Source: Planctomycetota bacterium (GTDB lineage: Bacteria > Planctomycetota > UBA1135 > UBA2386). Taken from it: a stretch of DNA of 64,000 nucleotides. The notes beneath the pieces are model-generated. The model worked only from the letters and a program-made list of their open reading frames with translations, was not told the DNA's origin and searched no databases. Each line of letters begins with the position of its first letter. Within the stretch, counting starts at the first letter, position 1. Below are positions 1-64,000 of the stretch, piece by piece. The stretch is from assembly GCA_046290465.1 (NCBI GenBank), contig JBKAGP010000001.1, forward strand, positions 3,616,001-3,680,000, written 5' to 3'. Made by a program: the position numbers and the translations under genes.

Positions 1-591
1 CTTGGCGGCCTCGATCGCGCCGTTGCTGCGCTGCGGCACCGCTGCGCCGTAGGCACGGCCGGTGCGACGGAACGCGCGCGGCATCGGCCGGTTGAAGAAC
101 ACGATCTTGCCCTTGGCCGCGGCCCCTAGCTGCTGCAGCTGTTCGAACGAACGGACCTCGACGACCTCGGCCTCGACGCCACCGATCGGCGTTCCGACGC
201 TGCCGCCGAGCGCCGTCACGCGCAACGGCGTGGCGGTCGGCGCCGTCGTCGCGGCCGCCTCGACACCGCGGCGCCAGTTGGGCACCATCACGTTCTCGAG
301 GCGGACCTCGTCGAAGCCGATCTCGCGCATCGTCGTGGCCGCCCACTGCTCGGCGTCGAGCATGCCCTGCGAGCCGGCCAGCCGCTTCGGCGCCGCCTCG
401 ACCAGCGAACGCAGCGTTGCGATCGCGCGGTTGTCGTCGAGCGCCCGGGCCTCGAGGGCGAGCGCGCGCTCGCGCAGCGCCGGGTCCACTGCGGATCCAT
501 CCAAAAGCTTCGCCGACGGCGTAGCGCCGCAGCCACCGAGGATTGCGGCCGTGACCAGGAACGAGAGTGCGCGCGAAGGCCTGCAGTGCAT
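1..591 (-). CDS. M28-family (carboxypeptidase Q-like) PA-domain peptidase, lipoprotein; 3' part runs off the window start
   Basis: Not in ORF track. Manual translation from ATG at 591: MHCRPSRALSFLVTAAILGGC (lipobox) ... VTALGGSVGTPIGGVEAEVVEVRSFEQLQQLGAAAKGKIVFFNRPM...YGAAVPQRSNGAIEAAK, typical of the PA domain of CPQ-like M28 peptidases. Confidence 0.8.
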   Translation of the reverse strand, partial: MHCRPSRALSFLVTAAILGGCGATPSAKLLDGSAVDPALRERALALEARALDDNRAIATLRSLVEAAPKRLAGSQGMLDAEQWAATTMREIGFDEVRLENVMVPNWRRGVEAAATTAPTATPLRVTALGGSVGTPIGGVEAEVVEVRSFEQLQQLGAAAKGKIVFFNRPMPRAFRRTGRAYGAAVPQRSNGAIEAAK

Positions 592-626
592 CGCAGAATC
601 CTATGCGTCGCCTACACTCGCCGGCC

Positions 627-1952
627 ATGCGTGGCTCGCCAACGACCGCTCCGACCGACCATCCGCTGCTGGCATCGACGCTGGCCGCGACGCTGGCGTT
701 CGCCCAGATCGCCGCCTGCCAGCAGGATCGCCCGGCCCGATGCGAGCCGGACGCGCTGGTGTGCCTCGACGGTTCGCGGGTCGAGACCGCCGAGCAGTGG
801 CGCACCAGGCGGCGACCGGAATTGCTGGAGCTGTTCCGGCGCCAGATGTACGGACGCGCGCCCCGGCCGAGCGCGATCACGATCGAAGAACGTTCGCAGG
901 CGCCGGCGCTCGACGGCAAGGCGCTGCGCAAGCAGTGGCACGTCCGCTACGCCGAGGGGCCGACGGCCGTCGTGCGGGTGCTCGCCTACCTGCCGGCCGA
1001 ACGCGACGGCGCGGTGCCGGTGTTCCTGGCGCTCAACTTCGACGGCAACCAGACCGTGCACCCGGACCCCGACATCCGGCTCGCCTCGAGCTGGGTGCGC
1101 AACTCCGACGAGCACGACATCCACGATCATCGCGCCAACGAGTCGACCCGCGGCCGCGCGGCACGGCGCTGGCCGGTCGAGGCGATCCTGGCTCGCGGCT
1201 ACGGCCTGGTGACCGCCTACTACGGCGACCTCGACCCGGACTTCGACGACGGCTTCCACAACGGCGTGCACGGCGTGCTCGACCCGCAACGCGACGGCCC
1301 GCGACCGCCGGACGCGTGGGGCGCGATCAGCGCATGGGCCTGGGGGCTGTCGCGCATCGTCGACTCGCTCGAGCACGACGACGACATCGACGGCCGCCGC
1401 ATCGCCCTGCTCGGCCACTCCCGCCTCGGCAAGACGTCGCTGTGGGCCGGCGCGCAGGACGAGCGCTTCGCGCTGGTGATCGCCAACGAGTCCGGCTGCG
1501 GCGGCGCCGCCTACGCGCGTCGCAAGCAGGGCGAGACGGTGGCGGCGATCACCCGGAACTTCCCGCACTGGTTCTGCCGCGCGTTCCGCAGCTACGCCGA
1601 CAAGGAGGAGCAGATGCCGTTCGACCAGCACCTGCTGGTCGCGCTGTGCGCGCCCCGTCCGGTCTACGTCGCGAGCGCCGAACAGGACCGCTGGGCCGAC
1701 CCCGCCGGCGAGTTCGCGTCCGCCGCCGGTGCCGACGGCGTCTACCGGCTGCTGTGCGGCGACGGCCTGCCGACCACCGAGATGCCGGCCGTGGACACGT
1801 CGATCCAGGGCCGCATCGGCTACCACGTGCGCAGCGGCAAGCACGACCTGCTCGAGGTCGACTGGCAGCACTTCCTCGACTTCGCCGACCGGCACTTCGC
1901 CGGCGATGCGACCGGGGCCGGCAAGGCGGAGCGGCCGGAGAACGGCAAGTAG
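627..1952 (+). CDS. CE15 glucuronoyl esterase-like / acetylxylan esterase, secreted
   Basis: GHSRLGK nucleophile motif, AWAWGLSR, ESGCGGA, PFDQH, WADP. Start uncertain (567-627). Confidence 0.85.
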   Translation: MRGSPTTAPTDHPLLASTLAATLAFAQIAACQQDRPARCEPDALVCLDGSRVETAEQWRTRRRPELLELFRRQMYGRAPRPSAITIEERSQAPALDGKALRKQWHVRYAEGPTAVVRVLAYLPAERDGAVPVFLALNFDGNQTVHPDPDIRLASSWVRNSDEHDIHDHRANESTRGRAARRWPVEAILARGYGLVTAYYGDLDPDFDDGFHNGVHGVLDPQRDGPRPPDAWGAISAWAWGLSRIVDSLEHDDDIDGRRIALLGHSRLGKTSLWAGAQDERFALVIANESGCGGAAYARRKQGETVAAITRNFPHWFCRAFRSYADKEEQMPFDQHLLVALCAPRPVYVASAEQDRWADPAGEFASAAGADGVYRLLCGDGLPTTEMPAVDTSIQGRIGYHVRSGKHDLLEVDWQHFLDFADRHFAGDATGAGKAERPENGK

Positions 1953-2091
1953 CGATCCGGGCATTCCTCCTGCTCAGAAGGACGCAGCCGCAAGGCCAGG
2001 CGCCGTAAAGACCCGGTCGCTCTCCGCGCAACGCGGCAAATCACCAATTCCGCGTGACAGGGACCGCCGCGGCACGCCCACCCCCCGCGTC

Positions 2092-3066
2092 ATGGAGAGA
2101 ACCGCCCCCGGTCGAGCCCTGCTCGGTCTCGTCGCTGCCGCAACCCTGCTGCCCCATCCGCTCGCTGCCCAGCGCGGTGGCGATGCACCGGGCGTGCAGC
2201 ACGTCGTCGTGGCGACCGATGCCGACGACGAGCAGGTCGATGCCGCGCTGGAGCAGATCAAGAAGACGATCCTGCCGATCAGCTGGGAGCCGAAGTGCGA
2301 CGACGACGAACGGCGCCGCGACAAGTACCTCAAGAAGTGGCAGGCCGTCGTCAGCGGCCACTACATCGTGTTCACCAACGGGCCGAAGGCGTCGTGCAAG
2401 AAGTACGCGGTCACCCTCGAGAAGCTCTACAAGGTGATCCAGAAGGAGCTGCCGTTCGAAGACCCGGACCACCTGCTGGTCGCCTACATCTTCAAGGATC
2501 CGGAGGACTACTACCGGTTCACGGTCGAGGTCACCGGTTGGCCCGAAGCGTCCGCGCGCGCGACCGCCGGCCACGCGCTGCCCAGCTACTACGCGACCTA
2601 CTACGAGTCCCCGCGGGCGCCGACGGTCTACCACGAAGCCGCGCACGAGATCGTCGGCGCGTGCCTGAAGGTCAACGGCGTCGGCTCGTGGTTCCAGGAG
2701 GGCCTGGCCGTCTACTTCGAGAAGCAGATGACCAACCAGGGCCTCGGCAAGTGCCGCAGCGACGTCAAGCGCGGCGACTACTACCCGCTGAAGGAGTTCT
2801 TCGCGATCCGCACGCTGCTGGCCGACCGGAACGGCAACGGCCATCGCAACTACGACCACGCGGGCGACCTGCTCGACTTCCTGATCAACACCGACGAGGA
2901 GCCGGTGGCGGGCAGGTTCGGCGACTTCCTGAAGGCCGCGTGCACCCAGGGCCACGGCCTGGCACGAGGCCCGGCCGTCAGCGCGCGCCTGGTGCAGCGC
3001 GTCTACGGCCTGTCGGTCGAGCAGCTCGAGGAAGTCTGGATGAAGCACCTGCGCATCAAGCGCTGA
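2092..3066 (+). CDS. DUF1570-like secreted zinc metallopeptidase
   Basis: Signal peptide, HEAAH (HExxH) followed by WFQEGLAVYF. Confidence 0.7.
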   Translation: MERTAPGRALLGLVAAATLLPHPLAAQRGGDAPGVQHVVVATDADDEQVDAALEQIKKTILPISWEPKCDDDERRRDKYLKKWQAVVSGHYIVFTNGPKASCKKYAVTLEKLYKVIQKELPFEDPDHLLVAYIFKDPEDYYRFTVEVTGWPEASARATAGHALPSYYATYYESPRAPTVYHEAAHEIVGACLKVNGVGSWFQEGLAVYFEKQMTNQGLGKCRSDVKRGDYYPLKEFFAIRTLLADRNGNGHRNYDHAGDLLDFLINTDEEPVAGRFGDFLKAACTQGHGLARGPAVSARLVQRVYGLSVEQLEEVWMKHLRIKR

Positions 3067-3134
3067 GTGCGCGGCGCGCCGGCAGGCCCATGGCTGGCAC
3101 TACCGCACGCGCTGGCTAGACTGCCCGCGCATCC

Positions 3135-4565
3135 ATGGCCCCGACCGTTCGCACCGCCGTGCAGGCCCTGCTGGTCCTGCTGCCGATCGCCGTCCTCGCG
3201 GCACTGATCGCGTGCTACGGCGTCGACGTGCCGCTGAACGACCAGTGGGCGCTGGTCGGGCGGGTCGAGCGAGCGTGCACCGAAGGGCTGACGTGGAACG
3301 ACGTGGTCACGCCCCACCACGAGCACTGGATGCCGGTGCCGATGGCGCTGATGCTCGCGCTCGCGTCCTGGACGGACTGGAACTGCAGGGCCGAACTGCT
3401 GGTCAACGGCGTGCTCGGCCTGTGCGCCTTCGCGCCGATCGCGTGGCGCGTGGTCGCGGCACAGCGCGAACGTGGCGAGGGCACGCTGCTGGCCCTGCCG
3501 ACGGCGGCGCTGATCACGACCGCGATCACCCAGCATCAGAACTGGCTCTGGGGCCTGCAGGTCTCGTCGCTGCTGTGCGTCGCGAGTGCGCTCGCGGGTC
3601 TGCACCTGATCAGCACGGAGCGACCGTCGCCGCTGCGCCTGGTCGCGGCGATCCTGGCGGCCGTCGTCGCCAGCGGCTCGCAGTTCCAGGGCAACCTCGT
3701 CTGGCCTGCCGGCCTGCTCGCGATCCTGATGGCGCACGGCGGCGTGCGCGGTGCGCTGCGCACGCTGCTGGTCTGGTCGGGATGCATGCTCGCCGTCGCG
3801 GCCAACGCCTACCGACTGCTGCAGACGGACTCCGACACCGGCGCGTTCGTGGAGGCTCCGTGGGACGCCGCGCGCTACGTGCTCGTCTACCTCGGCGCGC
3901 CGTTGGCCGGCCCGTCGGAAACGTGGTCTTTGCTGTGCGGAGCCGTCGGCTGCGTCGCGGCGATCGCGCTGTTGCCGCGCACCCGCGCACCGCGCACCCG
4001 CCCGTTCGTGCTCGCGCTGCTGGCGTTCTCGATCGGCGCCGCGGCGGTCACGGCGATCGGTCGCCTGGGCACCTCGACCGAGCAGGCGCGCGCCTCGCGC
4101 TACCTCTCCTATGCGACGCCGATGTGGATCGCGGTGACGATCCTGCTGGCGTCGGCCCGGCTGCCGGCCCGGATCCGGACGGCGTTGCTGGCGCTGATCT
4201 ACCTCGCCATCGCCACCTGCTGCGTGCTCTCGCTCGAGGTCATCGGCAGGCAGAGCCGCGCGCGGCAGGCTGCACGCGACCACTTCCTGGCGCAGCGAGA
4301 CGCGATCCCGGACGACCTCGCCGCGTTCGCGCCGGCGTTCGCCGACCCCGAACTGCTCGTGCTCCTGCAGCAGGTCGGCGGCGAGCCCTCCCGCCTCTAC
4401 ACCGAACGCCCCGACGAGATCCAGCGGTTGCTCGAACGGCACGGTCTCGCCTTCGTCGACGCCCGGCACCTCGGCACGATGCACAAGGACCACCAGCTCG
4501 TGCGCGCTGGACTGGTCACGCTGAAGCGACGCGGGCTGTCGGTGTTCCGCGGCGATCCGCCGTAG
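3135..4565 (+). CDS. Polytopic membrane protein, possibly a GT-C-like glycosyltransferase
   Basis: About 10 hydrophobic segments; DVPLNDQW and HHEH loop after TM1; SRY motif. Function is a guess. Confidence 0.55.
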   Translation: MAPTVRTAVQALLVLLPIAVLAALIACYGVDVPLNDQWALVGRVERACTEGLTWNDVVTPHHEHWMPVPMALMLALASWTDWNCRAELLVNGVLGLCAFAPIAWRVVAAQRERGEGTLLALPTAALITTAITQHQNWLWGLQVSSLLCVASALAGLHLISTERPSPLRLVAAILAAVVASGSQFQGNLVWPAGLLAILMAHGGVRGALRTLLVWSGCMLAVAANAYRLLQTDSDTGAFVEAPWDAARYVLVYLGAPLAGPSETWSLLCGAVGCVAAIALLPRTRAPRTRPFVLALLAFSIGAAAVTAIGRLGTSTEQARASRYLSYATPMWIAVTILLASARLPARIRTALLALIYLAIATCCVLSLEVIGRQSRARQAARDHFLAQRDAIPDDLAAFAPAFADPELLVLLQQVGGEPSRLYTERPDEIQRLLERHGLAFVDARHLGTMHKDHQLVRAGLVTLKRRGLSVFRGDPP

Positions 4566-4721
4566 CGCGCAGCCCGGCCCCGGGACCGGACCGCCCGCAG
4601 GCGTCAGAAAATGGTCTCCGAGCCGCCGAACCGGCCCGGACGCGACGCGACGCTGGCCATCGACGACCTCCTACGTAGATTGCCGCGCCCCCATGAACCG
4701 CAACGCCCCCCACTCCGGCTC

Positions 4722-6881
4722 GTGATCCGCACCTCTCTCACCATCACGTGCCTCGCCGTCGGCAGCGCACTCGCCCAGTCACAGAACCCCAACACCGACC
4801 CGCAGGATCCGCCGGGCCAGCAGCCGAAGCCCGCGCAGGCCGCCGAGCTGCCCGAACAGGTGTTCGTCTCCGCCGAGAAGTGGAACGGCCCGGCAGCCCA
4901 GGACGTGCCGCGCAGCTTCACGCCGATCTCCGAGCGCCTGCGCAAGGACGCCGGCATCACGTCGATCGAGGAGGCCGCGCGGTTCGTGCCCAACGCGCTG
5001 GTCACCGGCTTCACCGCGCGGCGGCTGAGCTTTCCGTACGTGCGCGGCGTCGGTTCGGGCCAGGGTGACCCAGCGGTCGCGACGTTCGTCGACGACGTGC
5101 CTCAGCTGAGCATCAGCAGCACCAACCTGTCGCTGGTCGGCCTCGACCGCATCGAGATCCTGCGCGGCCCGTCGGGCGCCTTGTGGGGTCGCAACACGAT
5201 CGGCGGCGCGATCAACCTGATCACCAAGGAGCCCGAGTTCCAGAACGGCGCCGAGCTGTTCGCGTCGGTCGGCAACTTCAACTCACAGCGCTACGAGGTG
5301 CGGGCCACCGGCCCGATCACCGAGGACTCGCTCGCCGCCAGCGTGTCGGCGTCGTACGAGCGGCGCGACGGCTTCACCGACAACACCTTCACCGGCAACG
5401 ACGTCGACTTCCGCGAGAGCACGTTCGCCCGCGGTCAGGTGCTGTGGGCGCCCGACGACGACAACACGGTGCGCTTCGTGCTCTACGGCGAAGGCACGCG
5501 CGACGGCGGCTTCGTGCTGTCCGACGTCGGCGGCCTGCGCAGCAACCCTTACCGCATCAACCAGGACTTCGAGGGCAGCACCGACCGCGACATCCTGGCT
5601 GCGTCGGTGATCTGGGAGCACACCGGCGACGGCTTCGACTTCACGTCGATCACGTCGGCCCAGACCTGGGAGATCGACGAGACGTCGGACTTCGACTTCT
5701 CGCAGATCGACGGCGTGCGCCGCTACACCAGCGAGGAGGAGGACTACGCCTACCAGGAGTTCCGCCTGCAGTCGAACGGCGACTACGACCCGAGCGACCG
5801 CGACGCGACCGGCATGCGCTGGCTCGCGGGGGTCAGCGGCTTCTACAGCGACGAGCAACGCTCGGCCGCCAACGAGTTCCGCCCCGGCGGCGCCGGCATC
5901 ATCTTCGCGCCGAGCATGGTCGGCACCGACCGCAGCGTCGGCGACTTCCAGAGCTACGCGCTGAGCGCGTTCGGCCAGGTGTCGATGCTGCTCGGCAGCG
6001 GCCTCGAGGTGTCCGGCGCGGTGCGCTACGACTACGAGGACAAGAAGGCGGGCATCAACCGCACGTTCAGCGTCAGCGGCTTCGCGTCGCCGCTGGCGAC
6101 GACCAGCCAGAGCCGTTCGTTCGACCGCGTGCTGCCGCGCGCCAGCATCACCTGGCGCGCCAACGACGACGTCACGTCGTACTTCACGATCGCGCGCGGC
6201 TTCAAGGCGGGCGGCTTCAACCTGACCGCGCCGTCGGGGCAGGAGTCGTTCGGCGTCGAGAGCAGCTGGACCTACGAACTCGGCGTCAAGTCGCGCTGGC
6301 TCGACGATCGGGTGCAGGCCAACGCAGCGGTGTTCTTCGTCGACTGGGACGACATGCAGCTGAGCCAGTTCGATCCGATGGCCGGCGGCTTCGTCAGCAA
6401 CGCCGGCGAGTCGACCAGCCAGGGCATCGAGCTCGAACTGGTCGGCGAGGCCACCGACGAGCTGACCGTGTTCGGCACCGCCGGCTACCTCGACACCGAG
6501 TTCGACCGCTTCACCGACCAGTTCGGCCAGGACGTGTCCGGTCGCAGCCTGCCGTTCGCGCCCGAGTGGACGTTCGGCGCGGGCGCGCAGTATCGCCAGC
6601 GCATCGACGACGACCTCGCCGCGTTCGCGCGCATCGACTACTTCCACGTCGGCGAGTTCTACTACGACGCCGGCAACCTCGGCCGCGAGCGCTACAACCT
6701 GACCAACCTGCGCATCGGCGTCGACTACGAGAACTGGCGCGTCGACCTGTTCATGCACAACGCCTTCGACGAGGAATACGTGTCGCTCGCGTTCCAGGCC
6801 AACCCGGCCGACCCGACCCAGTTCGTCGGCCAGAACGGCGCGCCGCGGACCTATGGCCTGTCGGTGCGCGTGACGTTCTAG
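4722..6881 (+). CDS. TonB-dependent outer-membrane receptor
   Basis: Plug motif IEILRGPSGALWGRNTIGGAINLIT, RGFKAGGFN, C-terminal PRTYGLSVRVTF. GTG start inferred from the signal peptide. Confidence 0.92.
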   Translation: MIRTSLTITCLAVGSALAQSQNPNTDPQDPPGQQPKPAQAAELPEQVFVSAEKWNGPAAQDVPRSFTPISERLRKDAGITSIEEAARFVPNALVTGFTARRLSFPYVRGVGSGQGDPAVATFVDDVPQLSISSTNLSLVGLDRIEILRGPSGALWGRNTIGGAINLITKEPEFQNGAELFASVGNFNSQRYEVRATGPITEDSLAASVSASYERRDGFTDNTFTGNDVDFRESTFARGQVLWAPDDDNTVRFVLYGEGTRDGGFVLSDVGGLRSNPYRINQDFEGSTDRDILAASVIWEHTGDGFDFTSITSAQTWEIDETSDFDFSQIDGVRRYTSEEEDYAYQEFRLQSNGDYDPSDRDATGMRWLAGVSGFYSDEQRSAANEFRPGGAGIIFAPSMVGTDRSVGDFQSYALSAFGQVSMLLGSGLEVSGAVRYDYEDKKAGINRTFSVSGFASPLATTSQSRSFDRVLPRASITWRANDDVTSYFTIARGFKAGGFNLTAPSGQESFGVESSWTYELGVKSRWLDDRVQANAAVFFVDWDDMQLSQFDPMAGGFVSNAGESTSQGIELELVGEATDELTVFGTAGYLDTEFDRFTDQFGQDVSGRSLPFAPEWTFGAGAQYRQRIDDDLAAFARIDYFHVGEFYYDAGNLGRERYNLTNLRIGVDYENWRVDLFMHNAFDEEYVSLAFQANPADPTQFVGQNGAPRTYGLSVRVTF

Positions 6882-7066
6882 CGCGAACTCGGGAACCGAT
6901 CGTGGCGGTGCCGCGGTCGCCGCGATCGGCAGCTGCAGCGCAGCCAGCCAACGCTGCGCTCGGACGCGAGGCGAGCCCGGGCCGGCACGCCCGACAGCCT
7001 GCTTGCCGATGCCGCTTCGCACGGATTTCGCGAGACGGCCGCCGGGCGCCCTCGATTGCTCCCGGC

Positions 7067-9928
7067 ATGCGACACCTCATGCTCGGCTGGATCCTGTCCG
7101 GCCTGTTCGTTGCGAGCCTCGACGCCCAGTCCCAGCTCGACACCTTCGCCGCCCCACTCGGCACCCAGTCGGCCGGCGGCGGCGCCGAAATGGCGCTGCT
7201 CGACGACCTCGACGGCGACGGCCTACGTGATCCGGTGATCGCGATGGGGCAGGCCGGCACCGGCTACCTCGACGTCCGGTCGAGCGACACCGGCGCAACG
7301 CTGCTGCTCATCGGCCCCGGAACCCAGGACTCGTCGCGGATCTCGATATCGGCGATCGACGACCTCGACGGCGACGGCTACCGCGACGTCGTCGCCGGAT
7401 TCCCCGGCCACAGCACCGGAGCCGTCGAGCGCGGCATCGTCCGGGTCTACTCCGGACGAACCGGCAAGCTGCTCCGCTCGCACGTCGGCGCCGCGGCGCA
7501 CGACGAGTTTGGCTACGAAGTCTGCGCGATCGGCGATGCCAACTCCGACGGCGTCGCCGACTACGCGGTGGGAGCCCCCGGCGTGACCAGCACGCTGGTG
7601 CCGTTCGCCGGGCCCGACGCCGGCGCGGTCACCGTGTTCTCCGGCACCGACGGCAGCCAGATCGACTACCGCGAGACCGTCAACAGCAGCCGCATGGGCA
7701 TCGCATTGGCGCTGCTCGGCGACCTCGACGGCGACGGCCGACCAACGCTGGCGATCGGAGCGCCCGGCCTCGACCGGGTGTTCGTCTACGAGGTGCTCGG
7801 CAACCAGCCCACGACGATGCTGACCAGCACGCCGGGCACGGAGTTCGGCGCCGCGCTCGCCAGCGTCGGCGACGTCGACGGCGACGGCCGCCGCGACCTG
7901 GCCATCGGCCAGCCGAGCTTCCAACTGCCGTCGAATGGCACGCCGGGCGGCCGCGTCGCGGTGCACGGCTCGGTCTCGGGCAACGTGCTGCTGTCCGACA
8001 CTGGCTGGTCGGGGTACTGCCTCGGCTGGGACGTCGCCGACCCGGGTGACGTCGACGGCGACGGCGTCGGCGACGTGCTCGTTTCGAGCGCCGGCAACTG
8101 GCTCGGCGGCGCGTCGGCGCCATACGGCCTGATGCGGATCCTGTCGGGCGCGAACGGCAACGTGCTCGAGGAACTCACTCCCGGTGGCGCCTGGTGGGGC
8201 TTCGCGCTGGCCGAGGATGCCGACCAGGACGGCCACGACGACCTGTGGATGACGTATCGCTGGGATGGCCTGTTCTACCGCGACCCGGTTCCGGGGGATG
8301 GCCAATGGCCCGCCCCGCTGAGCATCGCCGCGGGCGGCCAACGCTATGGCGAAGCCGTCGCGATGCTCGACGACCTCGACGGCGACGGCCGCCCGGAGAT
8401 CGCCGTCGGCGGCCCGCACGCGACCCCCGGGGACCTCGCCGATCAGGGCTCCGTGCGCGTCTATTCCGGGACCAACGTGCTCTATGCGCTCGACGGCGCG
8501 TTCGGCGAACAGATGGGCACCGCGGTGGTCGCGCTCGGCGACCTCGACGACGACGGCGTCGGGGAGTTCGCGATCGGACGACCGCGCGCGAGGTTCGGCA
8601 ATACGGTGGTCGGCGCGGCTTCGATCTACTCTGGCGCCACCGGGCAGCCGCTGCGCCACCACTTCGGTGTGACGTGGGGCGATCGCTTCGGCGCCGCCAT
8701 CGCCCGCGTGCCGGACACCGACGGCGACGGGGTCGACGACTATGCCATCGGCGCCCCCGCCGTCACGGTCGCAGCCGGCCCGGTCAACGCCGGCCGTGTG
8801 AGCGTCTACTCGGGCGCGACCGGGGCCCACCGCTACAGCATCGACGGGACGATGCGGAACGGCACGTTCGGCGCGGCGCTGGCGGGCAGCGACGATCTCG
8901 ACGGCGACGGCCGTGGCGAACTGTTGATCGGTGCTCCGGGCGAGACGGCGTCGCTGCTGCTCGTCGGCGCAGGCCGCGTGCACCTGCGTTCTGGGGCGAG
9001 CGGGCCGTCGCTCGGCATCGTCGGCGGTGGCCAGCCGTCGATGCGATTCGGCGCCGCGGTCGCCAGCATCGGCGACATCGACGGCGACGGCGCTGCCGAG
9101 TGGCTCGCCGGTGCTCCGCGGTTCCGCGCGGTCGCGCGCGGCGACGGTCGCGCCCAGCTGCACGACGGTGCCAGCGGTGCGACGATCTGGTCCGGCGACG
9201 GCGCGTTCCAATCGCGACTCGGCAGCTCGGTCGCGGCATGCGGAGACATCGACAACGACGGGATCGTCGACTTCGCCGTCGGCGAACCGCGCGGCATCGA
9301 CCCGTTCGCCGGCAACGTGCCCGGCCGCGTGCGTCTCTACTCGGGCGCGACGACGTCGTGGTACCAGACGCTGCAGGGCAGCGAGGACGGCGCCCGCTTC
9401 GGGCGCGCCGTCGCCAGCGGATGCGACCTCGACGGGGACCGGATGGCGGACTTCGTCATCGGCTCGCCGGACACCGAGGTCTCGACGCCCGGCTGGGATC
9501 CCGCCACCGGCGCGACCTCCACCTGGACCGCGCGCGAACTCGGCAGCGAAGCGTTCGGCAGCGGCACCGGTGGCTGCGCGGGTGATCACGTGCTGACGCT
9601 GCTGAGCACGGTCAAGCCCGGCCAGCCGATGAAGCTGCGCTACTCGGGCATGTCGGCGACGACGTTCCCGATCCTGGGCGTCGGCACGCCGCTGCCGTCC
9701 CCGGGTCTGCCGGTGCTCGGGTTCCTGGCCCACGTGCAGTCCCAGTTCACGCTCGGTCTGCCGCTGCCGATCGGCACGCACGGCGCCCACGCCGAGCCGA
9801 TCCCGAACGATCCCAACCTGGTCGGCGCGCAGCTGCACATGCAGGTCTTCGCGCTGTGGCTCGCCGGCTGCGCCCAGCTGCCGTTCGACCTGTCGAGTTC
9901 GAACGGCCTGACCGTGACGGTGCTGTGA
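7067..9928 (+). CDS. FG-GAP (integrin-alpha-like) repeat secreted protein with a C-terminal beta domain
   Basis: Many DxDGDG..D.aiGAP repeats and FG motifs; signal peptide MRHLMLGWIL. Confidence 0.9.
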   Translation: MRHLMLGWILSGLFVASLDAQSQLDTFAAPLGTQSAGGGAEMALLDDLDGDGLRDPVIAMGQAGTGYLDVRSSDTGATLLLIGPGTQDSSRISISAIDDLDGDGYRDVVAGFPGHSTGAVERGIVRVYSGRTGKLLRSHVGAAAHDEFGYEVCAIGDANSDGVADYAVGAPGVTSTLVPFAGPDAGAVTVFSGTDGSQIDYRETVNSSRMGIALALLGDLDGDGRPTLAIGAPGLDRVFVYEVLGNQPTTMLTSTPGTEFGAALASVGDVDGDGRRDLAIGQPSFQLPSNGTPGGRVAVHGSVSGNVLLSDTGWSGYCLGWDVADPGDVDGDGVGDVLVSSAGNWLGGASAPYGLMRILSGANGNVLEELTPGGAWWGFALAEDADQDGHDDLWMTYRWDGLFYRDPVPGDGQWPAPLSIAAGGQRYGEAVAMLDDLDGDGRPEIAVGGPHATPGDLADQGSVRVYSGTNVLYALDGAFGEQMGTAVVALGDLDDDGVGEFAIGRPRARFGNTVVGAASIYSGATGQPLRHHFGVTWGDRFGAAIARVPDTDGDGVDDYAIGAPAVTVAAGPVNAGRVSVYSGATGAHRYSIDGTMRNGTFGAALAGSDDLDGDGRGELLIGAPGETASLLLVGAGRVHLRSGASGPSLGIVGGGQPSMRFGAAVASIGDIDGDGAAEWLAGAPRFRAVARGDGRAQLHDGASGATIWSGDGAFQSRLGSSVAACGDIDNDGIVDFAVGEPRGIDPFAGNVPGRVRLYSGATTSWYQTLQGSEDGARFGRAVASGCDLDGDRMADFVIGSPDTEVSTPGWDPATGATSTWTARELGSEAFGSGTGGCAGDHVLTLLSTVKPGQPMKLRYSGMSATTFPILGVGTPLPSPGLPVLGFLAHVQSQFTLGLPLPIGTHGAHAEPIPNDPNLVGAQLHMQVFALWLAGCAQLPFDLSSSNGLTVTVL

Positions 9929-9950
9929 CCAACGCCCCTGGTCTTCAGAG

Positions 9951-11396
9951 CTAGCGGCCGACGCAGAACAGCTTCTCGTTGGTCCGGATCAGCACGTCGC
10001 CGTGCGCGACGACGATCGACGAACGGATGTGGTCGTCGTCGTCGCTGCCCATCGCGACCTGGTGCGTGACCTTGCCGCTCTCGGCGTCGAGCACGATGAC
10101 CAGGCCGTTGTGGTCGATGCACCAGACGCGGCCGTCGGCGACCGTCGGGCTGGCGCGCCACAGGTGGTCCTTGGGCATCGGCGTCGTCCACAGCACCTCA
10201 CCGTCCGTGGCGCGCACGCGCGAGATCGCCGAGCGCACGTCGCTGAGCACGAAGAAGCAGCCGTCGTGGAAGGCCGGCGTCGGCACGTCGCTCGACACCG
10301 GGTTGGGGCGGCCGCCGCTCTTCCAGACCATCGCGTCGTCGTCCAGCTCGCCGGAGCCGCCGAGCCGCACCGCGTAGACCGGCGCGCGCTTCGGCGCACA
10401 GACCAGCGCGAGTCCGTCGCCGACGACGACCGACGGCACCAGCCGCCAGAACCGTTCGCGGTGGCCTTCGTTCCAGGTGCCCCAACGCCACAGCTCCTTG
10501 CCGGTCTTCGGATCGTGGCCGGTGATGACGTCCCCGCCGACCAGCAGCATCTCCTCGCGGCCGCCTTCGCCGACGAACGGGATCATCGTCGTGTCGGACT
10601 CGAGCGACTCGACCTGGGCCGGCGACGGACGCACGTGGCGGAACACGTTCTTGCCGGTCTTGACGTCGACGGCGAGCACGAACGACTCGATCGGCTCGGG
10701 CTGCTTGGCGGCGGCCGCCTCCTGCGCCTGCTTGCCGCGACCGCGTCGGCCACCGCCCGGACGACCGCGACGGATCGGCACGTCGCGCTGCAGCACCGGC
10801 AGGTAGACCAGGCCCTCGCGGTAGGTCGGGCTCGCCGCGAACGTCCAGTTGAACGCGAAGTTGCCGTAGTCCTGCTGGATGTTGCGGCGCCACAGCTCCT
10901 CGCCGGCGAAGTCGTAGGCGACCAGGTCGCCGTTGCCGAAGAAGAACACCACCCGCTGCCCGTCCGAGACCGGCGACGGCGACGCGTAGGTCGCGCGGGT
11001 GCGGGCGCCGCGCGCGATCCGCGTGCCCTGCTCGGTCGGCTTGTAGCCGCTGCCCGCGTCGCGCTGCCAGACGACCTCGCCGGTCTTACGATCGAGGCAG
11101 ATCGCGACCAGCCGTTCGCGCGCGCTGTCGACCGAGGTCACGAACACGCGGTCGCCGAGCACGATCGGCGTGCTGGCGCCGGGACCGGGCATCGTCGCCG
11201 CCCAGCGCACGTTCTGTTCGGGGCCGAACGCCTGCGGCAGCTCCTTCGCTTCGGACGCGCCGTTGTAGTGCGGGCCGCGCCAGTGCGGCCAGTCCTGCGC
11301 GACGACCGGAGCGGACAGGGCGCCGAGCAGCGTTCCGAACAGGGCGACGGCGAGAGGGGCGACGGCGAGAGGGAGACGGATGGAGGCGTGTGGCAT
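9951..11396 (-). CDS. PQQ-binding-like beta-propeller protein
   Basis: Signal peptide, QDWPHWRGP, STP, repeated D.KTG..W blades. Confidence 0.9.
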   Translation of the reverse strand: MPHASIRLPLAVAPLAVALFGTLLGALSAPVVAQDWPHWRGPHYNGASEAKELPQAFGPEQNVRWAATMPGPGASTPIVLGDRVFVTSVDSARERLVAICLDRKTGEVVWQRDAGSGYKPTEQGTRIARGARTRATYASPSPVSDGQRVVFFFGNGDLVAYDFAGEELWRRNIQQDYGNFAFNWTFAASPTYREGLVYLPVLQRDVPIRRGRPGGGRRGRGKQAQEAAAAKQPEPIESFVLAVDVKTGKNVFRHVRPSPAQVESLESDTTMIPFVGEGGREEMLLVGGDVITGHDPKTGKELWRWGTWNEGHRERFWRLVPSVVVGDGLALVCAPKRAPVYAVRLGGSGELDDDAMVWKSGGRPNPVSSDVPTPAFHDGCFFVLSDVRSAISRVRATDGEVLWTTPMPKDHLWRASPTVADGRVWCIDHNGLVIVLDAESGKVTHQVAMGSDDDDHIRSSIVVAHGDVLIRTNEKLFCVGR

Positions 11397-11442
11397 GGTC
11401 TGCTCCGCGGAGAATACAGGTCGATGGCACCCGTGGTCCGGC

Positions 11443-12687
11443 TCAGGACCCCGTCGCCACCTCGTCGTCGAACATCTGCTGGATCTGCTCGATCACGCCG
11501 ATCGCCTCGTCGGTGTCGACGATGCCGGTCAGCATGTCGACCAGCCCCTGGCGGTGGGCCTCGACCTTGGACAGCTCGCCGAAGCGGAAGTCCTCGGTGT
11601 AGAACGCGCGCACCAGCGGCAGGAAGCGGTCGAACGCGACCTGCCACTCGCCCGATCGGCCCTGCAGGTCCGGATGCCGGGCGTCCCCCGCGAGCGCGCA
11701 GGTGACCTCGAGCGCGAGGATCTCGGCCGATCGCGCCGACAGCAGCAGGCCGGTCGAGTAGACGGGATCGATGAAGCCGAGCGCGTCGCCGATCAGCGCC
11801 CAGCCCGGACCCCCGTCGCGTTCGGCGCGGTACGAGAAGTCGCGCGCGACCCGGACCTCGCCCGACAGCCTGGCGTCGACGAGACGTTCCTTGAGGTGCG
11901 GGCAGCGGTCGATCGCCGCCTGCAGGATCTCGTCGCGGTTCTGGCCGAACCGCAGGATCTCGCGCGCCGAGGTGACCAGGCCGATGCTGACGACGCCGGG
12001 CAGCGGGATGAACCAGATCCACGAACGCGCGTCGAGGCGGAAGATCAGCGTCGAGCCGGCGTCGATGCCGGGATCGAGCCGCACGCCCTCGTAGTGCGCG
12101 TAGACGGCGGTGTTCTCGAGGCCCGGCACGCCGACCTGGCGGCTCAGTTCGCGCGGGATCACGCCCTTCTGGCCGGATGCGTCGAGCACGACGCGCGCCG
12201 ACACGACCTCTTCGCTCTCGTCGAGCCGCCGCACCCGCACACCGGTCGCAGTCTCCCCTTCGAGGCAGACGTCGACGACCGGCGTATCGGTCTCGACTTG
12301 CGCGCCGGCCTCGCGCGCGGTGTCGAGCAGCATGCGATCGAAGTCGCTGCGCAGCACCTGCCAGGTGTGATGCATGCGCTGGTCGCGGACCTCGGAGAAG
12401 TAGAACGGCCGGCTCGGGCCGTTGGGCCCGTAGAACTGCACGCCGTGCTTCTGCGGGAAGCCGAGCTCGTCCATGCGCGCGCGCACGCCGAGCTTGTCGA
12501 GCGCCAGGTTGACGGCCGGTACCAGCGACTCGCCGACGTGGAAGCGCGGGAACGCCTGGCGCTCGAACAGACCGACGCGATGGCCGGCGCGCGCCAGCAG
12601 GGTGGCGGCGGTGGCGCCGGCGGGACCGCCGCCGACGACGACGACATCGAAGCTCTTCTCGGACTCAGTCACGTGCCGCTGCATCAT
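11443..12687 (-). CDS. Flavin-dependent halogenase-family FAD oxidoreductase
   Basis: GGGPAG, RFHVGES, GFPQKHG (catalytic Lys position), WIWFIP (WxWxIP), GDALGFIDPVYSTG. Start 12687 (ATG) or 12672 (GTG). Confidence 0.8.
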   Translation of the reverse strand: MMQRHVTESEKSFDVVVVGGGPAGATAATLLARAGHRVGLFERQAFPRFHVGESLVPAVNLALDKLGVRARMDELGFPQKHGVQFYGPNGPSRPFYFSEVRDQRMHHTWQVLRSDFDRMLLDTAREAGAQVETDTPVVDVCLEGETATGVRVRRLDESEEVVSARVVLDASGQKGVIPRELSRQVGVPGLENTAVYAHYEGVRLDPGIDAGSTLIFRLDARSWIWFIPLPGVVSIGLVTSAREILRFGQNRDEILQAAIDRCPHLKERLVDARLSGEVRVARDFSYRAERDGGPGWALIGDALGFIDPVYSTGLLLSARSAEILALEVTCALAGDARHPDLQGRSGEWQVAFDRFLPLVRAFYTEDFRFGELSKVEAHRQGLVDMLTGIVDTDEAIGVIEQIQQMFDDEVATGS

Positions 12688-12814
12688 GGTCCAGGGTCCT
12701 TCGCACGTGGTAGCGAGACGAGATTCTGACACTTGTGGAATTCGTGCGCACCACGACCCAGCAAACGCGATCGCGCGCGAACCGCCCGCCGCAGCGATAG
12801 GATCCTGACACGCC

Positions 12815-14119
12815 ATGGCCTCCGAATCCGACACGAAGACCGGCAACTACTTCGTCGCCAACTACCCGCCGTTCTCGACGTGGCGCGTCGAGGACGCGCA
12901 CGTCGCGACCGACCGCCTCGCACGGCCGCCCGCCGCCGGCACGCCGTTCGGCCTCTACGTGCACATCCCGTTCTGCAGGAAGCGGTGCGACTTCTGCTAC
13001 TTCCGGGTCTACACCGACAAGAACGCGAGCGCGGTGCACCGCTACCTCGACGCGGTCGTCGACGAGGCGCGCAGGCACGCCGAGCAGGCGGCGGTGCGCG
13101 GGCGCAAGCCGGAGTTCGTCTACTTCGGTGGCGGCACGCCGTCGTACTTGTCCGTCGACCAGCTGACCCGCCTGTTCGACGGCCTGCAGCAGCACCTGCC
13201 GTGGGACGGCGCCAAGGAGATCACGTTCGAGTGCGAGCCCGGCACGCTGCAGGAGCAGAAGATCCACGCGCTGAAGGACATGGGCATCACCCGCCTGAGC
13301 CTCGGCGTCGAGAACTTCGATCCGGACATCCTCGAGCGCAACAACCGCGCCCACCGCGCCAAGGAGATCGACCGCGCCTACGGCTTCGCGCGGCAGGCCG
13401 GCTTCCGGCAGATCAACATCGACCTGATCGCCGGCATGATCGGCGAGACCGACGACAACTGGCGTCGCTGCATCGAGCGCACGCTCGAGCTCGAGCCGGA
13501 CAGCGTGACGATCTACCAGATGGAGATCCCGTTCAACACGACGGTCGCGCGCCGGATGAAGGACGACCAGCAGGAGGTCGCGCCGGTCGCCGACTGGGAC
13601 ACCAAGCGTCGCTGGGTCGACGAGGCGTTCGCGGCGCTCGAACGGGCCGGCTACCGCGTCGGCAGCGCCTACACGGCCTCGCGCGGGGACCAGGCGACGT
13701 TCGAGTACCGCGACGGCCTGTGGCACGGCGCCGACCTGCTCGGCCTCGGCGTCGCGTCGTTCGGCCACATCGGCGGCGTGCACTACCAGAACGTGCACGA
13801 CTTCGATCCCTACCTCGAACGGGTCGAGTCCGGCGCGCTGCCGGTGCACCGCGCGCTGCAGCTCACCGACGACCAGCGGCTGATCCGTGAGTTCATCCTG
13901 CAGCTCAAGCTGGGCTCGGTCGACACGCGACCGTTCGTCGAGAAGTTCGGCGTCGATCCGCTGCAGCGCTTCGCAGCACCGCTGCGAAAGCACCAGGACG
14001 ACGGCTACCTGCGCGTCGACGGCCCGCGCGTCGAGCTGGCGCGGCACGGCCTGCTGCAGGTCGACCGGCTGCTGCACGACTTCTTCCCCGAGGAGCACCG
14101 CGCGGTGCGCTACGCCTGA
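12815..14119 (+). CDS. HemN-like (class C) radical SAM enzyme
   Basis: LYVHIPFCRKRCDFC, YFGGGTPS, RLSLGVENF, NIDLIAG. Confidence 0.9.
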   Translation: MASESDTKTGNYFVANYPPFSTWRVEDAHVATDRLARPPAAGTPFGLYVHIPFCRKRCDFCYFRVYTDKNASAVHRYLDAVVDEARRHAEQAAVRGRKPEFVYFGGGTPSYLSVDQLTRLFDGLQQHLPWDGAKEITFECEPGTLQEQKIHALKDMGITRLSLGVENFDPDILERNNRAHRAKEIDRAYGFARQAGFRQINIDLIAGMIGETDDNWRRCIERTLELEPDSVTIYQMEIPFNTTVARRMKDDQQEVAPVADWDTKRRWVDEAFAALERAGYRVGSAYTASRGDQATFEYRDGLWHGADLLGLGVASFGHIGGVHYQNVHDFDPYLERVESGALPVHRALQLTDDQRLIREFILQLKLGSVDTRPFVEKFGVDPLQRFAAPLRKHQDDGYLRVDGPRVELARHGLLQVDRLLHDFFPEEHRAVRYA

Positions 14120-14122
14120 GCC

Positions 14123-14545
14123 ATGGCGCACCGCTTCGCGATGACGCGCCGGGTCACGTTCGCCGAGACCGACATGGCGGGCATCCTGCACTTCTCCAAC
14201 TACTTCCGCTACATGGAGGAGACCGAGCACGCGTTCTTCCGTTCGCTCGGCTTCCAGGTGCACGCGTGCGAGCAGAGCGGCGCCTGGGGCTGGGCGCGGC
14301 GCAACGCTTCGTGCGACTACCAGCGTCCGCTGCGCTACGAGGACGAGGTCGAACTGCAGCTGACGGTCAAGGAGAAGCGCAGCAAGGCGCTGGTCTACGA
14401 GGTGCGGTTCGTGCTCGACGGCGAGCTGGCCGCGCAGGGCGAACTGACCGCGGTGTGCGTCGAGAAGGGGCCGGACGGCCGGCTGCGCGCCGCCGAGATG
14501 CCGGCCGTGGTGGCTGCGGCGATCGACGTCGCTCCGTTGACATGA
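14123..14545 (+). CDS. 4HBT/YbgC-type hotdog acyl-CoA thioesterase
   Basis: VTFAETDMAGILHFSNYFRYME motif. Confidence 0.9.
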   Translation: MAHRFAMTRRVTFAETDMAGILHFSNYFRYMEETEHAFFRSLGFQVHACEQSGAWGWARRNASCDYQRPLRYEDEVELQLTVKEKRSKALVYEVRFVLDGELAAQGELTAVCVEKGPDGRLRAAEMPAVVAAAIDVAPLT

Positions 14546-14671
14546 GTTTGTGACAACCGGGCTTGCGTCTCGCGAGCCCGCGTCGCGAACGATGGGACGC
14601 CCGCGCAGCGCCGCTATCCTCGTCGACCCGATTTCGGGTCGGCCGCCGCCGGCGCAGCCCCCTCCCTTCCG

Positions 14672-16963
14672 ATGAAACGACGCACCTCCACGCTGGCCGC
14701 CGTCCTCGGCGCCGCGCTCGCGCTCCCGCTCGCCCTGCTCCCGACCGGCTGCGGCACGACCCCGGACATCGAGACCGGCAGCTTCGCCGCGCACGGCTGG
14801 CTGAGCTGGCGAGGCCCCGAACAAAACGGCCGCTCGCGCGAGACCGGCCTGCCCGAGCCCGCCGACGTCGACGGCAACAAGCCGACCTGGCGCTACGACC
14901 TCAGCGGTCGCGGCACGCCGGTGATCGCCAACGGCCGCGTCTACACGATGGGCTACGAGGGCGAGGGCAAGGAGCTCGAGGAGGTGCTGGTCTGCCTCGA
15001 CGAGAACACCGGCGAGCGGATCTGGGAGCAGCGCTTCCAGCACTTCTTGACCGACATCATCTACTACCGCTTCGCGATCGGCAGCCCGACGATCGACGCC
15101 GCGACCGGCAACGTGTTCTGCATCACGTCGGCCGGCCTTCTCTGCTCGTTCACCGCCGACGGTGAGCTGCGCTGGCAGCACGCGCTCGGCGCCGAGTACG
15201 GCCGGCTGGTGTTCCCCAACGGCCGCACCGGCGCGGTCGCGCTGACCGACGAACACGTCGTGCTGCACATGACGACGTCCGGCTGGGGCCCGCAGGGGCC
15301 GGCGCGCGGCCGCTTCTTCGCGTTCGACAAGGACGACGGCGCGTCGGCGTGGACGTCGACGCCGGGCGGACCGCCGAAGGACATCTCGTTCTCGCTGCCG
15401 GTCGTCGAGCAGCGCGGCGGCCGCCTGCTCACCTACGCCGGCCTGTCCGGCGGCCACATGACCTGCGTCGACGCCCGCACCGGCGACGCGCTGTGGCGCT
15501 TTCCGATGTGCACCGGCGGCATGAGCTCGAGCGCCGTGCTCTACAAGGACACGCTGATCGCGATCCACGGCAAGGAGAACCTCGACTCGTCGACCGCCGG
15601 CCGCATGGTCGCGATCAAGCTCGGCGCGCTGCCGGGCAAGGACGGCAAGCAGCTGGTGCTCGGCGCCGAACACGAGAAGTGGCGCAACCACCTGACCGCG
15701 TTCACCAGTTCGCCGGTGCTGGTCGACGACCGCGTCTACACGACCATCGCGACCGGCGAGCTCGCCTGCGTCAACGCCGACACCGGCGAGGTGCTGTGGG
15801 AGCACAAGCTGGCGCCCGACCAGATCCACGCCTCGCCGGCGTTCGGTGACGGTCTGCTGTGGGTGCCGATGAACAACGGCTCGCTGTTCGTGATCCGGCC
15901 GACCGATGCGGCCGCCGAAGTGCTCACCGAGACGACGCTCGAAGGCAACTGCCTCGGCGCGCCGGCGATCTGCAACGGCCGCGTCTACGTGCACACGACC
16001 AAGGCGCTCTACTGCTTTGCGGGGGAAGGCTCGCAGCAAGCGCCGCCGGCGATCCCGGCGCCGACCGTCGACGCCACCCTTGGTGCGGCGACGCGGCTGC
16101 AGGTGCTGCCGGCCGACGTGCTGGTGCGCACCGGCGAGACCATCCAGTTCCGCGCGCGCAGCCTCGACGCCGACGGCAACACCGTCGCCGACCCGGTCGC
16201 GGGCGCGATCGAGTGGACCGGCAAGCTGACCGACGGCATGCGCATCGACGCCGCTGGCAAGCTGACGATCGCGGCCGACGCGACCCCGACGGCGCTGGTG
16301 CTGAAGGCGTCCTCGGGCGGCGTCACCGGCACCGCGCGCGTGCGCGTCGTGCCGAGCGCGCCCTACACCGACGACCTCGAGGACGTCGCGCTGCAGCCGC
16401 ACCCGAAGGAGGATGGCGTGAACTTCGCGTTCCCGCGGGCGCACTGGATCAGCGCCAGGCTCAAGTGGGAGGTGCGCGAACGCGACGGCAACAAGGTGCT
16501 CGCGCGCACGCTCGACCAGCCGCTGTTCCAGCGCACGATCTCGATGATCGGCGCGCCCGACATGGCCAACTACACCATGCAGGTCGACGTGATGACCGAC
16601 GGCAACCGCCGCATCATGTCGACGCCGGGAATGGTCAACCAGCGCTACCTGATCCTGCTCAAGGGCAACCACCAGGCGCTCGAGATCACCTCCAACGAGG
16701 AGCTGCTGAAGGAGCGCGTCAAGTTCCGCTGGAAGCCCAAGGTCTGGTACCGGATGAAGAGCCGGGTCGACGTCGCGCCCGACGGCAGCGGCGTCGTGCG
16801 CGCCAAGGCCTGGCAACGCGACGAGCCCGAGCCGGACGGCTGGCTGCTGGAGGTCGAGGTGCCGCGCGCCAATCGCAGCGGCTCCCCCGGCATCTACGGC
16901 TTCACCCCCCAGAGCCGCTTCCGCTGCTACGTCGACAACATCGTGGTGACCCCCAATGACTGA
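14672..16963 (+). CDS. PQQ-like beta-propeller lipoprotein with C-terminal Ig-like and beta-sandwich domains
   Basis: Lipobox LLPTGC, WLSWRGP, TG..W blades, about 300-aa C-terminal extension. Confidence 0.85.
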   Translation: MKRRTSTLAAVLGAALALPLALLPTGCGTTPDIETGSFAAHGWLSWRGPEQNGRSRETGLPEPADVDGNKPTWRYDLSGRGTPVIANGRVYTMGYEGEGKELEEVLVCLDENTGERIWEQRFQHFLTDIIYYRFAIGSPTIDAATGNVFCITSAGLLCSFTADGELRWQHALGAEYGRLVFPNGRTGAVALTDEHVVLHMTTSGWGPQGPARGRFFAFDKDDGASAWTSTPGGPPKDISFSLPVVEQRGGRLLTYAGLSGGHMTCVDARTGDALWRFPMCTGGMSSSAVLYKDTLIAIHGKENLDSSTAGRMVAIKLGALPGKDGKQLVLGAEHEKWRNHLTAFTSSPVLVDDRVYTTIATGELACVNADTGEVLWEHKLAPDQIHASPAFGDGLLWVPMNNGSLFVIRPTDAAAEVLTETTLEGNCLGAPAICNGRVYVHTTKALYCFAGEGSQQAPPAIPAPTVDATLGAATRLQVLPADVLVRTGETIQFRARSLDADGNTVADPVAGAIEWTGKLTDGMRIDAAGKLTIAADATPTALVLKASSGGVTGTARVRVVPSAPYTDDLEDVALQPHPKEDGVNFAFPRAHWISARLKWEVRERDGNKVLARTLDQPLFQRTISMIGAPDMANYTMQVDVMTDGNRRIMSTPGMVNQRYLILLKGNHQALEITSNEELLKERVKFRWKPKVWYRMKSRVDVAPDGSGVVRAKAWQRDEPEPDGWLLEVEVPRANRSGSPGIYGFTPQSRFRCYVDNIVVTPND

Positions 16964-18521
16964 TCTGACCCTGCGTGGCGTCGCGGCGCTGCTGATCGCC
17001 CCCGCCCTCCTCTCCTCGCTCGCGTCGGCCCAGGACTGGCCGATGTGGGGCCGCAACGCGACCCGCAACATGGTCGCCGACGTCAAGGGACTGCCGCTCG
17101 ACATCGTGCCCGGCGAGTTCGCCGACGACAGCGAGGACATCGACATCACGACGTCCAAGAACGTCAAGTGGATCGCCAAGCTCGGCTCGCAGAGCTACGG
17201 CAACCCGACCGTCGCCGACGGCCGCGTCTACGTCGGCACCAACAACGACGTGCCGCGCGACGACCGCTTCCAGGGCGACCGCAGCTGCGTCTACTGCCTC
17301 GACGAGAAGACCGGCGAGCTGATCTGGCAGCTCAACGTTCCCAAGCTCGGCACCGGCAAGGTCAGCGACTGGGAGTTCCTCGGCATCTGCAGTTCGCCCT
17401 GCGTCGACGGCGATCGCGTCTACCTGGTGACCAACCGCTGCGAGGTCATGTGCGTCGACGTCAACGGCTTCAAGGACGGCAACCAGGGCTTCCAGGACGA
17501 GGCCAAGTACTACGCCGACAACGGCAAGCCACCGGTCAAGGTCAACGAGAAGACCGACGCCGACATCATCTGGAAGATGAACATGATCGACGAGTGCGGC
17601 GTGTTCCCGCACAACATCACCAGCTGCTCGGTGATGGTCGTTGGCGACCAGATCTGGACCTCGACGTCCAACGGCGTCGACTACGGCCACGTCGAGACGC
17701 CGGCCCCGAACGCGCCGTCGCTGATCGTCGTCGACAAGAAGACCGGCAAGCTGATCGGCGAGGAGGCCTCGGGCCTCAGCCAGAACATCTTCCACAGCAA
17801 CTGGTCGTCGCCCGCCTACCTGAAGGCCGATGACACCGAGCTGGTGATCTTCGGCGGCCCGGACGGCGTGCTCTACGCGTTCGATCCGAAGCCGGTGAAG
17901 GACGAGGACGGCTTCCTGGTGCTGAAGGAGGCGTGGAAGTACGACTGCAACCCGAAGGCCTACCGCGTCAAGGAGGACGGTTCGCCGCGCAAGTACGCGA
18001 CCGCCAAGGGACCGAGCGAGGTGCTGGCGACGCCGGTCGTCTACGACGGCCACGCCTACGCCCTGATCGGCCAGGACCCGGAGCACGGCGAAGGTGTCGG
18101 CAACCTCGTCTGCCTCGACCGCAACGGCAAGCAGGTCTGGTCGTTCGGCGAGATCCACCGCTCGATCTCGACGCTGTCGATCACCGACGGCCTGGTGTTC
18201 GCCGCCGACTACTCGGGCTACCTCTACTGCATCGACGCCAAGACCGGCGAGAAGTGCTGGCAGTACGACACCAGCGCGCACATCTGGGGCTCGACGCTGG
18301 TCGCCGACGGCCGCGTCTACGTCGGCATCGAGGACGGCTTCCTGGTCAGCGCGCCGGCGACGCGCGCGTTCGACAAGAAGAACGTCAAGGAGATCGACTT
18401 CGCGGTCCCGATCTACAGCTCGCCGATCGCGGCGAACGGCGTGCTCTACATCGCGACCCACACCCACCTGTTCGCCATCGCCAAGGGCGCCGGCGCGGCC
18501 GGGGACGACGGCGGCAAGTGA
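16956..18521 (+). CDS. PQQ-like beta-propeller protein
   Basis: Signal peptide, QDWPMWG, DEKTGELIW blades; overlaps the upstream stop. Confidence 0.88.
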   Translation: MTDLTLRGVAALLIAPALLSSLASAQDWPMWGRNATRNMVADVKGLPLDIVPGEFADDSEDIDITTSKNVKWIAKLGSQSYGNPTVADGRVYVGTNNDVPRDDRFQGDRSCVYCLDEKTGELIWQLNVPKLGTGKVSDWEFLGICSSPCVDGDRVYLVTNRCEVMCVDVNGFKDGNQGFQDEAKYYADNGKPPVKVNEKTDADIIWKMNMIDECGVFPHNITSCSVMVVGDQIWTSTSNGVDYGHVETPAPNAPSLIVVDKKTGKLIGEEASGLSQNIFHSNWSSPAYLKADDTELVIFGGPDGVLYAFDPKPVKDEDGFLVLKEAWKYDCNPKAYRVKEDGSPRKYATAKGPSEVLATPVVYDGHAYALIGQDPEHGEGVGNLVCLDRNGKQVWSFGEIHRSISTLSITDGLVFAADYSGYLYCIDAKTGEKCWQYDTSAHIWGSTLVADGRVYVGIEDGFLVSAPATRAFDKKNVKEIDFAVPIYSSPIAANGVLYIATHTHLFAIAKGAGAAGDDGGK

Positions 18522-18528
18522 GCCACGC

Positions 18529-18771
18529 ATGACCCGAAAGCTCTCGAGCGGCGGCAAGTTCGCGTGGGGCCTCGTCGTCCTGCTCGCGATCCTGCACTAC
18601 GACTTCTGGTTCTGGGGCGACCGCAGCGTCGCGTTCGGCTTCCTGCCGGTCGGCCTGCTGTTCCAGGCGCTGATCTCGCTCGGGGCCGCCATCGCCTGGG
18701 CGCTGGTCGTCCGGTTCGCGTGGCCGACGCACATCGAGGAGTGGGCCGACCGGCCCGTTGACGACGAATGA
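18529..18771 (+). CDS. Small 2-TM accessory protein of a sodium:solute symporter (DUF3311-like)
   Basis: 80 aa, LHYDFWFW..FGFLPVGL; ATGA overlap with the symporter gene. Confidence 0.75.
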   Translation: MTRKLSSGGKFAWGLVVLLAILHYDFWFWGDRSVAFGFLPVGLLFQALISLGAAIAWALVVRFAWPTHIEEWADRPVDDE

Positions 18772-20300
18772 TCTCGGCACTCCTGCAAGGCCCGCCGCAG
18801 AGCACCACCCCGCTCTACGTCGTCGGCGTCTACCTGCTGCTGCTGCTCGCGTTCAGCATCCTCAACAGCCGGCGCGCGCGCGGCTCGGCCGGCGAGTACT
18901 TCGTCGCCAGCCGCTCGATCGGACCGTTCCTGCTGCTGATGAGCGTGTTCGGCACGACGATGACCGCGTTCGCGCTCGTCGGCTCGACCGGCAAGGCCTA
19001 CGACAGCGGCATCGGTGTCTACGGGCTGATGGCGTCGGCGTCCGGCATCATCCACTCGCTGGTGTTCTTCCTGGTCGGCATCCGGCTGTGGGCCATCGGC
19101 AAGCGCTTCAACTACGTCACCCAGATCCAGTTCTTCCGCGGCCGCTTCCAGTCGAACCTGCTCGGCTACCTGCTGTTCCCGGTGCTGGTCGGGCTGGTGA
19201 TCCCGTACCTGCTGATCGGGATCGTCGGCGCCGGCGCGGTCGTCAAGGGCATCTCCGGCGTGCCGACCTGGCTGACCGGACTGGTCGTCTGCGGGGTCGT
19301 GCTGGCCTACATCCTGACCGGCGGCGTGCGCGCCGCGGCGCTCGCCAACGCGGTGCAGACGATCGTGTTCATGGCGGTCGGCCTGCTCGCGTTCGTGCTG
19401 ATCTCGGGCTCGCTCGGCGGCGTCGAGCAGGCCACCCAGAACGCGGCCGACAACACCCCGGAGCTGCTCGCCCGCGAAGGCAAGATCGGCCACCTGCAGT
19501 TCTTGAGCTACTGCTTCGTGCCGCTCTCGGTCGGCATGTTCCCGCACCTGTTCCAGCACTGGCTGACGGCGCGCAGCGCCAAGACGTTCCGCACCACGGT
19601 CATCGCGCACCCGATCTTCATCATGATCGTCTGGGTGCCGTGCGTGCTGATCGGCGTCTGGGCGGCCGGCGCCGGCATCGAGGCGCCCGGCGGCAACTCC
19701 AACGCGGTGCTGGCCAAGATGGTCGGCATGCAGCTGAAGAACCCCTGGATCAGCGGCCTGCTGATGGCCGGCATCCTGGCCGCGATCATGTCGTCGCTCG
19801 ATTCGCAGTTCGTCTGCCTCGGCACGATCTTCACCCACGACATCGTCGTGCACGTGACCGGCGATCGCTTCGACGAGGCCCAGCGGGTGCGCCTCGGCCG
19901 GTTCTTCATCGTCGCGATCGTCGCGCTGACCTACGTGCTGTCGCTGTTCCCGCCGCCCAACGTGTTCGATCTGGCGGTGTGGTGCTTCAGCGGCTTCGCC
20001 AGCCTGTTCCCGCTGGTCGTCGCGGCCGTCTACTGGCGTCGCGCGACCGCGAAGGGCGCCATCGCGTCGGTGCTGGTCGCCGGCGGCACCTGGGCGGTGC
20101 TGTTCTACGACGGCCTGCTGGCGCCGACGCTCGCGGGCGAACGCGCCGGCGAGGACTACCTGATCGGCGGCATGATGCCGGTCACGGTGATGATCGCCGC
20201 CTCGGCGGTGACGCTGGTCGTCGTCAGCCTGATGACGCAGCCGCCCTCGGCCGCAACCGTGGCCCGCTTCTTCGACGAAGACCCGGCCGCCGTATCCTGA
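18768..20300 (+). CDS. Sodium:solute symporter (SSS family)
   Basis: YFVASRSIG, GGVRA, AAIMSSLDS; about 13 TM segments. Confidence 0.92.
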   Translation: MISALLQGPPQSTTPLYVVGVYLLLLLAFSILNSRRARGSAGEYFVASRSIGPFLLLMSVFGTTMTAFALVGSTGKAYDSGIGVYGLMASASGIIHSLVFFLVGIRLWAIGKRFNYVTQIQFFRGRFQSNLLGYLLFPVLVGLVIPYLLIGIVGAGAVVKGISGVPTWLTGLVVCGVVLAYILTGGVRAAALANAVQTIVFMAVGLLAFVLISGSLGGVEQATQNAADNTPELLAREGKIGHLQFLSYCFVPLSVGMFPHLFQHWLTARSAKTFRTTVIAHPIFIMIVWVPCVLIGVWAAGAGIEAPGGNSNAVLAKMVGMQLKNPWISGLLMAGILAAIMSSLDSQFVCLGTIFTHDIVVHVTGDRFDEAQRVRLGRFFIVAIVALTYVLSLFPPPNVFDLAVWCFSGFASLFPLVVAAVYWRRATAKGAIASVLVAGGTWAVLFYDGLLAPTLAGERAGEDYLIGGMMPVTVMIAASAVTLVVVSLMTQPPSAATVARFFDEDPAAVS

Positions 20301-20310
20301 CCCCGACGCC

Positions 20311-21359
<1,049 letters not shown>

Positions 21360-21363
<4 letters not shown>

Positions 21364-22799
21364 GCGCTCCCCACATCCCGGTGCTGCGGCACGGCGTCGA
21401 GTACGAGAGCCTCGACCAGAGCGAGCTGACCGGCATCGGCAGCAACGAGGTGCTGGCGCGCATCAGCCAGACCAACGCCGGCATGATCAAGCGCGACCTG
21501 CGCCGCGCCGACGACGCCGCCAAGAAGCTGCGCGCGCTCAGCAGCGCGCGCCTGCTCGAGATCTGCAAGCAGGCCGGCAAGCTGTTCCTCGAAGGCGACC
21601 TGCCGCTCAACGAGCAGGGTGACACGCAGACCGCCGGCCAATACGTCGCGACGCTCAGCCGCACCAGCGGGCTGCCGCACGTGCTCGTGCGGCGCAACAT
21701 GCAGAAGGTCTTCACCGTGCTCGACGGCATGGCGGACATCCTGCGCGGGCTGATGCGCGGCATGGACCCGGCGGTCGTCGAGACCGGCTTCGGCGAGCAC
21801 TGCGGCGTGCCGGTCTACTACGCACCGACGACGTCGACCCTCGGCGTCGTGCTGCCGAGCAACTCGCCCGGCGTCAACTCGATCTGGATCCCGTCGCTGG
21901 CGCTCGGCGTGCCGGTCGTGCTCAAGCCCGGCCGCGAGGAGCCGTGGACGCCGCTGCGGATCATGCAGGCGCTGATCGCCGCCGGCTGCCCGCGCGAGGC
22001 GTTCTGCTTCTACCCGACCGACCACGAAGGCTCGTCGGTGATCCTCGACCGCTGCGGCCGCGTGCTGCTGTTCGGCGACGAGGCCGTGACCAAGGCCTGG
22101 TCGCACGACGAGCGCGTGCAGATCCACGGCCCGGGCCGCAGCAAGGTGATCCTCGGCCCGGACGTGGTCGACGACTGGCGCAGCTTCCTGCCGGTGCTGG
22201 CGGCGTCGGTCGCCGACAACGGCGGCCGCAGCTGCATCAACGCCTCGTCGATCTTCGTGCCGGCGCACGGCCGCGAGATCGCCGAAGCGCTGGCCACCGA
22301 GCTGGCGTCGCGCGCGCCGAAGCCGGCCGACGACGACGGCGCGGTGCTGTCGGCGTTCGCCAACCGCAAGTTCGCCGAGTTCATCGACGCCAAGATCGAC
22401 GAGGACGTCGCGGCCGGCGGCGCCGAGGACGTCAGCAGCCGGCACCGGGGTGGCCCGCGCCGACGCGACATCGACGGCGCGCCCTACCTGCTGCCGACCG
22501 TCGTGCACTGCGACAGCGTCGAGCACCCGCTGGCGCGCACCGAGTTCCTGTTCCCGTTCACCAGCGTGGTCGAGGTCGCGCCCGAACGGCTGGTCGCCGA
22601 CATGGGCCCGAGCCTGGTGGTCACGGCGATCACCCGCGACCAGGCGCTGATCGACGAACTGAAGCGCTCCGACCACGTCGACCGCCTCAACCTCGGCCCG
22701 GTGCCGACCTCGCACGTCGAGTGGGACCAGCCGCACGAGGGCAACCTGTTCGAGTTCCTGTACGAACGCCGCGCGATCCAGCGGGCGACCGACTGGTAG
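21360..22799 (+). CDS. Aldehyde-dehydrogenase-fold protein, probably an acyl reductase
   Basis: PSN, VVLKP, GRSCINAS catalytic Cys, EFLFP; HGPGRSK in place of ELGGK. TTG start overlapping the upstream stop. Confidence 0.8.
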
Positions 22800-23942
22800 A
22801 TGCAAGCGCGCACGTTCGAGCTGCCGACGAAGGTCGTGCTCGGCGCGGGCGCGCTGGGCGAGGTGCCGACGCTGGTCGGCGACCGCGTGTTCGTGGTCAC
22901 CGACCCGGGCATCGTCGCGGCCGGCCACTGCGAACGTCTCGAACGGCTGCTGGCCGACGCCGGCATCGAGGTCCACCGCTACCAGGACGTGCAGCCGAAT
23001 CCGGACGAGCACGCGGTCGCGGCGTGCCTCGCCGCGTTCGAGCGGGCGGGTGACGGGATCGAGTGGATCGTCGCGCTCGGTGGCGGCAGCGCCATCGACG
23101 TCGCCAAGGGCTGCGCGATGCTCGCCTGCGGCGGCGGCCGCATGGCCGACTACCTCGGCCGCGCCCGCATCGACGTGACCTCCCCGCGCCTGATCGCGAT
23201 CCCGACCACCGCAGGCACCGGCAGCGAGACGCAGTCGTTCGCGCTGATCGGCAACCGCGACACCGGCCAGAAGATGGCGTGCGGCGGCAGCGCGCCGTTC
23301 GCGACCGTGCTCGACCCCGAGCTGACCGTGAGCATGCCAGCGCCGGTGACCGCGTGCACCGGCCTCGACACGCTGGCCCACGCGGTCGAAGCCGCGGTCA
23401 GCCGCCGCAGTACGCCGTGGTCGGCGACGTTCGCGCGCGAGGCGTTCCGGCTGGTCGAACGCCACTTCGAACGCGTGCTCGGCCAGCCCGACGACCTCGA
23501 CGCGCGCGCTGCGATGCTGCACGCGTCGGCGCTGGCCGGCATCGCGATCGAGAACGGCATGCTCGGCGCCGCGCACTCGATGGCCAATCCGCTGACCCGG
23601 CGCTTCGACACCGCCCACGGCCAGGCGGTCGGCCAGGCGCTGCCGGCGGTCGTCGCGTACAACGCCGGCGACCCGTCCGCGCGCATCGGCTACGCCGACC
23701 TCGCGCGCGGGTCCGCCCTGGTCACCAACGATGCAGACGACGGCGTCGCCGTCGACGCGCTGCTGCGCCGGCTGCGCACGCTGGTCGAACGCGCCGGCTT
23801 CGGCCCGCACATTCCGGGCGTGCCGTCGGCCGCCGCCGACGAGCTCGCTGCCGAAGCCGCCACCCAATGGACCGCGCAGTTCAACCCGCGCGACGTCGAC
23901 GTCGCCGCGTTCGCCGGGCTCTACCGGGAGGTGCTCGCGTGA
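22800..23942 (+). CDS. Iron-containing alcohol dehydrogenase
   Basis: GGGSAIDVAK, IPTTAGTGSE, DTLAHAVE, HSMA, HG metal ligands. Confidence 0.92.
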   Translation: MQARTFELPTKVVLGAGALGEVPTLVGDRVFVVTDPGIVAAGHCERLERLLADAGIEVHRYQDVQPNPDEHAVAACLAAFERAGDGIEWIVALGGGSAIDVAKGCAMLACGGGRMADYLGRARIDVTSPRLIAIPTTAGTGSETQSFALIGNRDTGQKMACGGSAPFATVLDPELTVSMPAPVTACTGLDTLAHAVEAAVSRRSTPWSATFAREAFRLVERHFERVLGQPDDLDARAAMLHASALAGIAIENGMLGAAHSMANPLTRRFDTAHGQAVGQALPAVVAYNAGDPSARIGYADLARGSALVTNDADDGVAVDALLRRLRTLVERAGFGPHIPGVPSAAADELAAEAATQWTAQFNPRDVDVAAFAGLYREVLA

Positions 23943-25972
23943 GGATCCTGCCGTTCGTCACCGTGCTGGTGCTCGCCGGCACCGCGCTGGTCGCCCAGCG
24001 CATGCGGCTCGACGCCTCGGGTGCGTTCTTCACCAGCAACCCGGCCAGCACCGCCGAAGAGCGACCGCTGGTGACGTTCGATGCCGGCGCCATCACGCCG
24101 TCGATGCTCGCCGATTTCGGCGGCGCGCGGACCGGGCCGCGCATCCTCGAGAACCTCGCGTTCGCGATGGCCCTGGCGCGCGAATGCGAGGCCCGCGGGC
24201 TCGCCCGCAGCGCCCCGACCCTGGCCCGCTCCGAGGTCGCGCAGCAGACCGTCGGCGACCAGCCGTTCGATCCGGAGACCCGTGCCCGCCTCGCGACCGA
24301 GGCCCTGCGCGACCTGCGCATGGTCGCGCTGATCGGCGAACAGCGCGCCAGGGACGAGGACGCGCTGCGCGAGCTGTTCGAGCACCGATACGGCAAGGGC
24401 GGCGTGCGCGTGCGGGTCCGCCACGTGCTCAGCACCGACCGGATGTCGGCGCCGCAGACGGCCGGCGAGCGAGCCGCGGCGCTGCGCGCCACGCTGCAGA
24501 CCGGCGCGACCTTCGACGACCTGCTGGCGAAGTCGCACGACCGCGTCACCCGCCGGCTGCTGCGCGATCCGCAGCGCCGCGCCGAGGCCGGCCTGCTGCC
24601 CAACTACAACTACCATCGCTACGGCGAGGCGTTCGCCCGAGCGGTGCGCGCGCTCGAGGTCGGCGAGGTCTCGCAACCGGTCTCGTCGTCGGTCGGCGTG
24701 CACCTGATCGAACTGCTCGACCGCACCACGACGCAGCTCGCAGACGTGCGCACCGAGCTGGTCCGACAGCTCGCCGGCGGCAAGGCGCGCAGCGCCGAGA
24801 TCCTGCAGCTGCGCCAGCGCCTGCTCGCCAAGTACGGCTACCAGGCGCCTGCCGCCGTCGCCCGCAAGCGCACCCCCGTCGCGGACCTCGGTCCGCCGCC
24901 GTCGACCGAGTGGCCGCACTATCGCGGCAACCCGCAGCTGCACGGTGTCTCGGCGGCACGACTCGGCGACCAGCCGACGCTCGCGTGGCGGTTCGACACC
25001 GCCGGCGACATCCTGTCGTCGCCGGTGATCGCCAACGGCCTGGTCTACATCGGTTCGACCGACAACTTCGTCTATGCGATCGACCTGAAGACCGGCGAGC
25101 AGCGCTGGAAGTTCGAGACCAAGGACATGGTCGAGGCGCCGCCGCTGGTCGTCGACGGCCGCGTGTTCGTCGGTTCGTCGGACTTCTTCTTCTACGCGCT
25201 CGACGCCGCCGGCGGCGGGCTGCTGTGGAAGTACGAGACCCAGGACCGGATCCTCGGCGGCGCCAACTGGTTCCGCAGCCAGAACGGCAAGACGCGCGTG
25301 CTGGTCGGCAGCTACGACGCCAACGTCTACTGCTTCGACGTGCACGGCGGCGATCCGCTGTGGACCTACGCGACCGACAACTACGTCAACGGCTCGCCGG
25401 CGATCGCCGGCCGCGAGACGCTGTTCGGCGGCTGCGACGCCGCGCTGCACCTGGTCGACCTCGAGAGCGGCGAACGCGTCGCCAAGGTCGAGCTCGGTGA
25501 GGGCTGCCAGGTCGCCGGCTCGGTCGCGCTGCTCGGCGACCGCGCCTACTTCGGCCACTACGGCAACGAGTTCCTGCGCGTCAACCTCGACGACGGCAAG
25601 GCCGAGTGGCGCTACGCGAGCAAGCGGCAGGGCTTCTGCTCGTCGCCGGCGGTCGGCGAGAAGTACGTCGTGTTCGGCGGCCGCGATCGCCACCTGCACT
25701 GCGCGCTGCGCGCCGACGGCACCCCGCAGTGGCAGTTCCGCACCAGGCGCAAGGTTGACGCGTCGCCGGTGATCTGCGGCGACAAGGTCGTGTTCGGTTC
25801 GGGCGACGGCCGCCTCTACGTGCTGCGGCTCGCGACCGGCGAGAAGGTCTGGAGCTACGACATCGGCAAGCCGATCTACTCGTCGCCGGCGGTCGTCGAC
25901 GACATGATCGTGGTCGGCGCCGGCGACCAGCGCGTCTACGCGTTCCGCGCTCCCGCAGGAGGCGGCAGGTAG
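23939..25972 (+). CDS. Fusion of a parvulin/PpiC-like peptidyl-prolyl isomerase domain and a BamB-like beta-propeller
   Basis: VRHVL...EVGEVSQPVSSSVGVHLI (rotamase) followed by EWPHYRGN and W.F.T/SSP blades. GTG start overlapping the upstream TGA. Confidence 0.75.
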   Translation: MRILPFVTVLVLAGTALVAQRMRLDASGAFFTSNPASTAEERPLVTFDAGAITPSMLADFGGARTGPRILENLAFAMALARECEARGLARSAPTLARSEVAQQTVGDQPFDPETRARLATEALRDLRMVALIGEQRARDEDALRELFEHRYGKGGVRVRVRHVLSTDRMSAPQTAGERAAALRATLQTGATFDDLLAKSHDRVTRRLLRDPQRRAEAGLLPNYNYHRYGEAFARAVRALEVGEVSQPVSSSVGVHLIELLDRTTTQLADVRTELVRQLAGGKARSAEILQLRQRLLAKYGYQAPAAVARKRTPVADLGPPPSTEWPHYRGNPQLHGVSAARLGDQPTLAWRFDTAGDILSSPVIANGLVYIGSTDNFVYAIDLKTGEQRWKFETKDMVEAPPLVVDGRVFVGSSDFFFYALDAAGGGLLWKYETQDRILGGANWFRSQNGKTRVLVGSYDANVYCFDVHGGDPLWTYATDNYVNGSPAIAGRETLFGGCDAALHLVDLESGERVAKVELGEGCQVAGSVALLGDRAYFGHYGNEFLRVNLDDGKAEWRYASKRQGFCSSPAVGEKYVVFGGRDRHLHCALRADGTPQWQFRTRRKVDASPVICGDKVVFGSGDGRLYVLRLATGEKVWSYDIGKPIYSSPAVVDDMIVVGAGDQRVYAFRAPAGGGR

Positions 25973-25976
25973 CGCG

Positions 25977-27281
25977 ATGCGCCTGATGCTGCTGACGCCG
26001 GGCACCGGCCACTTCTTCTGCGGCAGCTGCCTGCGCGACGACGCGCTCGGCAACGCGCTGCGACAGCAGGGACACGATGCCACCAACGTGCCGCTCTACC
26101 TGCCGATGGTGCTCGAGCGTCCCGACGACCATCCGGTCCCGGTGCACATGGGCGGGATCAACGTCTACCTGCAGCAGAAGGCGCGCATGTTCCGCCATCT
26201 GCCGCGCTTCGTCGCCAACTGGCTCGACAGCCCCAGGCTGCTGCGCTGGGTGGCGAGCCGCAGCAGCATGACCGACGCCAGCGACCTCGGCGCGATGACC
26301 GTGTCGATCCTGCGCGGCGAGTGCGGCAAGCAGGAGAAGGAGATCGACAAGCTGGTGGCGTGGATCGGCACACAGCCGCGCCCCGACGTCGTCATCGTCT
26401 CCAACGCGATGCTGACCGGCGTCGTGCGGCGCCTGCGCGACGCCCTCGGCGTGCCGGTGATGGTGACGCTGCAGGGCGAGGCGCCGTTCTTGGACGCGCT
26501 GCCGCCGCAGGACCGCGACGCGGCGTGGCAGACGCTGCGCGAACGCGCCGGCGAGGTCGACGCGCTGGTCGCCGTCAGCGCCGACTACCGCGACGAGATG
26601 CAGGCGCGCCTGCAGGTCGACCCCGACCGGCTGCACGTGGTGCACAACGGCATCGACCTGAGCGGCTTCGACGACGAGGCCGCACCGCCGTCCGGACGCA
26701 CGCCGCCGACGATCGGCTACCTGGCGCGCATGTGCCGCGACAAGGGCCTCGACACGCTGGTCGACGCGTTCGTCCGCCTGCGCTCCGACGCGCGCTTCCC
26801 GCAGCTGCGCCTGCGCGTCGCCGGGGTGCAGCTCGCCGAGGATCGCGCCTACGTCGAGCAACTGCAGCAGCGGCTGCAGGCCGCTGGCTGCCTCGACGAC
26901 GCCGAGTTCCTGCCGAACATCGACCGCGCGCAGAAGCTGACGTTCTTGCGTTCGCTGACGGTGATGTCGGTGCCGGCGCGCTACGGCGAGTCGTTCGGCC
27001 TCTACCTGCTCGAGGCGATGGCGGCCGGCGTGCCGGTCGTGCAGCCGCGCCACGCGGCGTTCCCCGAGGTGCTCGACGCGACCGGCGGCGGCCTGCTGTG
27101 CGAACCGGAGGACCCGGCGTCGCTCGCTGCGGGCCTCGCCGAAGTGCTGTCCGACCCGCAGCACGCCGACCGGCTCGGCAGCCGCGGCCGCGAGGCCGTG
27201 CGCGAGCGCTTCACGTCCGCCCACATGGCTGCCAACGTCACCCGCATCTGCGAAGCCCTCGCAGCCGCCCGCTCGACCTGA
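25977..27281 (+). CDS. Family 4 (GT-B) glycosyltransferase
   Basis: VVHNGID, KGLDTL, ESFGLYLLEAMAAGVPVV. Confidence 0.92.
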   Translation: MRLMLLTPGTGHFFCGSCLRDDALGNALRQQGHDATNVPLYLPMVLERPDDHPVPVHMGGINVYLQQKARMFRHLPRFVANWLDSPRLLRWVASRSSMTDASDLGAMTVSILRGECGKQEKEIDKLVAWIGTQPRPDVVIVSNAMLTGVVRRLRDALGVPVMVTLQGEAPFLDALPPQDRDAAWQTLRERAGEVDALVAVSADYRDEMQARLQVDPDRLHVVHNGIDLSGFDDEAAPPSGRTPPTIGYLARMCRDKGLDTLVDAFVRLRSDARFPQLRLRVAGVQLAEDRAYVEQLQQRLQAAGCLDDAEFLPNIDRAQKLTFLRSLTVMSVPARYGESFGLYLLEAMAAGVPVVQPRHAAFPEVLDATGGGLLCEPEDPASLAAGLAEVLSDPQHADRLGSRGREAVRERFTSAHMAANVTRICEALAAARST

Positions 27282-27322
27282 GCGAACTTGCGCCCAATCC
27301 CGACCGCACCGAGACTCCCCCC

Positions 27323-27847
27323 ATGCAGACCTGGATCCTGTTCGCGCTCCTCACCGTCGCCTCGTGGGGCATCTACGGCGTGCTGCTGCACAGCGGCCAG
27401 GTCGCGATGAGCGACCCGCAGAACGGCCGCTACAAGGCGTTCTTCTGGGTCGGCATCGCCTACTTCCTGATCGCGGTGCTGGCGCCCGCCGGCATGCTGC
27501 TGGCGGCGAAGGCCTCGTGGTCGATGCCGTCCAAGGCGATCTGGCTGTCGCTGTTCGCCGGGGTCGTCGGCGCCGTCGGCGCGTTCGGCGTGCTGCTCGC
27601 GTTCGGCGCCAAGGGCCACCCGGCCGCGGTGATGTCGATCATCTTCGCCGGCGCACCGATCGTGAACGCGTTCGTCGCGATGTCGCTGCACCCACCCAAG
27701 GGCGGCTGGGGCAGCCTCGACTGGCGCTTCCTGCTCGGCATCGCCCTGGCCGCGACCGGCGGGCTGCTGGTCAGCCTCTACAAGCCCGCGCCCGGCGGCG
27801 CCAAGCCGGCCGGCCAGCCACCGAGCCAGCAGAACGCGCCGAAATGA
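27323..27847 (+). CDS. Small DMT/EamA-like membrane protein (about 5 TM)
   Basis: Hydrophobic helices; WGIYG; PIVN motif. Confidence 0.65.
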   Translation: MQTWILFALLTVASWGIYGVLLHSGQVAMSDPQNGRYKAFFWVGIAYFLIAVLAPAGMLLAAKASWSMPSKAIWLSLFAGVVGAVGAFGVLLAFGAKGHPAAVMSIIFAGAPIVNAFVAMSLHPPKGGWGSLDWRFLLGIALAATGGLLVSLYKPAPGGAKPAGQPPSQQNAPK

Positions 27848-28551
27848 GCGCACCGCTGGTCGAACTGCGCGGGATCACCCGTCGCTTCGGTGCGACGACC
27901 GAAGTGCTGCGCGGGATCGATCTCGAGGTCGCCGCGGACGACACGCTGGCCGTGCTCGGCCCGTCCGGCTGCGGCAAGAGCACGTTGCTGCACATCCTCG
28001 GCGGGCTGCTGCCGCCCACCAGTGGCACCGCGCGCTTCGACGGCCGCGACCTCGCGACGATGTCGGCGACCGAACTGGCCGCGCTGCGCAACCGCGAGAT
28101 CGGCTTCGTGTTCCAGGCGCACCACCTGCTGCCGCAGTGCACCGCGCTCGAGAACGTGCTGGTGCCGACCCTCGTGCACCCCAAGGACGACGCGCGCCGC
28201 TCTGCCGAGTCGCGTGCCCGCGAGCTGCTCGCCGACGTCGGCCTCGGCCAACGCCTCGACCACCGCCCGGCGCAGCTGTCCGGAGGCGAGCAGCAGCGCG
28301 TCGCGGTCGTGCGCGCGCTGATCAACCGGCCGCGGCTGCTGTTGGCGGACGAGCCGACCGGCTCGCTCGATGAGGCGGGCACCGACCTGCTCGGCGACCT
28401 GCTGTGCTCGCTCAACGAGAAGCACCGGGTTGCGGTCGTGACGGTCACCCACTCGCCGCGGCTGGCCCGGCGCATGCGGCGCGTGGTCGAGCTGCACGCA
28501 GGCCGCCTGCGCCGCGCCGACGACGCCCGCGCGGCGGACACGGCCGGATGA
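27844..28551 (+). CDS. ABC transporter ATP-binding protein (LolD/MacB type)
   Basis: GPSGCGKS, IGFVFQ, LSGGEQQR, LLADEPTG. Confidence 0.95.
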   Translation: MSAPLVELRGITRRFGATTEVLRGIDLEVAADDTLAVLGPSGCGKSTLLHILGGLLPPTSGTARFDGRDLATMSATELAALRNREIGFVFQAHHLLPQCTALENVLVPTLVHPKDDARRSAESRARELLADVGLGQRLDHRPAQLSGGEQQRVAVVRALINRPRLLLADEPTGSLDEAGTDLLGDLLCSLNEKHRVAVVTVTHSPRLARRMRRVVELHAGRLRRADDARAADTAG

Positions 28552-31500
28552 GCTCCTGGAGCCTGATCGCGCGCGGCCTCGCGCACCACTGGCGCACGCA
28601 CGTCGGCGTCGTGCTCGGCGTGCTGGTCGCGACCGCGGTGTTGGCCGGCGCGCTGATCGTCGGCGACTCGGTGCGCGCCAGCCTGCGCCGCCAGGCCCTG
28701 CAGCGCATCGGCCGCTTCGACAGCGTGCTCGCCTGCGGCGACCGCTTCGTCACCGCCGACCTCGCGCGACGCATCGAGGCCGGACTCGGTGCGACCACCT
28801 GCGCGGCGCTGCAGCTGCCGGGGGTCGCCAACCGCGGGGACGGCAACGCGCGCACCGGCATCGTCGACGTGTTCGGCGTCGACGACACGTTCTTCGCGAT
28901 GAGCACGCGCGGCGTCGCCCGCCCGGCACCGGCACCTCGCCACGCGCTGCTCAACCGGCAGCTGGCCGAACAGCTCGGCGTGCAGCCCGGTGACGAGATC
29001 GTGCTGCGCATCGAAAAGCCCAGCCTGATGCCGCAGGAGGCGACGATGGCGACCGTCGACGACCTCGCGTTCGCGATGCGCGTCGAGATCGACGCGCTCG
29101 TCGACGACGACGAGTTCGGCCGCTTCGGCCTGCGCGCCAGCCAGGTCGCGCCGTTCGACGTGTTCGTGTCGCGCACCTGGCTCGCCGCAGAACTCGAACT
29201 CGAAGGCCACGCCAACCTGCTGCTGAGCGCGGCCGGCACGACCCGCAGTGACGAGGCCCTGCGCGCCCACTGGACGCTCGCCGACGCCGAACTCGAGCTG
29301 CGCGTCGGCGACGCCGGCAGCGAACTGCGCAGCGGCCGCGTGTTCCTCGATGCAGCGATCGTCGACGCGGCCACGGAGCTGGCTCCCGACGCGTTCGGCG
29401 TGTTCACCTACTTCGTCAACGCGCTGCAGGTCGGCGAGCGCGTCACGCCCTACTCGATGGTCTGCGGCGTCGGCCCGCTCCGTAGCGCACCGGCGACGGC
29501 TCCGCTGCGGCAGCTGATGCCGGCCACGGACGACCTGCTGATGCCCAACGCCTGGCTCGCAGACGACCTCGGCGCCGACCGCGACGACCGCGTCCGGCTG
29601 CGCTACTACGTGATGAACGAGCAGCTGCAGCTCGAGGAACGCGAGCACGAACTGCGGATCGGCCGCGTCGTGCCGCTGGTCGGCGTGGCCGCCGACCCGA
29701 CGCTGATGCCCGAGTTCCCCGGACTGGCCGAGGCGCGTAGCTGCACCGACTGGGAGCCGGGCGTGCCGGTCGAGCTCGACCAGCTCGACGACCGCGACCA
29801 GCAGTACTGGGACGAACACCGCGGCACGCCCAAGGCGTTCGTGTCGCTGGCGACCGCGCGCTCGCTGTGGGCCAATCGGTTCGGCACGCTGACGGCGATC
29901 CGCGTGCCCGCAGGTCCCGACGCCGAACGGCTCGCGCAGCTGCCGCGCCGGCTCTTGCCCGAATCGGTCGGCCTGTTCTTCCAGGACCTGCGCGGCCCCG
30001 CGCTCGCTGCCGCCGCACCCGCGACCGACTTCGGCGCGCTCTACCTCGGCCTCAGCTTCTTCCTGATCGTCGCGGCGCTGCTGCTGACCACGCTGCTGTT
30101 CGTGTTCGGCATCGAGCAGCGCGCCGGCGAGGTCGGCACGCTACTGGCGGTCGGCTACGAGCCACGGCAGGTGCGCAGCCTGTTCGTGCGCGAGGCGCTG
30201 CTGCTCGCGTGCGTCGGCGCGGCGCTCGGCACGTTCGCCGGCATCGGCTACGCCGACGGCGTGCTCGCCGGCCTCGCCACGCTGTGGCAGGACACCGCCC
30301 GGCAGGCGGCGCTCTCGGCCCACGTCGAACCCGGCTCGCTCTTGACCGGCGCAGCAGTCACGATCCTGGCCGCGATGGTCGCGATCTGGTGGACGCTGCG
30401 CGCGACCGCGCGGCGACCGGCCGTCGAGCTGCTGGCGACCCGCGGCGGCCTGGAGGCCGCCTCGACCGATCCCGCCAGCGCACGCCGACGGCTGTGGACC
30501 AGCAGCCTGGTCGCCGCGTTGGCGGCCACGGGCGCGCTGACGCTGGCGCTGCGCGCCGACCCGTGGCGGGCGACCAGCGCGTTCTTCGGCGGCGGCGCGC
30601 TGCTGCTGGTCGCGTCGCTCGCGGCGTGCCGTGCGCTGCTGGCGCGCCTCGGTGCCGGTCCACGTCGGCCGATCGCGACGGTCGCGGCGCTCGGCCTGCG
30701 CAGCGCCAGCCGACGGCCGGGGCGCAGCCTCGCGTCGATCGCGCTGCTCGCGAGCGGCGCCTTCCTGGTGCTGGCGATCCAGGCCAACCGGCTCGCGCCG
30801 CCGCAGGACCCGACCGAACGCACCTCCGGCACCGGCGGCTTCGCGCTGTTCGGTCGCTCGACGCTGCCGGTGTTGCGCGACCTCGCGACCGAGGCGGCGC
30901 GCGACGCCTACGCGCTCGACTCAAGAACGCTGCGGGACGTCGACGTCGTGCCGCTGCGGCTGCGGCCCGGCGACGACGCCAGCTGCCTCAACCTCGCCAC
31001 CGCCCAGAACCCACAGCTGCTCGGCGTGCTGCCGGAACGGCTCGCCCGGCGCGGTGCGTTCCGCTTCACCCGCGCGATCGACGGCGCGTCGGTCGACGAC
31101 GGCTGGACGCTGCTCGAACGGGACCTCGGTCCGAACGTCGTGCCGGCGATCGGCGACGGCGGCAGCGTCGCCTGGGCGCTGCACAAGAAGGTCGGCGACT
31201 CGCTGCGCTACCGCGACGAGAACGGCGAGGAGTTCGACGTGCGCATCGTCGCCACCGTCGCCGACTCGATCCTGCAGGGCAACCTGCTGATCGCCGACCG
31301 CCACCTGCGCGCGCGCTTCCCTTCAGCGTCGGGCTTCCGCATGTTCCTCGTCGATGCGCCCGCGCAGCGCGCCGACGAGGTCGCGCGCGACCTGAGCGAC
31401 GCGCTGTCCGACATCGGCCTCGAACTGACGCCGACCGGCCAGCGGCTCGCGTCGTTCCAGTCGGTGCAGAACACCTACCTGTCGATCTTCCAACTGCTCG

Positions 31501-31850
31501 GCGGCCTCGGCTTGTTGCTCGGCACGGTCGGCCTCGGCGTCGTCGTGATGCGCAACGCACTCGAACGCCGCAGCGAACTCGCGGTCGCGCGCGCGCTCGG
31601 GTTCTCCGACGGCGCCGTGCGGCGACTGGTCTGGAGCGAGCACGCGCTGCTGCTGGCCCTCGGCCTGTTGGCCGGAACCGCCGCCGCCTCGATGGCCATG
31701 ATCCCGGCGCTGCGCGACGGCCGGGACCTGCCGCTCGGGTCGTCGGCCCTGCTGCTCGGCGCACTCGCCGCGAGCGGCGCGTTCTGGGTCTGGCTGGCCA
31801 GCCGCCTCGCCACCCGCGGCCCGCTGCTCGACCGGCTGCGCGGCGACTGA
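28548..31850 (+). CDS. FtsX/MacB-type ABC permease with duplicated architecture
   Basis: Two large periplasmic domains plus TM bundles; EQRAGEVGTLLAVG and ERRSELAVARALG. Confidence 0.88.
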   Translation: MSSWSLIARGLAHHWRTHVGVVLGVLVATAVLAGALIVGDSVRASLRRQALQRIGRFDSVLACGDRFVTADLARRIEAGLGATTCAALQLPGVANRGDGNARTGIVDVFGVDDTFFAMSTRGVARPAPAPRHALLNRQLAEQLGVQPGDEIVLRIEKPSLMPQEATMATVDDLAFAMRVEIDALVDDDEFGRFGLRASQVAPFDVFVSRTWLAAELELEGHANLLLSAAGTTRSDEALRAHWTLADAELELRVGDAGSELRSGRVFLDAAIVDAATELAPDAFGVFTYFVNALQVGERVTPYSMVCGVGPLRSAPATAPLRQLMPATDDLLMPNAWLADDLGADRDDRVRLRYYVMNEQLQLEEREHELRIGRVVPLVGVAADPTLMPEFPGLAEARSCTDWEPGVPVELDQLDDRDQQYWDEHRGTPKAFVSLATARSLWANRFGTLTAIRVPAGPDAERLAQLPRRLLPESVGLFFQDLRGPALAAAAPATDFGALYLGLSFFLIVAALLLTTLLFVFGIEQRAGEVGTLLAVGYEPRQVRSLFVREALLLACVGAALGTFAGIGYADGVLAGLATLWQDTARQAALSAHVEPGSLLTGAAVTILAAMVAIWWTLRATARRPAVELLATRGGLEAASTDPASARRRLWTSSLVAALAATGALTLALRADPWRATSAFFGGGALLLVASLAACRALLARLGAGPRRPIATVAALGLRSASRRPGRSLASIALLASGAFLVLAIQANRLAPPQDPTERTSGTGGFALFGRSTLPVLRDLATEAARDAYALDSRTLRDVDVVPLRLRPGDDASCLNLATAQNPQLLGVLPERLARRGAFRFTRAIDGASVDDGWTLLERDLGPNVVPAIGDGGSVAWALHKKVGDSLRYRDENGEEFDVRIVATVADSILQGNLLIADRHLRARFPSASGFRMFLVDAPAQRADEVARDLSDALSDIGLELTPTGQRLASFQSVQNTYLSIFQLLGGLGLLLGTVGLGVVVMRNALERRSELAVARALGFSDGAVRRLVWSEHALLLALGLLAGTAAASMAMIPALRDGRDLPLGSSALLLGALAASGAFWVWLASRLATRGPLLDRLRGD

Positions 31851-31973
31851 CGGCGCCGCGTCGACGCGGCGAGGTCCCAGTTACGTCCTAACTCCGTATG
31901 TGTCGCGGTTGGGGTGCCGGGGTGGCTTCCGTTCCCTGCGCGCCCCCGCTATGCCAACGTGCCAGGAGCTCCC

Positions 31974-33830
31974 ATGCCGCACATCCGCACCGTCATCGTC
32001 TTCGCCGCGCTCGCGACCAGCGCGCTCTGCCAGACCACCGAGAACGATGCCCCCGATCCTCAGCTCGCCGAGCAGCAGCGCCTCGAGCAGCTGTTCGCCG
32101 CACAGATGTCCGGCTGCAAGATGACCGGACGGTTCACGCTCGACGGCTCCGACAAGCCGGCGCAGCCCGAGACCTACACGCTCGGCGAGGTGCGCAAGAT
32201 GCGCGACGAGAAGTGGCGCGTCGAAGCCAAGATCGAGTACGCCGACAAGTCGGCGACGGTGCCGCTGACGGTCGACGTGTTCTGGGCCGGCGAGACGCCG
32301 ATGATCCAGGTCACCAACCTGTCGGTTCCGGGTCTCGGCACCTACAGCGCGCGGGTGCTGATCCAGGGCAACCGTTACGCGGGCACCTGGTCGGGCAAGA
32401 GCTACGGCGGCCACATGTTCGGCAGGATCGAGCGCAAGCACGACCGCGCGCGCGGCGACACCGTCTCGCTCGACGACGTGCTGAGCGGCCGCGTCGAGGG
32501 CTCCTCCGCGAGCAAGCAGGGCTCCGACCAGAACTGGCCGACGTGGCGCGGCCCGGCGGGCTCGGGCGAGGCCGCCGGCAAGCCGCCGCTGACCTGGAGC
32601 GAGGACGAGAACATCGTCTGGAAGACGCCGCTGCCCGGCCTCGGTAACTCGACGCCGGTCGTCTGGGGCAACCGCATCTACCTGACGACGGCGATCGAGA
32701 CCGAACAGGCCGGGGAAGCGCCGAAAGCCGAGCCGGAGGAATCGGGCGCAGGGGACGCCGGGCGACGAGGTGGCCGTCGCGGCGGCCGACGCGGCGGCGG
32801 CCGCCAGAACAACCCGGCGCCGAAGAACGTCTGGGACTTCCGCGTGCTGGCGCTCGACCGCGCCACCGGCAAGGTGCTGTGGAACCAAAGCGTCACGCGC
32901 ATGGTGCCGCACGAGGGTGGCCACAAGACCGGCTCGCAGGCATCCAACTCGCCGATCACCGACGGCCGCTTCGTCTACGCCCACTTCGGTTCGCGCGGCA
33001 TCCACTGCCTGACCGTCGACGGCGACAAGGTGTGGTCGCGCGACGACCTCGGCCTGATGCGCACGCGCAACGCGTTCGGCGAGGGCAGTTCGCCGGCGCT
33101 GGTCGACGACACCCTGATCGTCAACTGGGACCACGAGGGTGACTCGTTCGTGGTCGCACTCGACGCGCGCACCGGTGAGGACAAGTGGCGCAAGCCGCGC
33201 GAAGAGGTCACCAGCTGGTCGACGCCGGTGATCGCCGAGGTCGACGGCCGCAAGCAGGCGATCATCACGGCGACCGGCGCGTCGCGCGCCTACGACGTCG
33301 AGACCGGCGACGTCGTCTGGAGCTGCAAGGGCATGACCCTCAACGCGATCCCGACGCCGATCGTCAAGGACGGCGTCGCCTACCTGATGAGTGGGTTCCG
33401 CGGCGCGATGCTGCAGGCAATCCGGTTGTCGGGCGCCAAGGGCGACATCACCGACAGCGAGCACGTGCTGTGGAGCCACAAGCGGCAGACGTCGTACGTG
33501 CCGTCGGCGCTGCTCTACGACGACAACCTGTACTTCCTGCGCAGCAACAACGCGGTGCTGAGCTGCGTCGACGCCAAGACCGGCGAGGTGCGCTACGAAG
33601 GGCAGCGCCTGCCGGGCCTGCGCACGGTCTACGCGTCGCCGCTCGGCGCCGACGGCCGGGTCTACTTCACTTCGCGCGAGGGCGTCACCAAGGTCGTCAA
33701 GGCCGGCGGGACCTTCGAGGAGCTGGCGACCAACGAACTCGACGACTCGTTCGACGCCAGCCCGATCGTGCTCGGCAACCGCATGTTCCTGCGCGGCCAC
33801 GGCAACCTGTACTGCATCGGCAACGAGTAG
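31974..33830 (+). CDS. PQQ-like beta-propeller fused to an N-terminal ~150-aa beta-rich domain
   Basis: CAGGAG SD; signal peptide; NWPTWRGP begins about residue 187. Confidence 0.85.
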   Translation: MPHIRTVIVFAALATSALCQTTENDAPDPQLAEQQRLEQLFAAQMSGCKMTGRFTLDGSDKPAQPETYTLGEVRKMRDEKWRVEAKIEYADKSATVPLTVDVFWAGETPMIQVTNLSVPGLGTYSARVLIQGNRYAGTWSGKSYGGHMFGRIERKHDRARGDTVSLDDVLSGRVEGSSASKQGSDQNWPTWRGPAGSGEAAGKPPLTWSEDENIVWKTPLPGLGNSTPVVWGNRIYLTTAIETEQAGEAPKAEPEESGAGDAGRRGGRRGGRRGGGRQNNPAPKNVWDFRVLALDRATGKVLWNQSVTRMVPHEGGHKTGSQASNSPITDGRFVYAHFGSRGIHCLTVDGDKVWSRDDLGLMRTRNAFGEGSSPALVDDTLIVNWDHEGDSFVVALDARTGEDKWRKPREEVTSWSTPVIAEVDGRKQAIITATGASRAYDVETGDVVWSCKGMTLNAIPTPIVKDGVAYLMSGFRGAMLQAIRLSGAKGDITDSEHVLWSHKRQTSYVPSALLYDDNLYFLRSNNAVLSCVDAKTGEVRYEGQRLPGLRTVYASPLGADGRVYFTSREGVTKVVKAGGTFEELATNELDDSFDASPIVLGNRMFLRGHGNLYCIGNE

Positions 33831-33833
33831 CCG

Positions 33834-35060
33834 TCACTTGGAGGCGGCGCCGAGGCAGACCAGCTGCTCGGCCGTGCGCACGAACATGCAGCCGCGCGCC
33901 AGCGCCGGCGTCGCCAGGATCGGCGCACCGAGGTCGAGCGAGCCGAGCCGTTGGTGCCGGCCGATCGCGAAGCTGACCAGGTGGCCCTCGCGGTCGCCGA
34001 TGTAGATCGCGCGGCCGTTGCTCACCGGCGAGCTGAAGAAGCGGTGCTCGCTGCGTTCGCGCCACCGCTGCTCGCCGGTCTCTGCTTCGATGCAGCTGCA
34101 GTAGCCGCTGTCCGAGAACAGGTAGAAGTGGCCGTCGACGGCGATCGGCGACGGCACGTACGGCAGCCCGCGACGCGGCTTGTAGCGCACCTCGGGCTCC
34201 TTGCGGGCGCCGTCGGCGAGGTCGAACACGACGCACTCCTTGCCCGAGTCGCCGCTGCCGGTCTGCACCATCAGCAGGTCGCCCGACAGGCACGGGCAGG
34301 CGATGAACCGGTTCTTGAAGCCGAGGTCGGCCTGCCAGCGGAGCTCGCCCGACTCCGGCTCGATCGCGGTCAGGCCGTGCGCGTAGCTCGCCAGCAGCAG
34401 CACCGGCGGCGCATCCTTCGGGCGGTGCACGAACGGCGGTGAGTAGCACGCCCAGCGCGCCTTCTGCTGCCGTTCGATGCGCCAACGCGGCTTGCCGGTG
34501 CGGCGATCGAGCGCCGTCACGAAGCAGTCGTCGCCCTGGTTCTCGTTGGCGACGACCAGCAGGTCGCCGCACAACACCGGCGACGTCGCGCTGCCGTGGT
34601 TGCTGTAGAACGCGCCGAGCTCGCGCCGCCACAGCGGCTTGCCCGCGTGGTCGAGCGCCAGCGCGACCAGCTGCTTGCCGGAGGTCCACAACACGTAGAC
34701 GCCGTCGGCATCGACGGCCGGCGTCGACGACGCAAAGCTGTTGAGCTTGTGCTGGTCGTGCGGCTCGAACGCGCTTCTGCGCGCCCAGCGCTGCTCGCCG
34801 GTGTCGGCGTCGAAGCAGACGACCTCACGTTCGCCGCGCTGGTCGCCGATGCGCGTCAGGAACAGCGCATCGCCCCACAGCACCGGCGACGAGTGGCCGG
34901 CGCCGGCATCGACCCGCCAGCGAACGTGCTGCTCGGTCAGGACCGCCGGCAGGTCGGCCTTGCCGTGGCCCTGCCCCGCCGGGCCGCGCAGCCGCGTCCA
35001 CTCCTGCGCGGCGGGCGCCGCGGCCAGCAGCACGACCAGCAACCCCGGCGCCGCGCGCAT
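33834..35060 (-). CDS. PQQ-like beta-propeller protein
   Basis: QEWTRLRGP, GHSSPV, YVPSP. Confidence 0.88.
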   Translation of the reverse strand: MRAAPGLLVVLLAAAPAAQEWTRLRGPAGQGHGKADLPAVLTEQHVRWRVDAGAGHSSPVLWGDALFLTRIGDQRGEREVVCFDADTGEQRWARRSAFEPHDQHKLNSFASSTPAVDADGVYVLWTSGKQLVALALDHAGKPLWRRELGAFYSNHGSATSPVLCGDLLVVANENQGDDCFVTALDRRTGKPRWRIERQQKARWACYSPPFVHRPKDAPPVLLLASYAHGLTAIEPESGELRWQADLGFKNRFIACPCLSGDLLMVQTGSGDSGKECVVFDLADGARKEPEVRYKPRRGLPYVPSPIAVDGHFYLFSDSGYCSCIEAETGEQRWRERSEHRFFSSPVSNGRAIYIGDREGHLVSFAIGRHQRLGSLDLGAPILATPALARGCMFVRTAEQLVCLGAASK

Positions 35061-36490
35061 CACTTCGCCCCCAGACGGTAAAGGTGGCCGTGCGTGCGGA
35101 TCCAGACGCTGTCGTCGACCAGCGCGGGCGTCGCGAAGCACTCCTCGCCGAAGTCGGCGCGGTGCAGTTCTTCGAGGCCGCCGGCGGCGAGCACGGTCAG
35201 CACGCCCGATTCCCCGAGCAGGTAGACCTTGCCGTCACCGGCCACCGGTGAGGCGAAGTAGGCGTCGCCGGCGTCGCCGACGCGCGCCTTGCCGAGCCGC
35301 CTGCCGGCGTCGGCCGAGACCGTCGTGACCAGCCCACCCTGATCGCTGGCCAGGTAGTAGACGTTGTCGAGGACCAGCGGCGACGGCAGCTGCGGGATCG
35401 AACGGTAGTAGCGCCACTGCACGGCCTGCTCGGTGCGATCGCCCTCGCCGCCGACGGTGATCGCCATCGCCGCGTTGACCGACGCGAACGACGCCCGACA
35501 CAGCCGCCACTCGCCCGCGTCGAGGCCGCCGCTGTGGTCGAGGTCGAGGTACTGGAAGTAGGCCTTCACGCGCCGTTCGTCGACCTCGTCGCGACCGAGC
35601 GCGCCGTCGCCGTTCGCGTCCATCGCCGCGACCGCGTCGGCGAACTTCGGCAGCTCGATCTGGCGGCCGCGATCGTTCATCGGGCTGCCGTAGCCGTGGA
35701 TCCACAGCGTGTCGCCGCGCAGCACCGGCACCGACTTCATCTCGCACGGCAGGCCGCGCACCCACCAGACGCGCTCGCCGGTGTCGGCGTCGTAGGCATC
35801 GAGCAGGAACGAGCCCGGCAGGATGAACTGCACCGGCTTGCCCTCGGGTCGGTAGACGATCGGCGTGCAGTGGCCGCTGACGGCATCGGGCCGCGCGACC
35901 TTGTAGAGCACTTCCCCGCTGTGCTTGTGCACGCCCAGCACGTAGCTGTCCTTGCCGTCGTCGCACGGCAGCACCGCGACGTCGCCGACCAGGATCGGCG
36001 ACGCGCCCATCCCGTAGATGTTGAAGAACGGCCCGAGCGGCTTGCGCCAGCGTTCCTTGCCGTCGTGGTCGTAGGCGAGCATGCCGTACTCGTCGAAGAA
36101 CACGACCACGGTGTCGCCGTCGACCGCGGCCGACGCCGCGGCCGGACCGTTCTTGCCGTGGAACTCGGTGCGACGCGGCCGCGGCGCCTCGCGCCGCCAG
36201 ACCGTCTCGCCGGTGCGCTTGTCCAGCGCGTAGGTCCACAGCTTGTCGGACTCGACCGCGGTCAGGAACACGCGGTCCGCACTGAACACCGGCGAGCTGT
36301 GGCCCGGCGGAAACGCGCGCTTCCAGATCACGCCCTGCTTTGGCCCGATCTCGGCGGCGTAGCTGCCGGACGCGGCGAGGCCGGTGCCGTTGGGCCCACG
36401 GAATCGGTTCCACGGGGAGGTGGTCGCCTCCTGGGCGAGCAGACCCACCGCGCACAGCGCGGCGACGGCGAACGAGCGAACGGGCGACAT
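35060..36490 (-). CDS. PQQ-like beta-propeller with an inserted EF-hand pair
   Basis: WNRFRGP; DANGDGALGRDE and DLDHSGGLDAGE loops. Confidence 0.88.
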   Translation of the reverse strand: MSPVRSFAVAALCAVGLLAQEATTSPWNRFRGPNGTGLAASGSYAAEIGPKQGVIWKRAFPPGHSSPVFSADRVFLTAVESDKLWTYALDKRTGETVWRREAPRPRRTEFHGKNGPAAASAAVDGDTVVVFFDEYGMLAYDHDGKERWRKPLGPFFNIYGMGASPILVGDVAVLPCDDGKDSYVLGVHKHSGEVLYKVARPDAVSGHCTPIVYRPEGKPVQFILPGSFLLDAYDADTGERVWWVRGLPCEMKSVPVLRGDTLWIHGYGSPMNDRGRQIELPKFADAVAAMDANGDGALGRDEVDERRVKAYFQYLDLDHSGGLDAGEWRLCRASFASVNAAMAITVGGEGDRTEQAVQWRYYRSIPQLPSPLVLDNVYYLASDQGGLVTTVSADAGRRLGKARVGDAGDAYFASPVAGDGKVYLLGESGVLTVLAAGGLEELHRADFGEECFATPALVDDSVWIRTHGHLYRLGAK

Positions 36491-36525
36491 GGCCAGATGC
36501 TACGGATCCGGCCTGCCGGCGGCGG

Positions 36526-37761
36526 CTACCGTTTCGTCTCGATACGGTACAGGTGCTTCCGCGTGCGCAGCACCAGCGCGTCCCCGACCACCGCCGGCGA
36601 CGCCATGAAGCCCGATTCGAGGTGGTTCTCCGCCAGCTCGCGGTATTCGTCCGCCTTCGCCAGCACGACGGTGCGCCCCTCGCGGTCGAAGAAGTAGATC
36701 CGGTCGCCCACGCACAGCGGCGAACCCGAGTGCTCGCCGCCGAGGCGATGGCGCCACACCGGCTCGCCGGTCCGGGCGTCGAGGCAGGTCGCGTAGCCGC
36801 CGTCGTCGACCATGAAGATGCGGTCCCCGACCAGCAGCGGCGACGGCATCTTGGGCACGTTGCGCCGCCACGTCCACGCGACCTTCTCGTCGGTCACGTC
36901 GCCGCTGCCCGCGAGCTCGACCGCGTAGAGCTGCGCGCGCATGAACCCCGTCGGGATGTAGACGCGCACGCCGTCGGTGAGCGGTCGCGACGCCAGCGAG
37001 AAGCCCTTGTAGCGCACGCGCCACAGCTCCTTGCCGGTCTCGAGGTCGTAGGCCATCGCCGCGTGCGCGCCGGGGCTGAGCAGCACGCGGGTGCCGTCGA
37101 GCTCGGTGACGATCGGCGTGCAGTAGGCCTTGCGCAGGTCCTTCTGCATGCTGGCGAGGTCGATCGAACGCTCGGTCTTCCAGACGGTCTCGCCGGTGCG
37201 CTTGTCGAGCGCGATGACGAACTGCACATCGCCGCCGTCGACGTGGAACGCGAGCAAGTCGTCGACCAGCACCGGGGACGAGCCCGGCCCTTCCATGTGG
37301 TCGCAGTTGATGTCGCGTCGCTGCCAGACCTCGTCGAACGTCTCGGTGTCGATGCACGCCGTGCCATAGGTGCCGAAGTGCACGTAGACGCGGCCCGGCT
37401 CGACGACCGGCGACGGCGACGCGTGGCTGTTGAGCGCGTTCTTCTTGCCGGCCTTCTCGACCTCGAACACGACGCGCCGGTGCACGATCTCGCCGCTGTC
37501 GGCGTCGACCGCGACGACGTGCATCTTGCGGCCGCCGTCGGTCGCCGTGGTCAGCCAGATGCGCCCGTCGCAGACCACCGGTGACGACCAGCCCTCGCCG
37601 GGGATCGCGACCTTCCAGCGCACGTTCTGCTGCTCGCTCCAGGTCAGCGGCACGTCGGCCGCAGCGACCACGCCGTCGCGCTTCGGGCCGCGGAACTCCG
37701 GCCAGACGGCCTGGGCGGCGAGCGGGGCCGCGCACGCAGCGAGAACGAGAAGGTTGCGCAT
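36526..37761 (-). CDS. PQQ-like beta-propeller protein
   Basis: WPEFRGP, GWSSPV, NSHASPSP. Confidence 0.9.
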   Translation of the reverse strand: MRNLLVLAACAAPLAAQAVWPEFRGPKRDGVVAAADVPLTWSEQQNVRWKVAIPGEGWSSPVVCDGRIWLTTATDGGRKMHVVAVDADSGEIVHRRVVFEVEKAGKKNALNSHASPSPVVEPGRVYVHFGTYGTACIDTETFDEVWQRRDINCDHMEGPGSSPVLVDDLLAFHVDGGDVQFVIALDKRTGETVWKTERSIDLASMQKDLRKAYCTPIVTELDGTRVLLSPGAHAAMAYDLETGKELWRVRYKGFSLASRPLTDGVRVYIPTGFMRAQLYAVELAGSGDVTDEKVAWTWRRNVPKMPSPLLVGDRIFMVDDGGYATCLDARTGEPVWRHRLGGEHSGSPLCVGDRIYFFDREGRTVVLAKADEYRELAENHLESGFMASPAVVGDALVLRTRKHLYRIETKR

Positions 37762-37828
37762 GGCGGGATGTTACGGCGGCGTCGAGCAATCCCGCATCCG
37801 GACCCGGCGCCGAGACGAAACGGCGACG

Positions 37829-39148
37829 ATGGCCGCCACCCAGCTCCGCATCCTCTCCTTCGTGCTCGCCACCCTCGCGGCGAACGCAGCCCCCGCCCAG
37901 GCCGAATCGGAGGCCAAGGCCCCAACGAAGAACCAGGCCGCTCCGGAGACCCAGGCCGCCCGCCCGGACGCGCCGACCGGCGTCTGGAACCAGTGGCGCG
38001 GGCCCGACCGCAACGGCCACTGTCCCGGCGACTGGTGGCCCGAGCGGCTGACCGAGCAGCGCGTCGAGCGGCTGTGGCGGGTCGAGCTCGGCCCGAGCTA
38101 CTCCGGGCCGGTCGTCGACCGCGACACGGTCTACACCACCGAGACCGTCGACAAGAAGGACGAGGTCGTGACCGCCTACGACCGCCGCACCGGCAAGCGC
38201 AAGTGGCGCACGTCGTGGGCCGGCGCCATGAAGGTGCCGTTCTTCGCGGCCAAAAACGGCTCGTGGATCCGTTCGACGCCGGCGGTCGACGACGACTCGA
38301 TCTACGTGGCCGGCATGCTCGACGTGCTGGTCTGCCTCGACAAGGAGACCGGCGAGGAGCGCTGGCGGGCCGACTTCACCCGGCGCTTCGACGCGCCCAA
38401 GCCCGACTTCGGCTTCGTCTGCTCGCCGCTGGTGGTCGGCGACCACGTCTACGTGCAGGCCGGCGCGAGCTTCGTCAAGGTCGACAAGAAGACCGGCGAG
38501 ACCGTCTGGCGTTCGATGAAGGACGGCGGCGGCATGTTCGGCAGCGCGTTCAGCTCGCCGACGCTGGCGACGATCGCCGGCAAGGAGCAGCTGCTGGTGC
38601 AGAGCCGCAACGAGCTGGCCGGCGTCGCCGTCGACGACGGCGAGGTGCTCTGGTCCAAGAAGATCCGCGCGTTCCGCGGCATGAACATCCTGACGCCGCA
38701 GCCCTACAAGGACTCGGTGTTCATCTCGGCCTACGGCGGCCGCGCCCACCGCTTCGACGTGTCGTCGACCGACGGCGCGTTCGCGGCCAACGAAGCGTGG
38801 AACAACCGCGCCCAGGCCAACATGACCTCGCCGGTCGTCATCGACCACTACGCCTATCTCTACCTGCGCGCCAAGCGCTTTGCGTGCGTCGACCTCGACA
38901 GCGGCGAGGAGGTCTGGCGTTCGAGCGGCATGGCCGACGACTACTGGTCTCTGGTCGCGCAGGGCGAACGCATGCTGGCGCTGACCGACGCCGGCGAACT
39001 GCACCTGATCCAGCACGATCCCGATGACCTGAAGATCCTCGACACGCTGCAGATCTCCGACGGCAAGACCTGGGCACACCTGTGCGTGGACGGCGGCCAG
39101 CTGATCGTGCGCGAGCAGGACGGCCTGGCGGCGTGGTCGTGGAAGTAG
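37829..39148 (+). CDS. PQQ-like beta-propeller protein
   Basis: Signal peptide, WNQWRGP, RSTP. Confidence 0.88.
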   Translation: MAATQLRILSFVLATLAANAAPAQAESEAKAPTKNQAAPETQAARPDAPTGVWNQWRGPDRNGHCPGDWWPERLTEQRVERLWRVELGPSYSGPVVDRDTVYTTETVDKKDEVVTAYDRRTGKRKWRTSWAGAMKVPFFAAKNGSWIRSTPAVDDDSIYVAGMLDVLVCLDKETGEERWRADFTRRFDAPKPDFGFVCSPLVVGDHVYVQAGASFVKVDKKTGETVWRSMKDGGGMFGSAFSSPTLATIAGKEQLLVQSRNELAGVAVDDGEVLWSKKIRAFRGMNILTPQPYKDSVFISAYGGRAHRFDVSSTDGAFAANEAWNNRAQANMTSPVVIDHYAYLYLRAKRFACVDLDSGEEVWRSSGMADDYWSLVAQGERMLALTDAGELHLIQHDPDDLKILDTLQISDGKTWAHLCVDGGQLIVREQDGLAAWSWK

Positions 39149-39269
39149 CCCGGCCCCACTAGGAGCGCGTCCATGTAGTGGACGCGCTGCCAACCGTGAT
39201 CGCGGAAGCGGAGTGTACGCGTGCGAACGGAGCTTTGCCCGCCAGCGATCCGGCCACCCCTGGATCCCA

Positions 39270-39348
39270 CAAACACCGCATACCGAACCCGGTTCATCCT
39301 GCGCCGTTTCACGGCGCAGGATGAACCGGGTTCGGTATGCGGTGTTTG
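39270..39348. repeat. REP/REPIN-like palindrome, copy 1 (perfect 38-bp arms, TTC loop)
   Basis: CAAACACCGCATACCGAACCCGGTTCATCCTGCGCCGT-ttc-exact reverse complement. Confidence 0.95.
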
Positions 39349-39444
39349 CGCCGAACGGGTCTCCGCGGCGTTGATCGTGCCCTGCGGGGAAACGGGCTTC
39401 GCCCGCTAGGCATTCGTCCGCACCGGCTGCATGCTGCTGCCGAC

Positions 39445-40185
39445 GTGAGCATTCGAATCGGCGGAGTCCCCTATGGTGTCGGCGCGCCCCTGCTGGGCGG
39501 CCTCGAGGACGCACCCGGCGTCGAACTGGTGCGAGAGCCGCCGACGGCGATGATCCCGGCGCTGCGCGCGGGCACGCTGGACGCGGCGCTGCTGTCGTCG
39601 GTCGAGGCGATCCGGCACCCCGGCTACACGATCGCCGGCGGACTCGGCATCGCGTGCAAGCGGGAGATCCGTTCGGTGCGTGCCTTCCGTCGCCGCGGCC
39701 GCAAGATCCGGCGCGTCGGCTGCGACCGCAGCTCGGCGACGACCGTGTCGCTGCTGCGCCTGTTGCTGCAGCACGTGCACCACGCAGAAGTCGACGGCAC
39801 CCCCGAGTTCGAGACGATCGAGCCGACCCGCGCACCGGACGAACTGCCGCACGACCTGGTGATGCTGATCGGCGATCCGGGGCTCGAGGCCGACGCCGGC
39901 GACCGCGAGGTCTGGGACCTCGGCACCGAGTGGGTTCGCTGGACCGGCCTGCCGTTCGTGTTCGCCCTGTGGGTGCTGCGTCCCGGCGTCGACCACGACG
40001 CCGTGCTGCCGGTGCTGCAGCGCGCGCGCGAAGTCGGCCGGCAGCGCGGCGCCGTCGACGGCACCGAAGGTGCCGCCCACTACGAACTCGACGACCAGGA
40101 CCTGGTCGGCCTGCGCCGCTTCTGGACCGAATGCCGCGCCCTCGGCATCGGCACCGAACCCGACCCCGAGTTCGTGACCCCCTGA
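39445..40185 (+). CDS. mqnA: Chorismate dehydratase (futalosine menaquinone pathway)
   Basis: RIGGVPY, IRSV, SSATTV, LIGDPGL, DLGTEW..WTGLPFVFALW. Confidence 0.85.
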   Translation: MSIRIGGVPYGVGAPLLGGLEDAPGVELVREPPTAMIPALRAGTLDAALLSSVEAIRHPGYTIAGGLGIACKREIRSVRAFRRRGRKIRRVGCDRSSATTVSLLRLLLQHVHHAEVDGTPEFETIEPTRAPDELPHDLVMLIGDPGLEADAGDREVWDLGTEWVRWTGLPFVFALWVLRPGVDHDAVLPVLQRAREVGRQRGAVDGTEGAAHYELDDQDLVGLRRFWTECRALGIGTEPDPEFVTP

Positions 40186-40220
40186 TTCGTCACCCACCGA
40201 TTCGTGACCCACTGACGCCG

Positions 40221-40309
40221 CAAACACCGCATACCGAACCCGGTTCAGCCTGCGCCGTGAAACGGCGCAGGCTGAACCGGGTTCGGTATGCGGTGTCGGT
40301 ATGCGGTGT
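40221..40309. repeat. REP/REPIN-like palindrome, copy 2 (35-bp arms, GAA loop, plus a 13-bp terminal duplication)
   Basis: Arms at 40224-40258 and 40262-40296; CGGTATGCGGTGT repeated at 40297-40309. Confidence 0.95.
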
Positions 40310-40350
40310 CCGGGGGTGTTCGTGGTGTGGTGGCGGGGTACCGTTCGTGC

Positions 40351-41628
40351 ATGATCTTGCTGCTGGCGGCCCTGCTTCCGACGATTGCGCCACAAGGGGA
40401 CGACTGGCCGCAGTGGCGCGGACCGACGCGCGACGGTGTCTGGCGCGAACAGGGCATCGTCGAGCAGCTGCCCGAACGGCTCTCGCCCCGTTGGCAGGTC
40501 GAGATCGGCGCGGGCTACACCGGGCCGACCGTCGCCGACGGCCGCGTCTACGTCATGGATCGGCTCGACGAACCCGACGAGGTCGAACGGGTGCACTGCT
40601 TTGCCTGGCAGACCGGCGAACCGATCTGGTCGCACAGCTACGCGTGCTCGTATGCAGGGGTCTCCTACACGGCGGGGCCGCGCTGCGCCGTGCAGATCTT
40701 CGACGGCCTCGCCTACAGCCTCGGCGCCAAGGGCCACCTGCACTGCTTCGACGCGAAGACCGGCGAGGTCGTGTGGCAGCAGGACCTCGACGCCGCATAC
40801 ACGATCGACCTGCCGATCTGGGGCATCGCCGCGGCACCGGTCGTCGAAGGCGACCTGCTGATCGTGCCCGCGTGCGGCAAGGACGCCTACCTCGTCGCGT
40901 TCGATCGCCGCACCGGCAAACCCCGCTGGGCCGCGCACTCGGACCGCGGCAACTACTCGGCGCCCATCGTGATCGAACAGGCCGGCAAGCGCCTGCTGGT
41001 CTGCTGGTCCGGCGATCGTGTGCTCGCCGTGCATCCGGACACCGGCAAGCTCGCCTGGGAATACCCGCTGAAGTCGCGCAACATGCCGCTCGGCGTCGCG
41101 TCGCCGCTCCTGCACGAGGACTGCCTGTTCCTGACCGGCTTCTACGACGGCTGCGCGCTGCTGCGCCTCGACCAGGAGAAGCTCGCCGTCGAGGAACTAT
41201 GGCGCCTGCGCGGCCCGAGCGAGCGCCGCACGCGCGGCCTGCACAGCACGATCTCGACGCCGATCGCGCTCGGCGGGCACGTCTACGGCGTCGACAGCTA
41301 CGGCGAACTACGCTGCCTCGCACTCGCCGACGGCAGCCGCGTCTGGGAGGACCGGACCGCCGTGCCGCGAAGCCGCTGGGCGACGATCCACTTCGTGCGC
41401 AACGGCGAACGCATCTGGATGTTCAACGAACGCGGCGAACTGCTGATCGCCCGCCTGTCGCCCGACGGCTTCGAGGAGATCGACCGCGCAGCGTTGATCT
41501 CGCCGACCCGCGGCCAGCTCAACCGCCGCGGTGGAGTCTGCTGGTCCCATCCCGCGTTCGCCTACGGCCACGTGTTCGCACGCAACGACGAACGGCTCGT
41601 CTGCGCCGACCTGCGACGGGCGAAGTGA
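40351..41628 (+). CDS. PQQ-like beta-propeller protein
   Basis: DDWPQWRGP, DAKTGEVVW, WSHPAFA. Confidence 0.88.
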   Translation: MILLLAALLPTIAPQGDDWPQWRGPTRDGVWREQGIVEQLPERLSPRWQVEIGAGYTGPTVADGRVYVMDRLDEPDEVERVHCFAWQTGEPIWSHSYACSYAGVSYTAGPRCAVQIFDGLAYSLGAKGHLHCFDAKTGEVVWQQDLDAAYTIDLPIWGIAAAPVVEGDLLIVPACGKDAYLVAFDRRTGKPRWAAHSDRGNYSAPIVIEQAGKRLLVCWSGDRVLAVHPDTGKLAWEYPLKSRNMPLGVASPLLHEDCLFLTGFYDGCALLRLDQEKLAVEELWRLRGPSERRTRGLHSTISTPIALGGHVYGVDSYGELRCLALADGSRVWEDRTAVPRSRWATIHFVRNGERIWMFNERGELLIARLSPDGFEEIDRAALISPTRGQLNRRGGVCWSHPAFAYGHVFARNDERLVCADLRRAK

Positions 41629-41677
41629 CGCCATCCCCCGACCCTGCATCGCGGACCCCGATGGCGGGCACCGCATG

Positions 41678-41737
41678 AAACACCGCATACCGAACCCGGT
41701 TCAGCCTGCGCCGTGAACCGGGTTCGGTATGCGGTGT
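41678..41737. repeat. REP/REPIN-like palindrome, copy 3 (internally deleted)
   Basis: Matches copy 2 but lacks the 15 nt between two TGAA microhomologies. Confidence 0.9.
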
Positions 41738-41825
41738 CCGGCTGCGGCGGGCGTGGTGGGAGGTTGCTGGTGGCGGATCCGGGTGCGGGGGTGACGGGCG
41801 GTGCGGGACCCTGCACGATGGCGGG

Positions 41826-43181
41826 ATGCACACCGCGATGATCGCGTTCGCTCTCTCGTTGGCGGCGCCGGCGCTGCTTGCGCAGCAGGCGCAGGACCCG
41901 GCGGCGACCAGTTGGCCGTCCTACCACGGTGCGTTCGGCCGCGGCGTCGCCGACGGCTTCGCGACGCCGGTCGAGTGGGACGTCGAGGCGGGCACCAACA
42001 TCGCCTGGTCGACCAAGATCCCGGGCCTGTCGCACTCGTCGCCGGTCGTCTGGGGTGACAAGGTATTCGTCAACACGGCGATCAAGGAAGGCGACGACGA
42101 CGCGGAGCTGCGCGTTGGCCTCTACGGCGACATCAAGTCGGTCGAGGACGACTCGGAGCACGAGTTCCGGCTGCTGTGCCTCGATCGCAACAGCGGCGCG
42201 GTGCTGTGGTCCAAGCTCGTGTGGAAGGGCGTGCCGGCGATCAAGCGGCACCCGAAGGGCTCGCACGCAGCGTCGACGCCCGCGACCGACGGCGAACGCG
42301 TGGCGGTGTTCCACGGCACCGAAGGCCTGCACGTGTTCGACATGCAGGGCGAACTGCTGTGGAAGAAGGAGTTCGGGGTGCTCGACGCCGGCTTCTTCCG
42401 GATGCCGTCGGCGCAGTGGGGCTGGGCCAGTTCGCCGGTGCTGCACGGCGGCCGCGTCTACGTCCAGGCCGACCACCAGAAGGACAGCTTCGTCGCCGCG
42501 TTCGACGCCAAGACCGGCGAGCAGCTCTGGCGCACCGCGCGCGACGAGGTGCCGACCTGGTCGACGCCGACCGTGCACATCAGCGAAGGCCGCCGCCAGC
42601 TGGTGCTCAACGGCTGGAAGCACATGGGTGGCTACGACCTCGACACCGGCAAGGAACTCTGGTGGCTCGAAGGCACCGGCGACATCCCGGTGCCGACGCC
42701 GGTCGCAGCACATGGACGGATCTTCTTGACCAACGCCCACGGCGGACCTGCGCGCATCCTGGCGATCGCCGAGGACGCCGAGGGCGAACTGTCGGTCGAC
42801 GCCGACGGGGAGAACGTCGTCTGGGCAAACCGTCGCTACGGCGCCTACATGCAGTCGCCGTTCGTCTACGGCGACGAACTCTACGTGTGCCGGGACAACG
42901 GCGTGATCACCTGCTGGGACGCCAAGACCGGCACCCAGCACTACCGCCAGCGGCTGACCGCCGGCGTCGGCTACACGGCGTCGGGCGTCGCCGCCGACGG
43001 CAAGCTCTACTACCCGAGCGAGGAGGGCGTCGTGCACGTCGTCAAGGCCGGCAAGAGCTACCAACTGCTGGCGACCAACGACCTCGGCGAGACCTGCATG
43101 GCGTCGCCCGCGATCTCGCAGGGCATGCTGCTGTTCCGCACCCGCACGCAGCTGATCGCGGTGGCCGCGCCGAAGAAGTAG
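41826..43181 (+). CDS. PQQ-like beta-propeller protein
   Basis: SWPSYHG, HSSPVVWG, TWSTP. Confidence 0.9.
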   Translation: MHTAMIAFALSLAAPALLAQQAQDPAATSWPSYHGAFGRGVADGFATPVEWDVEAGTNIAWSTKIPGLSHSSPVVWGDKVFVNTAIKEGDDDAELRVGLYGDIKSVEDDSEHEFRLLCLDRNSGAVLWSKLVWKGVPAIKRHPKGSHAASTPATDGERVAVFHGTEGLHVFDMQGELLWKKEFGVLDAGFFRMPSAQWGWASSPVLHGGRVYVQADHQKDSFVAAFDAKTGEQLWRTARDEVPTWSTPTVHISEGRRQLVLNGWKHMGGYDLDTGKELWWLEGTGDIPVPTPVAAHGRIFLTNAHGGPARILAIAEDAEGELSVDADGENVVWANRRYGAYMQSPFVYGDELYVCRDNGVITCWDAKTGTQHYRQRLTAGVGYTASGVAADGKLYYPSEEGVVHVVKAGKSYQLLATNDLGETCMASPAISQGMLLFRTRTQLIAVAAPKK

Positions 43182-43236
43182 CGGCGCCCTTACGCAGAGC
43201 TGACGCAAGCTCGGGCGCGACGCGTAGCATCGGGAC

Positions 43237-44607
43237 ATGTCGCCCGTGCTGCCCGCCCTGTTCGTCGCCGCGATGTCCTGCGGCCTGCCGCTCGCCCAGC
43301 AAGGCCGGCAGGCGACTCCGGAGAGCCGGCCAGGGCTCGAGGCGCAGCACCAGCGCGGCGACTGGAGCAGCTGGCGCGGCCCGCTCGGCACCGGCGTGGC
43401 GCCGCAGGCCGATCCGCCGATCCAGTGGAGCGAACGGCAGAACGTGCGCTTCAAGGTCGCGGTGCCCGGCTTCGGCTACGGCACACCGATCGTGCACGGC
43501 AACCAGGTCTTCGTGACCGCGGCGGAGCCGTTCGGGCCCGAACTCGCGCCGGTGCCCGACGACGCACCCGGTGCGCACGACAACGCGCGCGTCACGCAGA
43601 AGCACCGCTTCCTGGCGATGGCGTTCGACGCACGCACCGGCGAGCAGCTGTGGCGAACGGACCTGCACCAACAGCTGCCGCACGCGGGCTTCCACCAGAG
43701 CAGCGCGCTCGCAGCGGCGTCGGCGGTGACCGATGGCGAACACGTGTTCGCGTTCTTCGGCTCGTACGGCCTCTACTGCCTGACGGTCGACGGCGATCTG
43801 GTCTGGCAGACCGACCTCGGCGACATGGACATCAAGCACGGCCACGGCGAAGGCGTCACGCCGGTGCTGCACGGCGACACGCTGGTCGTCAACTGGGACC
43901 ACGAGGGGCCGTCGTTCGTCGTCGCGTTCGACAAGGCGACCGGCGAGGAGCGCTGGCGCAAGCAGCGCGACGAGGTGACCTCGTGGTCGACGCCGATCAC
44001 CGTCGAGCACGACGGCCGCGTGCAGGTGATCGTCAGCGCGACCGGCGCCGTGCGCGCCTACGACCTCGCGACCGGCGACGTGATCTGGTCGTGCCGCGGC
44101 CTGTCGCACAACGTCGTCGCGTCGCCGGTCGCCGCGGACGGCTTCGTCTACGCGGGCAGCAGCTACGAGAAGCGGCGCATGTTCGCCGTCGAGCTGCAAG
44201 GCGCCAAGGGCGACATCACCAACACCGACAGCGTCGTCTGGCGTCGGCAGCGCGGCACCCCCTACGTGCCCTCGCCGCTGCTCTACGGTGAGTGGCTCTA
44301 CTTCCTCAACCACTACCAGGGCTTCCTGGCGCGCGTGCATGCGAGGACCGGACGCGAAGCCCACCGCCCGATCCGCCTGCCCGGCATGCGCGCGATCTAC
44401 GCCTCGCCGGTCGGCGCCGCCAACCGGATCTACCTGACCGATCGCGAAGGTGTCACGCTCGTGCTCGCGCATCCTGCGAACGGCGCCGAGCCCGAGGTGC
44501 TGGCGCGCAACGTGCTCGACGACAGCTTCAGCGCGTCGATGGCGGTCGTCGGCGACGCGATCTACCTGCGCGGCCGGCAGCACCTGTACTGCCTCGCCAG
44601 GCCGTAG
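43237..44607 (+). CDS. PQQ-like beta-propeller protein
   Basis: DWSSWRGP; HGEG, NWDHEG and EVTSWSTP shared with the 31974 paralogue. Confidence 0.9.
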   Translation: MSPVLPALFVAAMSCGLPLAQQGRQATPESRPGLEAQHQRGDWSSWRGPLGTGVAPQADPPIQWSERQNVRFKVAVPGFGYGTPIVHGNQVFVTAAEPFGPELAPVPDDAPGAHDNARVTQKHRFLAMAFDARTGEQLWRTDLHQQLPHAGFHQSSALAAASAVTDGEHVFAFFGSYGLYCLTVDGDLVWQTDLGDMDIKHGHGEGVTPVLHGDTLVVNWDHEGPSFVVAFDKATGEERWRKQRDEVTSWSTPITVEHDGRVQVIVSATGAVRAYDLATGDVIWSCRGLSHNVVASPVAADGFVYAGSSYEKRRMFAVELQGAKGDITNTDSVVWRRQRGTPYVPSPLLYGEWLYFLNHYQGFLARVHARTGREAHRPIRLPGMRAIYASPVGAANRIYLTDREGVTLVLAHPANGAEPEVLARNVLDDSFSASMAVVGDAIYLRGRQHLYCLARP

Positions 44608-44616
44608 CGGCGACCG

Positions 44617-46797
44617 CTACTTCTTCTCGACACGCTCGAACATGAGCTTCTGGTCCTTGCCGATGCGCAGCGCAATCGTCTTGGGGCCGGAGGCCGGCGT
44701 GATGATCTCGAGGTCGACCGGAATGCCGGAGATCGGGTAGGCGCCGTCCTTCTTCTCGTCGACACAGACGCGGTTGCGATCGCCGTCCGGGCCGAACCAG
44801 AGCTCGCCGTCCGAGACCGACATCGCGACCTCACGCTCGCCGAGCGGGGTGTTCTTCATGGTCGGCTTGTAGCGGCCGAGGATCGACGCGAACTCCTTCT
44901 TCAGCGCCTCGGTATCGCGCGCGATCTCGGCCGGCGTGCGCATCAGCCGCCGGATGGCGCTCGGCTGCGCAAACGCGTCGCCGACCTCCACCCACTCGGC
45001 CCCCTGCAAGGCCATCACGTGCTCCTGGCCGTCCTCGGCGCGGTAGCGCGTGATGCTCTGCGGTAGCGTCAGCCCGGAGAGGCGCTGCGAGCCGTGGTAG
45101 ACCAGCGTCGACCGCCGCGCGCCCTCGGTGCCGCGGAGGCGGCCCGAGTCGACGGCGAAGTAGAACGAACGGCTGTCCCCCGCGCTCGACGCGGTGACCT
45201 TCCAGCACTCGGTCTCCGCGAACCGCACCGGGCCGGAGGTCTTCGCCCCCTCGGGGCACGTCGGCGCAAACAGCTGCGACAGCGGGAACAGCTGCTGCAG
45301 CTCGAACCGCTCGTCGCCGGAGACCATGCGCGCGCCCTGCGGTTCGATCGCCCAGCACGAGTCCTGGTCGCACACGTAGTCGAGGCCTCCCTCGTCGAGA
45401 TGCTGCACCCACAGGTCCGGCGCGACCAGCGTCATCGTCATCGGCTCCGGCGGCAGCCCGCGCAGCGGGATCGCCCAGGTGCCGGTCAGCCGCAGCGCCT
45501 TGCCCTCGACCGCGAAGGCGTCGGCGGCAACGGCCGCTGCGTGCTTGTCGAACAGGTCCTTCGCGGCGGGCGCATCCGCCGCGGCGTCCCCGCCAGCCCC
45601 CTTGGCGACGCCACCGCCCCGGTGGTCGAGGCACGCCATGTCGCCAAGGCTGTTGCGCACGTAGATCAGCCCCCCGACGAACACCGGCATCGTCCAGTAG
45701 ACGCCGCCCTCGAGCACCTTCTTGCGCGACAGCTCGCGGAACTCGTCCGGGTCCGCCTCGGCGACGATCAGTTCGCCGTCCGAGTTGAGCACCAGCAGGC
45801 GACCGCCTGCCATCGACAGCGAACCGAGACCCAGGCCGCGCACGCGCCACTTCGACTTGCCGTTGCTGTCGAGGCAGCGGAGCATCGACTCGTCGAAGCC
45901 GTAGAGGTGGTCCTCGTGCAGCACGCACGCGGTCACCTTGTTGCGCATGCGCTTGTTCGACCACAGCCGTTCGGGCTCCTTGTCGTCGCCGAGCCGGATC
46001 ATCGCCGCGCCCTTGTTGTAGGCCGTCGACAAGAACACGCGATCCTCGCCGACCGCGATCGGCACCGCGCAGTGCACGGCGCTGCCCATCAGCGGCCACG
46101 GGTATTCGTAGAGCACGCGGCCGTCGTCGCGCGCGTGCACGAAGAACGTCGTCGCGCGCATCGCGGCCAGCGCCGGCGTGCCGCCCACCTCGAGCATCGC
46201 GAGGTTGGAGTAGGACGCGTCGCCGAGGTCGTTGGTCTTCCAGATGACGGCGCCGTCCTGCTTGCGCACGGCAGCGACGAGGCCGCCGAACTGCAGGTAG
46301 ATGCGGTCGTTCTCGAGCAGCGGCGACGCCGAGAAGCCGTGGAAGGTCCTCTCGACCTGCCACTCCTTCGCATAGTCGCGGGTCCAGGCGACCTTGCCGT
46401 TGGCGAGGTCGAGCACGTGCAACACGCCGAAGCGGTTGAGGCAGTAGACGCGGCCGTCGTGGATCGTCGGCGTCGTCAGCGTGCCGCCGCCGTGGTAGCG
46501 CGGTTCGTCGGACGAGTCGTATTCGTACTTCCAGAGCCGCTTGCCCGTCTTGGCGTCGAGGCAGAGCACGCGATCGACGCCCTCCTTCTCGTGGTAGCCC
46601 ATCGTGACGAGCTGGCCGCCCACGATCGACGGGCACGAGTAGCCGAGCCCGACGTTGGCGCGCCACAGCGGCTCGTCCGCGCCGACCGGCGACCAGTCGC
46701 GCGCGGCGACGATTGCGGTGCGGTCCGGGCCGCGGTATTCCGGCCAATCGGGACCCTGGGGAGCGGACAGAACGAGGGCACTGAAGAGGGTGAGCAT
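44617..46797 (-). CDS. PQQ-like beta-propeller with a ~300-aa C-terminal (possibly LolA-like) domain
   Basis: DWPEYRGP; propeller ends near MACLD, followed by a Gly/Ala linker and a beta-rich domain. Confidence 0.82.
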   Translation of the reverse strand: MLTLFSALVLSAPQGPDWPEYRGPDRTAIVAARDWSPVGADEPLWRANVGLGYSCPSIVGGQLVTMGYHEKEGVDRVLCLDAKTGKRLWKYEYDSSDEPRYHGGGTLTTPTIHDGRVYCLNRFGVLHVLDLANGKVAWTRDYAKEWQVERTFHGFSASPLLENDRIYLQFGGLVAAVRKQDGAVIWKTNDLGDASYSNLAMLEVGGTPALAAMRATTFFVHARDDGRVLYEYPWPLMGSAVHCAVPIAVGEDRVFLSTAYNKGAAMIRLGDDKEPERLWSNKRMRNKVTACVLHEDHLYGFDESMLRCLDSNGKSKWRVRGLGLGSLSMAGGRLLVLNSDGELIVAEADPDEFRELSRKKVLEGGVYWTMPVFVGGLIYVRNSLGDMACLDHRGGGVAKGAGGDAAADAPAAKDLFDKHAAAVAADAFAVEGKALRLTGTWAIPLRGLPPEPMTMTLVAPDLWVQHLDEGGLDYVCDQDSCWAIEPQGARMVSGDERFELQQLFPLSQLFAPTCPEGAKTSGPVRFAETECWKVTASSAGDSRSFYFAVDSGRLRGTEGARRSTLVYHGSQRLSGLTLPQSITRYRAEDGQEHVMALQGAEWVEVGDAFAQPSAIRRLMRTPAEIARDTEALKKEFASILGRYKPTMKNTPLGEREVAMSVSDGELWFGPDGDRNRVCVDEKKDGAYPISGIPVDLEIITPASGPKTIALRIGKDQKLMFERVEKK

Positions 46798-46852
46798 GGG
46801 CCCGCACATGGTAGCCCTGCAGCCGCACACGCGGCTTTCAAAGAGCACGGTG

Positions 46853-46881
46853 TTGACAACAACGACGCAGCTCGCTATGGT
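46853..46881 (+). promoter_or_regulatory. Sigma70-type promoter
   Basis: TTGACA (46853-58), 17-nt spacer, TATGGT (46876-81), in an intergenic region between divergent genes. Confidence 0.75.
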
Positions 46882-46892
46882 CCCGCGCCGCC

Positions 46893-46964
46893 ATGAGCCA
46901 CCAGTTGCACAACCAGATCGACACGTCGCGCTTTCGCGACCTGAGGTCTACGCACGCGAGCTGA
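46893..46964 (+). CDS. Putative attenuator leader peptide MSHQLHNQIDTSRFRDLRSTHAS (23 aa)
   Basis: ATG 11 nt after the -10 box; stop 24 nt before a terminator; overlaps a predicted antiterminator. Confidence 0.55.
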   Translation: MSHQLHNQIDTSRFRDLRSTHAS

Positions 46965-46988
46965 TCGATCCACGATCGCTCTCGTCAC

Positions 46989-47031
46989 AAAGGCCTCGCC
47001 ACCGATTGCGGTGCGAGGCCTTTTCGGTTTT
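46989..47031 (+). terminator. Intrinsic terminator (attenuator)
   Basis: AAAGGCCTCGC-c-ACCG attg CGGT-GCGAGGCCTTT followed by TCGGTTTT. Confidence 0.8.
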
Positions 47032-47096
47032 GGAACCGGCTGCATGGCCGAACCGGCAGTGCGACCCTGCCACACACGGAAGAAGGAGGACTCCCG

Positions 47097-47129
47097 ATGA
47101 ACGACATCTGCACCGAACAACTCGTCTGA
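47097..47129 (+). CDS. 10-codon mini-ORF MNDICTEQLV
   Basis: Strong AAGGAGGA Shine-Dalgarno 6 nt upstream of the ATG. Confidence 0.35.
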   Translation: MNDICTEQLV

Positions 47130-47212
47130 ACGCCGTCCGGCGGCGCGCTCCCGGCCCATCGAGGTTCCGGCTGCGTGTTCCGCGACACGGGTTCTCACGG
47201 CGTCAGATCGCG

Positions 47213-47284
47213 CGTTGCGTAGCTCAATGGTAGAGCACGGGACTGTTGATCCCGGGGTTACGGGTTCGAATCCCGTCCAGCCGA
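47213..47284 (+). tRNA. tRNA-like element, anticodon GTT (Asn), with a defective acceptor stem (pseudo-tRNA or tRNA mimic)
   Basis: TA-GCTC AATGGTA GAGC D-arm; CGGGA CTGTTGA TCCCG anticodon arm; ACGGG TTCGAAT CCCGT T-arm; acceptor strands CGTTGCG/CCAGCCG mismatch; no encoded CCA. Confidence 0.8.
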
Positions 47285-47710
47285 GGCACTCGGCACCTCT
47301 TGCCCAAAAGGGCGCACCCGACGCGTGTTCCTGCCGGCGTCCGCGCGACGCCGCGACCGCCTGCGAATCGCTCCCGACGAGCGGCACGCAGGACCGTTCG
47401 ATCACCTTGCACCATTCGACTCGCGCCGCGGAAGCGGCGCGGCAACGGCACCGTTGTGCGCCCAGGTTGCGATCCGCGGACCTCTGCGATCCTTCCGAAA
47501 CGCACGGCGTCGCCCGCACCGCGTCGCGCCGCTTCGCCTGCGCCTGGTCCGTGATCGCGGCGGGGTCGCTGCGACACGTGGCGCTGGCGGGGCACCTTTC
47601 TCGACGTATCCCGACCACTGCATTCCCCCGTCGCCGGCGATCAGGAACGGCGCCTGCGACGGCTCAGCCTTCACGTTCCAACCAACTCCCCACCTCCGAA
47701 GGAGGACCCC

Positions 47711-48829
47711 ATGATCCGCACCTACATCAAGCAGCACGAGATCGGTCTCGTGTTCCGTCGCGGCGACCTCAGCCGCGTGCTCGAGCCGGGCCGGCACATC
47801 CTGCCGGAGCGGCTGCTGCCCGACACCCGCATCGAGAAGCACTCGATGCTCGACACCCGCTTCCGTCACGACTCCCTCGACACGCTCGTCGAGAACGAGA
47901 CCCTGCGTTCGCACCTCGAGATCGTCGATCTCAGCGAGGACGACCGCGCGGTCGTGTGGCGCAACGGCTGCCTGTACGACTTCGTCGGCTCCGGCCGCTA
48001 CGCGTATTGGAAGACTCCGCACACGCTGAAGGTCGAGGCCTTCAACGTGGCGGAGGTCGAGTTTCGTCACCCGCAGCGCGATGCGATCATGACCATGCCG
48101 CAGGCTCCCGAGCACCTGCTCGGGGTCGACGTCGACTCGCACGAGCGCCTGCTCGTGCGGCGCGGCGGCGAACTGGTCGGGGTCTACGGCGGCGGGCGTC
48201 ACGCGTTCTGGTCGCGCGGTCGACTGATCACCTGGACGGCCGTGGACATGCGCGAGCAGATCGCGGACGTCGCCGGACAGGAGATCATGACCGCCGACAA
48301 GGTCACGCTGCGACTCAACCTCGTCGTTGCCTGGCGCGTCACCGATCCCGAACGGAGCACCAGCGTCGTCGACAACGCGGCCGGGGCCGTCTACCGCGAA
48401 GCCCAGCTCGCGCTGCGCGCCGCGGTCGGCACCCGCGAACTCGACCGCCTGCTGTCCGACAAGGACAAGGTGGCCAACGAGGTCCGCGCGTCGATCACGC
48501 CGCGAGCGTCCGAGTTCGGCGTCGCGATCGCGTCGGTCGGCATCCGAGACATCGTGCTGCCCGGCGAGATGAAGACGATCCTCAACCAGGTCATCGAGGC
48601 CGAGAAGAAGGCGGAGGCCAACCTGATCCGTCGTCGCGAAGAGACCGCGGCGGCGCGCAGCCAGGCCAACACCGCCAAGCTGCTGGCCGAACACCCCGTC
48701 CTGCTCCGCATGAAGGAGCTCGAGTCGCTCGAAGCGATCCTGCGCGACGCGCGCACGACCTTCGTGTTCGGCTCGGGTGACATCACGCGACAGGTGAAGA
48801 GCCTGATCGCCTCCGGCGAACAGGAATGA
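47711..48829 (+). CDS. Slipin family (SPFH/Band 7) protein
   Basis: GAAGGAGG SD; VDMRE...GQEIMTADKVTLRLN, GIRDIVLPGEMK, RREETAAARSQANTAKL. Confidence 0.9.
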   Translation: MIRTYIKQHEIGLVFRRGDLSRVLEPGRHILPERLLPDTRIEKHSMLDTRFRHDSLDTLVENETLRSHLEIVDLSEDDRAVVWRNGCLYDFVGSGRYAYWKTPHTLKVEAFNVAEVEFRHPQRDAIMTMPQAPEHLLGVDVDSHERLLVRRGGELVGVYGGGRHAFWSRGRLITWTAVDMREQIADVAGQEIMTADKVTLRLNLVVAWRVTDPERSTSVVDNAAGAVYREAQLALRAAVGTRELDRLLSDKDKVANEVRASITPRASEFGVAIASVGIRDIVLPGEMKTILNQVIEAEKKAEANLIRRREETAAARSQANTAKLLAEHPVLLRMKELESLEAILRDARTTFVFGSGDITRQVKSLIASGEQE

Positions 48830-49030
48830 CCGGACCACCCGGTCCGCGCGTCCTCGGCGGCATCCGTCGCCGGGGACGCGTCCCATCGCCGTACCGAGTC
48901 GTTTTCCGGTGACAGGAACGCGCGCGGTCCGTTCACAGCGCACTGCCGCCGAGCGACCCGCCGACCCCACGGCTCGCCACGTGCACACGGCCGGATGGCT
49001 GCCTCCATCCGGACCCAAGGAAGAAAGAGC

Positions 49031-50188
49031 ATGAGCAAGGCCCACATCGCAATCATCTGTGCCATCGGTCTGTCCGCAGGTCCGTTCGCGACCTGCATCG
49101 CACAGCAGCCCCATGGCATGGCGGCCGACGGCATGGCGGCGTTCGCCGAGCTGTCGCCGGCCCGGCAGAAGAAGCTCGTAAAGGAGATGCGGCTCGCCGC
49201 GGACGCGATCGAGCACGTCGCGTTCGACGCGCAGCGGGAGCTGCTCGCCCAACTGCGGAAGGCGAAGCTCGCCAACCAGAAGAGCAAGCTCGGCAAGACC
49301 AAGGAGTCGAAGAAGCCAGCACCCAAGGCCCCCGCGAGCTGGCAGCTGCCGGCCGTCGTCACCTACCGCTACGGCTTGGCCCGGATCGAGCCGGTGCTGC
49401 GAACGGGCGGTCGCAACGCGCTCAAGGCCGCCGAACTGCGCGTGCCGACCGAGCTGTTGCTGCTCGGCATGCTGCCGGACGCGGACCTGGTCGTCGCCGA
49501 ACTTCAGCGCCAGATGGACGGCGACCGGTCGGCCGACCCGTTCATGCGCTTCCTCGAGCTGTGGCGCAACGGCGACGAGAGCTTCTACCAGGCGCTCGAC
49601 CGGACCGCCGGCACGCAGGACAGCGTGTTCTTCTACGACGTGATGCTCGGCGACTACGTCAAGAGCTTCGGCAAGGGCAAGAGCGCCGCCGCCAAGCACC
49701 TCGCGAGCAGCCTCGACGCCGCGCACGATGCGCTGCACGACTCGTTCTTGAGCTACCGACAGTACCGGGCGTTCCGCGAGGCCGTCGCGCTGTCGCTGGT
49801 GCTGCCGCCGGACGTGCAACTGCCGGCGCGGCTACGCCGCTACGAGACCGCCGCCGAAGGCCTCTACTCGCTGCGCGACCAGGTGCAGATGGTGCTCGCC
49901 GCCAACGACCACGACCCGCGCGCCGTCACCACGCTGGTGCGCGAGACCGCCCCGCCGCTGCCGGACCCGCTGTGGTCGAGCAGCTACAACCCCTACGACG
50001 GCTGGACCAAGGTCTTCCAACGCGCGATGCCCAAGATGATCGCCGACAGCGGCAGCACCGACGCGTTCTTGGCGAAGGCCAGCAAGCAGGCGACCGAACG
50101 CGCGACGACCGTGCGCAACGCAGCACGCGCCGCGCTCGGCCTGCCGACCGGCGAACCCCGCCACCTCGGCGGCGCGGCCCCGCAATAG
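49031..50188 (+). CDS. Hypothetical secreted, helical protein
   Basis: Long ORF with host-like codon bias and a signal-peptide-like N-terminus; no motif recognised. Confidence 0.7.
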   Translation: MSKAHIAIICAIGLSAGPFATCIAQQPHGMAADGMAAFAELSPARQKKLVKEMRLAADAIEHVAFDAQRELLAQLRKAKLANQKSKLGKTKESKKPAPKAPASWQLPAVVTYRYGLARIEPVLRTGGRNALKAAELRVPTELLLLGMLPDADLVVAELQRQMDGDRSADPFMRFLELWRNGDESFYQALDRTAGTQDSVFFYDVMLGDYVKSFGKGKSAAAKHLASSLDAAHDALHDSFLSYRQYRAFREAVALSLVLPPDVQLPARLRRYETAAEGLYSLRDQVQMVLAANDHDPRAVTTLVRETAPPLPDPLWSSSYNPYDGWTKVFQRAMPKMIADSGSTDAFLAKASKQATERATTVRNAARAALGLPTGEPRHLGGAAPQ

Positions 50189-50223
50189 ACCCTCCGACGA
50201 CGACCGCGGCCCTCAAGAACGAG

Positions 50224-50270
50224 CAAACACCGCATACCGAACCGGGTTCATCCTGCGCCGTGAACGGCGC
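50224..50270. repeat. REP/REPIN-like palindrome, copy 4 (one arm plus the inner hairpin)
   Basis: CAAACACCGCATACCGAACCGGGTTCATCCTGCGCCGTGAACGGCGC, between convergent genes. Confidence 0.88.
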
Positions 50271-50301
50271 GGCGGCAGCGGTCGTTGGGCTGGGGGCGCG
50301 G

Positions 50302-51378
50302 CTAGGGGGACGTTCGGTTTGCGGGCCGGCACGTCGACAACGCGTAGAGAACCACCAATGCGAGCAGGCTGACGACGGCGACCTTGCCGGCGAGGGCAGG
50401 GCCGCCAGCCGCGGCGGCCTTGGCCGGCGCTGCGGCGAGGCCGAGCGTGTGGGCCAGCGCACCGCCGGCCATCAGGCCCGCGACGCCGACGAACGCATCG
50501 CCGTTGCCTTCGCCGGTCAGCACGATCAGGCGCACCGGGCAGCCCCCGCAGAGCGCGCCGCACAGGCCGACCAGCATCAATCCGAGCAGGTTCCAGAGCC
50601 AGACGCCGTGGGCGACCGGCGCGTCGAAGCCGAACGTGAAGCGACCGCCGACCAGGGCGACGAGCGCGTAGGTGCCGACCATCGCCCCCGCCGCGACCAG
50701 CATCGAACGGCGACCGCCGAACACCTGCCGCATCGCGGAGATGCCACAGAACCCGGTCGCCGACAGGATCGCGCCGGCCACACCGCCGATCGCGAGCGCC
50801 CACAGCCACGGAGCATGGCCGGGCGGACCACCGACGCCGGGACCGGGGCCGGCGAGCACGTCCGTCGCCACGAACACCACCAGCAGCCCGACGCACGCGA
50901 TCGGACCGAGCAGCCCGACCCCGAGCGGCACTTCGTGGGTCTTCCCGATCGAGTAGCCGCGCGCCTCGAACCCCATCGCGATCCGCACGCCGAGGCCGAA
51001 GCCCGGCAGCGCGAGCCAGGCGTTGAGGTCGCCGCCACCGAGCCGCTGGAACAGCCGGAACGGACAGCCGAGGAACACCAGCGCGCCGACGGCCATCGCC
51101 GCCGCCAGCAGGAACCGCGCCACCGCGTTGGATCCCGAGCGACCGACGTGGCGCCCGCTCACCAGACAGAACAACAGTGCGCCGAGCACGACGCCGGGCA
51201 CCTCCGGCCGCAGGATCGATGGCCCTTGGTGCAGGCCGAGCGCACCGGCGACGTCACGTGCGAAGCAGGCACCGCACAGCCCCATGTTCCCCGGGTTGCC
51301 CAACAGCACGAGCGCCGCCGCGAGCGCGCCGACCACCGCCATCAGCAGGACGCCCGCGGTTCGGCGGGCCGGAGTCAC
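50302..51378 (-). CDS. yedE: YedE/YeeE-family membrane protein, selenium-metabolism-associated subfamily
   Basis: GNPGNMGLCGACFARDVAGALGL, LRPE, FLGCPFR...LGGGD, GGCPVR...GEGNGD. Confidence 0.8.
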   Translation of the reverse strand: MTPARRTAGVLLMAVVGALAAALVLLGNPGNMGLCGACFARDVAGALGLHQGPSILRPEVPGVVLGALLFCLVSGRHVGRSGSNAVARFLLAAAMAVGALVFLGCPFRLFQRLGGGDLNAWLALPGFGLGVRIAMGFEARGYSIGKTHEVPLGVGLLGPIACVGLLVVFVATDVLAGPGPGVGGPPGHAPWLWALAIGGVAGAILSATGFCGISAMRQVFGGRRSMLVAAGAMVGTYALVALVGGRFTFGFDAPVAHGVWLWNLLGLMLVGLCGALCGGCPVRLIVLTGEGNGDAFVGVAGLMAGGALAHTLGLAAAPAKAAAAGGPALAGKVAVVSLLALVVLYALSTCRPANRTSP

Positions 51379-51585
51379 TTCGCCACGTAGCATCTGCGGA
51401 ACTGTGCGGCGAGCCGGCGACGCTGTCAGCAGGGAAATGCCACGCGACCGCCCCCGGCCCCTGGGTCGCGGACTGCAGCGTCGAGCAGGACCGCGTCCTC
51501 GTCGACTGGAGCCCGGTCGACGACGGCGTGCGCATCGAGTCGCAGCTGTCGATGACCCCGATCCGGTAGGCGCCTCGTCGGCGGA

Positions 51586-52068
51586 TCAGCGCTCCGACGA
51601 ACCCTCGCCGCGCCGTTCGCCGGCACCGCCGGACTCGCCTGGCTCGACGCCTTCGACGTGGACCTCGGTGATCTCGATCTTGACGTCGAGCTCCGGCCAC
51701 TCGTGCGCCGACAGACCGACGGAGTAGTCGCCGGAGAACCCGTCGAGCACGAGCTCGCCGCGCCAGCGACCGGCCATGGCGGGCAGCTGGCCGGTCTGCT
51801 CGACGTGACCGCCGCGAGCCGCCACCTGCCAGACGACCTTGCCGCCGGGATCGCGGAGCGAGAAGCGCGCCGCGCCGCCGACGCCGCACACGTCGAGGTC
51901 GACGTCGAGCACCGATGCGCGCTGCGGACACTGCAGGTCGAGCTGCACGGTCTCGCTGCGTTGCTCGATCCCGTAGGCCGCGTCGGTTCGCGAGATCGAG
52001 ATCGAATGGGTGGCGCAGGCGGAGAGCAGACCGAAGGTGGTGAACAGGGACAGGAAGAGCATTCGCAT
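51586..52068 (-). CDS. Hypothetical lipoprotein
   Basis: MRMLFLSLFTTFGLLSAC lipobox; beta-rich sequence. Confidence 0.7.
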   Translation of the reverse strand: MRMLFLSLFTTFGLLSACATHSISISRTDAAYGIEQRSETVQLDLQCPQRASVLDVDLDVCGVGGAARFSLRDPGGKVVWQVAARGGHVEQTGQLPAMAGRWRGELVLDGFSGDYSVGLSAHEWPELDVKIEITEVHVEGVEPGESGGAGERRGEGSSER

Positions 52069-52199
52069 CGCGGCGCGAGGTGGCCTGCCGGCGCGCACCG
52101 CCGTCGATCGTGGGCAGTTCTCCCGTCGACCGGTCGTCGCGCCCGCGTTGCCGCAGGCGGCATGGGTGGACCCGGGCAGGTTCGCGGTAGCATGCGCAG

Positions 52200-53030
52200 A
52201 TGGCGCGCGTCGGTGATGGCTATGAGCTCGAACCCGACCAGCTCGACGCGTTCGCGCGCGACGGCTGGGTGGTGTTGCCGGACTTCCTCGACGAGCAGGA
52301 GCTCGCGCCGCTCGAGCAGGCCTACATGCGCCTGCTGCGACGCGAGGTACCGGTCACCGGTCGCGACTACTGCGACATGACCGGCAACTACGCGCGGCCG
52401 ATCGAGCAGTTCGAGATCCTCAACGTGATGCTGCCGCGCACCTACCTGCCGGACCTGCAGGGCAACGTCTACGAACGGCGCGCCGCGGACGTCGTGCGGC
52501 AGCTGCTCGGGCACGGCTTTGCGATCGACTACGACCAGCTGGTCGCCAAGCCACCGCAGCGCCACGGCGCGGTGTTCGGGTGGCACCAGGACCTGGGCTA
52601 CTGGCCGATCACGCCGGACACCCGCACCGCCACGTTCTGGCTGGCGCTCGACGACGTCGCCGACGACAACGGCTGCGTGCGCTTCGTCGACGGCTCGCAC
52701 CGCGAACCGGAGCTGCGGGAACACGTGCCGCTCCAGGGGGACCGCGACGAGAACCACTCGCTGGTCGCCGAGGTCGACCCCCGACGCGACCGCATCCGCA
52801 GCGCGGCGATGAAGCGCGGCTCGGTGACGGTGCACCACGAACGGACCGTGCACGGCTCGGCCGGCAACCACAGCGACCGCTGGCGACGCGGCTACGTGCT
52901 GGCGTTCCGTTCGCAGGCGACGATCGCCGCCGAGCGCGCGATGGGCTTCACGCACTCGCACAACGACGAGGTCGAGGTGCTGACGATGATCGGCGAGCAG
53001 ACGCGCCGCCGGCAGGCGCGCCGGGACTGA
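52200..53030 (+). CDS. Phytanoyl-CoA dioxygenase (PhyH) family Fe/2OG enzyme
   Basis: WHQD, WLALDD..DNGC, HGSAGN..RR. Confidence 0.9.
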   Translation: MARVGDGYELEPDQLDAFARDGWVVLPDFLDEQELAPLEQAYMRLLRREVPVTGRDYCDMTGNYARPIEQFEILNVMLPRTYLPDLQGNVYERRAADVVRQLLGHGFAIDYDQLVAKPPQRHGAVFGWHQDLGYWPITPDTRTATFWLALDDVADDNGCVRFVDGSHREPELREHVPLQGDRDENHSLVAEVDPRRDRIRSAAMKRGSVTVHHERTVHGSAGNHSDRWRRGYVLAFRSQATIAAERAMGFTHSHNDEVEVLTMIGEQTRRRQARRD

Positions 53031-53134
53031 CGGCGGTCGCGGCGGCCGGCTCGCATCCGCCAGGACAGCGATCCACTGGCTCGCCTGGGGCCGCGGCCCC
53101 CGGCCAAGGCGACGGGCTCGCGGCCCCATTCCGA

Positions 53135-53333
53135 ATGCACGATCGTGCACGCGAGCACTGCCACCGCCCGCCATGCCGTGGTCACGAGCACATGCATGCA
53201 CGTTCGTGCATCCCAATGGCGAACGGCCCCCCAATCCAACGCGCCGGGGCCGCGATATGCATGTTCGTGCATTGCGTCTTGCGCTCAGGCCCCAGATCGC
53301 CGATCTTCCGCCATGACATGCACGATCATGCAT
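53135..53333. promoter_or_regulatory. Four 16-bp palindromes (consensus ATGCACGWTCGTGCAT) at an exact 61-bp period; probable HipB operators
   Basis: Copies start at 53135, 53196, 53257 and 53318; the last begins at the hipB ATG. Confidence 0.8.
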
Positions 53334-53548
53334 TTCCACAATCGCTCGGCGAACGCCTCCGCCAACGCCGCGCCGAGCTCGGGCTGAAGCAGGTCGACCT
53401 CGCCGAGCTCGCCGGCTGCTCGACCCGCTTCGTGCACGCAGCGGAGGCCGGCAAGCCGACCCTCCGACTCGACAAGCTGCTGCAGCTGCTCGACGTGCTG
53501 GGCCTGCGGCTGGTCGTCGAGCCCGCGCACGGAGGCGATCCCCGATGA
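53318..53548 (+). CDS. hipB: HipB-like XRE HTH antitoxin
   Basis: LRQRRAELGLKQVDLAELAGCSTRFV..AEAGKPTLRLDKL; ATGA overlap with hipA. Confidence 0.88.
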   Translation: MHDHAFPQSLGERLRQRRAELGLKQVDLAELAGCSTRFVHAAEAGKPTLRLDKLLQLLDVLGLRLVVEPAHGGDPR

Positions 53549-54786
53549 ACGCCCCCGACTACCGGCGGGTCGCGGTCGGCGCCGTGCACAAGGCCGGCGA
53601 ACCCGCCGCCCGCCTGACCCGCGAAGCCGACGGCGGGATCACGTTCTGCTACGAGCCCGGCTACCGCGGCCCCGCCGTCGCCACGTCCCTGCCGCTCGGC
53701 GCCGAGCCGGTGCGCACCGTCGGCGGCGCGCTGCCGCCGTTCTTCAGCGGCCTGCTGCCCGAGGGCCGGCGGCTGACCGCCATCCGCAGCGCGGTGAAGA
53801 CCTCGGCCGACGACGAACTGTCGCTGCTGCTGGCGGTCGGCGCCGACGTCGTCGGCGACGTCCAGGTCCTGCCCGAAGGAACCTCCGCACCGCCCGACGA
53901 GCAGACCCAGCCCAAACGGCAGACCCAGGCCCACCAGCAGATCCAGGCCGTCGGCTCGTTCGCGGACGTGTCGTTCCGCGAAGTGTTCGAACGCGCAGTC
54001 GGCCCGGAGGCCGAAGACCGCACCGCGCTCGCAGGCGTGCAGGACAAGGTCTCCGGCCGGATGATCTCGCTACCGGTCGAACATCGCGACGCCGCCTGGA
54101 TCCTCAAGCTCGATCCCCCCGAGTTTCCGCACCTGGTCGCCAACGAAGCGTTCTTCCTGGCGGCGGCGCGCGAGTCGGGGCTCACGGTCGCCGAGGCGCA
54201 CGTCGTGCACGACCGCGACGGCGCACCGGGACTGCTCGTGCGTCGCTTCGACCGCGTGCCCGGCGACGACGGCCGGACGCTCGAGCCGCGCGCCCAGGAG
54301 GACGCCTGCCAGGTGCTCGGCCGCTACCCCGCGGACAAGTATCGCCTGACCACCGAAGAACTGATCGCCGGCCTCGCCGCACGAACGGGCGCACCGATCG
54401 TGGCCGCACGCACGCTGCTGCAGCAGCTCGCGTTTGCCTACCTGAGCTGCAACGGCGACGCCCACGGCAAGAACTTCTCGATCGTGCACACCGGCACGGA
54501 ATGGCGCGTCTCCCCGGCCTACGACCGGCCCTCGACCCATCCGTATCGCGACGTCACGATGGCGCTGCCGATCGCCGGCAAGGACCGCGAGGACATCGGC
54601 CGCGCCGACTTCGTGACGGCGGGCGAGGCCTGCGGCGTGCCCGCCCGCGCCACCGCGCGGATGCTGGACCAACTGGTGAGCACGGCACCGCGCTGGCTCG
54701 AGCGACTGCACGAGCTGCCGTTCGACGGGCGTGCGGTGCACAAGCTCGAGAAGGCGTGTCGGTATCGGCTGGAGCGGTTGCGGTGA
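53545..54786 (+). CDS. hipA: HipA-family kinase toxin
   Basis: LPPFFSGLLPEG, AGVQDK, RRFDR, QEDACQ, NGDAHGKNFS, SPAYD. Confidence 0.92.
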   Translation: MNAPDYRRVAVGAVHKAGEPAARLTREADGGITFCYEPGYRGPAVATSLPLGAEPVRTVGGALPPFFSGLLPEGRRLTAIRSAVKTSADDELSLLLAVGADVVGDVQVLPEGTSAPPDEQTQPKRQTQAHQQIQAVGSFADVSFREVFERAVGPEAEDRTALAGVQDKVSGRMISLPVEHRDAAWILKLDPPEFPHLVANEAFFLAAARESGLTVAEAHVVHDRDGAPGLLVRRFDRVPGDDGRTLEPRAQEDACQVLGRYPADKYRLTTEELIAGLAARTGAPIVAARTLLQQLAFAYLSCNGDAHGKNFSIVHTGTEWRVSPAYDRPSTHPYRDVTMALPIAGKDREDIGRADFVTAGEACGVPARATARMLDQLVSTAPRWLERLHELPFDGRAVHKLEKACRYRLERLR

Positions 54787-54888
54787 GTGCGGACTGCGTG
54801 CGCGCGGGGCACCCGTGGTCTGGGGATCATCCGCAAGCTGCGCGAAGCCGGACCGCCGCGACCGCCATCGCCACGAGGCACCACACCC

Positions 54889-56748
54889 TCACCTCTTCGT
54901 TGCGGTCAGGGTGATCTGCTCGACACGCCGCGACGACAACGACACGACGCTGCGGTCCAGCACGTTGGAACCCTCGAGCAGGGTGACCACGTAGTCCCCC
55001 GGCGGCTCGACCAACCGAACCATCTCGCCGCCCTGCACACGGCGCATCGGTCGGGCGATGTGCATGAAGTCGCATCGCACGATCATGAGCTGGAGCGGGA
55101 CGGCACGTGCATCGGCCACCTCTACGACGCATTGGGCAAAGGGCGCGAGCCGCAAGCGCCCCTCGCGCAACACCTTCATCAGTTGCGGACCACTCAGCAG
55201 GGCGCCACCCCCGTCATCCGAGTCCCATCGGAACGCATCCCCAAGCTCTTCGCCCCGTATCCACACGTCGTGCACGCCCGAGAAGCGCTGGACCTCCTTC
55301 CAATCACCCCACATCCCTCGCACGAACCTCGCCTGCTTGACGGAGCCAACCGCATTCGCAGCGCACTCGACCCGGAGCGGATAGCGCTCCTGGACTCCGA
55401 CTGCATCGACCACGAGGTCCTGACGGCTACGAGCCCCTGGCTCGCAAACGACATCCACGCTACCGACGTGGCCGCCAACGACGAGAGGGCCGCTGATCGC
55501 CACTCGCCATATCCCGGCAAGCGGCGGAGGAGACGCAAACCGGAACTCCCCACTGCCGCTGGTCTCCGCCTGCATGTGCCAGCGATGAGGCATGCCAAGA
55601 CCAGCGGCACTGCCAAGGTCCATCGCCCGGAATACGTCGACAGCCAATCCCGCAGCATCGAGCGGCACCGCCTCGAGCGTCACGCCAGGCAGTGGCCGCC
55701 CCTCGCACAACACCATGCCCGCCAGTGGCTCGGACTCATGCACGTGCAAGTCACAATGCGCGCGCCGAACATCCGCGTCCACACGCACGCGGGAGACCGA
55801 ACCCACATACCCCGTCGCCATGACGGTCACCTGGTATTCGCCTGGCCTGGGCAAGTCCAACGAATAGGACCCGTCATCGGCGGAGGAGAGCTTCGTATGG
55901 AATGGGCTGGCAAGGAACTCGCCCATACCTGATACGGCGATGCGAGCGCCAGACACCCCGACCCCATCGTGGAGCACCCGCCCAGCGAGACGGTAGGTGG
56001 GCGCCCCGACCCTCAGCTCCACTCGAGACACCCCACCCGGAGCGACGCTGACCAGAGTGGATGGAGACACCATCCCTTCACCATCCGTTGCGGCGACGTA
56101 ATAGACCCCATCGGGGCTGACCCTCAATTCGGCGCCCCCATCCGGCCCGGACCTCGCATGCCCAGCACCGGCATATGGCTTGCCCTGCGCGTCTCCAGCG
56201 ACGCCCCGAACGGTCGCGGCCACGATCGCCCCGGAAACCGGCGCATCGTGTTCGTCCAATACCGTGGCCGCGATCCGCGCCCAGGGCCGCAACTCCATGA
56301 GCACCTCGTCCGCCCCAGCGGTCGTCGCCACAGCCAGGGACCTGGTCCCAAACCGCTCGTGGGAAGCCTCCAGTTCCACCAGCCCGACGGGTAGCCCGAC
56401 CCGCATCCCGCCGTCGTCTTCCGTCAAGCCTTCCTGGACGTGATCGCCGCTACGGATCCAGACCCGCACACCGCCGACACGTTGGCCACCTGGCGCCTGG
56501 ACGAGAATGAGATCTCGAACGAGGTCTTCGCCGGAGAGCGCATCACGCACCACCGGCTCCGTTGAAGGGACGTTCCCCTGCGCTGGTGCGGCTGCGCCTT
56601 GTCGATGCGAACCATCGTCACGCTCACCACGAGGCCTCGGAACGCCGCTGCTGGCGATGATCGCCAACAGAACGACGCCGAGAACCAGCGCAGTTGCCGC
56701 CAGCACCGCGAGCCGAACACGTGCGCTGTCCATTGCCTCTCCCATCAC
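54889..56748 (-). CDS. Membrane-anchored protein with carboxypeptidase-regulatory-like (Cna-B-type) beta-sandwich repeats
   Basis: N-terminal TM; repeats such as VLDEHDAPVSGA, GRVLHDGVGVSGA and SADDGSY. Start uncertain (56748-56733). Confidence 0.7.
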   Translation of the reverse strand: MMGEAMDSARVRLAVLAATALVLGVVLLAIIASSGVPRPRGERDDGSHRQGAAAPAQGNVPSTEPVVRDALSGEDLVRDLILVQAPGGQRVGGVRVWIRSGDHVQEGLTEDDGGMRVGLPVGLVELEASHERFGTRSLAVATTAGADEVLMELRPWARIAATVLDEHDAPVSGAIVAATVRGVAGDAQGKPYAGAGHARSGPDGGAELRVSPDGVYYVAATDGEGMVSPSTLVSVAPGGVSRVELRVGAPTYRLAGRVLHDGVGVSGARIAVSGMGEFLASPFHTKLSSADDGSYSLDLPRPGEYQVTVMATGYVGSVSRVRVDADVRRAHCDLHVHESEPLAGMVLCEGRPLPGVTLEAVPLDAAGLAVDVFRAMDLGSAAGLGMPHRWHMQAETSGSGEFRFASPPPLAGIWRVAISGPLVVGGHVGSVDVVCEPGARSRQDLVVDAVGVQERYPLRVECAANAVGSVKQARFVRGMWGDWKEVQRFSGVHDVWIRGEELGDAFRWDSDDGGGALLSGPQLMKVLREGRLRLAPFAQCVVEVADARAVPLQLMIVRCDFMHIARPMRRVQGGEMVRLVEPPGDYVVTLLEGSNVLDRSVVSLSSRRVEQITLTATKR

Positions 56749-56963
56749 CGATTGCCCCTGCTGCTCCAGACCCGCACCGCCAAGGCAGCATCGCCATCCG
56801 TTGCAGCGCGGCGGTCACGGAATGGTGCAATCTTGCGAGACGCAACGATCCGCAACAACCGCCCTGAAGCCAACACAGGAACACCCGGGCCGATTCCCCC
56901 GGCAAAGCCACGCGGCCTTCGTCCACCTGACGCGACGACCGGCAGCACGGCTGCCCCACATCG

Positions 56964-58055
56964 ATGACCCACCACCTACTGCGATCCACTCTCGGCGCTG
57001 CCCTGCTCGCATCGCCACTCCTTGCCCAGCAGGATGCGCGCGACCTCCATCAGAAGCTCGTCGAAGAGCACGTCGCAGCGAAGCTGGCACGTTCTGCCGA
57101 GTCGACGCGCATCCGGCAGTCCGCGGCCTACAGGCAAGCCGTCGAAACCGGCGACTTCGACGGCAGCCGCAAGCTCCTCGCGAAGCTGCCCGACACCGAA
57201 GCGGCCATGCGTCCCAGGTTCGAGGCTGCGCGCGCCAGGTTCAAAGGCACACCGGGCGAGGCCTGGTTCCTCGCCTGGCTGCTCGACAACGTCATGCCGC
57301 CGCGTGGCCAGCCAAGCCCGTATGCGCAGCAGCTGCTCGAGCGGCACGCGGACCACGAGATCTGGAAGACCCTCGCGCCGAACGCCCGCTACTTCTTCGG
57401 CAAGGACCCGAGTGAGGCCCTCGCCACCCTGCTCGCCAAGACGCCGTTCGACGAAGTGCGGGTGTGGGTGCGCTACGGCCAGGCACGCACCAGGCTTCGC
57501 TCGAAGTCCACGAGCGAGGAACAACGAAAGCTCGCGCAAGCTGAGCTGGACCGCATCGTGCGCGAGCACCCCGACAGCATCCCCGCGATGACGATCGCTG
57601 CGCCGCAGTTCCAGAAGGAGCACCTCCAGGTCGGCATGAAGGCGCCGGACATCGAGGGCGTCGACCTGGACGGCAAGGCGTTTCGACTGACGGACTACCG
57701 CGGCAAGGTCGTGTTGCTCGACTTCTGGGGCGATTGGTGAGGCCCGTGCCGGGCCATGTACCCCCACGAGCGGTCGCTCGTGCAGAAGTGGAAGGACCAG
57801 CCGTTCGCCCTGATCGGCGTCAACTCGGATGCCAACCTCGCCTACGCCAAGGCTCGCGTTCGACAGGAGCAGATCAACTGGCGTTCGTTCTGGAACGGCC
57901 CGCTCGGGACGTCGGGACCGATCTCCAGCCGGTGGGGCGTGCGCGCCTGGCCGACGCTGTACGTCCTGGATCACGAGGGAGTGATCCGGTCGATCGATCC
58001 ACGCGGTGAGGCGTTGGATGATGTTCTGACGGAGCTGATCGGGCGGGCGCGTTAG
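56964..58055 (+). CDS. Probable selenoprotein: secreted TlpA/ResA-like redoxin with a U-G-P-C active site (TGA at 57738-57740)
   Basis: ORFs 56964-57740 and 57756-58055 are in the same frame and read through as VVLLDFWGDW-U-GPCRAMYPHE...WPTLYVLDHEGVIR. Confidence 0.85.
57741..57784 (+). promoter_or_regulatory. Candidate bacterial SECIS element
   Basis: CACGAGC-GGTC-GCTCGTG hairpin (57765-57782), G-initiated loop 31 nt after the UGA; second hairpin GGCCC-GTGCC-GGGCC directly after the UGA. Confidence 0.65.
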
Positions 58056-58208
58056 GGCGCGGCGCTGGTGTGCCATTGCGACGATTGCGGCACCAGGCCA
58101 GCCAACTGTCGGGCGGACGACGCCTCGTCTGCGCCGGCGCGGCGGTGATGTGACCCGCGGCGCCAGCTCCGCAAGCGGCACGCCCACACCGACGGTCCGC
58201 CGCCACCC

Positions 58209-60131
58209 TCAGAACACCCGGAACGTCGTCGGCTCGGCCAGATAGGCAGCGCCAGCAGCCCGCAGGAACAGCGGCTGCACGAACCACTCGCTGCCCGCGA
58301 ACACCGGCAGCGCCGGGATCGTGACCGTGAAGTCGAGGGTGTGCCCGGCACCGGACTGGCCATACAGCGCGAGCGACGTCGCTGCCGGATCGAGCCATAG
58401 CTGGCCGAACGGCGGCAGGTTGATCCCGGCGGGTGCCCGCGGGCCGAAGCCGACCAGCGCGAACTCGCCGCTGTCGAGAAGCAGCTGATGACGCAGCGCC
58501 GAGCCGCGGCCGATCGCGACCAGGTCGTGCGGCAGACCCTGCCACGACGTGTGCTCGCCGAACTCCGAGAACATGTGCAGCCGGGACGCCGTTCGCGCCC
58601 ATGCAAACTGGCGCCAGACGCCGCGATCGAGCACCGGCTCGGACGTCACCCGTTCTCCGACACGGCCCGTTCTCGCCGAGTAGCCGAGGAGGCGGTTGCC
58701 CTCCTGTGCGAGCAGCACCGAACTGGCCCAACCCACCGACGAGACCTCGGGCGCCCGGGAACCGACCGCGATCGGCACGGCCAGCCAGCGCGAACGCGCC
58801 GCGTCGAACACGTGCATCGTCGTGGCGTCGTAGGCGGCGAGCGCCGTCGAGAGCCCGTAGACCAGCTGCAGGCCCGGCATCGCCAGCGGCACGAACGCCC
58901 CGTCGTGCGCCGAGAAGCCGACCAGTCCGCCGCTGGTCGACAGGATCGCACCGTTGTCGCCGAAGGACCACGGCGACTGCGCGCCGGCAGGCGCGGGATA
59001 CCACTGCCCGGTGAGCCCACTGAACAGCCACATCTGCCCGCTGGAGTCGGTGCCCACCGCGACGTGGTCGCCGCCAACCGAACCCGTGCCCGGCGGCGTG
59101 CCGGGAAGCGGCGTCAGCTGGTTGGTGACCGCACTGAAGCCGAGCGTCGTGCCGCCGTCCTGGAACATGCCAACCGTCACCCCACCGACGTTGCCGGTGG
59201 CGCCCGCCGGCAACGGAACCCAGCTGCCACCGGTGCCGATCACGTGCATCGGCTGCCCGGCCGCGGCTCCGCGCACCAGCATCCCCGACAGCTCGTAGCC
59301 CGGACTGTTGCCGAACGTGTAGGTGGGATACGGCGTCTGCGCGAACTGGCCGTTGAGTCCGCAGTAGACCGCGCCGCGGTATTGGATCAGGTCGGAGCGA
59401 TCGTTCTCGACGATCGTTCCGCCCGACAGGTTGGTGGCCACCGGCAGCACGTCGAGCACGCCGCGCTGCGCCGAGAACCCGATGGTCTCGTTGGCGAACA
59501 GGAGCATCGCCGACCCGCCGTTGACGCGCACCCTGAGCGCGCCCGGCCGCGCCGGCAGGTCGTGCCATTGGCTTCGGAACGCGTCGAAGATCGCAGCCCC
59601 CTCGGTCGGCCCGCTGTAGGTCGAGTCGGCGAACACGCAGATGCGATCGTGCAGGGACATCGACCAGGTCGCCGGCACTGCGTGTGTCGACCAGGTGCCG
59701 GTGTAGGCCGAGAACACGTGCGCGGTGTCGTTGTGACGCACCACGAACAGGCCCGCCGAGATGTCCCAGGTCGAAGCCGAGAACGGCACCAACTGGGTCG
59801 CAAACGTGCCGCGGAACGGCGAGAACGCGGTCCAGCGATCCGACTCGGGCACGGCGACCAGATGGTCCTCGATCTGCTGGGACGTGCCGAAGCTCGGAGC
59901 GTGTGCGTACCACTGCCGCGTGATCGCCGAGTAGACACGCATGTAGAGGCCGTCGCGATACACGGCCACGGTGGCGCCGCGCGTGAACTTCGCCGGATCG
60001 ACCCCGCCCGGCGGGGACAGCGTGGCCCACGACGAAGGCGACTGGGCAAGGCCTGGGGTCGCGCTGCACATGGCGGCGATCGACAGACACACGGCGAGCC
60101 ACGTGGCGCGCTGGCAGATTGCATTCTTCAT
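58209..60131 (-). CDS. Hypothetical secreted beta-repeat protein
   Basis: Signal peptide; recurring (Y/F)S..TG.W repeats; C-terminal IPALPVFAG..Q domain. Confidence 0.75.
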   Translation of the reverse strand: MKNAICQRATWLAVCLSIAAMCSATPGLAQSPSSWATLSPPGGVDPAKFTRGATVAVYRDGLYMRVYSAITRQWYAHAPSFGTSQQIEDHLVAVPESDRWTAFSPFRGTFATQLVPFSASTWDISAGLFVVRHNDTAHVFSAYTGTWSTHAVPATWSMSLHDRICVFADSTYSGPTEGAAIFDAFRSQWHDLPARPGALRVRVNGGSAMLLFANETIGFSAQRGVLDVLPVATNLSGGTIVENDRSDLIQYRGAVYCGLNGQFAQTPYPTYTFGNSPGYELSGMLVRGAAAGQPMHVIGTGGSWVPLPAGATGNVGGVTVGMFQDGGTTLGFSAVTNQLTPLPGTPPGTGSVGGDHVAVGTDSSGQMWLFSGLTGQWYPAPAGAQSPWSFGDNGAILSTSGGLVGFSAHDGAFVPLAMPGLQLVYGLSTALAAYDATTMHVFDAARSRWLAVPIAVGSRAPEVSSVGWASSVLLAQEGNRLLGYSARTGRVGERVTSEPVLDRGVWRQFAWARTASRLHMFSEFGEHTSWQGLPHDLVAIGRGSALRHQLLLDSGEFALVGFGPRAPAGINLPPFGQLWLDPAATSLALYGQSGAGHTLDFTVTIPALPVFAGSEWFVQPLFLRAAGAAYLAEPTTFRVF

Positions 60132-60271
60132 GACTCTCCTCGGGTGGGGCTGCGCAGCATATCCGATGTAACGCGTCCCGCAGGTCGATGGCTCCGCCGG
60201 GCGATAGCAGGGTGCCCTGGCCGGGTAGTTCCCGACCCAGTGCGCCAGGTCCCTGCGTAACGGTTGCTGCA

Positions 60272-61993
60272 ATGACCACGACCCACGCCCCATTGCTGCC
60301 GATCCTCGCGATCCTGACCCTGGTCGCCGGCATGCCATCCCAGAGCTGGCTTCCTGCGAGCCCGCTGCCCAACTGGAATGCGCCGACCTCGGTTACGACG
60401 CTCGCCTACGACCCGGCGCGCAGTCCGACCCAGAACGGCGCCGACCTGCACGTTGCGCTCGGCGCGCTGCAGCCGGGTGACGGCCTCGCGATCGGCCCGG
60501 GCACGTGGTCGGTGCCCTTCCGGCTCGACCTGTCCATCCAGGCGACGGCGAGCCAGCCGGTGTGGGTATTCGCGAGCGACCCGAACGACCGGCCGGTGAT
60601 CACGCGACCCGACAACCAGCAGAACTGCCTCAACGTCGGCAGCCTCGGCGTATCGCGTTTCCTGGTGCTGCGCGATCTCGAGTTTACCGGCGGCAGCGAC
60701 CTGATCCGCATCTACGACGGCTCGTCGACGTGGATCGACGGCTGCTACCTGCACGATGGCGACGGGGTCGGCATTGCCGTGCAGACCCAATCCTGCACAC
60801 ACCTGTATGTGACGCGCAACGAGATCGCGCGGCCAGGCCCCGGCAATGGCGAGGCGATCTACCTCGGCGGCAACTTCGGCTCGCTGCAGGTCACCGACTC
60901 GGTGGTCGCGTTCAACCATGTGCACGACACGCGCATGGCGGTGCCGGGTCAGGGCGACGGCATCGAGCTCAAGCAGGGCAGCACCCGCAACTGGATCGCG
61001 TGGAACCACGTGCACGACTGCAAGAACCCGTGCATCCTCGTCTACGGCACCGGCGGCGTCGACGAGAACGTGGTCGAGGGCAACCTGTGCTACGACAGTG
61101 ACGATGTCGTGCTACAGGTGCAGGGCGAGGCGATCGTGCGCAACAACGTCGCCATCGGCGGCTCGCGCGCGTTCACCAGCTTTGACCACCAGGGCATCTC
61201 GCAGCACCTGCAGCTGCTGCACAATACGTTCGTCAACGTCGGCCGCGCGTGCGAACTGAGCCGCTGGGGCGGCAGACCGGGCATGGTGTTCGCAAACAAC
61301 GCCTGCTACAGCACCAGCGCGGACAGCCTCTACTATGGCATCGGCGACCAGGGCGTGCTCGCGGCCGGCAACGTGCTGTTCGGCCCCAGCAACCAGACGG
61401 GCACGGGCTATCGGAGCGGCGCCGGGCTGAGTGACTTCGTCGCCGTCGATCCGGCGACCTTTCTGACCGACGCGCGACCGCGTCGGGGCGGTGCGCTCGA
61501 CAACGTCGGGGATCCGGAGTTCGCGCTGCCGCTGGACCTCACGCTGACCGCGCGCCGCCTGCCCGTCGATCCTGGCGCACGCCGCAGCTTGCCAACCCTG
61601 CTCGCCGACGTCGCGACGATTCCGGCTGCGACCGGTGGCGTGCAGACGCTGCAGCTTGCCCTCGGTGCCGGCTACGCCAACCAAACCCACGTACTCGCCG
61701 CGAGCACCAGCGGCACGATGCCGCTCGGCACACCGGCCCTGCTCGAGTTCGCCGGCTTCCACCTGCCGCTGGTGCCGGACTGGCTGTTCGTGCAAGCGAT
61801 CACCGGCCAGGCGCCCAACGCGCTCCCGGGCGGCATCGGCACGCTCGACGCGCAGGGCCGGACCACGGCGCGAGTCGTCGTGCCGGCACTCGGCCCGGCC
61901 GCGGCCGGCCTGACCATCACGGCCTGCATGGCCAGCATGCAGGGCGGCGTGGTCACGCATGTCAGCAATACGGTGACGTTGACGCTGCAGTGA
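60272..61993 (+). CDS. Right-handed parallel beta-helix (pectin lyase-like) secreted protein
   Basis: LQPGD, GEAIYLG, NHVHD, GDGIELK, RNNV repeats. Confidence 0.82.
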   Translation: MTTTHAPLLPILAILTLVAGMPSQSWLPASPLPNWNAPTSVTTLAYDPARSPTQNGADLHVALGALQPGDGLAIGPGTWSVPFRLDLSIQATASQPVWVFASDPNDRPVITRPDNQQNCLNVGSLGVSRFLVLRDLEFTGGSDLIRIYDGSSTWIDGCYLHDGDGVGIAVQTQSCTHLYVTRNEIARPGPGNGEAIYLGGNFGSLQVTDSVVAFNHVHDTRMAVPGQGDGIELKQGSTRNWIAWNHVHDCKNPCILVYGTGGVDENVVEGNLCYDSDDVVLQVQGEAIVRNNVAIGGSRAFTSFDHQGISQHLQLLHNTFVNVGRACELSRWGGRPGMVFANNACYSTSADSLYYGIGDQGVLAAGNVLFGPSNQTGTGYRSGAGLSDFVAVDPATFLTDARPRRGGALDNVGDPEFALPLDLTLTARRLPVDPGARRSLPTLLADVATIPAATGGVQTLQLALGAGYANQTHVLAASTSGTMPLGTPALLEFAGFHLPLVPDWLFVQAITGQAPNALPGGIGTLDAQGRTTARVVVPALGPAAAGLTITACMASMQGGVVTHVSNTVTLTLQ

Positions 61994-62269
61994 GCTGGGG
62001 CGGGGCGGCGATCCAACTCGGGCCACCGCTGCAAGCGGGCGAGCGCCTCAACCATCGCGTCGAGGGCGTTGTCGAAGCCGTCTCCATGAACGGCTCGCTC
62101 CGATCGACCCATTGCGCATCAAGCTGCGAACCGTCTCGGTTGCACCTGGCGTGGGTTGCGGCTCAGAAGCACGAGCGCGACGCAGAACCATGTCGTCTCA
62201 CCGCCTGTCACGCTGAGCTTCGGCACAACGCGTCGACAGTTGCTGCGTGTCGTTGCGCAGCCTGGCTAG

Positions 62270-62776
62270 CTAGGCGAGGACAGGCGTACTCCGCCCCTGT
62301 CGCGTTTTCGACCGCGGCGCAATAGTCACCGCCAACGCTCCTTCGCCAAGCGCCAGACTCCACTGGCACCCCCGCCTCGACACGGCCACGTAGCGGAACG
62401 ACTGCGGCGGCATGAAGCCTGCCCAGGAGTCCCGAATTCGGGAGAGGGGAACTCCCAACTTGAAGCGCCACGCTCTCGCCACCGTGAGCGCGACAGCCTT
62501 CTTTGACCCTTGATAGTAATCTCGAAAACCGCTTCTGGATATCGCCGCACGCCCCCCAAATCGGCTCCAAATCGCGCTTGGTGCGCCAGTCACGATCTCC
62601 CCAACACGGAACGCACCCTCTAACGAGCGGACGCTACCCGTCGCGTAGACGAGAACTAGGCAGCCAGACTCAATCCGCGGCTGCGTGCGCCGCAACTCCA
62701 CGGTCTTGGTCCCTTCGATGATGGCCTCGGCATAGCGAGGCGACAGAGAGAGAAGCAGGGCACGTTCACCGCTCAT
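62270..62776 (-). CDS. ASCH (PUA-like) domain protein
   Basis: LLSLSPRYAEAIIEGTKTVELRR, VLVYAT, PPQSFRY. Confidence 0.88.
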   Translation of the reverse strand: MSGERALLLSLSPRYAEAIIEGTKTVELRRTQPRIESGCLVLVYATGSVRSLEGAFRVGEIVTGAPSAIWSRFGGRAAISRSGFRDYYQGSKKAVALTVARAWRFKLGVPLSRIRDSWAGFMPPQSFRYVAVSRRGCQWSLALGEGALAVTIAPRSKTRQGRSTPVLA

Positions 62777-62787
62777 GAGGACTGCGC

Positions 62788-63999
62788 TCAAGCGCGCTGG
62801 TAGAGATCGAAGAAGATCTCGCTCGAGATTTGCAGAGGACTCTGCAGATTGTTGCGTGAGCAGCCGTGATTCTCCAGGATGCATTGGACTTCGCCGAAGT
62901 CGACTGGGCGCAATAACTCCGTGTGCGAGAAGCGACACGCCATTATCAATGCACCTTCGTCGCCATGAGCAGTCTCAAGGACCTGCTCCCAGCTGTAGAC
63001 GCCAAGTCTCTTGAATTGTTTGAAGAGAACACTTGGCTTGTCGATCTGCACATCCTCAAGAAGCGACGCCGCTCGAATACTGCGTGGTCCCCTACTTACA
63101 TACCAGAGAAGGCGCGCCGGCGCCTTGATCCCCGTCCTAGCAGATCGGTAGTAGACATTCTCCAATGCAAATGCCAGCTCCGGCGGCACACCGAAGAGTG
63201 AATCTGCACCGAGGCGAGTCTCAAACATCGACTCCGCCCACCTCGACTGGATCGGAACAATCCAGTTGTCGATCGACAAATCCCTGAGCTTGCACGGCCA
63301 ATAGGTCTTTTCCATCTGAAGAGATGGATCATTGTCCATTTCCGTCATCGCAGCGACAGGGGGAGATGCCTCTTGGAGCATCGAGCGCGCGCTTTGCGCA
63401 ATGCTTGAGGCGAAGTTCGATTCATGGACCAGGCACTTCCACCAGGATCTCTCCGACCGCGAGAACCCGGCGTCTCGGAGGGCTGCCACGCTGCTATGGC
63501 AAAGCTTGGAATCCGTCACCTGAACCACATGAGAGCCCATCGTGGAAATCAATCCCATGACAGCTCTTCGAGCGACAGTCGGAGCCAACGGCGAACTACT
63601 GACCCGGAAAACAGTCACATCGAGCGATCTACTTCCAATCCCCCTCCAGCCCACGAGCATGATGGGGCTACCGCGAGCGTCGGAGATCTGCTGCAACCTC
63701 GCTGTGCGTGCAGAGGACAACAGTCCGGTGATGGCCCGTCGCAACTCGTATTTCTTCTCGCCAAGGTCCGTCCGAAGGAACGGGGAGACGTGCACGCTCT
63801 CGTCCAACTGACTCGGACGCGCAACGCGCATCAATGAGGACTCGAACCTCGCCGGCTCGTAGTCGGCTTCATTCCCAGCTCTGTCGATCGTGGCGATCAA
63901 CTCTGAAGGCCGCAGAACCTTAACTCCGAACTCCCTATCGATCTCCTCTCGCCACTTAAGCACTGCTTCGTCGCGCGTAGCGAAGAACTTTGCACCGCC
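62788..63999 (-). CDS. Multidomain PIN / GNAT-like / ASCH-PUA protein, 5' part outside the window
   Basis: Frame open to the window end (GGAKFFATRDEAVL, a PIN C-terminal-type motif); C-terminal IVPIQSRWAESMF..ENVYYRS..LLWYVS..FKRLGVY. Confidence 0.7.
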   Translation of the reverse strand, partial: GGAKFFATRDEAVLKWREEIDREFGVKVLRPSELIATIDRAGNEADYEPARFESSLMRVARPSQLDESVHVSPFLRTDLGEKKYELRRAITGLLSSARTARLQQISDARGSPIMLVGWRGIGSRSLDVTVFRVSSSPLAPTVARRAVMGLISTMGSHVVQVTDSKLCHSSVAALRDAGFSRSERSWWKCLVHESNFASSIAQSARSMLQEASPPVAAMTEMDNDPSLQMEKTYWPCKLRDLSIDNWIVPIQSRWAESMFETRLGADSLFGVPPELAFALENVYYRSARTGIKAPARLLWYVSRGPRSIRAASLLEDVQIDKPSVLFKQFKRLGVYSWEQVLETAHGDEGALIMACRFSHTELLRPVDFGEVQCILENHGCSRNNLQSPLQISSEIFFDLYQRA

Positions 64000-64000
64000 C

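Follow-up and report, generated by a model that had tools for sequence, protein, structure and literature searches.

A pairing of Band-7 proteins with a tRNA-like RNA was reportedly predicted by comparative genomics by Burroughs and Aravind (Nucleic Acids Res 2016). The discussion of a later preprint recounts this prediction under the name b7a-tRNA, states that the RNA 'strongly resembles an authentic tRNA', proposes that Y RNA is functionally redundant with it and, as of 2018, describes the prediction as lacking experimental validation (10.1101/312249). No later paper on the Band-7/tRNA-like pairing was found in the literature searched. In Anabaena, the gene alr0740, a slipin by annotation, was up 42-fold in a trcR mutant, in which rtcB and a tRNA array rose as well, and Table 1 of the same article lists it among chloramphenicol-induced genes (PMC10272220); the Anabaena tRNA array is induced by translational stress according to a report whose main text does not contain the words band 7, SPFH or stomatin (PMC8421152). 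A further system, YrlA/Y RNA–Ro60 (Rsr) of the rsr-yrlBA-rtcBA operons, is found in RNA-repair contexts, where a scaffold protein is encoded next to a non-coding RNA that contains a tRNA-like (elbow) module.

The locus described here spans positions 46853–48829 of the window (the whole 64-kb stretch of DNA that was analysed) and comprises, in order on the + strand, a promoter, a leader ORF, a terminator, a mini-ORF, a hairpin, a tRNA-like element, a spacer and a slipin gene. We consider it, with a probability of roughly 60%, to be a stand-alone member of the slipin/tRNA-like RNA systems tied to RNA-damage and translation-stress responses, equipped with its own ribosome-sensing switch and making both an RNA and a slipin. 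A preliminary description of this DNA had listed the promoter, leader, terminator, mini-ORF, tRNA-like element and slipin, all of which were recovered where it had placed them, and had left out the 86-nt hairpin. It had also proposed checking whether relatives keep this architecture, and the whole arrangement was found again in 16 related loci, with slipin identities of 60–73%; the genes flanking the unit show no conservation among related loci, and the unit therefore appears to be self-contained. As in the b7a-tRNA/Band-7 module, a tRNA-shaped RNA lies upstream of a slipin-family SPFH protein on the same strand. Unlike that module, as far as the citing preprint describes it, the locus has no RtcB, RtcR, nucleotidyltransferase or sigma-54 promoter, control being apparently assigned to the leader ORF, terminator and mini-ORF; it carries in addition an 86-nt covarying hairpin and a closed domain of ~430 nt; and its acceptor end is systematically defective, at odds with the wording 'authentic tRNA' (10.1101/312249). 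The likeness to YrlA/Y RNA–Ro60 lies in a tRNA-like module beside a putative scaffold; in contrast to that system, the partner here is an SPFH protein, the tRNA-like part retains its anticodon arm, no TROVE/Ro gene was matched in this genome (94% complete) and the Y-RNA family in Rfam gave no match at E ≤ 1.

The SPFH/slipin gene announced by the preliminary description is present at 47711–48829 (+ strand; 372 aa; Pfam Band_7, E 9.6e-32), and its homologues carry the NCBI name 'slipin family protein'. N-terminal beta-domains (residues 1–135) are followed by the SPFH domain (about 136–285) and a long helix (285–346), with no predicted membrane segment on inspection by eye. The model aligns with the stomatin SPFH domain at Z 17.6 (rmsd 1.3, 109 residues). 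The whole model also matches the major vault protein fold represented by MVP (Z 12.2, rmsd 6.4, 221 residues, model 4–327 to MVP 324–690), of which the SPFH part and helix alone already give Z 12.0. For the N-terminal domain by itself, the best match is the first beta-meander of SPFH proteins (Z 5.2, rmsd 1.7, 43 residues aligned), against Z 3.1 for an MVP repeat, and a vault-like N-terminus is unsupported for this domain alone.

Between the tRNA-like element and the mini-ORF lies a strongly covarying hairpin of 86 nt (47123–47209, + strand) with three bulges in its 3′ strand (UU, GACAC and UUCUCA), which adjoins the tRNA-like element on its 5′ side. It occurs once in this genome. Among loci with enough upstream DNA it was present in 62 of 70 from genomes and 44 of 59 from metagenomes. 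The hairpin model (R1) gave 64 matches at E < 0.01 in 82 sources, and a set of 80 metagenome loci gave 49; the hairpin was every time on the slipin strand and immediately upstream of the tRNA-like element. In the alignment, 91.8% of cells are paired, versus 32–49% with slid partners; 28 of 30 pairs show changes in both partners, and none of 500 shuffles was equally good. Measured from the end of the hairpin, the slipin gene starts a median of 514 nt downstream (range 388–1368, with 57 of 63 loci at 388–715), across proteins that are only 43–73% identical.

The ~420 nt of further non-coding sequence that had been noted ahead of the slipin gene is indeed there (47285–47710, + strand), but rather than plain spacer it is a structured RNA that is conserved and whose long-range helices covary. 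Two small hairpins (47279–47293 and 47302–47313) are followed by a long-range helix (47325–47339 with 47582–47595), an inner helix (ATCAC 47409–47413 with GUGAU 47551–47555), a helix of GGAACG (47644–47649) with CGUUCC (47674–47679) and, over the slipin ribosome-binding site, an anti-SD hairpin (CCUCC 47693–47697 with the SD GGAGG 47701–47705), all on the + strand. The helices were read off an E-INS-i alignment and one of them, the inner helix, was permutation-tested: 202 pairs were counted against 164.6 ± 6.4 under permutation (0 of 2000 as high), with 15 distinct fully paired versions. With a plain MAFFT alignment as input, RNAalifold returned 2 pairs only for the spacer, and z-scores of the long-range duplexes against mononucleotide shuffles ranged from −0.2 to −4.0, which is supportive but weak in DNA this rich in GC. 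No family in Rfam 15 matches the spacer. A six-frame tblastn coding test of the leader with composition correction off was uninformative, giving low-complexity matches everywhere and in all frames, and the covarying helices are relied on instead. GGAAC/GUUCC boxes recur within it (observed by eye), so alternative pairings would be possible. Hairpin and spacer are parts of a single large conserved RNA, so that the product may be an RNA of ~600 nt rather than a free tRNA-sized decoy.

These features bear in both directions on an alternative that we regard as unlikely, namely that all 600 nt of the leader act in cis as a sensor of the riboswitch or T-box-like kind rather than as a partner RNA. 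Its tRNA-shaped domain and hairpin would bind a cellular ligand (for instance the ribosome, a tRNA or a protein that binds tRNA), and refolding of the spacer would open or close the SD:anti-SD hairpin, with slipin as the sole effector. The narrow distance of hairpin, tRNA-like element and spacer to the slipin start would suit such a sensor, as would the closure of the domain by long-range helices ~115 nt before the start codon and the alternative pairings offered by the recurring boxes. The SD-masking hairpin favours it within this clade, where it was found in 8 of 11 close relatives in the genome set (genome-wide baseline 9.3%) and, by eye on the alignment, in 5 of 5 close metagenome relatives, but it is not family-wide: just 9 of 52 less closely related loci have it. 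An alternative fold was sought in a duplex search with the 5′ acceptor strand of the tRNA-like element, whose best partners are scattered (10 at the acceptor, 11 at +13–40, 16 at +41–80 and 17 beyond); a conserved alternative closing helix for this strand was dropped on these grounds, and the sensor reading thus has no established conserved alternative fold. It is further opposed by loci embedded in tRNA arrays, in which the hairpin stands directly 3′ of ordinary tRNAs that are presumably excised by RNase P/Z, which suggests RNA processing.

In attenuators of the trp type and those of antibiotic-sensing resistance genes, a short ORF near the promoter is followed by an intrinsic terminator, and the ORF overlaps an alternative pairing. 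The upstream part of the present unit has such an ORF and terminator, and a counterpart of the alternative pairing is predicted. A sigma-70-type promoter, TTGACA-17-TATGGT as first described, lies at 46853–46889 on the + strand (−35 TTGACA 46853–46858, 17-nt spacer, −10 TATGGT 46876–46881, followed by a conserved GC-rich segment, CCCGCGCC); it is the sole sigma-70-like site in 46000–49500 (1 found versus 0.2 expected), and TTGAC-N16-18-TAnnnT recurs in 14 of 16 relatives, the remaining 2 having no recognisable promoter or not enough upstream DNA. The 23-codon leader ORF (46893–46964, + strand, ending in TGA) was likewise confirmed and is nearly leaderless, starting 11 nt past the −10 box. Wherever a relative has a recognisable promoter (14 of 14), the ATG that comes first past the −10 opens an ORF of 23–41 codons that stops 18–54 nt before the terminator, a pattern seen in 0 of 14 and 2 of 14 relatives in the other two frames. 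The peptide sequence is not conserved and no conserved regulatory codons were found. Open frames are frequent in DNA this GC-rich, which, like the unconserved peptide, counts against the proposed switch.

The terminator claimed downstream is also present (46991–47033, + strand), as a 13-bp bulged stem-loop (46991–47021, −23.8 kcal/mol) followed by the T-rich tail TTTCGGTTTTGG; a simple terminator scan overlooked it because of the bulge in the stem. All 16 sequences examined have it, with energies of −22 to −27 kcal/mol, and 5 of its 12 consensus pairs changed on both sides; the T-tails are broken by G or C. A predicted antiterminator strand, TGAGGTCT (46942–46949, + strand), lies within the last codons of the leader ORF and would pair with the 5′ arm of the terminator. 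When the terminator 3′ arm is left out, the minimum-energy fold pairs 8–12 of the 13 arm bases with an ORF segment 10–30 nt before the end of the stop in 16 of 16 sequences; shuffles of single sequences were not significant (fraction 0.06–0.61), and the evidence for the antiterminator is its constant position rather than per-sequence significance. One relative (L020) has an uncompensated T-to-C change in the arm, and the set contains no clear compensatory change. The attenuator anatomy proposed earlier is conserved, with a pairing that the ribosome at the end of the leader ORF could mask predicted in 16 of 16 relatives. Like known leader-peptide attenuators, the locus has a promoter-proximal short ORF, a terminator and a predicted alternative pairing overlapped by the ORF; unlike those of the trp type, it has no conserved regulatory codons or peptide, and the regulated product would be chiefly RNA. 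The predicted logic is that translation leads to termination and the lack of a ribosome to read-through.

Attenuation would be dispensed with altogether if promoter, leader and terminator formed a separate small gene or sRNA and the tRNA-like RNA and slipin were transcribed from an unrecognised promoter past 47033, a reading to which we give little credence. The strength of the terminator (−23.8 kcal/mol) is compatible with it, and so is the interval between terminator and mini-ORF, which varies in length (30–110 nt) and sequence. A scan for sigma-70-like sites found none between terminator and slipin, although Planctomycete promoters may deviate from the consensus that was scanned, and no sigma-54 −24/−12 motif was found in 46700–47750. 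Two separate genes are also opposed by the joint occurrence of both parts, in the same order, in 16 of 16 close relatives and nowhere else in the family, and by the predicted antiterminator partner, whose place with respect to the stop codon is constant.

The SD-led 10-codon ORF of the preliminary description is borne out as well: AAGGAGG and the ORF together occupy 47083–47129 (+ strand), the ORF itself (MNDICTEQLV) lying at 47097–47129 with its TGA within the base of the hairpin. Of 16 close relatives, 15 have an SD-led ORF of 8–14 codons that stops at hairpin position 4–5; the remaining 93 hairpins yielded only 2 such mini-ORFs, both spurious-looking. The predicted leader-peptide attenuator and the mini-ORF are, on this comparison of sequences, specific to this clade. 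The mini-ORF is missing in L020 and absent outside the clade, and is therefore dispensable for the core function.

The tRNA-like element (47213–47284, + strand) has intact D, anticodon (loop CUGUUGA) and T arms, and its cloverleaf scores 56.4 bits against Rfam RF00005 (gathering score 29), above the family threshold. As had been claimed, its acceptor stem is broken: only 4 of 7 pairs form, with non-standard pairs at positions 3, 5 and 6, and the 3′ continuation is AGGCAC and not CCA, which both tRNA genes of this genome that were inspected encode. ARAGORN made no call on the element and found no tRNA anywhere in the 64-kb window. The defect is family-wide, a 7/7 acceptor being found in 1 of 54 hairpin-linked elements versus 163 of 203 ordinary array tRNAs, and across the family acceptor mismatches concentrate at positions 1 and 2; anticodon loops of hairpin-linked elements are variable (6–9 nt). 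As the preliminary description had proposed, the mimic very probably cannot be charged. That it is instead a decaying, functionless tRNA gene, left over from a lost array or an integration site, is highly improbable: the broken acceptor without CCA, the lack of an ARAGORN call and the genuine tRNA arrays of related loci would fit a relic, but in loci from Planctomycetota and Acidobacteriota the D and T arms are nearly invariant against a variable acceptor top and anticodon loop, the element is always coupled to the covarying hairpin at a fixed slipin distance, and comparison ruled out a recent copy of this genome's tRNA-Asn.

The tie of this slipin subfamily to tRNA or tRNA-like genes, stated in the preliminary description, is reflected in 80 genome loci, around which 302 tRNA calls are co-directional with the slipin gene versus 4 on the opposite strand; at least 3 tRNAs were called in 25 of the 80 and at least 10 in 14. 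In this locus, the tRNA-like element lies 426 nt from the slipin gene on the same strand, an arrangement shared by relatives, and in other lineages the core of hairpin, tRNA-like element and slipin is found inside co-directional arrays of 10–24 tRNAs, some with RtcB. The slipin core in arrays resembles the Anabaena L-array regulon, in which the array, rtcB and a gene annotated as slipin are regulated together (PMC10272220); differences are that the window has no array and that Anabaena uses the repressor TrcR, as described there, where attenuation is predicted here. An RtcB-locus setting, claimed to be usual, is found sometimes, with RtcB within 4 kb of slipin in 16 of 86 loci (L007–L092), but none of the 16 is in the close clade and RtcB is absent beside this copy; the window has, as had been stated, no RNA ligase gene of this kind, and no nucleotidyltransferase or RtcR was found at the locus. 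The whereabouts of rtcB, rtcR and TROVE, which the preliminary description had suggested locating, are accounted for by RtcB matches at 4186947–4187969 and 4306297–4307427 and an RtcR at 4321077–4321625, all >500 kb from the window (3.616–3.680 Mb), with no match to TROVE. Frequent sigma54/RtcR control, also claimed, has a counterpart in a Citrobacter record, where rtcR is divergent from slipin, and some relatives have RtcR and a nucleotidyltransferase adjoining, but neither RtcR nor a sigma-54 motif is present here. The rtcR–slipin interval of enterobacterial relatives contains no tRNA by RF00005; a partial hairpin core (E 0.3–0.4) and, by eye, a lone T-arm were seen in it.

For the stand-alone member with its own ribosome-sensing switch, the following course of events is proposed. 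RNA polymerase would initiate at the promoter at 46853, and a ribosome close behind it would cover the last leader codons, allowing the terminator (46991–47033) to form and leaving a transcript of only ~140 nt. If ribosomes lag or are absent, through damaged tRNAs, inhibitors or starvation, the 3′ segment of the ORF would pair with the 5′ arm of the terminator, and we infer read-through on failing translation. The read-through RNA would then present the mini-ORF as a second gauge of translation, because active ribosomes, stopping in the hairpin base, would keep melting the hairpin. Next would come the tRNA-shaped domain with its intact elbow and defective acceptor end, the closed multi-helix domain, the SD-masking hairpin and slipin. 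The products would be a structured RNA of ~600 nt, or a processed piece of hairpin plus tRNA mimic, and a soluble oligomeric SPFH protein, most likely joined in a putative RNA–slipin ribonucleoprotein that would serve tRNA-directed repair or quality control as a scaffold or shield, with RtcB supplied from elsewhere in the genome. The link to RNA damage and translation stress draws on RtcB near slipin in 16 related loci, the divergent rtcR of the Citrobacter record, the cores embedded in long tRNA arrays and the Anabaena regulon with its slipin-annotated gene. RtcB being so distant in this genome, we infer a role in RNA repair at this locus by analogy.

A more far-reaching version is tentative and rather doubtful: a new class of ~600-nt RNA (hairpin, tRNA mimic and closed domain), spread over at least Planctomycetota and Acidobacteriota, would assemble with a soluble, cage-forming SPFH protein, and the resulting ribonucleoprotein would capture or shield tRNAs that are damaged, or act as bait for nucleases that cut tRNAs. 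In this clade it would be released only when both ribosome-sensing ORFs report failing translation. If this version were true, the freely varying anticodon loops would reflect an arms race. Should RNA and protein form a particle at all, SPFH proteins would gain a role linked to RNA in addition to membrane scaffolding, and a large structured RNA absent from Rfam 15 would be added. The locus is a compact, self-contained 2-kb version without accessory enzymes and should therefore be easily transferred to a test system, where measurable terminator read-through, two mutable small ORFs, RNA helices defined by covariation and a soluble SPFH protein provide experimental handles.

Contigs from RNA libraries (three metatranscriptome runs and one uncertain) map to the slipin coding sequence only, that of a relative at 95–99%, and DNA carry-over is possible in these; a single contig reaches 55 nt farther upstream, into sequence unlike the window, and none covers any of the leader found here. 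Downstream of the unit nothing is conserved, and its probable 3′ end is a GC-rich hairpin (48830–48846, + strand) directly 3′ of the slipin stop codon, a position at which most of 13 relatives likewise have a hairpin.

The slipin gene of the window (47711–48829, +), which encodes an SPFH/Band-7 protein (Pfam E 9.6e-32; NCBI family name 'slipin family protein'), is preceded on the same strand by a series of regulatory and RNA elements, and each element listed in the preliminary description was checked and found in its place. The sigma-70-like promoter TTGACA-17-TATGGT (46853–46881, +) is the sole such site in 46000–49500, where shuffles gave an expectation of 0.2, and is followed by a leader ORF of 23 codons (46893–46964, +), a terminator formed by a bulged 13-bp stem-loop (46991–47021, +; −23.8 kcal/mol) with TTTCGGTTTTGG directly 3' of it, and a mini-ORF of 10 codons with AAGGAGG upstream (47097–47129, +). 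An 86-nt hairpin with three bulges in its 3' strand (47123–47209, +), missed by the preliminary description, takes in the TGA stop of the mini-ORF within its base and is followed by the tRNA-like element (47213–47284, +; 56.4 bits with the Rfam tRNA model, gathering score 29). The slipin/tRNA-like pairing is of a known, predicted kind, of which the window has a stand-alone variant with the anatomy of an attenuator-gated unit. The interpretation offered previously is partly supported. The attenuator and tRNA-mimic anatomy is conserved in 16 loci, and the predicted RNA of the unit greatly exceeds a tRNA look-alike in size and structure.

The regulatory head was compared over eleven genome and five metagenome loci whose slipins are 60–73% identical to that of the window, and the order promoter, ORF, terminator, SD-led mini-ORF, hairpin, tRNA-like element, spacer and slipin is common to all of these relatives (11 + 5 loci). 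The terminator is present in 16/16 (−22 to −27 kcal/mol), with both sides changed in 5 of its 12 consensus pairs. A TTGAC-type promoter was recognisable in 14 loci, and in all 14 the first ATG past the −10 box begins a reading frame of 23–41 codons that stops 18–54 nt 5' of the terminator, compared with 0/14 and 2/14 for the +1 and +2 frames; the leader peptide sequences showed no conservation among these close relatives. An SD-led mini-ORF of 8–14 codons with its stop at hairpin position 4–5 was found in 15/16 close relatives, the stop being lost in locus L020. Of the 109 hairpins examined, the 93 others that had sufficient sequence upstream gave only 2 such ORFs, both of which look spurious. 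By eye, most of the 16 loci have a GC-rich CCGCGCC-type segment 3' of the −10 box (46882–46889 in the window), which resembles the discriminator of rRNA and tRNA promoters under stringent control.

When each leader was folded without the 3' arm of the terminator, 8–12 of the 13 bases in the 5' arm paired within the leader ORF in 16/16 sequences, always with a segment 10–30 nt 5' of the end of the stop codon (46942–46949 in the window). Since the arm was paired as often after shuffling of the upstream part (fraction 0.06–0.61 per sequence) and no clean compensatory change was seen in the 16 sequences, it is the constant position that argues for this predicted antiterminator. As to the regulatory mechanism and function of the unit, we infer that a ribosome at the end of the leader ORF would mask the antiterminator so that transcription terminates, and that a lagging or absent ribosome would allow read-through past the terminator.

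A covariance model of the 86-nt hairpin (R1), built from 11 sequences, gave 64 matches at E<0.01 among 82 sources and 49 matches among 80 independently fetched metagenome loci, and all matches at E<0.01 were on the slipin strand and 5' of the slipin. Among loci that extend 700 nt or more upstream, the hairpin was found in 62/70 genome loci and 44/59 metagenome loci, and 4 of the 8 genome loci missed have matches at E 0.015–0.81. In the 64-sequence alignment, which was fitted to R1 itself and so favours the structure, 91.8% of cells were paired, compared with 32–49% with partners slid; both sides had changed in 28/30 pairs, and 0/500 shuffles reached the observed values. No family in Rfam 15 matches the hairpin, which is single-copy in the window's genome. 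Weak R1 matches on both strands at 39274–39344, 40225–40295 and 41645–41743 (E 0.03–0.5) probably reflect GC-rich palindromes with no relation to the hairpin, perhaps members of a repeat family.

In the tRNA-like element of the window, acceptor positions 3, 5 and 6 form non-standard pairs and CCA is lacking, and ARAGORN called no tRNA in the whole 64-kb window. Across loci, D and T arms are conserved in the element directly 3' of the hairpin, and the acceptor stem is complete in only 1 of 54 mimics (6 pairs in 21; 5 or fewer in 32), compared with 163/203 ordinary type-I tRNAs of adjacent arrays read by the same parser, leaving out 57 long-arm or unparsed array tRNAs. The mismatches are concentrated at acceptor positions 1 and 2 (29/54 each), CCA is encoded in 6/54 mimics and 33/203 array tRNAs, and the anticodon loops of the mimics, 6–9 nt long, are nearly all distinct. 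The elbow is therefore retained, with the decoding and amino-acid-accepting ends free to vary. The mimic is very probably not chargeable, and may act as the decoy proposed previously. Comparison with the normal, CCA-bearing tRNA-Asn(GUU) that the genome encodes outside the window ruled out a recent copy of that tRNA as the source of the mimic.

A median of 514 nt separates the hairpin end from the slipin start (range 388–1368, n=63), with 57/63 distances in 388–715 nt, and the spacer is predicted to be a folded RNA. Two small hairpins 3' of the tRNA-like element retain their pairing, by eye, despite sequence variation. A long-range helix joins 47325–47339 with 47582–47595, its partners co-changing in four related loci (L018, L019, L020 and L078), and RNAduplex gave strong pairing of the two regions in 16/16 close relatives (z −0.2 to −4.0). 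Enclosed by it is an inner helix of the 5 bases before CUUGCA with the 5 bases after UCC, which occurs as ATCAC:GTGAT (window), GCCAC:GTGGC, TCAGC:GCTGA, GCAGC:GCTGC and GAACG:CGTTC, among 15 distinct versions paired throughout; over 59 sequences it formed 202 pairs, a count lowered by one-base misalignments in some rows, compared with 164.6 ± 6.4 with permuted partners (0/2000) and 89–144 with slid partners. The minimum-energy fold of 47095–47725 (−290.2 kcal/mol, z −2.4) contains the 86-nt hairpin, the long-range helix and a CCUCC/GGAGG (anti-SD) hairpin, the last being present in 8/11 genome-set close relatives, by eye in 5/5 metagenome ones, and in 9/52 distant loci (genome-wide baseline 9.3%).

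In Phycisphaerae, Pirellulales and Acidobacteriota, the core of hairpin, tRNA-like element, spacer and slipin is embedded in co-directional tRNA arrays, with the hairpin a few bases 3' of another tRNA and the mini-ORF absent. ARAGORN called at least 3 tRNAs on the slipin strand in 25/80 genome loci and at least 10 in 14/80, with 302 calls on the slipin strand vs 4 on the opposite one (151 vs 2 in metagenome loci). RtcB lies within 4 kb of the slipin in 16 loci, all outside the close clade. A 94-kb IMG/VR contig (L175, predicted viral) carries at 146–5095 a 24-tRNA array, then hairpin, tRNA-like element and slipin; the module may be carried by mobile DNA, phage-like or other. Citrobacter freundii and an E. 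coli record have a nucleotidyltransferase gene 3' of a slipin that is 37% identical, and in Citrobacter the slipin is divergent from rtcR. The rtcR–slipin gap in Citrobacter freundii (L179, NZ_CP151862.1, 5534–5983) holds a sigma-54-like TGGCACGCTTCTGGCA, part of the hairpin core and an isolated T-arm. RF00005 gave no match there and a full tRNA shape is missing, and in enterobacteria the RNA partner seems to be greatly reduced. An Acido-Lenti-1 RNA (RF01687, 57.3 bits) at 8985–9030 (−) of locus L045, a few kb from the slipin locus, is probably unrelated to it.

PMC10272220 reports slipin alr0740 up 42-fold together with rtcB in an Anabaena trcR mutant and lists alr0740 among chloramphenicol-induced genes. 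PMC8421152 describes long tRNA arrays, in Planctomycetes among others, that translational stress induces and that are co-regulated with rtcB; its main text nowhere uses the terms band 7, SPFH or stomatin. In the literature searched, work on b7a-tRNA (tRNA-like RNA paired with Band-7 genes), on tRNA arrays or tRNA-like RNAs with SPFH proteins and on slipin with RtcB gave no account of the hairpin, spacer or attenuator.

The earlier statement that RtcB and RtcR are missing at the locus holds, and both genes exist elsewhere on the single 6.59-Mb contig, of which the window is 3,616,001–3,680,000. RtcB matches lie at 4186947–4187969 and 4306297–4307427 (4.19 and 4.31 Mb) and an RtcR-like match at 4321077–4321625 (4.32 Mb), 14 kb from one RtcB-like gene; no TROVE/Ro gene was matched anywhere in this genome, and no sigma-54-type motif occurs in 46700–47750. 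Slipin distribution among relatives is patchy, with 1/14 genomes of the same genus, 3/10 genomes searched from other genera of the family and 0/16 from other families of the order. The same-genus copy is split in two (G010:C2:2438–2945, loci L011 and L012). Its pieces, 85% and 79% identical, lie in different frames, which reflects either gene breakage or a mistake in the assembly.

The AlphaFold model of the slipin (pLDDT 85.7) comprises N-terminal beta-domains (1–135), an SPFH domain and a long helix. Stomatin SPFH domains match it with Z 17.6 (rmsd 1.3, 109 aligned), and major vault protein (MVP) matches 4–327 with Z 12.2, of which the SPFH part and helix alone give Z 12.0. A vault-like reading is not established, because the N-terminal part, modelled separately (pLDDT 89.0), fits the first beta-meander of SPFH proteins (Z 5.2, its best match) better than the MVP repeat (Z 3.1 only).

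Because the genes flanking the slipin in the window were not found adjoining slipin in relatives and a GC-rich hairpin 3' of the stop codon is the only recurring downstream feature, the unit appears self-contained at roughly 46853–48846. Upstream, a convergent pair of PQQ/BamB-like beta-propeller genes occupies 43237–44607 (+) and 44617–46848 (−), the latter beginning within a few bases of the promoter region of the unit. Downstream are a 397-aa ORF (48995–50188, +) that has no Pfam or NCBIfam family and adjoins slipin in no related locus, and a gene without a Pfam match at E≤0.001 (50302–51393, −) for a YedE-family putative selenium transporter (NCBIfam TIGR04112, E 2.4e-81).
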